Source: Sporopachydermia quercuum (lineage: Eukaryota). From it: a stretch of 64,000 nucleotides of DNA. Each line of letters begins with the position of its first letter. Positions within the stretch are counted from its first letter, which is position 1. A program made the translations under genes and the position numbers. The DNA is taken from NCBI GenBank assembly GCA_001599295.1, contig BCGN01000006.1, positions 1,054,001 through 1,118,000 of the forward strand. The letters are read 5' to 3'. The notes beneath the pieces were generated by a model. That model saw only the letters and a program-made list of their open reading frames with translations. It was not told the DNA's origin and made no database searches. Positions 1 to 64,000 of this stretch are shown here, piece by piece.

Positions 1-1337
1 TCAATGGGAGAACTTTCTGAGCTTATAGAGCCTTCGGAAGGTGAACTTTTGCTCTTGTTGGTTTTCTCTATAAGTGTGAGGTTAACCACATGAGGTAGAA
101 TAGATAAACCGTACTTTGGTTCATCGATCTTAGAGGATTTCAAGAAAGTACATAGAATTCTAGCTTTTATCTTATCTCCAATTGAGTATTTCTGCTGTAA
201 ATCCTGTTCACTGAAAGTCCCACATTGGAATAAATCAACGGTGCCATCAATGAGACCAAAGACTTTGGTCACCAAACCAGAAGGAAGAACGTCGGTGACC
301 AGAGCTTCCACAGCTAAACCAGGGATAATAGACTCGACATTGGAGATTCTGGTAACACTTGGAAGCTTTTTCCCTGGCTGAGAGTTCAATGTTAACGTGA
401 CAGTTCTACCATTTGATGATTTGGATGCAATAGTAGTAAGGAAAACTTGGCCAGGAATTAAAGAAGAAAAAAGATCGGGAGAAAATGCATTGAGTTCTTT
501 CTTGGAAATAAACCCACTGATAGGTGTACCTGAATTCTTGCCAATGTTGAAAATAGCTCCATGGTCTTCAATGGAACTAACTGATGCTTGGACACAGGCG
601 CCTGGGACTATATCTTCTGTATCGATTTGAACGTTTACTAGCTCAGGGTTCATAGATAATCTGATATTATGCTTAGCTTTATGCTGTGATTGGGATTCTT
701 CATCTTTAAGAACAGTGACTCTTAACCATTGGCCAATAGTGAATATTTTCTTTAAATTGGGTAAAGATTTTTCTGTTTTCGCGTCATTATTTTTCTCTGC
801 CTCATTATCACTATCTTCTTCATCCTCATCCTCTTCATCGTCATCAGCATCATTGATCTCATCTATTAATTTACTAATTTCCGGAGATATATTAACCAAA
901 GACACTGTTCCAGTTAAATTATTGGGTAATGAGACAGTTAAATCTAATCTACCGATTTCTGAGATTTGGCCTAATAATAGAGAACCAGGAATAAGATTCC
1001 TCCTGTTCACACTTTCGATTTTCAATGCATCTTTATCGTTCTTTTCCTCTACAGTTTCTGAACTGGTTTTCTTGCCTTTGGACTTTACTTTCTTTGCCTT
1101 CTTCTGCTTTGGTTGACTGGCACTTTCATCAGTTCTTCCTACGTCGAACAGAGCATCCTTGGTTGCTTCAATGGTTGCTTCTTTAACTTCTAATGGAGTT
1201 AAAACAGACGCTCCACCTCTTGGGAAATCAATTTCACTTGGGGTGATAAGAGAAGGCCTTGGTTGGTTTGAAGAAGGAGCAGAAGAAGATCCAAATTCAT
1301 TCGAACCTTCTGTTCTTTTCCTCTTGATCTGGCTCAT
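1..1337 (-). CDS. RRP5: rRNA biogenesis protein Rrp5, N-terminal part (runs off the window's left edge)
   Basis: ATG at 1337. The minus strand reads MSQIKRKRTEG...EIDFPRGGASVLTPLEVKE, the Rrp5 N-terminal signature, followed by S1-domain-like segments (LLGQISEIG..., QASVSSIEDHGAIFNIG). Absent from the ORF track because its stop lies outside the window. Confidence 0.93.
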   Translation of the reverse strand, partial: MSQIKRKRTEGSNEFGSSSAPSSNQPRPSLITPSEIDFPRGGASVLTPLEVKEATIEATKDALFDVGRTDESASQPKQKKAKKVKSKGKKTSSETVEEKNDKDALKIESVNRRNLIPGSLLLGQISEIGRLDLTVSLPNNLTGTVSLVNISPEISKLIDEINDADDDEEDEDEEDSDNEAEKNNDAKTEKSLPNLKKIFTIGQWLRVTVLKDEESQSQHKAKHNIRLSMNPELVNVQIDTEDIVPGACVQASVSSIEDHGAIFNIGKNSGTPISGFISKKELNAFSPDLFSSLIPGQVFLTTIASKSSNGRTVTLTLNSQPGKKLPSVTRISNVESIIPGLAVEALVTDVLPSGLVTKVFGLIDGTVDLFQCGTFSEQDLQQKYSIGDKIKARILCTFLKSSKIDEPKYGLSILPHVVNLTLIEKTNKSKSSPSEGSISSESSPI

Positions 1338-1567
1338 CTTCTTCTTTGGGTACTACTTCTATAGTATCAAGCAATCACTGGATAATTGTATAGGCTCCAG
1401 CTAATAGTTGATGCTAGTATACCGAATTTCTTCTACTACCAGGTTATTTATAATGATTAGATGCTTTAAAACTAGCTAATACATAAGTTCTAGTAGTCCA
1501 TGATACAATTATAAGGATAATAGTTATAATAAGTATTCCCATACAAATAATTTTTTTTATTCTAAGT

Positions 1568-1578
1568 AAATTTTTTCA
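1568..1578 (-). promoter_or_regulatory. RRPE-like element upstream of RRP5, next to a Reb1-like TTACCCTC (1582-1589)
   Basis: TGAAAAAATTT on the minus strand about 230 bp upstream of the RRP5 ATG; RRPE is typical of yeast ribosome-biogenesis promoters. Confidence 0.55.
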
Positions 1579-1738
1579 CTGTTACCCTCCTTAGAACTAA
1601 GTTTTACATGGAGGGATTAAAATGCATATATAAGTAAGTTGCGCACAGTTATGCATAATGTTGCAGGAGATAAGAGAATCAAAAATAATTGATTGATTGA
1701 TTGATTGGCTGGTTCAAGTCTTATAATTGAAACAATGA

Positions 1739-2474
1739 TTAAATCTTAGGAGAAGTTCTCAAAAAATGTGTAGGACATTCATAGCCACCTGGATTGAATT
1801 TAAGATAATCTTGGTGGTAATTCTCCGCGTCGTAGAAGTTGTATAGTGGTTCAATTTCTGTGACTATACGATGATTGGGGTAATACTCCTTCTGAATTCT
1901 TTGTTGAACCGATTCATAAACTGGAAGATCTCGTTCTTTATCTTCCTCTAAATAGTATAAAGCTGATTTATAATTAGTTCCAACGTCTGGGCCTTGTCGG
2001 TTATACTGTGTTGGGTCATGCATTAGAAAGAAGAATTCCACTAGTTTTTCTAAAGTTACAATCTTAGGATCATAGGAAATTTGTAGTGCTTCCACGGCTG
2101 CATTTGTTCAACGTTAGTAAAATAATACTATCAGACATCAGCGATTATCAATAAAATTATAGCATCTTACCTTGGGTAGTTCCCGAGCAAACATCTCTAT
2201 AAGTTGGAGCTCTCACCATGCTATTCGCATATCCTACTTTACAGTCAATTAGACCTTTTCCTGATCCAAAATATTTTCTATACAAATGCTCTGTGCCCCA
2301 AAAACAACCAGCTCCAACAGTTAAGACCTGTGATCCTTCTGTCCGCTTCAACGCCGGGCTGATAGTTATATCTTTTGCCGGTTCTCTCATCTTCTTTGCT
2401 GTCCCAGTAGCTGTAGCTGCTGAGGTAGGAGATTTAGGTGATCCTAACCCTTTGAATAACTTGCCAAATACCAT
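1739..2474 (-). CDS. MXR1: Peptide methionine sulfoxide reductase MsrA; exons 2474-2171 and 2097-1739, about 220 aa
   Basis: GCFWG active site, VGYA, HDPTQYNRQGPDVGTNYKS and FYDAENYHQDYL...GYECPTH. Intron 2170-2098 has a GTAAGA donor, TACTAAC branch point (2119-2113) and CAG acceptor; splicing gives SGTTQAVEALQISYDP in frame. Confidence 0.95.
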
Positions 2475-3050
2475 TCTATTATATTACTATGCGCAACGCC
2501 CGTCCTAACTCTTAATTCTCGTACGGTACATTAAATATGATATAAAGCAATCACAGGCTGTCACAAACAGCATGGAGAGAACTTCGTCTCCATAAGAACA
2601 ATCAATTCAATTATTTACCAGCTTTATTGCCATCAGAACTATCACCTATCTATTATTTTACCTGCCCCTGATATGGGACGTCATGGATAGATTATATATT
2701 TCTGATGATATAATCGTTAAATTGATCTCATCAAGTGAACTTACTAATTGAGCTGCCTGATAAGCCGTTATGATGGGATAAAGGATTGCTGAATTTACTT
2801 GAACTGGGCTGAATAGGTATTGAATTTGTAGAATTATATTGGATTGAGTGAAGAAAAAAAAGTATAAGACGATTAAGATAGATAGCTAGAAGTTGGTTGA
2901 CTAGGTAAAGTTATAGCATAGTACTGCGATAGTCTGTAGTTTAGTAGTTACTGATTGAGATTGAGCACACTGTACATAAACTATTGGAAGGCAACAGAGT
3001 CAAGGTGAACCAATTTTTGGATAAAACTGATAGTGAAAAGATATTATAGC

Positions 3051-3743
3051 ATGCCTGAACTTTCACCTTTTGCATTATTTGCATTTGATGTATTGAGATC
3101 CAAGCTACTTGCGAAAAAACCTCACAGTTTGAAACAGTTCAATGACCTGTTTGTAACAAGCAGCAATGGCAAAAGTATCCAATCAACTATTGACATAACA
3201 GGGAGCTATCCATTGTTTATTACTTGGAATGAGCATTCGAAAGCTGGATTTTCTTACATTGAATCACCAGGGGTTCAACCTGATAGATCTTTAGCGGGTT
3301 GTATCGGAACATTCTCACCATTGCCCTTAGAAAAAGGATTGAAGGAGTACGCACTAATTGCTGCTTTTGAAGATAGCAGATTTAGACCTATACAGGAAAA
3401 GAACCTGCCAAAGTTAGAGTGTGCTGTTACTATTCTAAAGGATTTTGAGCTTTGTAAAGATAGATACGATTGGGAGATTGGAGTGCATGGAATAAGGATC
3501 TCGTTTAGTTATAGGGGTCGAAATCTAGGAGCTACTTTCTTACCAGATGTAGCTGTTGAGCAAGAATGGGATAAAGATGATACGTTACTTCATTTAGTTC
3601 TGAAAGCAGGATTACCTAGACACGAAGTGATAAAAGGAGTTCCTGCTCTTGATAATCTGGAATTATCTGTCACTAGGTACAAGGGAATCAAGTCAGTTGC
3701 TACTTATGTTGAATATCTTGATTATGTTGAGAAGCTTGCTTGA
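3051..3743 (+). CDS. AMMECR1-family protein (YOR289W-like)
   Basis: YPLFITW, L(A)GCIGTF, YALIAAFEDSRF, DWEIGVHGIRISF, ATFLPDVAVEQEW and LVLKAG. First ATG is at 3051. Confidence 0.9.
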   Translation: MPELSPFALFAFDVLRSKLLAKKPHSLKQFNDLFVTSSNGKSIQSTIDITGSYPLFITWNEHSKAGFSYIESPGVQPDRSLAGCIGTFSPLPLEKGLKEYALIAAFEDSRFRPIQEKNLPKLECAVTILKDFELCKDRYDWEIGVHGIRISFSYRGRNLGATFLPDVAVEQEWDKDDTLLHLVLKAGLPRHEVIKGVPALDNLELSVTRYKGIKSVATYVEYLDYVEKLA

Positions 3744-4654
3744 TTGAAATAGATGTCGCAAAAGAGAACCCTGTTACAAAGGGTAATAGGGTACTTATAA
3801 TGGGTTCAAATGGCTAAAAGTGATAAGGCTACTTGGGAAGTTTCATTCCTTTTTTTTCCTTTCATTTCATTTCTTTTTTGGTTGATCGGCTAGGAAGGCT
3901 GAACCAGTTTCCATTGGTTCTTCTGGTTTCTATTTGTCGTATCAAAACACTATAAACTATAAGGATAGATATTGCAACAGTATTTGCTTGATTCATGTTA
4001 ATATATGAGTTAGTGTTCTATGTATTGATGATCTGTGTAGTAGTCAGCCTTTCTTTAACAGATAAAGGAAGAAACCAGCTATAATCAACAATTCTCTATT
4101 CCAACTCTTTTTATTATTCCATATGGTTGATCCGCATTCCATTCTAGTCCCACCAAATAATCTCATCTTTCAGCGGCTAACTTGCTAATCCAAACAGATG
4201 CTTATCATTCTAAGTAGACGTATCAAATAGTATCTACCGTAAACCAGTGACAAACGCCAACGACACCAATAACAAATGTCTACTTCTCACATAGTATTCT
4301 CCTAATCATTTCCAATGAAAACTCTCGTTCTCGCTCAGTCCTGTTGGGATCTTATCGTCATCTCGGTAATTGAATTGGGGTTCTGATAAGAATCACCTGA
4401 CTTTCATATATTAGAATGATTTGTCTCTTAATGGAAGGAGATATGAAGCCTGTTACTAAGAAATATCGCATTTGTAAAGAATGGGATAGAATGATTGAAA
4501 GAAGAAAGGATCAACAATCATCAACAGAAAGATTAAATTACGTATAGAAATTATTAGCTGATTAGATTCTAGTATCCACTGACTTCCATTAGTGGAATTT
4601 GGCTTGCAGTTTACAGTTTTTGTGGTTTTCAGAAGTCACTCGTCTGTTAGTTTG

Positions 4655-6151
4655 ATGAACACGGATAGCCGTGATAAGGCTCGTATTGCTCTAGATAAGC
4701 TGAAGGAAGTAGCTGAATCATTTCAGCTTAGGAACGATAAAAGTAGTAATAAGAAAAACTTCAGTGGGTTAATACAATGGTTAGAGAAAGAATTCGAGCT
4801 TCTATGTTTTGCTAATTTGCTGGAAAATCAGGAGAACTTAGTGGATGGTCTATCAGGTGAATTTGAGAGCTATCTCAAGGGAGATTCAACTGTAACTGAT
4901 GCCATGATTACATTTGAGTGTGGAAATGTATCAAAAAGTAACATGAAATCCGATTATTTTGCAGATGGGATCTACTGTTGTATAGATGTAGGAGGATCTG
5001 TTTTGAAGGTCGACATTGTAGTTATAACTGATGGTGATCCTGTTGTTAGAGAGAAGAGTGGTTGTGATATACCTACTAAGGTCAAGAACGACAGGCTGTT
5101 TGATTGGATAAGCGATGCTATTAGTCCTTTTCTCAAAAGCGTTTCAAAGGTAAGAAGTGATGAGAGAATACTCCTAGGGGTCGTTTGGAGCTTTCCTATT
5201 GCTCAGAATTCGATCAATAATGCTGTCATTCTGCAAATGGGAAAAGGATATGAAGGTCTGGTGAACAAAGAGATCAACGCAGAGCTAACTGCATGTTTGT
5301 ATAATAAAGGTATCAGGTGTGTTGATATTACATCAATATTACATGATTCAACAGTTTTGCTGTTGGCAGCAGAAAACAGTGTCGTTGGATTTGAAGAATA
5401 TCAACAGAGCGATGCTTTCATTATATCGGTAGTATTAGGCACTGGGATAAACATTAGCTTTAGATCTAATGATGATTCTATTTATAATAGTGAGATATCA
5501 AAATTTGGTATGAAATCTCAGGAAATGGGAGTGCTGAAAAATAGTCGTTGGGATAGAGAACTGATTGAACTCTATGGAAACTTCCAACCTTTGGAATTGT
5601 ATACTGGCGGAAAGTACTTACCAGAGATAGTCAGGAGAATTCTACGAGATATTCTATTGTCTATGGATTTAGAACTTGAATTAGTTGAAAATTTGGGAAT
5701 AATTACAAGTGAGTTCTGCTCCAGAATAGAAAGTGCGGATAGCATAGAAACTGTTAGAGAGTTGGTCAAGGATTATTTTATTGAGCATCAGAAGCTGGAG
5801 GAAAGCCTACTAGAATTGGTCCCTTTTCTTCCTTTGCTTTGTCAGTTGGTTAGTGATAGAGCTGTAAAAGTGTGTTCTACTATTATAGTATCAGTTTGGA
5901 ATCTTTTGACTAAGGGAAAGTCGTTTTTGAGCCAGAGTCAACGGGACAAGAGCAATTCTTTACATATTGGATATACGGGGTCATTAATATCCAAGTACCA
6001 TAGCTTCCGGGAAAGAATGCAACACTCTATTTCTGTCCTAGGAGAAAATTATGGATTGGAAAAAGTGACAATGACAGAAGTTGGTCAAGGAGATATTTTC
6101 AAGTCGATGATGTACGTTGAGTCTAAGGACGAAGGCAAGGATATACTGTAA
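4655..6151 (+). CDS. Divergent hexokinase-family protein, probably N-acetylglucosamine kinase (NGK1/NAG5-like)
   Basis: IDVGGSVLKV (phosphate 1), VWSFPI, QMGKGY, ILHDS (catalytic Asp position), VVLGTGIN, YNSEISKFG, FQPLELYTGGKYLPEIVR and IGYTGSLI. WSFP, MGKG and FQPLE point to the fungal GlcNAc-kinase branch. Confidence 0.75.
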   Translation: MNTDSRDKARIALDKLKEVAESFQLRNDKSSNKKNFSGLIQWLEKEFELLCFANLLENQENLVDGLSGEFESYLKGDSTVTDAMITFECGNVSKSNMKSDYFADGIYCCIDVGGSVLKVDIVVITDGDPVVREKSGCDIPTKVKNDRLFDWISDAISPFLKSVSKVRSDERILLGVVWSFPIAQNSINNAVILQMGKGYEGLVNKEINAELTACLYNKGIRCVDITSILHDSTVLLLAAENSVVGFEEYQQSDAFIISVVLGTGINISFRSNDDSIYNSEISKFGMKSQEMGVLKNSRWDRELIELYGNFQPLELYTGGKYLPEIVRRILRDILLSMDLELELVENLGIITSEFCSRIESADSIETVRELVKDYFIEHQKLEESLLELVPFLPLLCQLVSDRAVKVCSTIIVSVWNLLTKGKSFLSQSQRDKSNSLHIGYTGSLISKYHSFRERMQHSISVLGENYGLEKVTMTEVGQGDIFKSMMYVESKDEGKDIL

Positions 6152-6819
6152 GACAGTAAGAGCGAGAGGAAGTAAACTATGGGTAGATAAATTATAGTTT
6201 GACTATATTGCAATTGCGTTTAAGAACTGGTAGCGCTATATAGTGATTTGGCAATGTTTTTGATGCTTCAAAAGAGTGATATCCGGCTATTCAGAGCTTT
6301 GCTTGCAGTAACAAGCCTATGTAAGACGCACGTGACTGCGATGAGTCTGCTATCTGATATCGGAAATCATGCCTACAGCCCGGTTGACCTCAATAGCAAT
6401 TATTAGCCCCTAACTAACTAAAGAAGAAAACGTCTTATAAATGAAGTATTTTTCATAAGATTTAATATAATAGAACTATTATATTCTATGAAATTCATCT
6501 GATCTATACCGTTTTCCCATTTTTCCACTTAAACATTATTTCCGTCTTCGTCTTATTCCGGAGATAATGATTCTTTATTTTCCATATCCTCTCCGATTAA
6601 TGTTCATCTCTTCTCTTGTGGAAAAACGAACACACATAAACATCGCTGCGTCTTTCTCTCTACCATTGAAACCAAATTAATAGATATGTTTTTGAACAAT
6701 ATCTTTGTTAAATAAGAATTCTATTAAAGTTGCACCTTTTCTCAACTGGATTTCTAGTTTTCGATACTTTGCAAGCAAGAGGCTGATTAATTGGTTTAGA
6801 GCGAAACATATGTAATAAA

Positions 6820-7548
6820 ATGGGGATCTGTTTGTCATGCCTTAGAGGTAGATATAATGATGACGACGATGATCAGGTAAGCTGGAAAAAAATTGAGGAT
6901 ATAAAGGGAAAAGTGGCTAATGGGAAGAATTTGGTGAGATAAATTAATTGCTTTGCTCCTAACATTTGGGTAGATTAGTAGGACGCCTTTACTGCAAGGT
7001 CGAATGGCTGGAAGGTATGGATTGTTATGAAGTTATTGAGCCTTGCTATTCCACGATTAAATGAAAAAATGTATGTTGGTAATCACAAATAAATATGATA
7101 TTGGTTCTAACGGAGGAAATAATATAGTCGGATTGGATCTGTTGATCTAGATAATCAAAAGCGTGAACGAGAATTGAATCAAATAGTCAATGAAACAGGA
7201 GAGTAAGTGAAAATGAGTGTTTATCATGAGAGCCATCAAATGAGCTAGCTTTTGAGGATATGCCTGATTAATTTACAGTTGGAAGGACTAACAGATGATT
7301 TATTTAGAGGACTGGTTGATTATTATGCATTAGGACAGTCTAGTACTCTTTCAAGGAGCCAAGGAGATATTGATATAGAAGCAGTGAAGAATTTTGTTCT
7401 GGAGTTCCCTATAGACCGATTGGTTTGGAATCGGGAAAACGTGGAAGCGGCCTGGTATGGGTACTCAAAGAGCGAAAGTGATGAAGAGAACGGAGTAGTA
7501 GCGACAAGACAAATAAAACCATTTGGACACCTGACTTATAATCTATGA
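6820..7548 (+). CDS. MEH1: EGO/Ragulator anchor subunit Meh1/Ego1 (LAMTOR1-like); exons 6820-6876, 6974-7014, 7128-7202, 7308-7548; about 137 aa
   Basis: The spliced product reads MGICLSCLRGRYNDDDDDQ-ISRTPLLQGRMAG-SRIGSVDLDNQKRERELNQIVNETG-EGLVDYY... It has an N-myristoylation Gly with palmitoylatable Cys, a dileucine-like RTPLL, and an RE.EL..IV..T...L[IV]D segment matching Ego1. Three GT-AG introns, each with a CTAAC branch point, keep the frame. Confidence 0.8.
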
Positions 7549-8242
7549 ATGTTGAGATTGATGGATGAGAACGAATTAGCAACGTCTTAAAGATTGTTCT
7601 GGTCAACAGTTCAAGATTTGCTTGACAGTTAGAAGAATTAGAAGCATATGAGGTAATAATAATAGTATTGTATAAATCGAAGATGGAGTGTCAGGAAGTT
7701 TGATACTTTCAGAATAGAAACCGCTGGTTGTATGTTTATGCAACTAGAGTAGGTATATGGTTAGAGAGTTGAAGGGTATTTGAGATACATGTTAGAGAAG
7801 TTTGGTTGAACTCAAGAGGCAGCATGCATCGCATTGCAACTATTGCAAGTACTGTATAGGCATTTTTCGAATAAATGGCTTTTATTGCTGATGAACGGGA
7901 CCATTATTTGATGGCCATTGACAGTATTGATCCATGAGTCGGCATAAATCTTTAGATATATACCAGTTATTACTTGATTACGTAATAAGTTATTGTCCGT
8001 TTATCATTTACTGGCTTCCGCTTTACTTGCCATATTATTCAGTAAACGTACAATTATTTACTACGTCACACCAGTTGAATTGCATCAAGATACCGAACCA
8101 AGTCCCTTATATACCATCTTCCCTGTATTAAGTCCAATGTATCGCCCGTCCTTTCAATAATCGTCCTCTTCTGTTTCCCAACCTCCTTTCATACTGTCTC
8201 CGCTTTTCAGTTTCCCCTAATATCGTCTCCGAAATTCCCTTT

Positions 8243-8250
8243 CCGGGTAA
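8243..8250 (+). promoter_or_regulatory. Reb1-type site CCGGGTAA upstream of the RSC4-like gene
   Basis: Exact match to the Reb1 consensus, about 380 bp upstream of ATG 8625. Confidence 0.45.
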
Positions 8251-8624
8251 CTTTTACCTTTACTCTGTTTGTATCAGTATCACAACAGAAGAACTCCAAT
8301 AAACATCACATACATAACGAGCAATTCACCATAATATTCACCGTTTTATACGCAATTAACGCGTCAGAACTACGAATATTAAGTCAACTGTCTTTTGATA
8401 ACAAGCTAGCTAATAAGGTGTTTAATCATTGATAATATAAATTTTAGTGGAGCTTTGTTGTCAATTGGGCATTTAGTTCAGCACATCAGGTATACGTTGA
8501 GAGCAGTGCCCAGGGATTATTCGGCAATCTGTGTGAAGCATTGAATTCAAAATTGATTGAAATATAAGTGTGGATTTGATAGAATAATTGCTGAAGATAT
8601 TGGAGTTTGCCATAGATACACATA

Positions 8625-10928
8625 ATGGGTCCAAAGAGAAGATCCGGAATAAATAGAGCCAGCGGTGCTACTGGCACTGGAGAGGAAGTTACAAGGAAGA
8701 GAAGAAGGAGTCAGCTGGAAGAACCAGAGCCTGAACCTAAAGAGGAAGAAGACGAAATCGAAAAAGATGTTGGATCGGATGCCGGAGAAGAGTCAGATCT
8801 TAAAAGTGAGCCCGGAAGCGGAAGCGGAAGTGCTGTTGTGAAAATTCGCATGACTTCCTCGAAACCCAGCCCTGAAGATTCCGAAATAGATCTATCTGTT
8901 ATCCATCAGCTGCTTCTATCAATTCTACAATCAGTAGAAGAACTGACTCCAGAATCTGCAGAATCTCCAAAACAGGAGCCAGAAAGACTGTTGGCTTCCG
9001 AGTTTTTCCGGTTGCCAACTAAAAAGCTGTACCCCGAATACTACGAAGAGATCAAAAACCCAATTTCTCTTCATGAGATAAGACAGAAGATAGATCCGAA
9101 AGCAGGAGAGACTTCTAGAAGACGCGGAAGTGAAGCAAATAGTAAGAAAAGGCTTTATCAAAATTTCAACGAGTTCGTTGATGATTTCAAACGAATGGCA
9201 GATAATGCTGCTATATTCAATGATCCTACAAGCGAAATCGCTCAAGATGCCGCTAAAATATATAAGTTTGTTCTTACCAAAGTAAAGGAATTATCACCTT
9301 CTGCTGTACCTTCTTCCGGAAAGCAGCCAAACGAGGGAACTCCCAAACCGGGTAAGAAAAGAGGAAGGAAACCAAACGTGCTACGTATCAAAAAGAAGAA
9401 CGACGTGAAAACTGAGCCAGCTGGTGAATCAACACGGGATCAAGAAACCCCATTAGATGATGAAGAACTAATAGCAAGAGAAGGTGAAGAGCTGAAATCA
9501 GCAATGACAACTCTTATAAACTTTTTAATTAATATGAAGGTTCAAAGGAGAAAAATCTCTGAGCTGTTTATGTATGAGCCAGACCGAGAGGAGTATCCAG
9601 ATTATCATAAGGTAGTAGCCAGACCAATGGCATTTAACACAATTTTACTGGAGATTGATGCTGGAGAGTTTGACATGAACATCAATGCGTTTGCTGATGA
9701 GACAGAGCTGATTTTCACTAATGCTCAACTGTACAATGAAGAAGGAAGTTTCGTTTATGGGGATTCAAAGCTGTTGCAGCAAGCATTTAAGGAAAAAATA
9801 GAAGAATTAAAGGAAAGGTTTCCTGATTTCCTTTCGGGAAGACCTAAGAGTCTGAGCAAAAAGCCTATAAAGCTATCGATCAAACGAAAGAGAGGTCCTA
9901 GGTTGAAACTGAAAGCCAAAAACAGTGAAGGAAAGAATACAGAAGACGCGGAAAACGATACCGAGCATGAAGGAGGTTCCCGAAGATCGTTTATCCGAAT
10001 TAAACCGAAAGCGGAAGATGGCGGAACTGATGATCTGGGAAGCTCGGTAGATATGCCGAAGAGGAAAAGAGGCCGAGCTAAAAGCTCACCTGCTCCCGAT
10101 ACGGAGAATGGAGAACCGGTTAGAAAAAGAAGAGGTCGCAAACCTAAATCAACATTAGTTAAAATCGACTCGGAACTGGATAACGGAGAAGATGGCGGAT
10201 TAGATCATTATAGTTACGGAGATAGTACCGAGGAAATCGTAAAGTCTCCAAGCCCTCCCCTATCAAAATTCGACTTTCCATTCATTGTTTCAAAAGATGA
10301 TCCCAAAAGTTCCACTCAGGTTGGTAAACCATTATCAGAAGTGTTTATAGAAGAAGTAAGCTTTAGCTCTGTGCGGAATATACCTAGAACACGTTTGCCA
10401 TTCAACCCTCTGATCAGTATATTCTCAACATCAATTCAAGATTACTTTGAGTATAGATTTCCTTCTAATTGTCTTCTGAGACCAGGCACTGGAGGCAAAT
10501 TTGCATTTACAGTGATAAATTCTCCTGTGGTCGGAATATACACTGCCCTGAATGAAGCAATACTTGCTACAAGGCCGTATAATTTCACTGTCACTTGTAA
10601 TGGAACAAGAATTGAACCTGTGACAGTATTCAATCAGAACCAGTTACACCATCACGAGGATAAGTATTCTTCGGGAGGGCAAGACGATAAACAAGTGTTG
10701 GATAAAAGCAATGTAATTTCAGGAAAAGACACGTTGAAAAGCAAATACGAAGCGAGATTGAGGCTGGGTATGAATACAGTGGAAATAGCTATTCAAGTGG
10801 CTCCACCAGTTCAAAGGGGAGGTACCTTACCAGTCAGACATTCAGTTCAAAGCTCAATGACAACTTTTGATGAAGGATCTGAAATGGAGAAGTTTACATT
10901 CTATATTGATTTACTATCTGCTGCCTAA
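8625..10928 (+). CDS. RSC4: Double-bromodomain chromatin remodelling subunit, RSC4-like
   Basis: Bromodomain 1: FFRLPTKKLYPEYYEEIKNPISL...NAAIFND. Bromodomain 2: FMYEPDREEYPDYHKVVARPMAF...NAQLYNEEGS. Basic AT-hook-like KRGRKP motifs and a beta-rich C-terminus. No BAH domain, which argues against RSC1/2. Confidence 0.7.
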   Translation: MGPKRRSGINRASGATGTGEEVTRKRRRSQLEEPEPEPKEEEDEIEKDVGSDAGEESDLKSEPGSGSGSAVVKIRMTSSKPSPEDSEIDLSVIHQLLLSILQSVEELTPESAESPKQEPERLLASEFFRLPTKKLYPEYYEEIKNPISLHEIRQKIDPKAGETSRRRGSEANSKKRLYQNFNEFVDDFKRMADNAAIFNDPTSEIAQDAAKIYKFVLTKVKELSPSAVPSSGKQPNEGTPKPGKKRGRKPNVLRIKKKNDVKTEPAGESTRDQETPLDDEELIAREGEELKSAMTTLINFLINMKVQRRKISELFMYEPDREEYPDYHKVVARPMAFNTILLEIDAGEFDMNINAFADETELIFTNAQLYNEEGSFVYGDSKLLQQAFKEKIEELKERFPDFLSGRPKSLSKKPIKLSIKRKRGPRLKLKAKNSEGKNTEDAENDTEHEGGSRRSFIRIKPKAEDGGTDDLGSSVDMPKRKRGRAKSSPAPDTENGEPVRKRRGRKPKSTLVKIDSELDNGEDGGLDHYSYGDSTEEIVKSPSPPLSKFDFPFIVSKDDPKSSTQVGKPLSEVFIEEVSFSSVRNIPRTRLPFNPLISIFSTSIQDYFEYRFPSNCLLRPGTGGKFAFTVINSPVVGIYTALNEAILATRPYNFTVTCNGTRIEPVTVFNQNQLHHHEDKYSSGGQDDKQVLDKSNVISGKDTLKSKYEARLRLGMNTVEIAIQVAPPVQRGGTLPVRHSVQSSMTTFDEGSEMEKFTFYIDLLSAA

Positions 10929-11428
10929 GAACCTGCTGGTGGTAGTCGTTTCCTATAAGATGAGGTTGCTGCAAGTGCTGGTTGTGAATTAGAATGAGAA
11001 GTATAGCTGTTGTACTTTTATTTGAGGAGTGTCCAAATGAGTATAAGAACGTGATATTCATATGTGAACTATAATCCGTGTCTTCTCTCTTACTTATGAT
11101 ATGTCAATTCATAAATAAATATTTAATTAGATACTTAGAGCGTTATAATGCTGATTTATAGGAGTAGAAAAATGTAGGAACAGTAAAACGATCACGTGAT
11201 GCGAAATGAAATTTTCGGAAATAATATTTATTTTTCTCCTAGAAAAGCGGAGACTATATCGATAATGTTGTATGATTATGTAATTTTATATCATTCCTTA
11301 TTCGAATTACTTTCCTGTTTATCGACCAAAATGCTCCTCTTATTATTCATCTAGTCTATCATCCATAGATTAACAGATCGATTGATTAGACAGACAATCA
11401 ATCAGGTTAGATATCGGAGAAGTTTAAT

Positions 11429-11834
11429 ATGGGAGGAGACGATAGGTAAGTTTATTTTTCTAAACTACAAAGGATTCCGTTGGAAAATAGTATGATTAAC
11501 ATGATGACTCAGACGTAGGAAGAATAAAGGTAGCAAATCCACTTCTGGTTCGCCTTCCCCTTCGCCGGGGCCAGTTGGAGCGTCAAGTTCGCGAAACGAT
11601 TTCCGAAATGACGAAATAGCAGCCCATATGAAAGAGCAGTATAATTCTGCTGTTAATAGAAGCAAGGTCCCCAACTCTGAAGTTCAGATTTATAGAAATG
11701 AATCAGGTAGTGGATGGTCCTCAACTGTTACTACAGGCAGAAAACGTGGATCTGGAACGACAAATTCTGGAAATAATACTCAGTCAGGTTTGGATATTTA
11801 TGGAGAGCTTATGAAAGGATTAAATAACAATTAA
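11429..11834 (+). CDS. Small uncharacterised protein, about 112 aa; exons 11429-11445 and 11513-11834
   Basis: ATG GGA GGA GAC GAT AG|GTAAGT ... GATTAAC ... CAG| joins in frame to the 11628-11834 ORF, giving MGGDDRRRKNKGSK...FRNDEIAAHMKEQY...QIYRNESGSGW...LDIYGELMKGLNNN. Confidence 0.7.
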
Positions 11835-12174
11835 TTATTATGTAATATATAAAACTCTATCAATATCATAAGCTTTTCACACTTTTGCCATTGACTATTG
11901 CTTTTTCCTTCCTTATTATTGATTATTTTTCACAACCAGATAATAGAATTCAACATGAAATAAATATCAATTAAGTCATGAGGAGATCCAGAGTTTACCA
12001 TAGGAAAGGCTCGGAATAACTAAAGTGCAATACGCGAAAAAACCGGGAGAAGTCCAAGTCAAGTGAAGAAAAAACTGGAAATGGGACTGGAATGGTTCCC
12101 GAAGTAATCCGAGAGAATTAAGTTTGTACCTAATTAATCAATAAATATATACGTATATCCGATACACTATATTA

Positions 12175-12186
12175 CCCCACAATAAT
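12175..12186 (-). promoter_or_regulatory. Mig1/CreA glucose-repression site upstream of FBP1 (second weaker site at about 12360-12368)
   Basis: ATTATTGTGGGG on the minus strand is an AT box plus SYGGGG. FBP1 is a classic Mig1 target in yeasts. Confidence 0.5.
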
Positions 12187-13499
12187 TAATGCAGTGTTGG
12201 ACGAAATCAAGACTAAAAACTGCGTGAAATATCCAGACAAGCATTATGACAAGAGGATGATCGTTAGATGGTAAGGAAGTGTGAAGTTCCGGAGACTTAT
12301 CAATGAGAAGCGGGACGAAAGGACTGAGAGAAAATAGGAGACAGCTGTCGAAGTGATGGATTGTGGGGAAGTTATATCGATTATTATTATTTTGGGTTGT
12401 TTAAAGTTGTTTTAAAAGAATGAGCTGTGTTGATGAGAGGATGGGATCAATGACATACATAAGTGTTGGAACGAAGTGAGTACCGCTTTAGATCAGATGT
12501 TTTAGATCAGGAACAAGGTAGAAAGAGATCAAAAAGATGTAGGATAAGCTGATCATTTACTTCATGAGATAAATTGCAGTGTCAACTATACATAAAAGTT
12601 GTTATCTTTCGATATTCTCATGATACATCTCGCTTGAAATTCGTTCCTGTCGGTCATTATTCAAATGGTGACAAGTCGTCCTCCATACTTGCTTCCGATC
12701 CCTAATAGTAATACATCGTATTTCTCCATACTTTTGTTCAAAAACTATCAGAACTATTATAACCTTTCTTACCATTTTACGATTCAATTTATTATCTATA
12801 CATTAATGCGGTATAATATCTGCATGATAAACTTGCAAAGCTCCTTTCCAGTCATGTCATTCAAGTTCCGGTTTTGACCTGTACGGAAAAACAAATAAAG
12901 TTTTGTTTACTTTCTTTTTGTAGACCTTGTCATTCTCTAAGAGCGAGATACATTTCATTTTGATGAGTGGTTAGTAGTTGGTAGAATTAGACCTGTCTAT
13001 ATTAATTGTGTAAGATGTTTAGCATGACGAGCTAATAGCAATTATTCACAGTATGTTACTAAGTTACTATATTCTTGAATGTTTTTTTCTTACACTTGAA
13101 CACTTGGCCTTCCTCGGTCGTATCAAATCCCCTAATTTTTCCTACCATACGTCCCTATGTCACTACAATGTCACATCAATGTCAAATTTCGCTAGGACAT
13201 TGTTTTGTCCTTCTCTTCTTCCTCCATTACGTACAAACCTAAGGTGCTCAGTTTTCATTGCCTTTCATGGCCAATTCCTACATCCTCATTCCTTCTCACT
13301 TTCTTCCTCCTTATATATTTCGTTTCTTGTTAATTAGTCCTGATTGTTGATTCTGTGTGTTATCAAGTATTGTAATATATTTAATTGGATTACTTACTAC
13401 GAGAATTGAACCAAGCCACAACCTTTTTCAACCGAAGCATAGGATAAGCACACATAACTTATCATCACTGTCAATTCCGAACCATCATCTACACTCACA

Positions 13500-14522
13500 A
13501 TGTCTACTACATCAGGAATCAATGAACAACCAGTTGAGACTGATGTTGTAACACTTACTAGATTTATTCTACAAGAACAACAGAAGTTAGGAGCTCAAGC
13601 CACTGGTGATTTGACAATACTTCTCAATTCTTTACAATTTGCTTTCAAGTTCATTGCTCATAACATCAGAAAATCAACATTGGTTAACTTATTAGGATTA
13701 GCAGGTAACACCAATTCTACCGGAGATTCTCAAAAGAAGTTAGATGTTATTGGTGATGAGATTTTCATCAATGCTATGAAAGCATCTGACAGGGTGAAAG
13801 TTCTTGTTTCTGAAGAACAGGAAGATTTAATTGTCTTTGAAGGCGGTGGAAGATACGCCGTAGTATGTGACCCTATTGACGGTTCATCTAACTTAGATGC
13901 TGGGGTTTCTGTCGGAACTATTTTTGGAGTTTATAGATTATTACCTAGTTCCAGCGGATCAATTAAAGATGTTTTAAGACCAGGTACTGAAATGGTTGCT
14001 GCTGGTTATACTATGTATGGTGCATCTGCCAATTTGATGCTTACAACTGGTAATGGTGTTAATGGATTCACTTTAGATGATACTTTAGGTGAATTTATCT
14101 TAACTAATCCTAATTTGAGAATTCCAAAAGCCAGATCTATTTACTCCATTAATGAAGGCAATGCTAAGTTCTGGGCTGAATCCACCCAAAAATTTGTGGA
14201 ATCATTGAAATTCCCTCCTGAAGGTAAGAAGCCATATTCTGCAAGATACATTGGTTCTATGGTTGCTGACGTTCATAGAACTTTATTGTATGGAGGTTTG
14301 TTTGCTTATCCTGCTGATGCCAAATCTAAGAAGGGCAAATTAAGAGTTTTATATGAATGTTTCCCAATGGCTTTCCTTTTGGAACAAGCTGGTGGTTTAG
14401 CAGTTAATGATGAAGGTAAGCGAATCATGGAATTAGTTCCTAAGGAAATTCATGAGAGATCTGGTATCTGGTTAGGTAGCGAAGAAGAAATTAAAAGCTT
14501 TTTGAAGACTGTCCCTAAATAA
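13500..14522 (+). CDS. FBP1: Fructose-1,6-bisphosphatase
   Basis: GDSQKKLDV, VSEEQED, DPIDGSSNLD, YSARYIGSMVADVHRTLLYGG and GKLRVLYECFPMA. Confidence 0.99.
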   Translation: MSTTSGINEQPVETDVVTLTRFILQEQQKLGAQATGDLTILLNSLQFAFKFIAHNIRKSTLVNLLGLAGNTNSTGDSQKKLDVIGDEIFINAMKASDRVKVLVSEEQEDLIVFEGGGRYAVVCDPIDGSSNLDAGVSVGTIFGVYRLLPSSSGSIKDVLRPGTEMVAAGYTMYGASANLMLTTGNGVNGFTLDDTLGEFILTNPNLRIPKARSIYSINEGNAKFWAESTQKFVESLKFPPEGKKPYSARYIGSMVADVHRTLLYGGLFAYPADAKSKKGKLRVLYECFPMAFLLEQAGGLAVNDEGKRIMELVPKEIHERSGIWLGSEEEIKSFLKTVPK

Positions 14523-15110
14523 ATAATTCTCTTAACCAATTTAAGGGAGTATTAATAACTTAACTTGTTCATTTTATTTATGGGAGAAATATTGTAGACG
14601 GTTCACGTGCGTATGTTGAATGTAGAGGAAAGATACGATTTAATGTTCATCCGTTGATTTATGGACTCACTGAAGTGTATTCTGATGTATATAGTTACTA
14701 GTATTATTTGGTTGAATTATAGAATTGATTTCATTTATTTGTTCTTGCTTCAAATGTTCTATTCAAAATAATGATCAAGCTCCTTTATTCCTTAGATCTT
14801 TTATTTGTATGATGATGATGCGCAGTTCTGCAATACATGCAAAGTGTGCATTTTATGCGTGTATTTGCATTATTCTACATAATTCTACATCACTCGGCAT
14901 ATTCCTGCAGCATCACTCATTCTTGGACATCCTTCATTCTCCACAAAATCAATCTTTCTTATCTCTTTCTTTCTACAATCCAAAAAGATACGTAAGTAAT
15001 GTAACTTACAATGGATCTGTATTGAACCTACTAAGTATTGAAAACACCTATTATTAGCACTATTAAGTTCATTCTTACAATAAGCAAATATATATACATC
15101 TAGTGATGAG

Positions 15111-16613
15111 ATGAAACACGCATCTCAGGTTGAGCGATTGCTCACATCGCATGTCAATAAGGTGCTCTCCAGACAATCACGAACGCTATTAAGAGTATCA
15201 GCTTTTATTCTGTCGGTGATATGCTGTCTTTGCGCAGGATCTATTTTACTGTTTTCTATATTTGCGGTTCAATTCCAAAGCCAATTGCATTATAATCAAA
15301 TTCAAATCAATGCTATCTCCATTGCTTCAGAACTGGGAATGTATCTACCGTTACCTGTACTTGGAATAGTAGCGGATTTATATGGGCCAGTGATCCTGGC
15401 ATTTTTATCAACAATACTATTCTGTCCAGGTTATTTCATAGCCAGTATAGTAGCAAAAAGCTCTATGGAATATGTCTTTATGTTACCAGCATTTGCTATG
15501 ATTGGTTGTGCTACATCATCCTTATATCTATGTTCTATTATTGCATGCACTAAAACGTTTCCTGAATATAAAGGATTGAGCATTAGTTTACCGGTTGCAT
15601 GTTATGGGTTATCTAGTTTGCTAGAAGCTCAACTGGTATTCTACTTTTTCCACAAGGAAAATGATCCTAATAGAATTGATCTTGCTCAAACATTCTTGTT
15701 CTTCTCTGGGTTGTATTTACTTACAGGTATATTCAACTGGCTATCTAGCTGTGTAGTAGTTTTAGAGAGAAACATATTAAGGAAAAACAGCGCCAGAAGT
15801 GCAAGTGATGATGGTTCTAGAGCACCTTTGTTGCATGATTCTGAATCTATTTCGTCATATGTTGAAGAAGGTAATAATGAAGACGATTCTGTTCATGAAA
15901 GTCTAGCCTTGATTACAATTCCTAGTAGACAAGAGGTCTCGTCTTACGATAGAAGATTTAAACGATTTTTGAAAGACCCTTCTACTTGGTTGCTCATGGT
16001 GAGTTTGTTTCTTACTGTTGGACCAATGGAAATGTTCCTCAACAATATGGGAAGTATCGGCTTGATGTATAACAGTAATATAGACACCTCGTCATTGGTA
16101 TCAATTCATGCGACGTTTTCAACTATCTCAAGGTTTTCTGTTGGTATTCTCTCGGACTATTTGTCATCATTCAATCGGAAATGGAGAATTTGTAGAGTTT
16201 GGATCATTCTATTAGCATTGCTACTTATTATCTACTCTCAAACCTTGTTCATAGCCAGTGATCGTTATATGTCAGAAGATGCATTGTATATAGTTGCCAT
16301 GCTTGAAGGAATGAGCTATGGAGTCATCTTCACTATATATCCAACTATTGTTGCTCATGTATGGGGATTAGAGTCATTTGGTTCAAATTGGGGTGCATTT
16401 ATGATAGCACCAGCTGCAGGAAGTTTTTTATATGGACTGACATACGCTGGTGAATACGAATCTAGATGTACGGTTTCATCAATCTCTCATGACAATTGTC
16501 TTGATCTTGTTTTCTATGGAGCATTACTGAGTTTTGGTTCAGCATTTATTTTCATCTGGATAGCATGGAAATATATTTGGTGTAAAAGGAATCCTGATTT
16601 GAGAGTGTTTTGA
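15111..16613 (+). CDS. MCH1: MFS transporter, Mch1/nodulin-like (monocarboxylate transporter homologue)
   Basis: About 12 hydrophobic segments with a central polar loop; CLCAGSILLFS, LGMYLPLPVLGIVADLYGP, GPMEMFLNNMGSI and YPTIVAHVWGLESFGSNWG. Confidence 0.85.
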   Translation: MKHASQVERLLTSHVNKVLSRQSRTLLRVSAFILSVICCLCAGSILLFSIFAVQFQSQLHYNQIQINAISIASELGMYLPLPVLGIVADLYGPVILAFLSTILFCPGYFIASIVAKSSMEYVFMLPAFAMIGCATSSLYLCSIIACTKTFPEYKGLSISLPVACYGLSSLLEAQLVFYFFHKENDPNRIDLAQTFLFFSGLYLLTGIFNWLSSCVVVLERNILRKNSARSASDDGSRAPLLHDSESISSYVEEGNNEDDSVHESLALITIPSRQEVSSYDRRFKRFLKDPSTWLLMVSLFLTVGPMEMFLNNMGSIGLMYNSNIDTSSLVSIHATFSTISRFSVGILSDYLSSFNRKWRICRVWIILLALLLIIYSQTLFIASDRYMSEDALYIVAMLEGMSYGVIFTIYPTIVAHVWGLESFGSNWGAFMIAPAAGSFLYGLTYAGEYESRCTVSSISHDNCLDLVFYGALLSFGSAFIFIWIAWKYIWCKRNPDLRVF

Positions 16614-17664
16614 ATGGTTGGTTTGCTACTAAGACATTGAGGTCCTACAACTTGGGTTTGAACGTTTATGATAGGCTTTCTGACATTCTAATGCATTGTA
16701 TGAATCTATATATGATTCATTTATATCTACTAGTTCGTATGTAAAAAAAAAGGCACTCTCGATAAATGTTTAATCATACCAATGTGAATTAATTGATAAT
16801 CCATTCCATGCAAGATCTTTTTAGTTCGTATGTTTCATACACCTATTGCGGACTACTCGCTATGACAAATGATATTGCGAAGTCAGAGTAGAGAAACTTT
16901 CCTCCAGACATAACATTGTCAATTTTTTTGACGTAGTAATGTCACAACTTAGAAAATTATTTATATCGGTCACAATTTGATCACTGGGTTTATATGGTTT
17001 TATTTATCCATAATTGGTTTTCCAGGACTTGCAGGATTAAGTTTGTTATTCCTCGAGCTTGTCTCTCGGAGCGATTACCCCATTTGAGAAGAGGTTGATC
17101 CTTCTTACCTTGTCATGATTGAAGGAGTTTTTCGGTACGCAGGATATGTCAATACACAATTGCTGGCTTTCCAGTCAGTTTAATTCAGTTATCAACCGAA
17201 TATTCAGCATCTTGTATAGCAACTGGAAATCATTCGTATACCTAGTTTATATATGCAATTGGCAGTTATCTCATCTCCTCGTAATTGTTGCCTAATTTAG
17301 GTTCATCTCCGAGTGAGATTTTGCTTAGTTTGTTTACAAGAAGAACAGGTGGCTGAATATTCTTCTGTACAATCAGTTCAGATTTCAGATTTACAAGGTT
17401 TATTCTTTGGCTATTTCTTCTCTCTTGCTTCATTTTCATTACATTTAAACACAGTTTGACAGATATAATAACATCCCTAAGTCTTGTTTATGTCAACATG
17501 TCAACACACAATTTTTTACTTAATTTTTAGCTCTCGGCTTTAGTAGTTTTTCCGAGGGTTTAAAACCGGATTAACTACACACCTAAGTACTTTAGAAACA
17601 CTTGAGATCTCCATTTTTAAACCTACATTCTACATTGAGATGTTATGTTTGCAGGATATTTTCC

Positions 17665-18017
17665 AATTGTCTTCAAAGAGGGTAACACTAAAGATCACAG
17701 ACTTTCCACGGTGGCCTTAACTATGCGTTGTCGTATCTTAACAGGCGCATATTATTTCCTCTAAAACCTACCTGTTCTCCTCAAAATTTCACTAGAGTAT
17801 TTCTATTTCAGCAAGTGTTTTATTTCCAGCTTTTCATCATATTTCCTCTTTCCCATCCTATTTTATTCTTTCTTTTTCTGTTCCCCTTAACCACCTTCTC
17901 ATCTTTCCAGCGTATAATGAGACGTGACGTCTCTCGTTTTCTTCCGTAAAGGGTAGTATTCTTTTTCTAACCGCTCTCAAGTAATTGTCTTCCGAGGGTA
18001 ACACTGAAGATCAGACT
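17665..18017 (+). repeat. Degenerate direct repeat of about 35-40 bp, two copies (17665-17703 and 17983-18017)
   Basis: AATTGTCTTC[AAA/C]GAGGGTAACACT[A/G]AAGATCA[CA/-]GACT; copies start 318 bp apart. Confidence 0.8.
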
Positions 18018-18495
18018 ACCTTAATTGAGCAAGAACTCAATGAAAAGTTATTTGTTTCAACTCAATGATTTCTCCCTAACGGTGATGTGAAACAATGGAT
18101 AGAAGTTTCACTTGCATAGAACCATATGAATTTGATCTACCAGGAATGAACGAACAAGATATAGCTGTTTCTTGGTGTTGAATATTTGTTTGCATTTGAA
18201 CTGGGAAATTCGTCAATAGCCTTTATTTTTTTCAGTAGTAAATAAGTAACAGCTGAGGAATAGGAGATAGAGGGAATTCTGTTACGTCAGTGGTGTCAGT
18301 GATATACAAAAGGACAACAAAAAGAATAGCTTCCTGTTGATTACTAGATTTATTCGGATCACAATTGCAACATAACTTTGAATTGACGTACTATCAACAC
18401 TTTTGCTTTTCTTTGAACGTCTAGGAAGCTGTTTAAATTATTAGGGATTCACCGAGCAGAGAATTATCCGTAACACAATAAACATATAATCAAAA

Positions 18496-20066
18496 ATGAG
18501 TGACGGTAAGCAGACATTTGATTTTATTATTTTTTATAATGTTTTATTATTCTATAAAACTTATAATCTGCTCAATTTCATATTTGATACCTGAGAGACA
18601 ATAATCAGATTGCTTTACAAGCGTAACTAACCGTTGCTTTCATAGTGCGTCTTTTGGATTTGGTGAAACCATTTTCATCATTCATCCCTGAAGTAGTCGC
18701 ACCAGAGAGAAAAGTCGCATTCAATCAGAAAGTAATGTGGACATGCGTGGCGTTGATCATTTTCTTAGTTATGAGTGAAATCCCATTGTATGGTATCACA
18801 TCATCTGATAGTGCTGATCCTCTTCTATGGCTTAGAATGATGTTAGCTAGTAATAGAGGTACTTTAATGGAATTGGGTATCTCTCCAATTATTACATCCT
18901 CAATGGTTTTCCAATTCTTAACTGGTACTCAGATCATCAGTGTTAATATGGAAGACAAGCAGGAACGTAATTTGTTCCAATCTGCTCAAAAGCTATTAGC
19001 ATTCCTTTTCGCTTTAGGTCAAGCTACAGTTTATGTCTTCTCTGGAATGTATGGTCCAAGACAAGAACTAGGAACTGGAGTTTGTTTATTGTTGATTCTC
19101 CAGTTAGTTTTTGCTGGTGTTGTTGTTATTCTCTTAGACGAAGTTCTACAGAAGGGTTACGGCTTAGGTTCTGGTATTTCACTGTTTACTGCTACATCAG
19201 TATGTGAACAAATTTTCTGGAAAGCATTTGCTCCAACAACAGTGAACAGTGGACGTGGTACTGAATTCGAAGGAGCAGTGGTTGCATTGTTCCATTTGTT
19301 GAACACCAAAAAAGATAAGAAAGCTGCACTAATTGAAGCTTTTTACAGGGGTAACCTACCAAATATGTTTCAAGTTTTGGCAACAATCTTCATCTTCTTC
19401 ATTGTTGTGTATCTTCAAGATTTCAGAGTTGAGTTACCTGTAAAATCTACCAAGACCAGAGGACCGTATGGCAGTTATCCTATCAAATTGTTCTATACTT
19501 CCAACACACCTATTATGTTGCAAGCAGCATTAACATCAAACGCTTTCATGATCTCTCAAATGTTATATTCTAAATTTCCCACTAATTTCTTGGTGAAATT
19601 ATTAGGAATTTGGGATACTCTTCCAGGATCATCCCAGTTATCCTGCGTTTCAGGTCTTGTTTATTACATCCAACCCCCTACATCTTTGACTAGTGCATTG
19701 ATTGATCCTATCAAGACTGTGATTTATATTGCTTTCACGCTTGCTTCATGTGCTTTATTCTCAACAACTTGGATTGAAATCTCTAATTCTTCTCCTAGAG
19801 ATATTGCTAAGCAATTCAAGGATCAATCTCTTGTTATCACTGGTCATCGTGAGTCATCGGTTTATAATGATTTGAAGAAGATCATTCCAACTGCCGCTGC
19901 TTTTGGTGGTGCCACTATTGGAGCTATTTCAGTATTTTCTGATTTGCTCGGTACTTTAGGTACTGGAAGTTCTATTCTTTTGGCCGCAACGACGATTTAC
20001 AATTACTACGAAATCGGAGTTAAGGAAGGTGGATTTTCTAAAAGCATTGCTGGCAAATTGAATTAA
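18496..20066 (+). CDS. SEC61: Translocon alpha subunit Sec61; exons 18496-18505 and 18646-20066, about 476 aa
   Basis: ATG AGT GAC G|GTAAGC ... ACTAAC ... CATAG| gives [13 protein letters not shown]. Also [30 protein letters not shown] and [15 protein letters not shown]. Confidence 0.97.
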
Positions 20067-20572
20067 CAAAAGCAACATCTTATGCTTCACTAATAACCAA
20101 GAATTTAGGAATAGTGTTCTTGGAGTTTATGATATGCTTACTTGTTATTCAGAAATCATAGACTCGCTCTCACCAGTTCCCAGACATTTACTTCTGTATC
20201 ATTAACCAAGTAACTATTAAACATGATATCTTTAGACTTCAAATATATATTAGTTAAAGTTGTCTCGTCGTAAGCACTACGAATTGCCTTGAATAGTCTT
20301 ATGATTTATACTACATATCTTGCATTATGGGAGTGTTAGTCAATTCAAGTAAGACCAATAAATTGTACAGGATGATGTGGCTGTCAATCTTCTGTGATCA
20401 TACAATCATATATAGATGAATCTAATCAGCCATTACTAGTATTCTTGATTATTATATACGTGATATTCAATAAGAATATAAATAAATAAGTAATTAGTTT
20501 GTTCTTAATGCAAAAATTACAGGTAATCAAGCAAAAAAATAAAAGTAAGAAAAAATTCGAATTGAAAAAGAA

Positions 20573-20660
20573 GGGCCCAACCGGGAATTGAACCCGGGAC
20601 CTCTCGCAAATTGCTTAAGGTAAACCCTAAGCGAGAATTATACCACTAAACCATCGGGCC
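20573..20660 (-). tRNA. tRNA-Pro(AGG) with a 16-nt intron
   Basis: GGCCCGA/TTGGGCC acceptor stem, A-box TGGTTTAGTGG, anticodon arm CTCGC-TTAGGG[intron TTTACCTTAAGCAATT]T-GCGAG, T-arm CCGGG-TTCAATT-CCCGG, and a downstream T-run terminator. Confidence 0.96.
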
Positions 20661-20880
20661 TCTTCGAAATTGTTACTGTCTGATCATACATCATTCAGTA
20701 AAATAAAATCAATTTTAAGAAAAATTGAAGAAATGTATTAGAATTCTTACTCTTTTTCCTTCTTCTCCTTCTTTTTCTTATTAATTAGAAAGAGAAGAAT
20801 GAGAGTAAATAATCAGCGAAGCAAATAGTATATATATATAAGGTACAAATAGAAAATAGATAAATGTAAAACGCCAATGT

Positions 20881-20900
20881 ATCACGTGAAAGGTCACGTG
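20881..20900. promoter_or_regulatory. Tandem E-box pair ATCACGTG / GTCACGTG (Cbf1-type bHLH sites)
   Basis: atcacgtgaaaggtcacgtg. Single CACGTG sites also occur near 6329, 11194, 14604 and 45637, all intergenic. Confidence 0.5.
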
Positions 20901-23900
20901 GGTGTAGTAATAAGTAAGTATAGCTGGTTGTTACAAAATTGCATATTTCATATCGTATTATGTGAGGAAATTAATAAATGAGAATGATGTTGCAATGGTA
21001 TAAGCAAACGTTTAATACTGATCAATGCTTCCACAACATAAATTTGTATTTACAGAAATAATAGTGTTCCAATAATTGAAATACACCTTTGGTAGATATA
21101 ACTCTTTGATAATCAGTATTCCTAAAAAGTGACTTTAAGTTTTCTTTCGTTTCATTGAGTCCAATGAGCTCCCCAGGTTAGTGCCCCTCTTTGGTTTTAT
21201 CTGCAAGAAGTTATCTACTTGTTGTCTATTTACACCTGCAAAACAAAAGTCTTATCAACTGAAATTTAAGGAAAATAATCGGAATAATCAAACGATAAGT
21301 TTATCTTTTGATGTTTTTGCTCCACTAATTTTTTGAGTAGTCATTCTCATTGTTCGGCGAAGCTACCCCCCATTCACTAGCTCTCTTACTCAGAAAAGTG
21401 GGGAGTGCATATCCAAAGGGGGACTTGAGGTGGTGAAAGTAAGACAACTTGCAGCATATAACATATTAGTAGATTAGATTCCGGTGAGCCTGATTTTTTA
21501 CAAGATGACATTGGTTGTGCGGCTATACATGAAAAGAAAAGCATAGGACGGCAATACTGCGAAATGCAATAAGAGAGCAGTGGAAGCATGTTTGATTCAG
21601 TAAAGAGGGGATGGGNTGCTCCACCAGAACCCCACATTAGGTACGTACTGTTGGGTACAAGAACATGTGCATTCAGGGAAGAAAAATGCGGGACATATTG
21701 TCGAAATTGAAACTGGATAGTTTAAATAGTGTAAGCTTGATCTTTATTTTTTTTATTTGCTAGGCTTTCAGTTGACGGTTTAGCATGAATGTTTACGGAA
21801 CATCTTGCAGTAAGTTGTATTTGACTTCCTTAAACAGTAAAATAGGGTTTAAGGTTACGAATTACAGTTTGACATCTTAAACTTTATTTGGAACAATGCA
21901 CTGACGTTAAGTAAATAGGTCTGTCAAAAGCAATTGAATGAAGGAGCAGAAGTAGAGGGGAAGAAGAATCAGGAGCGAAAAATATAGAGGAAACCGGGTT
22001 TTAGTTAGTGTAAAAAATTCATTTCGAGAATTGTTGTTCTGCATAATTAGTATCAGGATTGGAATGTAATTCACAGCTCAGTGATCAGTGGTGGTCTATT
22101 TGTTCGTCTTCAACTCATCGGGATTCTTTCCTCCAAGAAAAAATAAGTTTTGAACAACATTTCAAGCATCTAAATTACGAGTTTAAGACCAAAGCGTTTG
22201 CTTTTCAAAGTCTATTCAATAAGCAAGGCACCTGAAAATAGTTGTATACTTAGATGAAACATCAGGTATTCAGGAACAATGGAAGTAGTTTGTCTGAGAT
22301 GAGGCTTATAGTAGTGCAATAACTCAATATTAAACCTCAGCTCACTGGTGCCTCTAGTATTTCCTGAGAAAGCTTGATTTACGTAGAAAATAAAAAAATA
22401 AAGGAAATATTAATGCATTAATTAATTGTCTTATCCATTTTTAAATACTAATATCTCTGAAGTCAGAAAAGCTTTTATTGATTGAAGTGAGATTCATGAT
22501 AAATCAATGAATACACTTCTGAGACGCTCGTCTAATCGCTTAAACGTTAAATCTTAAATAGGAAGCTATTTATTTTTCCATTTTTCATCTTTAACCTATT
22601 GGAAATTGAACTAACTGGTCATTCCTCTTATATATGAAAGCTCACTATTGTTGTTTTACATTTGGAATTCAAATCAATTTACATTCCATTCAATCCGTGT
22701 TTTTCTATTGCTTCTTTTCCTTCTTTTGCTGTGTAAAGATCATTGTTCAGAAAGCAAAATTAGTAGTCCCAAATAACATTAGCATTTCAATCTCATCTAT
22801 TTAATGTGAACCTTAATATTCTGAAAAAATCCGGGAAAATAGAACACTAGAATCTTAGACAGATTTATCAACAACCTTCATGTCCATTTCATAAGCATGA
22901 AGTTGGACATCCTGGGCGTGAGACGGAGCTCACGGAACAGTTTTCCCGTCATCCTTGGGTTTAGTTGAGTAGGTGTTACATTTCCACTAGTATCAAGCAA
23001 CCCATTACAAGTCTTAACGGATTACTACAAGATTGCTTAATTTTCTCAATCTCTCAGTATTGTGAATTGAATTAACAATTCAACTTGATTTATATTATAA
23101 ATAACTGTCCAACTTGTAATATTTGTTGTATATACATAAAAAGGGGATAAGTCAGTCTTCTTGGATTGACCCAGGGATTCTACAGTTTACCTTTGGATTT
23201 CCACTATCCGAGGTTGGTCAGATCTCCACATATTGCCATACCTACATTCTCCTTCTGGAATGTCTTCCGTAGTTGACATCACAACAATATAAAATCAATT
23301 TTCAGTCCAATTCTATATTAATTACTCTCTCTTATCAGAAATCAGCCCACCTACGTATACCTTTACTTTTCCTTTCTTTCTTTATTTCTATTTATTAGCA
23401 CTCATTTCGAGAAAGACTCGTCCGATATACTGCGAAAAAAGAATTACCTATATAAGGTTTAGTTTTAAATTAAGATGCNTATAACGTTTACAAACCTTAA
23501 TCTAATTTCGTTATGACACTTTACACTACATCAAACAATGATGTTGCAATTTCTCAATCCTGAAAGGCTCAAAAAATAGCCGAACCATTCATTGAAATCA
23601 GGATAGAAGAGGGGCTAGTGGAGAAAATAATTCATTATTACAATNATGAGATTCAATTGGTTGGAAATGCCATCGTTGTGCCTTCTGTGCGTCTAAAGTT
23701 TTTGTCTTTCTACTCGCGATGTCCTCTTCGCCTATAAGTATCAGCTATACCCCCATTGCTACAGCTGATGGTGAAATCACTTAAATTCAAGATAAGTAAA
23801 AGAATGTAGTAGTTGTCACTTTAACTTTCTTGTAATTCATTGATTTCATAAACTGCTTTCCGGCTTATTTGAACATCCCATATAGCAACCGTCCCTCTTC

Positions 23901-23905
23901 TCATA

Positions 23906-25852
23906 ATGACAGTCAAAGANGAAGTAAACTTACCTCTGGCTTATAAACCAGCTGACTACGATATTCCTGCTGAAGCTTTCTACGGCTCATTCAAACCTGA
24001 TCCTGAGCAAGTAAAGGCCTCTGATGTAAGTGCATTAGCTTCTGCTTGGGTTTCTTCTTTCAATGCTCTTCTGGAAAAATCGTGGTCTGATCCTTCTATA
24101 CTTGCTGACAAGGAATCAGGCTTACCTTTGTATCTCATGAGCCACTCAGGCTGGAGAGATCACCTTACTTTCCAATGGGATCTTCGCCAGTTCAATGGAT
24201 TACCAAAGATCATTGAAAATATTGCCGAAAAGCAATCGAGAACCAAAATTGGTAAATTGGAACTAGATTTTGATGCTCATCCTAAGGTAGCTCCCAAAGG
24301 TGCCCACCTGATTACATTCCATGAAAATACAACACCACCAATTGAGTGGATTCAATGCTATGTTAAGTTCACAACTGCCTTAGGAACTGGTAAAGGTATC
24401 ATCAAACTTGTATCAGTAGAAACAAACACTCCTGGTGGTTTGAGAGCTCTTACGATTTATACATTATTGGACCAAATAAAAGGAAGTGAAGAAAGAAAAG
24501 GTAGTTTGAGACCAGAAGGTGTAAACCACGGAGAAAACATTGGTAGGAAATCTTGGCTTGAGAGGAGAATTGATGAAGCGAACTACGGTGATGAATATAA
24601 CAGACATCCAACTGTGTTAATCGTTGGTGGTGGACAAGGAGGTCTCAATGTTGCTTCCAGATTGAAAACTATGGGAATTGATTCATTAATTGTAGAGAAA
24701 AATGATAGAATCGGTGATAATTGGAGAAACAGGTATAAGTTCTTAGTGCTCCATGATCCTGTATGGTATGACCATTTGTCGTATATTAATTTTCCTGACA
24801 CCTGGCCAATTTTCACTCCTAAGGATAAACTTGGTGATTGGTTTGAATCCTATGCTAAATCAATGGAATTGAACACTTTGACGAGCACAGTTGTTCAAGG
24901 AGCCACTTTTGATGAAAAGACTGAAACCTGGTGTGTTAATGTTAAAAACATCAAAAATGATACTACTAATGTACTACGACCAACTCATGTCGTAATGGCA
25001 ACAGGACATTCTGGTGAACCAAATATTCCTCATTTCAAAGGCCAGCAAAGATTCAAAGGTGTCATTGTTCATTCCAGTCAGCATAAAACTGGGTCTGATT
25101 TCACCGGCAAAAAAGCGGTAGTCATTGGTAGTTGTAATTCAGCTCACGATATTGCTCAGGATTTCTACGAGCAAGGCGCATCGGTAACAATGATTCAAAG
25201 AAGCTCAACCAACGTTGTTTCTGCTGATTGGGGTTTACCATTGATCAATAAAGGTGTATATGATGAAAGTGGACCAAAAACAGACGTTGCTGACCTGATG
25301 TCCAATTCCAATCCATTGTTTATGACTAATTTACTGTTCCAACAGTATTATAGACAAATTGCAGAAAAGGATAAAGATTTACTTCAAGGATTAACAAAAG
25401 CTGGATTTAAATTGGATTATGGTTATGGCCAAACTGGATTGTTTGGAAAATATGCTAGAAGAGGTGGTGGCTATTATATTGATGTTGGAGCCTCTAAGTT
25501 GATTATTGATGGTAAGATTAAAGTCAAGTCGGGAGTTGAAGTAGATCATTTTGAAGAAAATGCTGTTGTTTTAACTGACGGCAGTAGAATTGATGATTTA
25601 TCGATTATTGTTCTTGCAACTGGTTATTCAAATATGAAAGATACCGCTAAGAGAATCTTTGGTGGTAAAGTAGGTGAAGTTCTACAGAAGAGTGATGTGT
25701 GGGGCTACGATCAAGAAGGAGAGTTGAGAGTTATTTGGAGAAAAACTGATCAAAAGAACTTTTGGTATATGGGAGGAAATCTTGCTATTAGCAGATTCTA
25801 TTCAAAGAGGCTTGCCCATCAAATTGTAGCTTCCTTGAGAAATCTATCATGA
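23906..25852 (+). CDS. Flavin-containing monooxygenase, type II FMO with an N-terminal extension
   Basis: IVGGGQGG (FAD binding), GDNWRNRYKFLVLHDPVWYDHL, MATGHSG, FKGVIVHSSQH fingerprint, VIGSCNSAHD (NAD(P)H binding) and LATGY. Confidence 0.9.
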   Translation: MTVKXEVNLPLAYKPADYDIPAEAFYGSFKPDPEQVKASDVSALASAWVSSFNALLEKSWSDPSILADKESGLPLYLMSHSGWRDHLTFQWDLRQFNGLPKIIENIAEKQSRTKIGKLELDFDAHPKVAPKGAHLITFHENTTPPIEWIQCYVKFTTALGTGKGIIKLVSVETNTPGGLRALTIYTLLDQIKGSEERKGSLRPEGVNHGENIGRKSWLERRIDEANYGDEYNRHPTVLIVGGGQGGLNVASRLKTMGIDSLIVEKNDRIGDNWRNRYKFLVLHDPVWYDHLSYINFPDTWPIFTPKDKLGDWFESYAKSMELNTLTSTVVQGATFDEKTETWCVNVKNIKNDTTNVLRPTHVVMATGHSGEPNIPHFKGQQRFKGVIVHSSQHKTGSDFTGKKAVVIGSCNSAHDIAQDFYEQGASVTMIQRSSTNVVSADWGLPLINKGVYDESGPKTDVADLMSNSNPLFMTNLLFQQYYRQIAEKDKDLLQGLTKAGFKLDYGYGQTGLFGKYARRGGGYYIDVGASKLIIDGKIKVKSGVEVDHFEENAVVLTDGSRIDDLSIIVLATGYSNMKDTAKRIFGGKVGEVLQKSDVWGYDQEGELRVIWRKTDQKNFWYMGGNLAISRFYSKRLAHQIVASLRNLS

Positions 25853-26728
25853 GTTGGTTCTTATGGTGATTGANTGATCATGAGGAAGTGAATGATTTGA
25901 TGATTGATGATAATATGATGATTTTGTATAATGTTATCTTTATAAGAAATAAATGTCTTATTATTTAAAGAGGATATTGGCATTGTAGGTAGTAACGTAA
26001 GAAAAGGTATCTTATTATTGCCATTTGGCTGAGTAATAGAAGAAGACGATAACATGCGTCCTCGTACGACTATCCGTTGAAATTCTGCAATCGAAGTGGA
26101 GTAGGAAGGTATATGAATTGACTAGTATTGCCCCTAATTTATCCTTTAAAGTGACTTTACATGGCTAGTAATTTCTAATGAAATATTTGATTAAATATCT
26201 AACAATTATTCGGTCGAATTCCGTAATAGTGAACTATCCAAGTCGCTATCAATGAGAAACTACAATTACTGCTTTCTTGACGAAATTTCGCTTTTAATAT
26301 TAAAGTTACAATTAGCGTATGCTAGTGAAATTCTTTAAATAAACTTTTCGCTTTCTCCAAACTTAACCTCCCACCGAAACTTTACTTCTTCGTTACTCTC
26401 ACTGTTTGATTTCACGGGTAGAGTTATTTCCTTAAAGCGAGAGAGTTGTAGCTATTGATTAATCGTGCTCTTTCTGGCCCAAAGCAAACAATAGAATTAA
26501 TTTGGTTCATCGTACTGATAGAAAATACACTGTAGTTTCCAGCTTAGAGATTCAACTGCCGTTCTGGAATAGTCCTACTTCACTCACTTCATTCACTCAC
26601 AGCCTCCAACCTGCAGTTTAATTCTCATAACTACTATCATCCCCAGCTACAATATAATCAGCACAGAAAAAAGTGTCTACTTAAATGGAGAACAGCCATC
26701 AAAATAATTGTCTGCTGCTTTTTCGATA

Positions 26729-29023
26729 ATGGAAAACATCGAAACTCCCCCTATCAAATCCATCTATTTTGACTCCCTTTCCTCACTCTTCGACTGGTAC
26801 CAACTACGGATCTCTTCTACCGTTAATGAGCTATCAGAAGACAAACTTCGAATATCTCGAGACAGCATCAACTTAACTTTTCGTACAAGACAATCAAGCT
26901 CTGGTAATTTGATTGAACCTAGTAAGAAAGTGAGAATCCTTGTTTGCCACGATTTCAAAGGAGGATATGTCGTTAACGAAGACGAATCATCAACTGCGTA
27001 TTTCCCTCATCCAACAGGGGTTCATTATTCACTAAGATACCCGGAACTTGTAGATCAATTTGTTTATTTCTCACATCACCGAATAACTGTTCCTCCTGTG
27101 AGTTGGATTTCGTTTTGCCATAGAAATGGAATTCCCTGTCTAGGAACGATTCTATTCGAATCCAGAAACAGTACGTCGGAGATTGACCAACTACTGGGAG
27201 ACACAGGGAGAGAAAAGCAACAAGGAACCGAAAGTGATTCTGGTACTAAACATGCATTTATTTATACTGAGGTATTAACGTTTCTTGCAAAGTATTATAA
27301 TTTTGACGGCTGGCTGTTGAATATCGAATGTAAATTGTCATCAGGTGCTCTTGCTCCAAAGCTGGCACGGTTCGTATCCCAGTTGAAGTTCATGCTCCAT
27401 GACTCAATTCATATTAAATACTCTTTTGAAGACGATTCTGATGGAATATCTATTGAAAATCACCAATTGATTTGGTATGATGCTTTGTTGCCTGACTATA
27501 ACGTAGTTGCATATCAGAATTGTCTGAATAGGTTCAACTGGAGATTCTTTGAAGCCTCGGATGCTATCTTCACGAACTACTGGTGGGATCAAGAAACTCT
27601 TTTCAGGCAGAAGGCTGATGCTGGAAAATTGATTTGTAGAAACCAAATATGGAACGGGATTGACATTTTTGGGAGACGAACTTTTGGTGGTGGAGGATTT
27701 GACACAGGGAAAGCCTTAACGTTGCTGAATATGAATGAAACGAATGCAGCATTGTTTGCCCCTGGTTGGACCTATGAGACGTTTCCTATTCAGCTGTATA
27801 AAGAAGCTGATGACTTATTTTGGTTAGGAGGATCCAGAAACTGTTTTATGAATAGTATGACAATTGGCAAAGGAACCAATGATGATCAGCTAACATCTAC
27901 AGTAACATCTACAATAACTGTTGATGGAGTAGCTAAATACACAGGTGAGTTCTCAGCACCTGTTTTCCTGATTCCCCAACCACAGCAAGGAAAAGAAGAC
28001 CTGAAAACTGCCCTGGCAAATGGCAAAATTGCTGTTAAAGNCTCAAATCCATATTTATCACCAAATAATTATAATGGTTTTATCTTTTACACGAATTTCC
28101 AATCCGGAGAAGGTCCTTTCTACAACGTCTGTGGGATCACGACGTATAGGAAGCCATGGGTCTATGGAGCTCATCAATTTCCAGTGCCAAAGACAGAGGA
28201 AAAGTCAGGAATTGCTGTTGATAATGAAGTGGCTTTTATGGGATCCAGTTGTTTGAAAGTAGAGCTTTCAGGTAAAAGTTCTGCCGCTGATAGCATAAAT
28301 GGTTCCATCAGTAGGTCATCAGATTCATTCATAGGACTATCTACAGGAACGTCTACAGGAAGAAACGTGAATGATATTTATGAAACAATGTTGTTTCGAT
28401 TAACAAGTTTAATGTTAAGTAAAGTGACAATAAGAATAAGTTATTATATGAATAACAATAGTAACAATTGTACAATTGAAAGCACTACCAAGTCTACAAT
28501 ATACCTGATAGTCAGATACAAGAGGAGAGGTTCTTCCATCATAGAGTTCAGCGAATTTGCTATTCCTCTTGAAAATACCAAATCCTGGAAGTCATCAACC
28601 TTTGGTTTCAATTCTCCTTTTTCTCAGTACAAGGACTGGTTTATCGAAGATATTCTCATTAGGCATTCTACCCTTGACATAGGCTCAATTCTATATATAG
28701 GGGACCTAATGGTAATGTCATCAATGGCGGATGAATCAGACATCGATAAACCAGGAAGTATAGATAAAGAGCAGGTGAACATTGAGACACTGGAAGACAA
28801 GAGTTTGGTAATAGTTGATTGGCTGGATCATTGGAATTCTTTATATTGGTTGATATATCTTGAAGGGGAATTGTTGACTATTTCCCACACTGCCAGCTGT
28901 GCTGTTAGATTAGAAGCATTAGAAGGGAAAATAAGAGTCGATTCAATCACGAGAACAGGAGAATTAATAACTGGAACTGAATTGAACATTAGAAGCAAAA
29001 GTCGGCAACTGCAAAGCATTTGA
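26729..29023 (+). CDS. Cytosolic endo-beta-N-acetylglucosaminidase (GH85, ENGase)
   Basis: LVCHDFKGGY, FVYFSHHRITVPP..W...CHRNG...LGT, FDGWLLNIE (catalytic Asn/Glu), IWYDA, IFTNYWW, GIDIFGR and ALFAPGWTYE. No signal peptide; first ATG at 26729. Confidence 0.93.
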   Translation: MENIETPPIKSIYFDSLSSLFDWYQLRISSTVNELSEDKLRISRDSINLTFRTRQSSSGNLIEPSKKVRILVCHDFKGGYVVNEDESSTAYFPHPTGVHYSLRYPELVDQFVYFSHHRITVPPVSWISFCHRNGIPCLGTILFESRNSTSEIDQLLGDTGREKQQGTESDSGTKHAFIYTEVLTFLAKYYNFDGWLLNIECKLSSGALAPKLARFVSQLKFMLHDSIHIKYSFEDDSDGISIENHQLIWYDALLPDYNVVAYQNCLNRFNWRFFEASDAIFTNYWWDQETLFRQKADAGKLICRNQIWNGIDIFGRRTFGGGGFDTGKALTLLNMNETNAALFAPGWTYETFPIQLYKEADDLFWLGGSRNCFMNSMTIGKGTNDDQLTSTVTSTITVDGVAKYTGEFSAPVFLIPQPQQGKEDLKTALANGKIAVKXSNPYLSPNNYNGFIFYTNFQSGEGPFYNVCGITTYRKPWVYGAHQFPVPKTEEKSGIAVDNEVAFMGSSCLKVELSGKSSAADSINGSISRSSDSFIGLSTGTSTGRNVNDIYETMLFRLTSLMLSKVTIRISYYMNNNSNNCTIESTTKSTIYLIVRYKRRGSSIIEFSEFAIPLENTKSWKSSTFGFNSPFSQYKDWFIEDILIRHSTLDIGSILYIGDLMVMSSMADESDIDKPGSIDKEQVNIETLEDKSLVIVDWLDHWNSLYWLIYLEGELLTISHTASCAVRLEALEGKIRVDSITRTGELITGTELNIRSKSRQLQSI

Positions 29024-30023
29024 TATGCTACCTCAGGACTAACAGCCTACTAGCATGTTAGATATGTATATTTATAGATATTAGCAACAGAATAGGATAC
29101 ATATTTAACAATGAAACGAAAGGTCTGCGGGTATTATGATATTCTTTACATATGCTTAAATTAGCTACTAATGTTTTTCTCCAGAGAAAAAACCATTGGC
29201 AGAAATAGAACAACCTGTGGCAAGCTACAAAACAAATCTCTTAGATACAAGACGGACATAACAGCGTAGACAACACTCAAGTACGAGGACGAGAAGGAGA
29301 TATTAAGGAAAGTATTCAACATACACATCAGCAGATTAGCCAGCGGACCACCACGTTGACAGTGCTATTATACTACGTTTTCTGTACTTTGTCCTATGTT
29401 TTGATGCTGTAAGGAGTAATTGTGAGTGTCACGCTCTTGTTGGCCATTCAAGTTGCTGTTCTAGAATTGAGGCTTGTCTATTATTAATCAAACAATCAAA
29501 TGTAGAAACACAATGGTAATCTGTGAAATACTACCAAAATGAGGACCTTTGTATGGGGAAAGAAGTCACAGCACCAGCATTAGTAGTATGATTCTACTCT
29601 TACAGCCGAATCAATATGATCAGATGCTATTATTGTCAATATGTACTAAAAATACACCGAAATGCGGCCCAATATGCAAATGGAACTGTGTAGCTGGAAT
29701 GAAAAATAAAAGATGCTCCAATGAGTGCTGGTGTATAATTTAAACAACAAGCAACAAGAAAGAAAGAAATAATAAATAAGGGAAAGAAGGAACCGATTGA
29801 GCCGAATTGAAGTGAAACGGTTCTTACCGCCAACCAATCCAGTCCAATCCAGGTCCTCCAATTCGAATTCCCAGTAAAAGAATAAAATAAAATCAATCAA
29901 TAGCAATGAAATAAACAAGTATTAATCTTTGGAAGTTGTTTTTAAGCAAGATAATCAAAAAACCAAATAAAGGTAAGAATGCAATGCACAAGAAAAGCAA
30001 TCTTGTCCAATCTGCCGAATAAA

Positions 30024-30756
30024 TCAAAACAAAGCAATAGCCCCAACAAATAAAACAAAGCAAATAAAACAAAACAAAACAAAGCAAATAAAGCAATTGG
30101 AAGCCGATAAAGAAAATCATTCCCCATAATAACATATTAACCATAGTTGAAGCCATATTCATACATATAGTCTTAGTACAACTAGGGAATAGGAATAGGA
30201 ATAGGAATAATAATATCCACGACAAACAATAAGTCGCACCAACCCTTCAGCTGTCAAATAAATAGTCCTTGTCTTAAGCGTTGAATATAATTAATATAAT
30301 GAATAGAATAACAGAGAGATTTGATAACGGTAGAGATACAATAATAGCAATAGTAAAACCCTGTCGACGGTGTACTTGATAGGGCTTTTAGCAAACAAAG
30401 AGGGGAAAGATAGAAAAGAAGAGGAGAGGAAAGCAGAGAAGGAAAAGGGAGACAAATGAACTACATAGTAATCAAGAAGCATGCATTTGTCCCGAATCTG
30501 CAGAATATTAAGAAAACATGAAAGAAATAGAAGGAAATAGAAGGAAATAAGAGAAATAAAAATTACTGGCTGTGACCAATAATTTCCATCAACTTCTGCA
30601 ATCAAGTTTGCAGTTTCACTAAATTTCACTATCTGCAGTAACTATGTAGCTATCAGTTAATACACCAATAACAGAAATCCATCAGTGAAAAAGCTAAATG
30701 GAAGTGAAAGGGAAGTCAACAAGACTACTAGATTGATGAACAAACAAACAAACAAA
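30024..30756. repeat. Cluster of short simple repeats downstream of the YTH gene: AAAAC/AAAGC-type run, (GGAATA)4 at 30186-30209, (CAAA)4 at 30741-30756
   Basis: Read directly from the sequence; they explain the spurious F/L/I-rich minus-strand ORFs here. Confidence 0.7.
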
Positions 30757-31213
30757 TGATTGTCCTGCTCAAAGCGGGGGCACAGTAAAGTTAGCACCTT
30801 TAATAACTAAAGGTAACTAACTCATTGATTGACTCGATAATCTAATAAGTTCAGCATAATGAAGTATAATGGCTTTTCATTTTTACCCATCAATTCAATC
30901 AAATGCTTCAATTCGGGCTTCTGATCTCAAATTAGAAAACAAAACCTACTGATGGAAGATGTAACTGTTTGATATTTATATGTATGTTTGATTCAATTCA
31001 ATAAAATCTCAATTCAGTTCAAATTAAAATCCAATCAAGTACATTTCTCAATTATTCCTTTCAATAGCACTTCATTCCGCCATTACCAGTAAGTATCAAA
31101 TTAAGTATCAGTTCACCAATCAACATCGATACAAATTACTTTGCTAACGCCAATAACGATAACAACAATCATTCAGCTCGTGTTCATCCTCATATTCGTT
31201 CTCATATCAATAT

Positions 31214-34200
31214 TTATGTCAACACCAGTTTATTGACAGGAAACAGAGAAATGATAGCCTCAGCAGCCGCTTCTTCTACCCTTGTTCCGTCACGAGCCAC
31301 TTTGACCTCCTTATTATGATTATAGTTATTCTTCACGTTCTTTACTTTCCAGAATGGCACCCTGATGTTCCTCCTAGCAACCAAATCCTCAGGAAGAGGA
31401 TAAACCCACCGTACTTTGAAGGGGTACGTCCAATTAGCAGCATTTTTGGTTCCTGAAGACTTCTGACCGTCAGCTTTACTGTTACCATCAGAGTCTGATT
31501 TACGGTCCTTTTCCTTGTCCTTTTTGTCGAAATTTGACGTTGATAAGCCATCGCAGTTACTCTCATTCTGTTCATCAGAGTAAACCAATTCATTTTTCCA
31601 GTCAAACGCTTCCCAGAACATGATTCCTCTTTCCAAATCATCTATGATTCTTCCTCTAGGAAGCTTTCCGAGTTTTGGAACGAACAGCACCTTAGGAATG
31701 TGAATATTATCTGATGTTGGTGCTGAAGCAGGCAATGATTCAAAAGTTTCTTCGATTGATGATGATTTACCTTCCAAAGACTTAACTTCCCGGGCACTGT
31801 TCTGACCACCCTGGCCAAAAAGCTCTCCTTCATGAGCGGTGGGGATCTCTTCTACCATTTCCGCATAGCCAAAATACTCACCTGTACGATTGCCAGAGAA
31901 TATCAAATACACATGATCATTCCTAGCAAAGTATTTATTGAATTTCGATACCAAATGGCTTTGAGTGGCCCACATATTAGACATTACGCTGTTTTCCAGA
32001 TCTTCTGTGGTAAGGCTCTTGCAGATGAAATACGCACATCGTGGTTTGTCAGCCCTGCTTGTTCTTGAATCTTCAGAGCCGGTACTTACAGTTGAAGATG
32101 CTGATGATCCGACTTCCGAGTCGTACTCATCGCTGTTGTCTTTCTTTGGTCTAATTGTCAGCTTCCTGCCACCAACATAGATTTTCTTGCTAACCGAGGC
32201 TGCAGCGGGTGTAGAAACAGGATTAACATCTGTAGCATCACCAGAAGCTGGGTCAACAACCGGTGCTTCATTTGCTTGCTTTGCTTCACCATCTGCAAGC
32301 GTCAATAATGATTTTCCAGGTATTCCACGTGCTTGAGACACAGAATTAACAGTTCCTTTCCCAGGTGGCTCGTTTGCTTGCGAGTTCAAATCTGCTGGTT
32401 CATGTTCATTCTTGATTATACCTTCAGAGCTTTTTTCCTTCTCCTTTTCCTTCTCTTTCTCCCGAAGTCTTTCCTCTTCTACTACGCGGTCAAACGTGGC
32501 ATCCATAGCTTCCTTAGTTCGATAATTAGCAAAAGCACAACCAGACTTCTGTATATAGAAAATGCTCGCTAGTTCTTCATCTGCCAGTATTCTCATCAAT
32601 GATGATAAGTTCTTATAGCTGAATGAAAGCCTGGACAGTAAAGTATAGAAAAGCTCACGACACTCAGGTTTCGTTTCCATGTCTTCGTTATGTTTTTCTG
32701 AAGTGAAAAATAGATTTAACACAGTAGCTTCTTCTTGGGTTAGTAGCAATATCTCATGATGTTTCTTCTTACCAGAACCTGAACCAGAGCCAGAACTAGA
32801 ATCACCAAAGTTCTCAGGAGGAAGATTGAAGTCGTCACTCTTCTGAGATAGGTTTCCGATCCATAATGTATGTTTGGTTTGAATAGGTTTTCTCGGAGGA
32901 CCTCTGATGATGGAGAGCATGGAGATAGTTAGTTTCGTGAGCAAATGGTTTCCAGCTATTGGATTAGAATCATCCTTCCCATACAGCTCTATTTTCACCT
33001 TCCCTTTACCTTTAAGCTTTCCATCTCCAGTTCCACTTTCACTTCGGTTATCAGAACTAGGATCTGTGAAGAATATTCCTTCCGGTGTAAAGAGGATATT
33101 GTTGTACTGTGATTCTTCCCTGGTATGTTTCAGTGTTACACAATGATCCTGTTGAGGTTGCTGTTTATAAGGTAAGATGTCGCCAATAGAACCACTTTTA
33201 CTGCCGTTTCTACTACCAATGGTGTTGTGATTACTATTTTTTCTCCGACTCCCCTTCGAGGGCTTTCGTCTCTGAATATCCGATACACCTTCCTCTGATG
33301 GAAAATCCTCTTCTGAGTAGAATTTGGACTCACCCGCACACTGGGAGTTGGATTTTATTGAGCCCGTCACAGATCCCGTCATAGAGATATTACCAGTTGA
33401 GCTATTGCCGCTGCTGCTGCTATAATTACCGGAGTAACTAGCAGAATTGCTCAGAGATCGAGCAATCATAGGAGATACCCAGCTCCTAGAAGGGTCGAAG
33501 TGCTCTTCAGATCCAGAAATGGGATACCGAGAGCCTGAATCCCAAGAATATGCATTCCATTGATCAGGAGCAGTAGATAGAGTAGAACGACCCCATGAAG
33601 AGGTCGTCATTGGATGCATGTTATAACCAGGTTCACCGACAGATTCTGAAGGATTCATACAGAGCGAAAACCCTGTAGGATAAACAGCATGAGGATGACC
33701 ATGAGGATGGTGAATATACACGTTAGGTTGAGCAAACTGAATAACATTTGAATGGTACATTGGATCTCCATAGAAGGAGTTCATAGAACCAGGAAACAAA
33801 CGCATAAAATAGGCCTGTTGATTTTGCTGTTGATGAAAGGCATTTTGGTTTTCATTATGACTTCTTTGTTGAGACCTTCTTTTTCTTACTGATTTATGAG
33901 ACTGTTGTTGATTGGTTGGCTTATTGACATGAGGACTTGAGCTTTCATCTTCTTCTTCCTGTTGAGTCTGATAAGACTGAGACTGTTGATGGTGATGATG
34001 ATGATGATGATGGTAACCATGGAAATGATGTTGTTGATAATCTTGTCGAACGTCTCTGATAGGAGGGCCCGGAGATTCCAAACTGAGACGTTGATTGTTC
34101 TGGGAATAAGAATCTAAACCAGATCCGTTTAAAGTCGAAGTCGCGACATCAAACGAATTATTGTGTACCTTGGTATTAGATTTATTATTCGCATAATCTG

Positions 34201-34225
34201 AGTCTTCTCGTTGTTTCTTTGACAT
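31214..34225 (-). CDS. RRM + YTH-domain RNA-binding protein (YTHDC/YT521-B type), about 1003 aa
   Basis: RRM: RGPPRKP..HTLWIGNL (RNP2) and IFYIQKSGCAFANY (RNP1). YTH: YFICKSLTTEDLENS...WATQSH...VYLIFSGNRTGEYFGYAEM ... PFKVRW...VPF...NNYNHNKEVKVARDGTRVE. His/Gln-rich N-terminus; ATG at 34225. Confidence 0.9.
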   Translation of the reverse strand: MSKKQREDSDYANNKSNTKVHNNSFDVATSTLNGSGLDSYSQNNQRLSLESPGPPIRDVRQDYQQHHFHGYHHHHHHHHQQSQSYQTQQEEEDESSSPHVNKPTNQQQSHKSVRKRRSQQRSHNENQNAFHQQQNQQAYFMRLFPGSMNSFYGDPMYHSNVIQFAQPNVYIHHPHGHPHAVYPTGFSLCMNPSESVGEPGYNMHPMTTSSWGRSTLSTAPDQWNAYSWDSGSRYPISGSEEHFDPSRSWVSPMIARSLSNSASYSGNYSSSSGNSSTGNISMTGSVTGSIKSNSQCAGESKFYSEEDFPSEEGVSDIQRRKPSKGSRRKNSNHNTIGSRNGSKSGSIGDILPYKQQPQQDHCVTLKHTREESQYNNILFTPEGIFFTDPSSDNRSESGTGDGKLKGKGKVKIELYGKDDSNPIAGNHLLTKLTISMLSIIRGPPRKPIQTKHTLWIGNLSQKSDDFNLPPENFGDSSSGSGSGSGKKKHHEILLLTQEEATVLNLFFTSEKHNEDMETKPECRELFYTLLSRLSFSYKNLSSLMRILADEELASIFYIQKSGCAFANYRTKEAMDATFDRVVEEERLREKEKEKEKEKSSEGIIKNEHEPADLNSQANEPPGKGTVNSVSQARGIPGKSLLTLADGEAKQANEAPVVDPASGDATDVNPVSTPAAASVSKKIYVGGRKLTIRPKKDNSDEYDSEVGSSASSTVSTGSEDSRTSRADKPRCAYFICKSLTTEDLENSVMSNMWATQSHLVSKFNKYFARNDHVYLIFSGNRTGEYFGYAEMVEEIPTAHEGELFGQGGQNSAREVKSLEGKSSSIEETFESLPASAPTSDNIHIPKVLFVPKLGKLPRGRIIDDLERGIMFWEAFDWKNELVYSDEQNESNCDGLSTSNFDKKDKEKDRKSDSDGNSKADGQKSSGTKNAANWTYPFKVRWVYPLPEDLVARRNIRVPFWKVKNVKNNYNHNKEVKVARDGTRVEEAAAEAIISLFPVNKLVLT

Positions 34226-34276
34226 CAATTACTTCACCAATCCAGTATGAATAAGTAATTAAACGAAAAAGCAGAT

Positions 34277-35220
34277 CTAGAATGATAACGTTAGTAACAG
34301 ATGTCCTAATGATGGTAATGATAATAATAGTAAACAAGAATGAGAATGAAACATAAAAAATAAAAAATAAAAAATGAAGAATGGAAAACAGCAAACTGAT
34401 TGTTATTGAGTGAAGGAAAGACTGGGAAACTTTGATCGAGTTGATTTTGGTTCTGTTCTGCCGCGTAGATTCAAATAGAATCATGAAATAGTAACAGGAG
34501 GATGTTACTCCTTCACTCAAGGCAACGTAATGTAAATATATTTTTCAAGCTGAAGTAGAGAAGCAGAAATTAAAGACTTTCTATCTCGTTTTCCATCAGA
34601 AACCATTGTCAGAGCGTACAGTAAGAATATAGTACGCTTTTACATCACGAGACCAACCAACAAGAAGGGCAGTGTGTTAAAAGTCCAATTCGGCAACAAA
34701 TTCAAGTTGCTTACCACCAAGCAATAAAATCTCACTTGATTGATTTAGCAATGACACTGAGGATAACCCCTATCAGCAGATTAACAGCATAATACAAAGA
34801 ATCAATCAACTCTGCACCCTTCTCTACGCTCTATTTCTTTTGCACTTCGACCTTTTTAACCAATCAATTCTTCCTCTTCTAACAATCATTCACTTTGAAA
34901 CTATCCCTTCATTCCTCTGGTAGCAAAAACAATTTAAAAAATGGGCTCACCTTTTCAATCTCAGATGACTTTTCAACTTAATTTCTCGTTTTTCACTTCG
35001 CACTTTACTGTAAGCTAATACAGCTAGAGTATTGAGCCCACCCTCAATCGAGATAAGCAACTGAACAACGAAGTGAGAGAACCAGAAACAAGAAAATAGA
35101 AGAAAAAAAATAAACTTCTTAAAGACCACAACACTCACAGGATCCTTATAGGTATCCTATAAGCCTATAATTGCTTTCGAAACAATGACGCAATATAGCA
35201 AAGAAAAAAAATAAACATAC
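34277..35220 (-). other. Predicted 5'-UTR intron of the YTH gene
   Basis: Perfect TACTAAC (34296-34290) followed by a TTCTAG acceptor ending at 34277. Candidate donors are GTATGT (35220), GTGAGT (35138) and GTAAGC (34714). An in-frame TAA just upstream of the ATG makes the upstream exon non-coding. Confidence 0.6.
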
Positions 35221-35693
35221 AAACAAATAGAGAAAAAGAAAGAAAAAGAAAAGAAAAAAAAAGATAAGAGATCAAACAAACTGACAATTCAGTATATGAA
35301 TTAGTTGCTCATCCAATTAACCAATACTCCATAATATAATCAGATAAATAGGGAAATGAACATAGTATGGCTTTTCTTCCTAGAGGTACAATCAAACCAA
35401 TTCACTACACTTGTAGAGGAATGAAAAAAGTGATGAAAACACTATCGAAATTCCACTCACCGGCCAGTGAATTTTATGTAATACACTGAGCGAAGTGAGA
35501 TGGGAAATGATTGCTGAACGGAGATGTGATGGTAGTGACAGAGTTGATGACTGAAATTGACGTGGATTAGGTAATCTTTCTTGTGCGAATGATGGTAAAA
35601 ATGAAATCAATGTATGTAGGGATTTTCTCCGCTTAAGGTGATCTTTGATTTGTTGATGACTCTTTGGTCGTTAATTGAAGCTCTTTCCTGGTT

Positions 35694-35694
<1 letters not shown>

Positions 35695-35727
<33 letters not shown>
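35695..35727. repeat. Poly(dT:dA) tract of about 33 nt
   Basis: Uninterrupted T run in the YTH-YPT35 intergenic region. Confidence 0.9.
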
Positions 35728-38700
35728 CACAGGATACGGTAAATTGTATACCACAGCGCTGTTTGTGATTGTATATTTTGCTAACAATAACAAGAATGAA
35801 TACAGTTGATCAGCTCAATAGTGTATTTCCATCGCATTTCATAGTAATGGCTTGTTTTTCTTCTGTTCACAGAAAATCAGTAAGAAATAGCAACCTGTTA
35901 AAGTTGCCACACTGGCAAGGCTCCTTCGTCATTAATTGTAAAATTCAGGTTTAGAAATGCGTTAAGTTAATTTGCAGGTTTGATTTCCTTTGAAAAGCAT
36001 GTGGGTAGGTAATATTGGACATCATCACGAATACTCATATTTAGTTGTAGATGATCAGGTGCACGATATAGCATATTGACGCTGTAAAAATTCTTTCTTG
36101 AAATTGCTAGTGTTTTCTATGTTGTTAAGGGTTTCATTATTTTCTTTTTGTAGCAATATTCCTCTTGCTGTTGTATCATCCGACACATCTCTTTAAGCTC
36201 TGATCACTGATCGTAGATATTATGACAAACCACTAAAACTTCCGAGATAGTTGCAGAAAGAAGATCACGTCATCATTTAGATGATATTAAGGTTAAAACT
36301 GGTAAATAGAGTTTAACGACATCACTCAACCTTAACTTTAATATGGTTCCGTAGAATTTCACAAGTTCTCGATGAGAATGAACTTGATAGGAAAACCTAT
36401 TTGACGATTCAACACTCATTCACTCCTCCTCCAAAAAGGAGTACCGAAAATCTAACCATACACGCACGATTTAGCGATATTTTGAAGAAATGAGATATTT
36501 CAAGGTAATAGCTGCTGAATGTGATGTCTGAGTCAAAAAAAAAAAATTTTGATTGCCACGTTGGAAGTTAAAGCTTTGTATTATTGGATATGTTTGTTGA
36601 TTGATTGACTTTTCGGTTGTAGATCAAATGAATTGATTATTGGTGATATAGCTTTGCTGTTTCCCAATTAAAATAAAGCATTTGAAGAATAAAGTAAATT
36701 AAATAAAAAATATACTTACCTTTATCACAATTTGAATCTTGATGGTCCAAGTGAAGATATCCGCAATTCACTGAATTATTGATAATATCCTCGTTTCGAT
36801 ACGAGTGTTCCTTGGTCAATTGAAAATGAAATAAGTACGTGTGGTTGAAATTCCTTGTAAACTACAAGTAGCCTTTATTGTCACCAGTATATTTTTGTTG
36901 GCAAATCGATATTGGTATTAATATCCGTGCAAAACAATCATTAGCAACTTTTTGATGTAGATTTCATAATTTCAATCATTGACTTGATTGATAGTAAGCA
37001 GGTAATAACATCAAGAGACTGCATGAGCGAGAGCAATGAAAGATAAATATTTCAGGAAAACAATGGCTTTAAAGGGAATGGAGAGATATATATAAAATCA
37101 AATCTGTCAAACGGTTTTTTCTGTACGTAAGATTCAATGATGTATCAGCAGGTTTCTTAACGGTTTTATGCTTTTTTGACAGAAAGGTTTTTACTGATTC
37201 TTTGTCTCTATCGAAAGATTTGGACTTTTGTTCTACGTAGTATATCGGCATGAATCTATTGGAACCAATTTAAGAGAAAACATAAGTGATTATCAGGTCA
37301 GAAATATAAAATTGAATTGTCTTACAGCGCATTGCTGATACATCAATACCAAAACATAAACAAGAACCTTGTGCTAATGTTGATAGTACTAGAATGTGGA
37401 GTGCAGAGCCTCAGAATGACTTACTGTCAACTCAATTCAATAACGCATCGCAATTGCTATAATTGTACTTAAAGGCAAAGGCGGTTAAACAAAGCCGAGT
37501 GAATCCAACAGACTGCCCTTTTGGTCAATATAGTCAAAGCCTAACCTTGCTCTACTCTTTTTCGTTCGATTGATGGAAGGAAAGGGTAGATTTCGATTTG
37601 AAGCATTGTCATGAGCGGAATTCTAGGAAAGGCAATTCCAGATTACATTAAGGTTTAATCAAGCATTTTTAAGTTTGGCACCACACTTTAAACCAGCTGT
37701 TAAACTTACTAAACTTGCGAAACTTACAACATGATTTCAATTGATTCAACTCAACAATGCGAAGGAGAATTGTTTCAATACTTTCAGTCCAAAAACTTTC
37801 ATAATATAGCAGGTAAATACAACACATCAAACTAATATCAAAAAAGTTTTCTCTGAATTATCTGGATTCAGGTATTGTAGAACGTTAAATTATTGACCGA
37901 TTCTCATTGGGTCAGATCAGATAGTGGGAACTTAACTGAGACTAAGTTCCTAAATGAAAGAAGCAATGATTAAAGTTTTTAAGTTCTCAAGAAATTTCGG
38001 TTGATGAGAATTTTACAATACATGATTTGATGGTTTTTCTTATAGTGTAAAGTCAATATAGTACTCTGAAGAGAAGCTGAGTTCTGCTAGATGAATCTAG
38101 TTTCTGACAGAATATCTCTCTCCTTGAAACAAGTTGGTTTTTTCATACAAGATCTGCGTCAGGCGATGTGTGGCAAATCGAGGATGATTATTTTACCAGA
38201 ATTCGGAAATGTCATCCAAAACTTTAAAAACAAAGTTTAGCTTTTCAATCTTAGCTTAAGGTTGGAGTTAAGAGATGATGACTTTCTTCAGGGTTATTTC
38301 CATACTTTCCTATCTCCCTAGGATAGGGAATTGAATATACGGGGTTGGACAGATTTTAACAGTCTGGAGAATTAAGCACTCACAAATGCTTCAATTACTG
38401 TTAAGTTAAATTATTCTGCAGATTAGTCTCGAAAGTTAATTCACTGAAAAATCCACAAAATCCACTAAAAAGAGGGATAATGATTTGCTTGAGGAAGCTC
38501 ATCAGCAAAGATACATTAGTCAAGTTCATTGGAGAAATAATGACTACTCAGTAGTAGTTAAAGGAAGAGGTCAAAAGGCCAAGTTGTCCTGAAAGCAGAC
38601 ACATTTTCTTCTCATGATAACCAACTAGAACGTTACTCTAGGTTCAACAGAGCTGCGACGTAGTCATATTCTTAGTCATTCGCCAACAATTGAGTAAACG

Positions 38701-40269
38701 ACTCCAACTTACTAAGCCGGTGGTATCGATCAATTCTCAATACTAACTATCCCTGCCTATTCGTGTTTCACCGTTGTTCAGCTTGTATTCTGGTTTTCAA
38801 TAGGTATTTCCAGAATATTCTAGATCGTTCAATTATTCAACCACATTTCTGTTGATGTTCAGATATTGAGATTTGACTGACCCTTCACTGGCGATATATC
38901 CGTTGAGTCTTCCTTCCTTTAAATGGTCAACTTAGGTCTGAAGGTATCGTGTCTCAGTGTCTCATACTTCTCGTACTCAACAATTAATGAAACAGTTAAC
39001 TCGTAAATCTTTCTCCGCTACCCTGGCGTAAAATGTGGCACTCACATACATCTGTTTGTTCCATTTCGTCAGTTACATATTTGCATTCTTGCCATATAAT
39101 ACAGCTTTACAACTTAGTCAGTTTAAGTTGAATTCTAGGAAACTTTATTTGGAAAAATGGTCATTGATGTTTAATAGGAGAGGAAGTTTACACACTTGGA
39201 AGGCTTGAGAAGATTGCAAATGGGTAAACTTCATCTGGTTAATAATTGTAGAACGCTAGCTGTCTATTGATCGTATAATATGTATTACTAATTAACAGGT
39301 ATTCGCTATAAGCTACGTTTGTTTTTTACTATCCAAACAGCTTTTCCTTAGGTTCAGGAAACTTTGGTAGAAACGGAACAAAGTTTGAGTCATCTCAAAT
39401 GTTAATTTTGTTCTTCTACTTCAACTGCAAAGTTAGAAGCAGTCCTATTGAGCTTTTATATTCTGTCTGAAGAAAGGACTGGATTTCACCAACCAGTAAA
39501 ACAAACCTCCAACTTTTTAATATCATACCTCCCTTTCATCCTTTCATTTCTTCACTTTCTTCAAGTAAGAATAGTCGAAATTGCCCGTAAATCATCGTCT
39601 TCCATACAGGTTTATTTAGAGTTGAGTTCAAACAACTAAAGCTAAACTATAATCAAGTTTTGCATAAATCTCTTTTCTCACCTTTCATCCAACACTAATT
39701 CACCTAGCATGGGGTACTTATACATTGAAGCGATGAACCTGCTCTGAAGCCTCACTAAACATTAAACCAAATCAGTGAGCCTTATAACTTAAAAAAAAAA
39801 AGCTTCTACTACTTAATGATTACATAAACACTTAAACATTATTCCTCCTTCTACATCTCCTGTAAGCCCCCATAACACAAACACGCACATTACATTGTTT
39901 GTTAGCTGCTGTAGTTGTAAAGCAGCAGAAATACAATCTTAGGACTATTCTTTTCTCCTTTTAATATTTTGATGACCTTGCTTATTTTAAACTGCTGATT
40001 TGAAGCTAATCAATGAGTTATCTGTCACTTAACTTATACGCATTCTTTGGTTGATTTGTAGCTTGGAACTCATATTTGCATTTTCCTACATTTGTCACTT
40101 TCAGTTGTGGTATAATAGTAACAATAGTAGTCAAAGGGATAAGCGAGGTTGATCATGACCTGTATACTGTAGCTACGAAAATCTACTCTTTCTCTTTGTC
40201 TTGTGCAGTATATTGCATAACTACTTTGAAAGATTCTGAATCAAGTAGTAATAGCCAATTCTATACTTG

Positions 40270-41043
40270 ATGGAAAGATCAGCTAGAAAAAGCGATCCCA
40301 GCAACAACGGTGAGGATAAAGATGCTATTGGACCTGATTCAATCAGCAAGTCTGGTGATACTTACTATTCAGCAGTGGCAGGATCTCCATTAGATTCAGT
40401 AGACCCTCAAATATATGTAAAACCAATAGAAGATCCTGATTTGAAAGATGAATTGGTTGAATCTGATGCAGACACGTTACCACCAAAGCTTCCTGTGAGG
40501 CCAAAGGCTAAAACAATTGAGAGGAATGGTTCCCAATCTCAATTGGAGTCCCAGTATGAATTTCAATCGGAACCCAGATCTAGTAGAAGACTAGGTAAAA
40601 ACGGACGTCAATCAATAGGATCTCTAAATGAATTACCTCCTTTACCTATCCAGATGGTAGATAAAACTGTGGAGCCTGACGACAATACAAATGCTGTTTG
40701 GGTAAGAAATGTATTTGTGGGAACTGTCAATATCATACAGGGCTCAGATTTGGTAGGTGCTTATGCCGTCTGGACCTGCGTTATAGAAACAAAATCGAAC
40801 TCGAAAATAGTTATACATAAGCGGTATTCAGATTTTGTAACACTAAGAGATTCCCTCTGTTACGCTTTTCCTCAGAGGATCAACGAGATACCCAAACTGC
40901 CACCGAAGTCACTTATGTCAAGATTTAGAGATGAGTTCTTGAACGAAAGAAGGAAAGGTTTAGAATGGTTTCTTTCGTGTATTCTACTGAATCCAGTATT
41001 TTGCGGTTCTCCTATTGTCAAAGAATTTGTTGGTTCTAAGTAG
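40270..41043 (+). CDS. YPT35: PX-domain protein Ypt35
   Basis: C-terminal PX domain (YAVWTCVIET...KRYSDFVTLR..L...IPKLPPK...FLNERRKGLEWFLSCILLNP) after a disordered N-terminus. Confidence 0.85.
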   Translation: MERSARKSDPSNNGEDKDAIGPDSISKSGDTYYSAVAGSPLDSVDPQIYVKPIEDPDLKDELVESDADTLPPKLPVRPKAKTIERNGSQSQLESQYEFQSEPRSSRRLGKNGRQSIGSLNELPPLPIQMVDKTVEPDDNTNAVWVRNVFVGTVNIIQGSDLVGAYAVWTCVIETKSNSKIVIHKRYSDFVTLRDSLCYAFPQRINEIPKLPPKSLMSRFRDEFLNERRKGLEWFLSCILLNPVFCGSPIVKEFVGSK

Positions 41044-41461
41044 ATTTGGTGTAAGGCTGCTATACGAAGGGATTTGGACTCATTTATGAATGTATTGTAG
41101 GGGAGTGGTAATATTAGGATATCAAATAGATACCTGTGCTATGTAATATATGGATGGGAAATATTACTATCAACGTAGTGTTAATATTAAAGCATCCGCT
41201 TTTTATTATACATACATATGCATATGGTATGCTTTCTATCTCTGTTGGACACTATTGTTTCTTGTGTGGTAAGTGCGATAAGGTCATTTTAGAAGGTCAT
41301 ACTGGCATAACGTACCAATGACATATGTCCCTTAATGTAAAACATCATGAAATATTTATTAACTATTATGATAGTTGTTATGAAAATACACTCGTAGGGA
41401 AGCTGCATACTGAGTTATGAATATATGCTGTATAATACGTGAATCAGTATTCAGGAGTGCA

Positions 41462-43780
41462 TTATTTTTCACTCCCTTGAAGCTCTTGGACCTTCTTAGC
41501 GTATACAACGTCTGCTATTTTCACCAAACGATGTACTCGTCTGGCCATATCACTGAGACACTTTTTATACCCATTGGCTCCCTTTGAAACGGGTCTTTCT
41601 ATCATTGGTGTATTATTGTAGAGGATTCTGTGAATAGCTTGAGAAAACTTGAAATGTACGTCTTCTTCTTGTAATATTTTACAAATGCTTTCAAGTTTCA
41701 CCGGTAAATCAGACAATGGTGTTGCTAATAATAAAAGAATATTCTTTGCCATGTTTTCTAGTTCTACTCTGTCCATCATTTCAACAGCTTGTAGATCAAA
41801 TTTATCGTATAACGAGATCTTTTCACCGGTTCTTGCCGATTTATAAGAACCCACATTTCCCTTTGATATTCTTTTTGACTTAGCAATGGCTTCTTTTTTA
41901 TTTACTTGTTCTTCTAGCTCTTTCGACTTATTCTCCATTTCTGCTAATTTCAATTGTAGCTCCTTGATTGTTGTATCTCTATTCTGCAGTTCGCTCTCTA
42001 GTAGTGTAATGACTTTCTGTGAATGAGAATGGGTATTTATGTTCACATCGTAGATAGAGTCGTTTGCATTTGGTGTTGATTTCAATTGTTCGTCCGGCGG
42101 TGTAGGAATTCTGCTGATGTTTTCAAGTCTGTATGACGAAGCGTTACGGATTCTGGCGTCTTCTATACCTAAACCGTTCAATGGTTTGGCTTGGTCTGCC
42201 TGGTGTGCTTGATTCGATTGTTTTGTTTCGTTTACCCGATTAGCCTGGTCTAATTCTGGAAGATGTTCATCTGGAGTTTTACTCTGATTATCGAGACCGG
42301 AAGCTGGTTGCCTTTGAATGCTGAAATAATCCTCAGTGGATGTCGATGGTATGACTGGATTGAGCTCTTTATAAGAAGGAGCATGATGTGACATCCTTGG
42401 TCTTCCATTGTTAGGGTCAATATAACTTTGAAAAGACGGATTCTCTGAATAGTACCGTGAAAGAATTTCTTCACCACCTGGCAGTTTCCGTAGGAAGTCT
42501 ACCAATTCTTCAGGTTCGCGTACTTCTTCCATAGAAGCCTTCTTGGAAGTTACATTGGTACGCCTTTGAAACATTTTTGTAAGAGGTTCAACTTCAGACG
42601 AATAAAAAGAAGATGTTTCTTTGGGTTGGTATTCCTGTGTATGTGGTTTTGGCTGCATAGTGTTGTTGATAGGTGCAGAGACCGACGAGGAAGGCGAATA
42701 GGAAGATAAAGAGGTAGATGTAGATGTCTGTAAGGAGTTGTGCGTATTAGTAGATAGCTGGCTACCAGCAGAACCAGGCTGTTGCTGATTCATACTATGA
42801 TTATTCCCTTTGGAGTCCGAGAGCTTTTGTAGTTCTTTCAAAATTGACTCTAGACATAGGTGTAATTCTTGGCTATTACGGTCCTTTTCTCCATGAAAAT
42901 TAACTGGGTCAACAGAATTCAAATTCTCATTGATATCAGCTTGCCCTCTTGCTGATGTATTAATCTGATTATCTGCTACTGTGTTGTTTGATTTTCCTGT
43001 ACCTTGAGGATCACCACCATTATTTATGTTGTTCGCAGCATCATTATATACAGTATAACTTTGGATGGACTGGGGGTTATAGAAATTTGCTGAGTTGATT
43101 GACGAGACAGTTGGATTTTCATTGAGTTTTCGATTTTCAGCCCAGCCTTCTGATGTTCCATCTGGCTGCGGCTGCGGTTGCGGCCGTGATGGTAGGTGCT
43201 CCCCTGTTACTTTCATAGCTGTTGTGTCCATACTTTGTCGATCAGTGGAAGGTTTGTCTGATTGGCGATCTAATTGCCCAAGATGTGGATTTGCAACAGC
43301 ATTCTGGCTTTTCTTCAGCTCCGTAATCTCAGCATCACTAACAGTTGAGTATTTAGAGTTCTGTTGAGGTGTCGAATGGGCTACAGATGTATTTTTGCTG
43401 TTATTATATCTTAGTGAAGAGCCATCTGCCTGGTTATGTAGATCATCATTAACATCAAAGACGCTGATTTCATGAAAACCAGTCATTGTATCATATACTT
43501 TGGAACTAGATTCTAAACCAAGATTTATGCTTGCCTCACGAGGCTTCTTCTTTTCAATTCGTGAAACTGGATGTAGAAAATCATTCACAGTTCTCTTTAT
43601 ATGTTTATCACTAGAATCTCTGTTAAGTTTTCTGTTGGGGACCTCGTAAATATCTATATCGTCTTCGGATGAAGATAGAAACTTGTATGAAGATGTATCG
43701 TCAGATCCAAAGTCATAACCAGAAGAATCATTCAATGATAATACATCTTCCAGCGTTACTCTATTTTTCACCTCCACCAT
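41462..43780 (-). CDS. Uncharacterised 772-aa protein: S/N/Q-rich disordered N-terminus, coiled coil and helical C-terminal domain
   Basis: Long uninterrupted ORF with heptads (LESELQNRDTTIKELQLKLAEMENKSKELEEQV). Family not recognised. Confidence 0.8.
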   Translation of the reverse strand: MVEVKNRVTLEDVLSLNDSSGYDFGSDDTSSYKFLSSSEDDIDIYEVPNRKLNRDSSDKHIKRTVNDFLHPVSRIEKKKPREASINLGLESSSKVYDTMTGFHEISVFDVNDDLHNQADGSSLRYNNSKNTSVAHSTPQQNSKYSTVSDAEITELKKSQNAVANPHLGQLDRQSDKPSTDRQSMDTTAMKVTGEHLPSRPQPQPQPDGTSEGWAENRKLNENPTVSSINSANFYNPQSIQSYTVYNDAANNINNGGDPQGTGKSNNTVADNQINTSARGQADINENLNSVDPVNFHGEKDRNSQELHLCLESILKELQKLSDSKGNNHSMNQQQPGSAGSQLSTNTHNSLQTSTSTSLSSYSPSSSVSAPINNTMQPKPHTQEYQPKETSSFYSSEVEPLTKMFQRRTNVTSKKASMEEVREPEELVDFLRKLPGGEEILSRYYSENPSFQSYIDPNNGRPRMSHHAPSYKELNPVIPSTSTEDYFSIQRQPASGLDNQSKTPDEHLPELDQANRVNETKQSNQAHQADQAKPLNGLGIEDARIRNASSYRLENISRIPTPPDEQLKSTPNANDSIYDVNINTHSHSQKVITLLESELQNRDTTIKELQLKLAEMENKSKELEEQVNKKEAIAKSKRISKGNVGSYKSARTGEKISLYDKFDLQAVEMMDRVELENMAKNILLLLATPLSDLPVKLESICKILQEEDVHFKFSQAIHRILYNNTPMIERPVSKGANGYKKCLSDMARRVHRLVKIADVVYAKKVQELQGSEK

Positions 43781-44582
43781 TTTCTATGATTTTAGCAGCA
43801 AGCGAACTAAGGAACGAACTACCAATATATCGTATAAACTACAGCTTTAACTATTGCCATTCACAAAATAATCGATTATCGTTTACACCCAATTTCCATC
43901 AAACCAATGTTAGGTTTGCATAGACTGAGCGATATAGTATCTAGCACGACTGAAGCAAAAGCACTGAGTGTTTAAGTAGCAGTATCTTTTGGAATGACAG
44001 CAAACTGGTGATATTTATATCCAACCATAGCAGGCACTTTATATTGTAGAGAACTAAACAGTTGCTGATGTCTTCATATAACTAATAGGATCCATCAAAA
44101 CAGATATCTTTATCGTTCAATTGATCATTTGATTGGATTGTGTTGTGTTTGTTTGTTTATTTTTTGATGTTTTGGTGATATCGTAAATTTCTCAAAAAGG
44201 ATGGATACAATCACAAACACGAACTTTCGTTTCAATTAAAAAATGGGTCTATTATGGGACAAATGGGGTTTGTGTTTTAGAATGTGCATGTGATATGGGA
44301 CAACTGTATTCCTGATATTATGATAGATTGAATGATATATGGATTGGAAAAAATGGAAAAGGAAGCGAGAAAGAATTGGATAGTATTAGAGACTAAATCG
44401 TATGCAAGGGTTACTGGTTTTAGAGAAGATTTGTGTGCCGAGGTGAGAGGTTTGATTGGTTTCATATTGTAATTGCCGGGGAAGCTCAGGAAATGGCAAA
44501 ACTGTGTGTTTCTACCGGACACACAGAGAACAAAGGATAGAAGAAGAGTAATTGGTAGTTCAGGGAGAAGAAATATGCTATA

Positions 44583-45370
44583 ATGGTGAATGCTGTGGAG
44601 ATTACACACATGGTCATTGACTGGCCACATTTGACGACGTTGATGTTGAAAACAGCCTTTCTTGGCTTTGTTATATTGAAAATCGGCCGCGGATTGTTCT
44701 CACCGATCGTGAATCTTTTGACGGTTGTCGGATATTGTTTGATTGGTATAAAAACAGGAGATATGAGCAGAGCCAGGTTTGAGTTAAGGAATTATGGTAG
44801 AAGGTATAAAAGATTTGTTATCATTAGTGGTCTTTTCCTTCTATTGGCTGTATATGTTTATCTAACAGCTGAAAAGCTGGATTGCTACAAGGTATGTGGG
44901 TTTTTGTGGAGAAAGCTAAGCAAATGACTCAATTGATGTGAGTGATGGCTGTGATCGTTATTAACTAGCATGATGATATCTTATTATTGAAAATTCAGGT
45001 ATTGAATGTTCCCAAGGATTCTGATTTAGAAACAATTGAGAAGGCATACAAAACAAAAGAAGTGATCTTGAACGTTCAGTTTGGGGATTTGGATAAATGC
45101 AACGAAGTTTCTTGCAATGCATCAAATAGCATATTGACAACGGTAAAGAAAAGCCATGAAATTATCAGTAATGATATATTAAGAGCTATCTACGATTATT
45201 GTGGATATGACTGTGTTAAAAGTTATCAATTGCCAGAAAACCGTGTTTTCTACCGAGCAGTTCGCAACTTCATTGTCAATCTACTTCGATGGGGATCTCA
45301 GAAGAAGTTAATCATCAAACAAAAAGCGTTATACACTCAAGTTGAAAACTTTTGTCTCATTATTGAATGA
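44583..45370 (+). CDS. Membrane protein with a degenerate J-like domain; exons 44583-44891 and 44999-45370, about 226 aa (5' end uncertain)
   Basis: AAG|GTATGT ... TTCAG| joins two ORFs in frame, creating DCYKVLNVPKDSDLETIEKAYK...VKKSHEIISNDILRAIYDYCG, a DnaJ helix pattern. Two to three hydrophobic segments precede it. Confidence 0.65.
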
Positions 45371-45866
45371 AAATCTTGACTCTTCTAACAGAAGTTGCGA
45401 ATCTCCAGAAAAGCATTTCTATACATCATGGTTAGGCTTTTTAGTGCTGAAAAGCATTTCTTTCATTCACTCAACTAATGAGCTTCACTCTTCGATAGTA
45501 AGGCGAATCCATCATCCGGTTAAGTACTATTTGAACACGCATTTCCTTTCTTTTGACTGAGAAGCTGGTAAGACAGAGCCATTGCTATTATGCTGGTCTA
45601 AGGATCAGCCGGAATAAAATTGTCACATGATATATCACGTGTTTAATGCATAAATATGTATTTGTTGCGTTTTGATGCATAGAAGTTAAAATTATTCTTA
45701 CTGGAAAGCTCCTCTCTGATAAATCATATCAATAAACATTCTTAAGGCTTGTCCTGACACATTACAACATCATTTTGCTGTTGGTATTCTTCAGCACAGC
45801 CCAGATTTATTGAGCATCAATACATAGAAAATTTTATTGTGTTCAGTGCTTATATATCCAGAAATA

Positions 45867-46623
45867 ATGGATCCATTGAAAGGCAAAGTTAGTCCTCTCA
45901 AGCAACTCTATTATAAATGGAGATCATTAAGAGACATCCCATTTCGTAAGAAATGGTTCATCGGTAAGCTATTTCTGTTTTTGATGGTATCCTTATATTT
46001 ATCAGTTGAAGTGAATATTGGCTTTTACTAACAGTTGCTTTTCAAAATAGGTTATGATCTCGATGGCAACACATTTTGGGAGTTTACAGATCAGAATGAT
46101 GGTGGACGATTTCGACGATTGGTGGAGTATCGAATTAAAAGACCTTTTGCTGAGTATAAAATTGCACGTATGTCATAATTTCATGATTGCTAGTAAGCAA
46201 ATCAGTTGAGGATTGAAGAACACTTTGTTCAGTGAACAGCTCAACTAACATAATGACTTAGCACAATGGTTGCAATGGTTAAGACATACAAGACCTCATC
46301 ATCCAACACTACAGGAACTAATAGGAGACCTGAAACGACAGGAATTATTAAAGTATCGTGTACAGCAAGCTGACAAGAAATGGAAGTCAATTCCACTCAA
46401 ACCTGAAGGGGACCTTGGAGTTGGTAAACAACAACGTATGAGTGATGTAATGGGATCCATCAATAATCAGACGTCAAATTACGAGAACAAAGAATTTGAA
46501 TTGAAACAACAACAATTGGAAGAAGCTACAAAGAATAAAGACAGTAAGCGACAGTTTGAGAAGCCTACAGAACAATTCCAGCCCAGGCAATGGTCTCAAA
46601 AGCCAGCCAGAAGAAGAGACTAA
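45867..46623 (+). CDS. NDUFAF2: Complex I assembly factor, NDUFAF2/mimitin (NDUFA12 family); exons 45867-45963, 46051-46167, 46262-46623; about 191 aa
   Basis: The spliced product contains YYKWRSLRDIPFRKKWFIGYDLDGNTFWEF...RRLVEY...IAPQWLQWLRHTRPHHPTLQEL...QFQPRQW. Introns are GTAAGC/TACTAAC/TAG and GTATGT/ACTAAC/TAG. Confidence 0.88.
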
Positions 46624-48384
46624 GATCACCATAGTACACGTTTTGTTTTTACAAGTAATTCTAGANATCAAAGCTAATATGCCTAGTCGTTTCTTCCATA
46701 TAATGAAACCTCTAACTAAATGCAATATGAACAATTTTTATGTATATATTATTTATCAATAAACTGAAGTTATTTATAATACCAATATTTTTTTTGAGCT
46801 TAGCAATTGTATAAATCACCTTTGCAAGCTTACACAACTACTGTCAAGACATAATACCTTAGAAATATAATTATCTCAACGGTTCGATGATTCATTCAAT
46901 AAACCCTATCAAGAATTGTTCTCTATTACTTATATGTCAAATCTCCGTTAACATATGTAGATCAAAAAGACTATAAACCAAGAGATCTTTCAAGTCTAGC
47001 TAAAAAAAAAAGAAGACCCCTTTGCAAAATTCAGATTTCTTCGTCCCTTTTCAATACATCATGCCAAGTTCACCATTCCAAGATCCTCCAGCCCCATATA
47101 ACACCAACTATTATCCATCCATCATAATTCATCATCTCTACCATCATTTGATTATTCTTAACGCTAGAATTATCTTCTACATCGGCACTCATCTTTCTCT
47201 TCTCTCACCACTATAATTCAGCGACAGACCCTCTATTTGCGCCCAGCACATGAAATAATGAAATGCTAATAAGTAGAGACCCTTGTAACCTTTAAAAGTC
47301 ACANGTAAGACCATCCTCATTCTTTAACATTCATACAAAAACGGGTAGAATCTGTGTAAGCTGCAGTTTCATTACGAACACCATTTTTTACTCAATTTAC
47401 ACACAAAATAAACTGCCAAAAAAGTTAACACATAATCCAATCAGCCTTTTTTTCTGCCTTACAAGTACAGTATCACCTAGCTATCTGCATATCATACAGA
47501 AAACGCGAAAAAAACTGTTGTATTGACAAGTTGATGTTGATATAACTGTACTCAATTCAGGCGGGGCTCAGATTGCTTGAAACCAAACAGGAGAATCGAC
47601 GGATCGGGCCAACAAGCGGAAGAGTGAGAGTCGTTTGTGAGAAGCACCAACCAAATTTATTAATGTTTGGTGTTCGCTTGAGTGTGTGATTACTTAAGTT
47701 AAAAAGAGCTTTGCTTTGTTTTATATTTTAATACTAGACAATTCAGCTCAGTAGTATCAATAGGATCAGTAGCAGATTTGGTGATCACTTGTATGGAAGA
47801 TTGATAAACCAGACAGTAGTTATAGCATTTGGTGATTCACTATCTCAACCTAGACAGCACTCCGCAGTATCTGGTTAATTCTACTATAGCAGTGACAAAT
47901 TTCATATTCACATTAAAACATAAATTGCCCAGCTGGTATTTTGCCACAGTTAGATATTGCAGTTACAACTGGACCGTGTTTTATTTCTATACGTGTCTTT
48001 AAGAGAAGAAGGCATCTACACGAGTATAGCAACGAAAGAGGTTTCAACTGAATAGAATATACTGAATCCGCTTTTGGATTTACTTTTGGTAAAATTTCAC
48101 AAGCTCTCACATTTTGTATTCACTCCAAGCCCAGAGTGTTTATCAATCGCCAGCTGGTTTAATGACTGAAGGTAAAATACTTAGTTGGTTTCACCCATCG
48201 AAAACAAAGGATATAAGCTTATAGGTCTTATTAACGTGTCTATTAACATTCACTGGCACATAACTACAATCGCTGTCGAAAATAGTCATTAGGAACAATA
48301 CAAAAGTCATTGGTTACTGGTATCTTCGCCGTATCGCATCCTTATTTCAACGTTAGATAATATTAACTCAGAACATACGACGCA

Positions 48385-49566
48385 ATGAAGATAATAACAT
48401 TTAGGAGAGTTGCTCTCATCACAACGACTCTTGTTCTGATATTCTTTTTGTTCTTCAAATCATCTGGCAAACTATCAGCAAAAGATCTTGCCATTGAAGA
48501 TTTACTGAGAGGAACATCGAACGTTGATGAAATTAGAGCAGAAACCAAAGCAACCCTAAAACGTATCGAAGAAGCTACCAATAAATTTATGGAAGAACAG
48601 AAACGTCAATTGGTGGAACTGGAACAAGAAAGACGTTCTATCGAAAGAAAGCTAGATGAGCTTAGAAGACCCCCTGAGGATCTCACTCTCAGGGAAAGAT
48701 TAGCTTTCTTGTTCCCTTATGATCAAGATGCAAGATTTCCTGCTTACATATGGCAAACTTGGGCATATGGCCTTTACGATGAAAGTCATCTTGACGAAGA
48801 ATTACAGCAATGCGCACGGTCCTGGGAAGATAAGAACCCATCCTTTGTTCATGAGGTTTTCGTAGACGATACCGAAGCAGCTATGGTTCATCATCTATAC
48901 AAAACAATTCCAGAAGTAATTGATACGTATCATGCATTACCAGCTTCAATTCTGAAAGCTCATTTCTTCCGATATCTAATCCTCTTCGCCAAAGGAGGTG
49001 TTTATGCTGATATTGATACTACATTACTTCAACCAATTCCCAACTGGATTCCTGAGAATGTAGGAACAAGCGAAATTGGTCTGGTCGTTGGAATTGAAGC
49101 TGATCCTACTACACCCGACTGGAGGAAAGATTTCGCCAGAAGACTTCAATTTGGTAATTGGGTCATTCAATCTAAACCAGGACATCCTGTGTTGAGAGAG
49201 ACGATTGCAAAGATCATTGAAATAACAGCTCGTAGACAACAAAACGATAAATTGTATCTACCTGACGGCGATTATGAAGGAGAAGATGAAAGCAAGAGCA
49301 GGAAACTGGCGATCATGGAATGGACTGGTGATGGTATATGGACTGATATCGTACTCACATTCTTCAATGACCATGTGCAATCAGGTGTTTGGCAAAAAAT
49401 AACATGGAGAGACTTCACTAAGCTGGAAATACCCAAATTGGTTTCCGATGTATTAGTGTTACCTATAACAAGCTTTTCACCTGGCATTGATATTATGAAC
49501 GCTGGTGAAGAGTCACATCCTTTGGCATTTGTTAAGCATTTATTTAGAAAGACATGGAAGAACTAA
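48385..49566 (+). CDS. HOC1: Alpha-1,6-mannosyltransferase, GT32 (Hoc1/Och1 family)
   Basis: Type II membrane anchor, coiled-coil stem, LRERLAFLFPYD..RFPAYIWQTW, FFRYLILFAKGGVYADID, QSKPGHPVLRE, VLVLPITSFSPG and FVKH. Confidence 0.88.
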   Translation: MKIITFRRVALITTTLVLIFFLFFKSSGKLSAKDLAIEDLLRGTSNVDEIRAETKATLKRIEEATNKFMEEQKRQLVELEQERRSIERKLDELRRPPEDLTLRERLAFLFPYDQDARFPAYIWQTWAYGLYDESHLDEELQQCARSWEDKNPSFVHEVFVDDTEAAMVHHLYKTIPEVIDTYHALPASILKAHFFRYLILFAKGGVYADIDTTLLQPIPNWIPENVGTSEIGLVVGIEADPTTPDWRKDFARRLQFGNWVIQSKPGHPVLRETIAKIIEITARRQQNDKLYLPDGDYEGEDESKSRKLAIMEWTGDGIWTDIVLTFFNDHVQSGVWQKITWRDFTKLEIPKLVSDVLVLPITSFSPGIDIMNAGEESHPLAFVKHLFRKTWKN

Positions 49567-49793
49567 CTTGTTAGTTACTAGTAATGGTAAATATCAACCA
49601 AAATGTCAAAAAAATTAAAGGTACACTACTTCACCCATAGGTTAATACCATATGTATACCTGCTTATAGATTTCTGTTTCTACTGTTTATTTGCAAATAA
49701 CTAATCAACTAATTTAAAATAATGGGCAATGATTCATGCGACGTAACGATATGAATCTCCATACCTTTTCCAATCCTTCCTTCCCTTGTTTCT

Positions 49794-50747
49794 TCAACCA
49801 TTAATCACATCCATCGTGTGTCTCCACACTTTACTTTGCAGGTCTTTGCTGAGAAACTCAGGTTTTGTCTTGATATCCTCTAGTCTTGACCCAAGCAAAA
49901 AAGCACCTTTCTGATACTTTTCACTAGCCGCTCCAGCGAAAAACATCATCTCACCAATCTCATCCTGCGAAGATCCAAAAGCTTTCATAAAAGGTTTCAA
50001 CGGCTTGAGATAAAAGGGACCTCGATCAAAGTAAGTAGTAGAAACAGCACCAGGATAGATATGCGAAAATGATAAGTTTGGATGATCTTCGCTTAGTTTC
50101 TTCATTGCCAAGGAGTTGAAAGTTGAAAGACTAACAAAAGCCTTTTTGAACGAGTAAGCATCTTTTTCTTTCAAATCCAAATCATCAATCTCCAGTTTGC
50201 CTTCACTTCCGGCGCCCAAGACAGATATCACTCTTGCGTTTTTGTTCCCCTCAGCAGCTTTCTCAAGCAATGGCAATAAACCAACAGTCAACTTCATCCG
50301 CGCATAGTAATTGATGACAAATGCTCTATCTAATCCTTCCTCTGTCATCTTTCTCTCTGAAAAAGGTAATGTCAAACTATCAATGCCACCAGTAGTCAGC
50401 ATTAACAAGTTCACTTGATTTTCTCGTTCTTTAATTTCTTGTGTTAATTTATCAACCTCAGACAACTTACTGATATCATGCGATAGGAAATAGTATTTAG
50501 ATCCGCTGTCACCGTTGATCTTGCTTAGATTATCTAATACTTCAGCACCTTTCTTTTCGTCTCTACCAATAATGTATATATGTGGATTGGTAGTGTATTC
50601 AGCAAATTTATAAGCTGTGGCTTCACCTATACCTTTAGTTCCACCAAGGAACACGCCGACATTGTCTTGGATTTTGGTTTTAGCAACACAATTCAATGGT
50701 TTGTACGAAGCTGGAAACATTGCTAATGGTTTAAGGGATTTGAACAT
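49794..50747 (-). CDS. Short-chain dehydrogenase/reductase-fold oxidoreductase
   Basis: VFLGGTKGIG, YIIGR, DISKLSEVD, TEEGLD..FVINYYARM, ARVISVLGAG and FSHIYPGAVST. Confidence 0.88.
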   Translation of the reverse strand: MFKSLKPLAMFPASYKPLNCVAKTKIQDNVGVFLGGTKGIGEATAYKFAEYTTNPHIYIIGRDEKKGAEVLDNLSKINGDSGSKYYFLSHDISKLSEVDKLTQEIKERENQVNLLMLTTGGIDSLTLPFSERKMTEEGLDRAFVINYYARMKLTVGLLPLLEKAAEGNKNARVISVLGAGSEGKLEIDDLDLKEKDAYSFKKAFVSLSTFNSLAMKKLSEDHPNLSFSHIYPGAVSTTYFDRGPFYLKPLKPFMKAFGSSQDEIGEMMFFAGAASEKYQKGAFLLGSRLEDIKTKPEFLSKDLQSKVWRHTMDVING

Positions 50748-52149
50748 ACAACTTGTAAAGTTAGAAGTCTAGCAATCGATCTAGATATTTTGTTTAGAAG
50801 ATGAGACAGGACCAGATGTAATTGTTGGATGAGAGAGAATATTCCTAAAATAGATAAAGATAAAGTATTCTTGTCTCAGAGGAACTATCAGCTTACGCAG
50901 AAATGTTGATTTCGACATTCAGCCCAGAGAACGTCTCTGATTTTGCTCTTCTAATAATTTGCGACTGATATTAGAAACTCCATAAGATTAATCATTATGG
51001 CAACTCATAATTGCCCCAACAGATGAAATATATCGTTTGTATGGAGATGGCCAACGGAAAGGAGATGTNAAGAGAGTTTGGGAGATTTCGGAAAATATGG
51101 GAGAAGCCTCCAGAATATAGGAATCGATTAGCTGAGTTACCAATGAGACGTGGAGGTATCTTTCTGTCTAAATTTGAGGGAAATAATGTGTTTGTCAGAA
51201 AATGTAGACAAGCAGAGTCAACTAATCCTAAAAGTTGCTTTTTGATTCAATTTTATTTAAGGGGATTGTTATTCTCTAGGCACCACTTATCGCTGTACCA
51301 CCATGCTCAATAATACTAATTCCGTAATAATTTAGATGATCTCCGTTTTGAACCTTGTCTACCCCATAATTCGTAGTACATGTTATTTCTAACTCAATTA
51401 GTCTTTTCATACATATAATAGCTCTGCACCAACTCTCCAACTATTCAATTGCTCTAAAACTAATCACACAACCAATCAATTAATCAATTATTCGTCCTAT
51501 CCTTCATCCGTGTTCACATACCATGCATCCCTTACTCCCTTCCTCAGTCCCGCTTTACCCCATCTCGCTCATGGCCCCAAAAGGTATCCCAATCAAGTAA
51601 TAATCTTATTCATAATGAGACGCGAAATTCCTACATTACCGATTACAAAACCAATTTTTAAGTTTTTTGTACAATCTACGTTTGCGTTTTGCATACAAAA
51701 ATTCATCGCCATCAAGAAGGTTAAGGGAATCCCTAAATCACAAACAAACAAAAACACATCATCCCCATATTATTGCTATTATTATCACTACTACCATCAT
51801 CAAACAACTATCAGAAACAAGCAANTGCACTAGGCTTTAGTAATTGGACTATATACGATAACCGTTGTATTATCAACACGGTTAACACTGATCAGATATT
51901 AAGGCAACAGCATCATCTGTTTAGAATAAGTTTAGTTGACCCTCGAGTAGTAAAGAAAGGAGCTAACAATTGCTTTGAACAGTTAGAGGTACTTGATATT
52001 AGTATTGTATATCTTGGTTGTTTATATGCAGATACAATACCTTGTACAGGATAGCTGGAAAAAGCTCGATTTGAAGGTTTGATATATTGTATCATTGGGA
52101 GACTGGTTGGATTTTTGAAGTTCATTGATTTGATGCTCAATTGATCAAG

Positions 52150-52430
52150 GTATGTTCTCTATTTTGATACTGGGGAGTCTACAGAAGCAGAGACTATGTT
52201 ATAGGCGTTATGTTGATATTATTAGTTGTGTCAAATTTGATTGATGATCGCTTGGGAACTGCTGATGAGGACATCTTATCTCAAGAGGCAAGTTCATTGT
52301 AATATGCAAGACATGGCTATGCAGTTGCATAAGCAGTTTAAATAGAAAATCCTCAGAACAGAATTCATTACATATTTCAAGTCGCAAGTTACTTCTATCT
52401 ATCTAAGGATCACAATACTAACACAAGTAG
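52150..52430 (+). other. Predicted 5'-UTR intron of UBP15
   Basis: AAG|GTATGT at 52150, TACTAAC at 52416-52422, TAG acceptor at 52430; the ATG follows at 52474. Confidence 0.7.
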
Positions 52431-52473
52431 TATCACTAAACGCACACCAACACTCCTTGGAATCAAATCANAA

Positions 52474-55400
52474 ATGGTCAACAACATACAGAACCCACAA
52501 TCAGATGAGGACTATGTCATGGTATGTGCTGAGGACTCTTTGAAAGAGATCCGGCCTTTAGGGGTATCCAAGAATCATGCGGCCGAGTTGGCTGGGTATG
52601 AGGATGTAGAAGAAGAGGAAGAAGAGGAGGAAGAGGAAGATGAGGAAGATGAGTATGAAGAAGATGATGACGAGGAAGAGGAAGAAGACGACGACGGAGA
52701 ATTAGACGATAATGAAGATAACATGCAGATAGGTCCAAATGTACCTAATGACGGCTCCCTGAACCCTTCCAATCCGGGAACAGAGTCTCCCTCTTCAGGG
52801 GCTGATTTGAGGGCTGATGACTTTGAAGCTATGAGAGCCAAATATTTACCCAATATCGAAGATTTAGAACCTTTGGCTGAAACGTCATTCACTTGGGAAA
52901 TAAAAAAATGGTCGGATCTAGACAAGAAAGTNTATTCAGATGTATTTGAATGTGGTGGGTTTCAATGGTCGTTATTACTTTTCCCTTATGGTAATAAAAA
53001 GGCCAATACTGTTTCTATATACCTAAAAGCGAAGAAACCAAAATCTCTGAACCCTGAATTAAGTGATAACGAAAGTAAAACGGTAACACCATCAGGCCAA
53101 GCAGATGATGTGAACATGGAAGCAAGCACCGACTCTACAGGACATAAAGTGCAATCTACTGTTCTAAGGAGCGGAGACGATTCAGACGATTCCTCTGAAG
53201 ATGATAATAGTTCCAACTGGTACGTCTGCGCCCAGTTTACTATTGTCCAATGGAATAAGTCGAGTCCTAAGCTATTTCATCATATGACTGCTAAACATAG
53301 ATTCGATAAGTATGTTGCTGATTGGGGATTTGTTAGTTTCCAAGACTTAACAAGACTGCCCCATTTAGATGGTTCCACAGTCATGGATAACGATTCTACA
53401 TGTTTNACTGTTTATGTTCAAGTGGTTAAAGANCCTACTGGTGTTTTATGGCACCATTTCACCAATTATGACTCCAAAGAAGCAACTGGCTATGTTGGTA
53501 TCAAGAATCAAGGTGCAACTTGTTACCTGAACTCTTTGATCCAATCATTATATTTCACGAAATGCTTTAGAAAAGCAGTCTATCAAATCCCTACTGAGAA
53601 GGACAATGCCAACTCTTCTGTTCCGTTGTCATTACAGCGTCTTTTCTATCATCTGCAAACATCGAAGTACCCAGTAGACACATCTGAACTAACCAAATCC
53701 TTCGGTTGGGACACAGGTGATGCATTCACTCAACATGATGTTCAAGAACTAAACAGAGTCTTGATGGATAATTTAGAAGGAAAAATGAAAGGTACCAAAG
53801 TTGAAGGAATTCTTTCTGATTTTTTTGTCGGCCAAATGAAGTCTTACATCAAATGTGTAAATGTTGATTTTGAAAGCTCTCGTTCTGAAGATTATTGGGA
53901 TATTCAATTGAACGTTAAAGGGTTACAGAGTTTGGAGGACTCATTTAGAGATTATATCCAAGTAGAAATGCTTGATGGTGAAAACCAGTACGAAGCAACT
54001 GGATATGGTTTGCAAGATGCTCGTAAAGGTGTTGTTTTCCAATCCTTCCCTCCTATTTTACACTTGCAATTGAAAAGATATGAATACGACTTTATGAGAG
54101 ATATCATGATCAAGATCAATGATAAATATGAATATCCTGCCGAGATTGATCTTAGTGCGTATCTTGACGAATCAGCCGATAAGTCAAAGAATTACAAGTA
54201 TCATCTTTATGGAGTTCTTGTTCATAGTGGTGATTTGAATGCTGGTCATTACTATGCTTTAATAAGACCAGAAGCTAATGGCAATTGGTATAAATTTGAT
54301 GACGATAAAGTAATAAGAGCTACCGATAAGGAGGTATTTGAAGATAATTTCGGTGCTGATGCTTCTCTTCTCAAGAACCAAGCTTTCACCAGAGCCAATA
54401 GAGGTTTCATCAACAGATTCAATATAAAACGTCATACAAGTGCTTACATGCTTGTATATTTCAGGGAAGACTGTATTCAACAAATCCTCAACCCTGTCAC
54501 AGAAAAAGACATTCCTCCTCATATCCCTCGAATGCTTGAAGAAGAAGCTAGAGAGCTTGAAAGGTATAGAAAAGAACGCGAGGAGTCTTATCTTTATATG
54601 TATATTGATATCTACACTGAAGATGCTTTTGTCAACTACGAGGGATTCGATTTAGGACCAGATGAAAGGTATACTCACAACCGTTCAATTAAAGAAATAA
54701 TCGTGACTGAGAAAACACGACCGATTTCATTCAAGATCCTCAAAACCACTCCCTTCAATAAGTTTGTTTCTCTGGTGGCTGAAAAACTAAATAAAAATGT
54801 AGGTGACATTAGATTATGGATCCTCGTTGCTAGAAAGAATAAGACAATTCGTCCGGAGAAACCTATTCCTAATTCTACTCAGAATTCAGTTGAAGAAGTA
54901 AGGGAAATGCTTTTCCATCAACATAATGGATTATCCTTATGGGTAGAGGAACCATTACCCAAACTGAAGATCCAATCGTCAATTGATGCCATGAGCTTGC
55001 TGAAAGATATAAAGAACAAATTATCCAGCCATGATTCCAGAACCAGTGCTCTTTTCCATCATGCTCACAACGAAAAATGGATAGTTCCCGAGACAGACGA
55101 TCCTCCTTATACGTTAATCTTCTTGAAATACTTTGACCCTTTCAAACAATCACTAACGGGTATCACACACTGGGTTGTAACTAAGCAAACTAGAATTTAT
55201 GAGTTGTATCCAATCATTAGAGAATTAATGGCCTGGCCAACTGGTACTCAAGTTGAATTATTCGAGGAGATTGCTCCGGAAAATGTAGAAGTGTTGAACA
55301 GCAAATTAACGTTCTCTGAAGCAGAAATAATTCCTGGTGATATCATTTGCTTCCAGAAAACTTTAACTGACGACGAGCGAAAGTCAATTGATGGTTACAC

Positions 55401-56541
55401 AGATGCCAGATTATTCTACGACTTCTTGTGCAAACGAATTACTTTGAAGTTGAAAGCTAAAGACGAGTTCGATATTGAATTCGAACATAATTCTCATAAC
55501 AATGGATCTATTATTATTGGTCATGATAGTAAATCTGAAAATGCCAACGAGAAGAGTGAATCCACCACAGAATTCGACATTGTTATCAGTGAAAATGCAG
55601 GATATCTGGAACTAAGCAAGAAAGTTGCCAAGAAACTAAATGTTCCGGCTGCTAATCTTAGATTCTATGCTACATATGTTGCTGGTGCTTCAAGAACTCC
55701 TATTAAACCGGCATCGAATACCACTGTTCACAGCATGCTGTATAATTCATACCACGGCCCTCAATTACTCTTATACGAAGTACTGGAAATCCCGCTAATT
55801 GAGTATGAAATGATGAAACCTGTTTCTGCTGTGTATTTACCGCATGCTGTCTGCGAGGATAACAAGCAATTTGAAGTTCTGCTTTACAAAAATGCTCAAA
55901 TCAAACAAATACTTGAAGCAATTCCAGAAATCGACAACGCTGACGTTGGGAGTGACTTGTTCACTGTTTGGATATCGCAGAATCATAGAATAGCTAAAGA
56001 ACTGCCTTATGATGCACCTATTTCCTTTATTTCAGATAAAATGGACGTGTACATTGAAAAGACCCCTAAAGATCTATTGAAGTATAAAGAGATTGTCACT
56101 GACGTTCAAGGAAGTGAAATCGATGCGAAACTTGTCACTGTTTTCCATTTCCACAAAGAACCTAACAGAGTTCACAGCATTCCATTTTTATTTCCTGTAT
56201 TTTCGAATGAACCCCTGGCTGGTTTGAAGAAAAGATTGGCGGAAAGAATCAACCTTTCGGAAAAGGAATTTGCCAAAGTTCAAGTTGTTCTTTATCAATC
56301 GTCTAATCTATCAGGTAACAGTTTAGTATTAAATGATGAGCATACTTTACAAGATAAAGACAGTGACAGTGACAGTAAGCATCCTGACACGGCGGTTGAA
56401 GGCTCAGATGGTCGCTCTCATGAAAAGATTCATGATGTTTTCAGTTTGGTATCCAATGATAGTTTCATTGGACTGAATCATACTGATAAAAGCTCTCACA
56501 AGAAGATTGTCAAGGAAAAGATCATTTTCAGGAACGCTTGA
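52474..56541 (+). CDS. UBP15: Ubiquitin carboxyl-terminal hydrolase Ubp15 (USP7 orthologue)
   Basis: Acidic N-terminal tract, MATH domain (WSLLLFPYGN...DWGF), Cys box GIKNQGATCYLNS, QHDVQE, His box LVHSGDLNAGHYY...WYKFDDD, and a C-terminal Ubl region. Confidence 0.96.
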   Translation: MVNNIQNPQSDEDYVMVCAEDSLKEIRPLGVSKNHAAELAGYEDVEEEEEEEEEEDEEDEYEEDDDEEEEEDDDGELDDNEDNMQIGPNVPNDGSLNPSNPGTESPSSGADLRADDFEAMRAKYLPNIEDLEPLAETSFTWEIKKWSDLDKKXYSDVFECGGFQWSLLLFPYGNKKANTVSIYLKAKKPKSLNPELSDNESKTVTPSGQADDVNMEASTDSTGHKVQSTVLRSGDDSDDSSEDDNSSNWYVCAQFTIVQWNKSSPKLFHHMTAKHRFDKYVADWGFVSFQDLTRLPHLDGSTVMDNDSTCXTVYVQVVKXPTGVLWHHFTNYDSKEATGYVGIKNQGATCYLNSLIQSLYFTKCFRKAVYQIPTEKDNANSSVPLSLQRLFYHLQTSKYPVDTSELTKSFGWDTGDAFTQHDVQELNRVLMDNLEGKMKGTKVEGILSDFFVGQMKSYIKCVNVDFESSRSEDYWDIQLNVKGLQSLEDSFRDYIQVEMLDGENQYEATGYGLQDARKGVVFQSFPPILHLQLKRYEYDFMRDIMIKINDKYEYPAEIDLSAYLDESADKSKNYKYHLYGVLVHSGDLNAGHYYALIRPEANGNWYKFDDDKVIRATDKEVFEDNFGADASLLKNQAFTRANRGFINRFNIKRHTSAYMLVYFREDCIQQILNPVTEKDIPPHIPRMLEEEARELERYRKEREESYLYMYIDIYTEDAFVNYEGFDLGPDERYTHNRSIKEIIVTEKTRPISFKILKTTPFNKFVSLVAEKLNKNVGDIRLWILVARKNKTIRPEKPIPNSTQNSVEEVREMLFHQHNGLSLWVEEPLPKLKIQSSIDAMSLLKDIKNKLSSHDSRTSALFHHAHNEKWIVPETDDPPYTLIFLKYFDPFKQSLTGITHWVVTKQTRIYELYPIIRELMAWPTGTQVELFEEIAPENVEVLNSKLTFSEAEIIPGDIICFQKTLTDDERKSIDGYTDARLFYDFLCKRITLKLKAKDEFDIEFEHNSHNNGSIIIGHDSKSENANEKSESTTEFDIVISENAGYLELSKKVAKKLNVPAANLRFYATYVAGASRTPIKPASNTTVHSMLYNSYHGPQLLLYEVLEIPLIEYEMMKPVSAVYLPHAVCEDNKQFEVLLYKNAQIKQILEAIPEIDNADVGSDLFTVWISQNHRIAKELPYDAPISFISDKMDVYIEKTPKDLLKYKEIVTDVQGSEIDAKLVTVFHFHKEPNRVHSIPFLFPVFSNEPLAGLKKRLAERINLSEKEFAKVQVVLYQSSNLSGNSLVLNDEHTLQDKDSDSDSKHPDTAVEGSDGRSHEKIHDVFSLVSNDSFIGLNHTDKSSHKKIVKEKIIFRNA

Positions 56542-57268
56542 CTAGGAACTGACAGTTTAAAGAAGNCAAACGAGGTAAACAAGGTAAAGAAGTTATTCAA
56601 AGGTAAGTTTGCCGTTGTAAGATCACCCATCAACTTCATATGTATTCATGTCAGCGCATTTATTGGTTTTCATATNTTCTGGGTTTTAGTTTGTATTTCT
56701 TTCACTTTATTAGTTCTTTTGTTTATTGGCATTATTGTAATTGGCTTGGTAGATTTCGAAGCATTTGATGATCATTTCTAGGCTCTAGTTTTCCTTATAT
56801 ATCCTTTCTATTTTCCTTTTGAATTTACTTTTACTTTCTATTGATTATCATTTTATTGATCATTATTTACTGGTGGTAACTTCTATCTATTGAATAGTGA
56901 ACACTTCATTCGAGAATGAATATAAACGTAAAGACGTCGATGTAGTTGATGATTAAGTAAAATGAAGATTAAACAAACAAAAAATGCAATGTTGCTGATT
57001 TCAGAGGCTCTCAGCAGCTATTGAATACATCAGATGCTCATTTTATGCTCATTATACTGTATTAACTCAAATTTAACTATCAGCCTGTCGGTGCACTTGT
57101 TGCTTGCCGATTGCCGATTGCCAATAATTGCAATCACGTATTGCTCGTTCTGGGTCTCTGTGCCTGCCAGAGCTGCAATCAATAATTTCATAAGTAGTTT
57201 GACAAATATATAATATCAATTGAGTATATACAGTGCCGTCAAAAATGTCAACAGTCNTGTCTTTTGAT

Positions 57269-58279
57269 TCACTCAGTAAATAGTCCTTTTCTGATCAATT
57301 CTTGCCTCCGCAATTCAGTGCTGCTGATTTTCGATGCCCAAAACTCCTTCTTTGAATCATCCTCACATCCTATCAACCCGATAACAACTAACTTCATCAC
57401 AGGCCAATTCTTCTCAGCTCTCATAACATTAAGCTGTTTAGAGGTCTCATAAGTCTCCTTAGACACTATCAATGCCTCGATCTTCTCATCAACTATAGTT
57501 GGACCATAAATGTCATTCAATTCATAGATATCCAGGTATAATGATGGAAATAACGTATTAAGAAACTTCCGAATATTGGCATCTCTTGTTTTAAATGTTT
57601 CTAGCGCCTCAGCGTACTTTTTATTCTTCAGCAATGCTTCACCTGTTAATCCTATAACTAACCTGGTCCTAGTAACAAATGCTGAGATAGTCAGAAGAAT
57701 CTTATGCCCAATATGCAAGTGATCAAAAGTTCCTCCAACAGCAGAAACTTCAAACTGTTCAGCTTCGTAGTTTTCCAGAGATACATCTTTCAAATGTTTA
57801 TTAACATCGTTCAAATTGCTAGTGCTATTATTATAGCTATTACCATTACTATCACCATTAAATGAATAGTCAGAATCGTACCCAATTTCTTCTTCATTCT
57901 CCATTCGAAGGATAACTGATGGTACACTTGAAGACCTGTAATCGTATCTGAATTCTTGGACAAGATACGTTTCTGGCTTACCGACAAACACGGCTTCCCA
58001 GCAGCAGTCTCTCAGAGCGCTGAATCCTGATAGAAAGACCCTTACTTGGATCGCATCTTTGTTCAGCTTTAATTGCTCTTCCCTGCTTACTTTATATAAT
58101 GTTTGCAAGGCTCCTTCTAATTCTCTTGCGGTTCTGAATTCAGTGGTGATTAGAATGTCAAAGGAGCCTTTTTTCATTGTCCGAACCAAACATTGGTTGA
58201 TCAAGCTTCTGTATTTTCTATCTAACACATCTGGCGAGCTGAATGCACTTACTAGTAGTAGAGTTGACAAGTAAAACAT
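57269..58279 (-). CDS. CAB4: Phosphopantetheine adenylyltransferase (CoA biosynthesis)
   Basis: SAVGGTFDHLHIGHKILL (HxGH), LLKNKKYAE, LNDIYGPT, LIVSKET and KISSTELR. ATG at 58279. Confidence 0.92.
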   Translation of the reverse strand: MFYLSTLLLVSAFSSPDVLDRKYRSLINQCLVRTMKKGSFDILITTEFRTARELEGALQTLYKVSREEQLKLNKDAIQVRVFLSGFSALRDCCWEAVFVGKPETYLVQEFRYDYRSSSVPSVILRMENEEEIGYDSDYSFNGDSNGNSYNNSTSNLNDVNKHLKDVSLENYEAEQFEVSAVGGTFDHLHIGHKILLTISAFVTRTRLVIGLTGEALLKNKKYAEALETFKTRDANIRKFLNTLFPSLYLDIYELNDIYGPTIVDEKIEALIVSKETYETSKQLNVMRAEKNWPVMKLVVIGLIGCEDDSKKEFWASKISSTELRRQELIRKGLFTE

Positions 58280-59377
58280 CACAGTTGTTTGAGTGGTTTA
58301 AATACTTGAAAATTTGAATAGTTGAANAGTTTGAATGTACCTTTTATAACAATAGGGATACAGAAGATGAAACAAACGCCTATTAGTTTAATTTCAGATT
58401 CTCTTTCGCGATCACAATATAGTACTGTTCCGTAAGAGTACTTGACGCTGAGCTTCCACTTCCTATCTACGTCAAAACTCAATTGTGGCCTTTATTTATA
58501 ATCAAATGGCCAAATTCCACCAAGTTCCTTTACCTTCTCTTCTGTCCGTTTACTACTCTATTCTCCAGCAGCGTATTACAGTGATCGTATCTATAATCTA
58601 TGGGCTCTTACCTACTTTATCCAACCAGAGAAAGCTCAAGATTCACTGCATTCTAATACCAGTTTGACTCTCTGACTTTCTACAGAACCAGCAAACAATA
58701 NATATTTAGTTGTATTCTGTTGTATCTAATTTCAACACTTCTTTCAGCCTACTGTTTAGTTGCTTACTAAGTAGATCTTGTTACTTGCTGTATAATTGGG
58801 TNGTTTCCATTATGACTTTGTGAGAATGTGGAGATATATAGAAGTTAGGGGTAGTTCTGGAGACGGTAGATAGTGTGGAGATACAGGAGCGATTCGGGGG
58901 GTTGAAAGTGGTACACTTGTGGCTTAGCATCGGGTGGAAGGTTTAGTGAAAGCCAATTCTTTGCAATATATAAGTGTGGAATATCTATGTAATAGCTATG
59001 TAATAAGTGAAGGAGCGTCATGGCATTCATTGCTGCTATGAAGGCAATCTTTTAAGTTGATCTCTTATTTCTTCCCATGAACTCTAACCTTAATAAGAAC
59101 CTCAAATAGATTCCGGAGACAATAACACTTTTGTCCCTGAATATTCTCCTATTTACGTCAAACCGGAAACTTTCCCTCAAGAAATTTATTCCTTCTTTCT
59201 CATTGCGAAATGAAGAAAAATAGCAAAGGATTGAACGATCAACTGAGCGCTTATTCTGTTATCGAGAACTATGCAAATAGTGGATCAGTAAATCATTCTT
59301 CTTGTATATATAAACAACACTTTTATTCTGCTGCGTTTAGCTTGGAATACTGACAGTCAACTGAAAATCGGAACAAT

Positions 59378-61912
59378 ATGTCCGCTCGTGTGTACCCTGA
59401 TGTCAACAGGGAGCGAGCTGAAGAAAGAATGAGGCAGGCAGCAGAAGCAGCGGCAAACTCAAATTCAGCTCGCGGAGGGAACGGAAAACCAGATTTCGAT
59501 CCTGCGAAGGAATATGCCCGTTTACTGGAGCTCAAGTCTGGTGGAAGATATGTTCCTCCTGCTAAGCTGAACGCCCTGTTAGCTCAAATGGACATGTCTA
59601 AGTCGTCTAAAGAGTATCAACGAATTCAATGGGATAAACTCAAAAAGGGCATCAATGGTTGCGTAAATAAGGTAAACAAGTCGAATTTAAAAACCATTTT
59701 ACTAGAAATATTCAAATGGAATATAATCAGAGGTCGTGGGCTTTTCACCCGTAGCTTAATCAAAGCTCAATCTCTTAGTTTATCATATACACCTATCTAT
59801 GCAGCATTAGTAGCAGCAGTTAATTCCAAACTACCAATCATTGGCGAGCTTCTTGTTAAACGACTGGTGATCCAATTTCGCAAAGGATATAAACGTGATG
59901 ATAAGAAACTATGTATTAGTTCTACAATCTTTCTGGCTCAATTATGCAATCAACAGGTAGTTCATGAAGTACTTATTCTACAGATGCTGCATTTACTATT
60001 AGAAAAGCCAACTGACGATTCTGTTGAAATTTCTGTTGCCTTAATGAAGGAGGTCGGCTTATACCTGTCAGAAGCTTCTTCGGCTGCAACCAATGTGGTC
60101 TTTGAACGCCTAAGAACTGTTCTTCATGAAGGGCTTCTTAGTAAAAGAGTACAGTATATGATCGAGGTGTTATTCCAAACCAGAAAAGAAGGCTACAAGG
60201 ATTACCCTATTGTTCAGGATGGATTGGACATAGTAGACAATGATAATGATGATTTATCTCCTCATATGATTAGTTTAGACGATAAGCTTAATGGAGAAGA
60301 AACGTTGAATGTGTTTAAATTCGATGAGGACTACGAAGAGAACGAGAAGATGTATTCTTTGCTATCGCAGGAGATATTTGATTCTCTGAATTTTGGGGCT
60401 GACGAACTAACAAATGATGACAGTGTGAATGCTAATTCTCAGCAAGAAGGTAGTAATATATATGATTCTAGTACAGCAGTATCAGTTAGTTCTATAGAAG
60501 GACAGGATAAGAAGGATCATTATACTACTGATATTACTACTGATAATAGTACCAGTAATACTATCACGACATCAAACCAAACAGCACCAAGCATGCAAAT
60601 CAAAGACCTAACGTCAACCGAGAAAACAAACCTACGTAAACTTGTCTATCTGACATTACAGTCTGCCATGTCTGATGAAGAAGCTTCTCATAAGCTTCTC
60701 AAGATCAAATTTCCCCCAGGACATGAAATAGANCTAGCCAAAATGCTCGTGGAATGCTGTTCGCAAGAGAAAGCCTATTCCAAATATTACGGCAGGATCG
60801 GCGAGAAGTTTTGCCGCTTGAACAGAAACTGGGAGGAAATGTTTGCTGACACGTTTAGAAACACATACGAAACGGTGCATAGACTCAATTCCAACCAAAT
60901 CAGGAACGTGGCGGGTTTCTTCGGCCATTTACTTGCATCTGACGCTTTAAACTGGACTGTTTTGGATTGCGTGGTGATTTCTGAAACGGCCACTACTTCC
61001 TCTTCTAGAATCTTTCTTAAACACATGTTTGCTCAAATGGTGGAAGAGTTAGGTATTCCCGAGGTAAAATCCAGGCTAGAGGAAGAGTTCATTCAACCAT
61101 ATATTGCCGGAATTTTCCCNATGGATAAAACGTATTCTAAGGAAAGATTGACTGACACTAGGTTTAGTATCAATTTCTTTACAGCTATAGGCTGTGGACA
61201 GTTTACTGAAGGAATGCGAGAGTATCTAAGGAGTGTGCCGCCTGAACCGGAGTCAGAATCGGAGTCAGAATCGGAGTCGGAATCGGAGTCAGAATCGGAG
61301 TCAGAATCGGAGTTAGAATCTGATTACGATGGGGAGAAAGAAATCTTAAAGCATGGGTCAGAGTCAGACACTGAAAATAGACGTCTCGGACGCGGGAGAA
61401 GCATTACACCTCCAGGAAGATACATAGAGGAACGAAGACAGAGCATAGATAGGAATGGAAACAGAACCAGAAGTAGAAGTAATGACTACTTCTCTGATGA
61501 TAGGTATACTCAGTATGGCAGAGATGGGAATAGATCTAGATCGGTAACACCAAGAAGCAGAACTCCAGAAAGAGCTCCAAGAGTGAAAAAGGAGCCAAAC
61601 GAAAATTATCCAAGGACGAATCATAGTTACCAAGGATACGACTCGCGTGGATACGATAATAGGGATGCTGATAGATACGACCACAACAGAAGAAGTTATA
61701 ATGATAGGAATACGATAGAAGTCAAAGAAGAACCAATTGAAGATAACAAAAGCCGTGACAATCTTCTCAGATCTCTCAGTCCCGTGAGAATTAAAGCTGA
61801 GAATGATTTAGATCAGTCTAAGGTAAAAAAGGAGCATCAGAAAACAGAAGCTGATGAACATGATGACCAACAACCAAGACGTAAGAGAATGAGGGCAGTT
61901 GATTTATACTAG
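59378..61912 (+). CDS. CWC22: Pre-mRNA splicing factor Cwc22
   Basis: GGRYVPPAKL; MIF4G (YQRIQWDKLKKGINGCVNKVN...RGRGLF); MA3 (ECCSQEKAYSKYYG...TTSSSRIF...RFSINFFTAIG); RS-like C-terminal tail. Confidence 0.96.
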   Translation: MSARVYPDVNRERAEERMRQAAEAAANSNSARGGNGKPDFDPAKEYARLLELKSGGRYVPPAKLNALLAQMDMSKSSKEYQRIQWDKLKKGINGCVNKVNKSNLKTILLEIFKWNIIRGRGLFTRSLIKAQSLSLSYTPIYAALVAAVNSKLPIIGELLVKRLVIQFRKGYKRDDKKLCISSTIFLAQLCNQQVVHEVLILQMLHLLLEKPTDDSVEISVALMKEVGLYLSEASSAATNVVFERLRTVLHEGLLSKRVQYMIEVLFQTRKEGYKDYPIVQDGLDIVDNDNDDLSPHMISLDDKLNGEETLNVFKFDEDYEENEKMYSLLSQEIFDSLNFGADELTNDDSVNANSQQEGSNIYDSSTAVSVSSIEGQDKKDHYTTDITTDNSTSNTITTSNQTAPSMQIKDLTSTEKTNLRKLVYLTLQSAMSDEEASHKLLKIKFPPGHEIXLAKMLVECCSQEKAYSKYYGRIGEKFCRLNRNWEEMFADTFRNTYETVHRLNSNQIRNVAGFFGHLLASDALNWTVLDCVVISETATTSSSRIFLKHMFAQMVEELGIPEVKSRLEEEFIQPYIAGIFXMDKTYSKERLTDTRFSINFFTAIGCGQFTEGMREYLRSVPPEPESESESESESESESESESESELESDYDGEKEILKHGSESDTENRRLGRGRSITPPGRYIEERRQSIDRNGNRTRSRSNDYFSDDRYTQYGRDGNRSRSVTPRSRTPERAPRVKKEPNENYPRTNHSYQGYDSRGYDNRDADRYDHNRRSYNDRNTIEVKEEPIEDNKSRDNLLRSLSPVRIKAENDLDQSKVKKEHQKTEADEHDDQQPRRKRMRAVDLY
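61250..61321 (+). repeat. Coding tandem repeat, about 6 x GAGTCAGAATCG, encoding (ES)n in CWC22
   Basis: A 12-bp unit with single substitutions, read directly. Confidence 0.9.
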
Positions 61913-62529
61913 CAAAGTTGGCCGAATGATGAGAAAATCATTTTCTAATTTAACAGTTCTGGAGAGAAAAGCGAATGTACTATGCATAATGTATTACTAC
62001 TTTAATTAGCATACAAATAATAGAATTTTTAATTGCTGTAGCTTCAACAGACATAGACAGGTATGATCAACCACCCGTACTATTACATGTAAAGTGCATA
62101 CTTTTTCATGCATGAATTATGCATATATTTAAGTATATGCACACCTTATTTCAGACCCTAAACACCAACTCTAATATTGGAAACTTCATTGTAAGAGCAA
62201 ACCCTATTTTTATTCCTTTTATCGCGTTACGTTAACCCATGTTAACCTATGAATTATNCCTTCTAATCAATTAAATAACATCCAGTAAAATAGTGTTTAA
62301 ATATGTAAGTCATGCAATNCTACTGCATAAACAAATACTGAACACGCCTTATTACTACGGCTCAAACGATTTGCAGATTCGTCTAATTCCAGCAGGTTAT
62401 CTACGATTCTGGCCTTTCTTTCCCCATGTCAATCCTGTCATACCCTGTCCTAAANATTGATTAGTTAAGCAAAGTTCTTAGGTGATACAGGCTAACTTAT
62501 ATATATATTTCTTTATTCTCACTCTTAGA

Positions 62530-63153
62530 ATGACAGGAAACACCAGGAAAAGAACTCTGCAAGATGAAGAAGAAAATAGGGAGATAGAAAACATGGATAG
62601 AGCATTCGCAGCTTACTATAAAACAGGATCACTGATAACCAAACAAGTACCCGCTTTACAAGATTCAAGAGCTGATGCTTTGGCCACAGTACCATTAGGA
62701 CTTCCAAACAGAAAAATGAACATTCAGGAAGCTACAATTGACTCAAGAGAAGGACCTGTTGCACCTTTGGGCGTTAATCTACTGAAAACCAACAGTTCAG
62801 GCAATATTCAGAAGCGAGGCAAAGGAAGACCTGCCTCTGACCTATCACAGGAACTGAAAGTCATGAAAAGAAGGGAGCAGCTAAGGGAGGCTCAGAAAAA
62901 CTACAGGAAACGGGCAGGTAAGCAAACCGAGACAAATATTAAGCTGCAGGAAGAAAATAGTAGACTGAAAGAGCTTTTAACGAGAATAAGCAAAGCACAA
63001 CTTGATTTATTCAAGGAAGAACTCAGTAGATTATCAACAGATGACGGGGACGAAAAGCAGAAATTAATAGACTCAATAGCCGATATTCAGCAGAGGATTT
63101 TAACTGAGGTTACATTAATAGAAAGTTTTGACGGGTCATCCACAGCAGCATAA
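62530..63153 (+). CDS. Fungal bZIP-like transcription factor, about 207 aa; probable 5'-UTR intron 62305-62528
   Basis: KGRP...KRREQLREAQKNYRKR basic region and a short zipper (IKLQEENSRLKELL). GTAAGT at 62305, GCTAAC at 62491 and TTAG at 62528, just before the ATG. Confidence 0.75.
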   Translation: MTGNTRKRTLQDEEENREIENMDRAFAAYYKTGSLITKQVPALQDSRADALATVPLGLPNRKMNIQEATIDSREGPVAPLGVNLLKTNSSGNIQKRGKGRPASDLSQELKVMKRREQLREAQKNYRKRAGKQTETNIKLQEENSRLKELLTRISKAQLDLFKEELSRLSTDDGDEKQKLIDSIADIQQRILTEVTLIESFDGSSTAA

Positions 63154-63234
63154 TTACAGTAATAGAATGAATTATGTATACATATTAACGAGCAATTAAC
63201 GAGTAATTAACAGCAATGAAGTATCTATATACTG

Positions 63235-63807
63235 TTAATAATCAATCAATCGATCCAAAATATGAAGGTTATCGATCAAAAAACTTGCGGCTTTAGAAGC
63301 AGCAACCTTTTTATTTATATCAAAAGCATAAACAACGGGCTTTTTCTCTACCAAAATCGTACATTTACAACAGAATATTTTTCCCTTCACAGGTTCATAA
63401 AGTAATTCGGCGGACTGATCTTCTTAACCCCCAAATGTGCATATAAGATATTCCTGGCATCGTTATTTATCTCCTGGTTTTCAGGTACTTACTGCTAAAT
63501 TCAGTGAATTACTAAAGGAAATATCAGAATCTGCCATGCTTTCAGAGTAATCACTATTGGAATCAAATTCATCAATATTCCCAATGGTGTCACTATGATA
63601 CTTATCTAGTGAATCCCTGTTCTCCCTCTCATTTTCTTCTATGTATGGAAGGTAAAGCTTTGATTGGTCTGAATAATCCAATAAGCTCTCTTTATAACCG
63701 AATTATACAACAGTATCAGTATCAGATTTAGCTGACATATATTTCAATAGTCTTGGAAGTTTGGCTTTATTTTTACTCTTCATATGACCAGTTCCATACT
63801 GTTCAAC
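63235..63807 (-). pseudogene. Decayed continuation of the same gene: linker plus a second (Dicer-type) dsRBD
   Basis: The same frame continues past the TAG (VEQYG...) and through TAA 63705-63703. A shifted frame then gives INNDARNILYAHLGVKKISP, and the original frame resumes with ELLYEPV..FCCKCTI...VYAFDINKKVAASKAASFL...DY*, stopping at 63237-63235. Confidence 0.75.
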
Positions 63808-64000
63808 CTAATTGTTTGCTTTCTTTAATGCATTCATTGCTGCTCTAGTACTAGCATCTTTTATGCTATTGCCCGTACCTATTCCTATTACGTTATCATC
63901 CATTCTGCACTCAACAACAGTTGCAAGTCTCATGCCATCACCTTGAGCGACCGTTTCATATTTTGGTGCAAGGTTTGGGCATGCTATCAAGTTATATAGT
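63808..64000 (-). CDS. 3' end of an RNT1/DCR1-family RNase III gene (dsRBD1); it starts beyond the window's right edge
   Basis: LYNLIACPNLAPKYETV...VVECRMDDNVIGIGTGNSIKDASTRAAMNAL closely follows the yeast Rnt1/Dcr1 dsRBD (LYSLIG...VECRV...GTGVGRNIK.A..RAA.NAL). The frame stops at TAG 63810-63808. Confidence 0.8.
   Translation of the reverse strand, partial: LYNLIACPNLAPKYETVAQGDGMRLATVVECRMDDNVIGIGTGNSIKDASTRAAMNALKKANN

What the first reader, a model, noticed from the sequence alone, without database searches (positions are those of the whole stretch)
63235..64000. Dicer-like RNase III gene apparently losing its second dsRBD, or wholly pseudogenised
Seen: the 63 codons at the window edge encode an intact Rnt1/Dcr1-type dsRBD. 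A TAG (63810-63808) then sits where Rnt1 has the Leu of its extra helix (NAL....*VEQY versus NAL....LDFY). Downstream the ancestral coding sequence is still readable but broken: TAA at 63705-63703 and two compensating frameshifts (near 63486 and 63412) within and just before a recognisable second dsRBD (DARNILYAHLG...AFDINKKVAASKAA). Known: budding-yeast Dicers (Dcr1) are Rnt1-like RNase III enzymes distinguished by a second C-terminal dsRBD, and RNAi was lost repeatedly in yeasts. Inference: either a Dicer was truncated to a one-dsRBD Rnt1-like enzyme with its old tail decaying, or this is a dead Dicer copy. All four lesions lie at or after the end of dsRBD1, which weakly favours truncation. 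None is an N call, and no other CDS here shows such lesions.
Basis: partly seen in the sequence, partly recalled or inferred. Interest (0 to 1): 0.85.

Follow-up and report, generated by a model that had tools for sequence, protein, structure and literature searches.

The report
Yeast RNase III with decayed tail
The end of a budding-yeast RNA-cutting enzyme gene has recently lost the second RNA-binding module that lets such enzymes act as Dicers, which points to a fairly fresh loss of RNA interference, but the catalytic part of the gene lies outside the window.

Summary
On the minus strand, 63999-63811 encodes the visible part of a dsRBD (Pfam dsrm E 8.8e-9; S. cerevisiae Rnt1p E 5e-7). It is closed by TAG at 63810-63808. 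The next 573 bases are a colinear relic of the former C-terminus: a helix motif, a linker with TAA at 63705-63703, and a second dsRBD split over two frames. A profile built from 34 yeast homologues finds both halves of that dsRBD (E 1.9e-9 and 0.025 among 2661 six-frame peptides). Read through with X at the break, it scores 53 bits. Contigs from two sequencing studies are identical here, so this is not a single-assembly error. Introns and recoding do not rescue the frame.

The homologues are Rnt1-like RNase III proteins, mostly with two dsRBDs, as in Candida albicans Dcr1. This locus can no longer make a two-dsRBD, Dicer-competent enzyme.

Whether the upstream RNase III part still works, or the whole gene is dead, cannot be decided. 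No sequence beyond 64000, no genome and no sister species were available. I lean to tail-only decay (about 0.5) over a dead copy (about 0.3). Interest is moderate, because RNAi loss is common in budding yeasts.

The parts
63811..63999 (-). Last 63 codons of the open reading frame. This is the visible part of dsRBD1 of an Rnt1/Dcr1-type RNase III. It runs off the window edge.
   Evidence: Pfam dsrm E 8.8e-9, profile 18-65 of 66. PDB Rnt1p chains E 5e-7. It scores 85.6 bits against a dsRBD1 profile of 36 homologues, whose leave-one-out median is 92.9; 10 of 36 score lower.
63808..63810 (-). In-frame TAG that now ends the reading frame.
   Evidence: In 36 aligned homologues this column reads L10, A6, M6, K5, V4, I3, T1, Q1. 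TAG ends 2 of the 17 complete ORFs of 150 aa or more in the window, so it is used as a stop here.
63706..63807 (-). Relic of the segment that follows dsRBD1. It starts with VEQY, the counterpart of the conserved (I/L/V)-E-K-Y start of the helix after dsRBD1.
   Evidence: tblastn matches of P0002, P0013, P0024 and P0028 run across the TAG to about 63706 in the same frame. Alignment. Beyond the motif the segment is poorly conserved: -0.4 bits against a homologue median of 23.2, with 1 of 36 lower.
63703..63705 (-). Second in-frame stop (TAA), in the former linker.
63484..63702 (-). Relic of the acidic, Ser-rich linker, still open in the dsRBD1 frame for 73 codons. It is then closed by TGA 63483-63481.
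   Evidence: No Pfam family. Linkers of the homologues are also unconserved.
63484..63488 (-). Zone of the first frame change, from the dsRBD1 frame to the next frame.
   Evidence: This is the only stretch where both frames are open: TAA 63491-63489 closes the second frame upstream and TGA 63483-63481 closes the first downstream.
63390..63488 (-). First part of the dsRBD2 relic (helix alpha1 up to the P-x-Y motif), read in the shifted frame.
   Evidence: Own dsRBD2 HMM positions 1-19, E 0.025, rank 3 of 2661 peptides. tblastn matches in this frame to the homologue's own dsRBD2 start in 10 of 41 homologues.
63390..63402 (-). Zone of the second frame change, back to the dsRBD1 frame.
   Evidence: Read-through with X at the break scores best with the break at 63402/63399 (53.1 bits). 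Breaks down to 63390 score 49-51 bits, and breaks at 63411 or above score 46 bits or less.
63238..63399 (-). Rest of the dsRBD2 relic (beta strands and helix alpha2 with the NKKVAASKAA stretch), plus a short tail.
   Evidence: Own dsRBD2 HMM positions 29-69, E 1.9e-9. tblastn matches to P0023 466-506 (E 8.5e-5) and P0041 478-519 (E 1.6e-4), both at the C-terminal ends of those proteins.
63235..63237 (-). Former stop codon (TAA) of the two-dsRBD protein. It lies 82 bases from the stop of the convergent ORF 62530-63153.

Best explanation
This is the 3' end of the lineage's Rnt1-like RNase III gene. Like Candida albicans Dcr1 and most of its relatives outside the Saccharomycetaceae, it once encoded two C-terminal dsRBDs.

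Shown:
- The reading frame now stops at TAG directly after dsRBD1.
- The following 573 bases are a young, colinear relic of the old C-terminus: helix motif, linker and dsRBD2. The relic carries one more stop and two frame changes.
- So no two-dsRBD enzyme can be made from this locus.

Inferred:
[quoted passage not shown] Deleting it in C. albicans DCR1 leaves viable, slower-growing cells with far fewer 21-23-nt small RNAs. By analogy, this yeast has lost Dicer-type siRNA production from this gene.
- The unseen upstream part most likely still encodes a working RNase III that keeps the Rnt1-type processing of rRNA, snRNA and snoRNA precursors.
- That would make it a natural counterpart of the engineered dcr1-RNAi allele.
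For: - Domain identity of the open part.
- Homologues: 41 of the 42 hits in the 1.84-billion-protein search align to dsRBD1. All 21 that I scanned with Pfam carry Ribonuclease_3, and 19 of those 21 have two dsrm stretches. Of the 41, 35 have 100 aa or more after dsRBD1.
- Relic of dsRBD2. Read through with X it scores 53.1 bits, E 4e-15. That is within the leave-one-out range of intact homologues (median 65.9; 5 of 34 lower), so the decay is recent.
- Lesions reproduced: one contig from each of two studies (2016 and 2023, word depth 97.5 and 33) covers 62456-64000 with no differences and no gaps.
- dsRBD1 scores like that of functional homologues: 85.6 bits against a median of 92.9.
- All four lesions lie in the 576 bases after dsRBD1 and none in the 189 visible bases before the TAG. 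My arithmetic gives a likelihood ratio of about 3.7 for tail-only decay.
- The helix segment after dsRBD1 is far less conserved than dsRBD2 further downstream. This suggests it was already weakly constrained in this lineage, which would make a stop there easier to tolerate.
- Functional analogy: passages of PMC11047096 and PMC3579876.
Against: - The RNase III domain and the N-terminal domain lie beyond base 64000 and could not be seen by any route.
- The TAG removes the helix after dsRBD1, which all 36 aligned homologues begin with a recognisable motif. For S. cerevisiae Rnt1p this helix is described as indispensable for the dsRBD fold (passage in PMC3199388). A protein ending at the TAG may therefore be unstable.
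- dsRBD1 has Ala where 35 of 36 homologues have Gly.
- 189 lesion-free bases are expected 27% of the time under neutral decay, so lesion placement is weak evidence.
- The homologues were found by likeness to this very dsRBD1, which inflates its profile score.
- Both read sets may come from the same strain, so the lesions may not be fixed in the species.
- Whether the organism has Argonaute or another RNase III gene is unknown.
Confidence: 0.5

Rival explanations
1. The whole gene is a dead copy. The organism has another working RNase III gene elsewhere, either a true RNT1 or a paralogue. This Dcr1-type copy is decaying along its whole length after RNAi was lost, and the visible 63 codons are lesion-free only by chance.
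For: - There are four disabling lesions in 576 bases.
- The first one removes the helix that follows dsRBD1 in all 36 aligned homologues. That helix is called indispensable for the Rnt1p dsRBD fold (PMC3199388 passage).
- A nearly invariant Gly is replaced by Ala in dsRBD1.
- The broken dsRBD2 still scores 53 bits, so a good profile score does not prove that a domain is under constraint.
- Paired RNase III genes, and repeated loss of the Dicer copy, are documented in budding yeasts (PMC3579876; PMC4629796 passages).
Against: - No lesion lies in the 189 visible bases before the TAG (P about 0.27 at the tail's density).
- dsRBD1 scores within the range of functional homologues.
- dsRBD1 is Rnt1p-like rather than like the dedicated Saccharomycetaceae Dicer. 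That fits the gene being the housekeeping RNase III.
- No second RNase III gene is in the window: the 18 ORFs and 46 further peptides scanned show no Ribonuclease_3 domain. This covers only 64 kb.
Confidence: 0.3
2. The lesions are sequencing or assembly errors, or mutations private to one cultured strain. The species normally has an intact two-dsRBD gene.
For: - The window carries 25 single N calls elsewhere, so base calling was not perfect everywhere.
- Both read sets that hold the stretch are flagged as possible sources of this DNA and carry the same organism label.
- A reference strain with a private RNAi defect is known in C. albicans (PMC11047096).
Against: - Contigs of two studies, seven years apart and at word depth 97.5 and 33, agree with the window at every base of 62456-64000.
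- Two of the four lesions are base substitutions that create stops, not homopolymer-length errors.
- Four independent lesions imply a long time without selection, not a culture accident.
Confidence: 0.07
3. The frame is rescued in the cell by introns, stop-codon readthrough or reassignment, or programmed frameshifting, so a two-dsRBD protein is still made.
For: - The organism has short canonical introns: a 73-base intron in the PMSR gene with GTAAGA, TACTAAC and CAG signals.
- A GTAAGT lies at 63492, exactly where the first frame closes.
Against: - The TAG is flanked on both sides, in the same frame, by sequence homologous to coding sequence of the relatives.
- The second frame change lies inside dsRBD2, with only about 30 bases between the two profile-matched halves.
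- There is no TACTAAC in 63235-63830. An intron starting at 63492 would remove the conserved alpha1 of dsRBD2 (and my reading).
- TAG ends 2 of the 17 complete ORFs in the window.
- Rescue would need four separate recoding events.
Confidence: 0.03

Closest known systems
Candida albicans Dcr1 (CaDcr1), the bifunctional RNT1/DCR1-type RNase III
   Same: It is an Rnt1-like RNase III with two C-terminal dsRBDs, which is the ancestral state inferred here. The best-matching proteins come largely from the same CUG clade: C. subhashii, Yamadazyma, Diutina, Spathaspora, Scheffersomyces and Australozyma. It has both Dicer and Rnt1 functions (PMC3579876, whole text read).
   Different: Here dsRBD2 is broken and the frame stops after dsRBD1. 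The catalytic part is unseen. Identity to these proteins is only about 35-55% over dsRBD1. The organism sits elsewhere in the tree: its CWC22 is at most about 51% identical to any protein in the database, and the best named hits are early-diverging budding yeasts.
Engineered C. albicans dcr1-RNAi allele (deletion of the second dsRBD; Iracane et al. 2024, PMC11047096)
   Same: It is an RNase III of this type without dsRBD2. The paper reports viable but slower-growing cells and a strong drop in 21-23-nt small RNAs (passages). That is the phenotype I infer for the natural allele.
   Different: It was made in the laboratory in another yeast. I did not see whether the construct keeps the helix after dsRBD1, which the natural TAG removes. 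The supplementary figure that describes the allele was not read.
Saccharomyces cerevisiae Rnt1p
   Same: dsRBD1 matches the Rnt1p dsRBD chains 1t4l, 1t4o, 4oog and 5t16 at E 5e-7 to 5e-6. The present reading frame has a single dsRBD, as Rnt1p does.
   Different: Rnt1p continues after the dsRBD with a third helix (PMC3199388 passage), whereas the frame here stops just before that segment. Rnt1p has no dsRBD2 relic downstream (that point is recalled, not tested here).
Dedicated budding-yeast Dicers (Naumovozyma castellii and Vanderwaltozyma/Kluyveromyces polyspora Dcr1)
   Same: They have one RNase III domain followed by two dsRBDs (PMC3579876; PMC10328071 passage).
   Different: dsRBD1 here barely resembles K. 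polysporus Dcr1 (3rv0: 13 bits, E 1). This gene is therefore not a close member of that Dicer clade.

Membership tests
Budding-yeast two-dsRBD RNase III (Dcr1 / RNT1-DCR1 type) | First dsRBD directly after the RNase III domain | tested here: met
   Pfam dsrm E 8.8e-9. It scores 85.6 bits against the profile of 36 homologues. The start of the domain is cut by the window edge.
Budding-yeast two-dsRBD RNase III (Dcr1 / RNT1-DCR1 type) | Second, C-terminal dsRBD in the same reading frame | tested here: not met
   The domain is present only as a relic: two halves in different frames behind two stops. The ancestral gene met this feature. The present reading frame does not.
Budding-yeast two-dsRBD RNase III (Dcr1 / RNT1-DCR1 type) | Single RNase III domain with the catalytic acidic residues, and the N-terminal dimerisation domain | not testable with these tools
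   These lie beyond base 64000. No genome is held, no protein of this organism is in the databases, and an exact 60-mer was not found in metagenome contigs.
Budding-yeast two-dsRBD RNase III (Dcr1 / RNT1-DCR1 type) | Production of about 22-23-nt siRNAs together with an Argonaute | not testable with these tools
   No RNA run is listed for the stretch. No PAZ or Piwi domain is in the window. The rest of the genome is unseen.
Rnt1p-type RNase III (one dsRBD) | dsRBD similar to that of Rnt1p | tested here: met
   PDB Rnt1p chains: 32.6 bits, E 5e-7, over query residues 1-60.
Rnt1p-type RNase III (one dsRBD) | Helical extension (alpha3) immediately after the dsRBD | tested here: not met
   The TAG lies one residue before the (I/L/V)-E-K-Y motif that opens this segment in all 36 aligned homologues. 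The segment survives only behind the stop and scores -0.4 bits.
Pseudogene (whole gene) | Disabling lesions relative to intact homologues | tested here: met
   There are two stops and two frame changes in the last 576 bases. This is shown for the tail only.
Pseudogene (whole gene) | Lesions or loss of constraint in the catalytic part as well | not testable with these tools
The 63 visible codons are lesion-free and score like functional homologues. One near-invariant Gly is replaced by Ala.

The most novel reading that the evidence does not exclude
This is a living intermediate of a transition that Bernstein, Vyas and Fink discussed but never observed. A bifunctional Rnt1/Dicer enzyme with two dsRBDs is turning into a one-dsRBD, Rnt1-only enzyme by decay of its tail. 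It would be a natural separation-of-function allele that dates a recent RNAi loss in an early-diverging budding-yeast lineage. It would also show that the enzyme can work without the helix after dsRBD1.
Probability: 0.4. Interest if true: 0.6.

Novelty: new member of a known kind. Interest (0 to 1): 0.45.

Why it matters
Budding yeasts have lost RNA interference many times. Usually only presence or absence of the genes is recorded (PMC4629796, PMC12663654, PMC5499181; passages). A still-readable relic of the Dicer-specific module fixes one loss to a recent time in one lineage. It also shows how the loss happened at the sequence level.

If the upstream enzyme is intact, the locus bears on an open question in PMC3579876: whether one-dsRBD Rnt1 enzymes can arise from two-dsRBD bifunctional enzymes by loss of a dsRBD. 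It would also be a natural test of whether the helix after dsRBD1 is dispensable.

If the whole gene is dead, it is an ordinary RNAi-loss pseudogene.

My searches for reports of such a relic found none. Searches returned 5, 30 and 28 papers holding the terms. I read passages of six of them (PMC3199388, PMC8138440, PMC12663654, PMC4629796, PMC5499181 and PMC3579876, of which parts 1-2 of 3). The library does not hold most subscription papers.

Tried and rejected
1. Seeing beyond base 64000:
- No genome is held.
- Word-index protein searches with the read-through tail and with dsRBD1 alone found nothing.
- The CWC22 search showed no self-hit, so this organism's proteins are not in the collection.
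- An exact 60-mer scan of metagenome contigs found nothing.
- The laid contigs run on past the window, but their letters are not given.

2. Synteny by locus tags, using the neighbouring CWC22: the best hits came from other species than the RNase III hits, so there was no test.

3. Pfam on the separate tail pieces gave no family at E up to 10. The family-specific profile was needed.

4. Intron rescue was rejected. Reassignment of TAG was rejected.

5. No RNA holder was listed for the stretch.

6. Runs X4 and X5, from other organisms of the same study, laid nothing at 80% likeness. So there was no sister-species comparison.

7. Earlier findings of this scan returned nothing by place, words or sequence.

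8. Rfam and repeat searches found nothing in the finding.

9. The piece 63238-63423 matched a TFIIB zinc ribbon in PDB (1pft, E 5e-4, 26 residues). I rejected it as chance for three reasons. Its first ten residues lie in the reading that the dsRBD2 profile disfavours by 8 bits. The first Cys knuckle is absent. The rest of the piece is dsRBD.

10. The short-tailed homologues P0020 and P0036 might have been natural one-dsRBD forms. P0020 is annotated 'partial' and P0036 has no name, so nothing is concluded from them.

11. Papers not held: PMC449770, PMC3786161 and PMC3169304. What I say about them comes from passages in other papers or from recall.

Full report
**What is in the sequence**

On the minus strand, the frame that begins at base 63999 is open for 63 codons and ends at TAG 63810-63808. 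Read past that stop, the same frame meets TAA at 63705-63703 and TGA at 63483-63481. The next frame is open over 63488-63390. The first frame is open again over 63423-63238 and ends at TAA 63237-63235.

The 63 codons match Pfam dsrm at profile positions 18-65 of 66 (E 8.8e-9). They also match the dsRBD of S. cerevisiae Rnt1p in five PDB sequences (E 5e-7 to 5e-6). The window edge cuts off the start of the domain. None of the window's 25 single N calls lies here; the last is at 62455.

**Relatives**

Word-index searches found nothing.

A full HMMER scan of 1.84 billion representative proteins used the tail read with X at stops. It gave 42 hits at E up to 0.001.
- One hit, P0001, matches only the low-complexity linker.
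- The other 41 all align to dsRBD1 by tblastn.
- I scanned 21 of these 41 with Pfam. All 21 carry Ribonuclease_3 and 19 of the 21 have two dsrm stretches.
- Of the 41, 35 have 100 residues or more after dsRBD1.

The named hits come from C. subhashii, Geotrichum candidum, C. arabinofermentans, Australozyma, Scheffersomyces spartinae, Yamadazyma, Diutina, C. viswanathii, Spathaspora, C. verbasci and Pachysolen. They are annotated as ribonuclease III or as similar to RNT1.

Identity over dsRBD1 is only about 35-55%. The neighbouring CWC22 is at most about 51% identical to anything in the database. Its best named hits are Lipomyces, Nadsonia, Dipodascopsis and Trichomonascus. So the organism is a budding yeast with no close relative in these collections.

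**The second dsRBD is real**

tblastn places the homologues' own dsRBD2 start on 63488-63396 in the shifted frame in 10 of 41 cases. In 4 further cases the match is to the homologue's dsRBD1 helix, and one case is unclear. The C-terminal halves of P0023 and P0041 fall on 63366-63241 in the first frame, at E 8.5e-5 and 1.6e-4.

I built an HMM of dsRBD2 from 34 of the 35 long-tailed homologues. P0042 was dropped because my 95-residue cut missed most of its domain. I searched the HMM against all 2661 stop-to-stop peptides of 15 aa or more in the six frames of the window.
- Apart from dsRBD1 (E 4.8e-11), only two peptides scored below E 0.4.
- These were 63238-63423 (E 1.9e-9, profile 29-69) and 63390-63488 (E 0.025, profile 1-19).
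- The two halves are colinear and complementary.

Read through with X at the break, the domain scores 53.1 bits (E 4e-15). The best break is at 63402/63399.

The first frame change is confined to 63488-63484 by flanking stops.

One caveat applies. The homologues were found with a query that included part of this tail. Their ranking was driven by dsRBD1, however.

**The TAG and the segment behind it**

I aligned 36 homologues. Six were dropped beforehand: P0001, P0009, P0012, P0021, P0022 and P0031. In the alignment the TAG column holds L10, A6, M6, K5, V4, I3, T1, Q1. The next four columns are (I/L/V), E, K, Y in most homologues, and the window still reads VEQY there.

Several tblastn matches run across the TAG to about 63706. 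The stop therefore lies inside formerly coding sequence. It sits at the start of the helix that follows dsRBD1.

**Not an artefact and not rescued**

One contig from each of two studies covers 62456-64000 with no differences and no gaps. The studies date from 2016 and 2023, with word depth 97.5 and 33. Both may be the source strain.

The organism does have short canonical introns, for example the 73-base intron in the PMSR gene. But there is no TACTAAC in the finding. The GTAAGT at 63492 would remove the conserved helix of dsRBD2. Neither the TAG nor the second frame change can lie in an intron (and my reading).

TAG ends 2 of the 17 complete ORFs of 150 aa or more in the window.

**How old, and how far does the decay reach?**

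Leave-one-out scoring gives the following.

| Segment | Window score (bits) | Homologue median (bits) | Homologues scoring lower |
|---|---|---|---|
| dsRBD1 | 85.6 | 92.9 | 10 of 36 |
| Helix segment after the TAG | -0.4 | 23.2 | 1 of 36 |
| Broken dsRBD2 (X at the break) | 53.1 | 65.9 | 5 of 34 |

The relic of dsRBD2 is thus nearly as good as live domains, so the decay is young. By the same token, a good dsRBD1 score does not prove constraint.

The helix segment is much worse than dsRBD2, which lies further downstream. This suggests it was already loosely constrained in this lineage.

One near-invariant Gly (35 of 36 homologues) is Ala in dsRBD1.

At four lesions per 576 bases, 189 clean bases are expected with probability 0.27 (my arithmetic).

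**What it is and how it works**

dsRBD1 is far closer to Rnt1p (32.6 bits) than to K. polysporus Dcr1 (13 bits, E 1). The gene is therefore an Rnt1-like RNase III that ancestrally had two dsRBDs, the type represented by C. albicans Dcr1. That enzyme has both Dicer and Rnt1 functions (PMC3579876, parts 1-2 of 3 read).

[quoted passage not shown] Deleting it in C. albicans gives viable, slower-growing cells with far fewer 21-23-nt small RNAs (PMC11047096 passages).

It is shown that this locus cannot produce a two-dsRBD enzyme. It is inferred that Dicer-type siRNA production is lost.

Whether the rest of the gene works is open. Against a working truncated enzyme, the helix removed by the TAG is called indispensable for the Rnt1p dsRBD fold (PMC3199388 passage). 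Also, the C-terminal part of Rnt1p next to the dsRBD is reported to bind Gar1p (PMC3867540 passage).

I put tail-only decay at about 0.5, a dead copy at about 0.3, strain-private lesions or error at about 0.07, and recoding at about 0.03.

**Novelty**

Repeated RNAi loss in budding yeasts is well known (PMC4629796, PMC5499181 and PMC12663654 passages). My searches turned up no report of a readable dsRBD2 relic in an Rnt1/Dcr1 gene. I read only passages, and the key subscription papers were not held.

This is a new instance of a known process. It would become more interesting if the upstream enzyme proves intact.

Noticed in passing
window 1742-2483 (minus strand): A peptide methionine sulfoxide reductase gene is split into two exons. 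Pfam PMSR positions 2-48 fall on 2160-2483 and positions 49-152 on 1742-2107. The exons are separated by a 73-base intron (2170-2098) with GTAAGA, TACTAAC and CAG signals. So this yeast has short canonical introns.
   Followed up: partly
window 21616-62455: There are 25 isolated single N calls, about one per 1.7 kb. None lies before 21616 or after 62455. They may be ambiguous or heterozygous positions. The contigs of runs X1 and X2 begin at about window base 61283, near two of them.
   Followed up: no
window 34225-40270 and 43780-48385: These are two long stretches without any ORF of 150 aa or more. Peptides of 70 aa or more from them have no Pfam family. Overall gene density is low for a budding yeast: 18 ORFs of 150 aa or more in 64 kb.
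   Followed up: partly
window 63238-63423 (minus strand): A 26-residue stretch of this relic peptide matches the second half of an archaeal TFIIB zinc ribbon (PDB 1pft, E 5e-4). I judged it a chance match. Part of it lies in the reading that the dsRBD2 profile disfavours, and the first Cys knuckle is missing.
   Followed up: partly
window 62530-63153 (plus strand): This is a convergent neighbour ORF of 207 aa with no Pfam family. By eye it has a basic region followed by a Leu-rich coiled stretch, like a bZIP. Its stop lies 82 bases from the former stop of the RNase III gene.
   Followed up: no
window 26729-29023 (plus strand): A glycoside hydrolase family 85 (endo-beta-N-acetylglucosaminidase) gene is present. 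As far as I recall, S. cerevisiae has no such gene. That fits a placement outside the Saccharomycetaceae.
   Followed up: no
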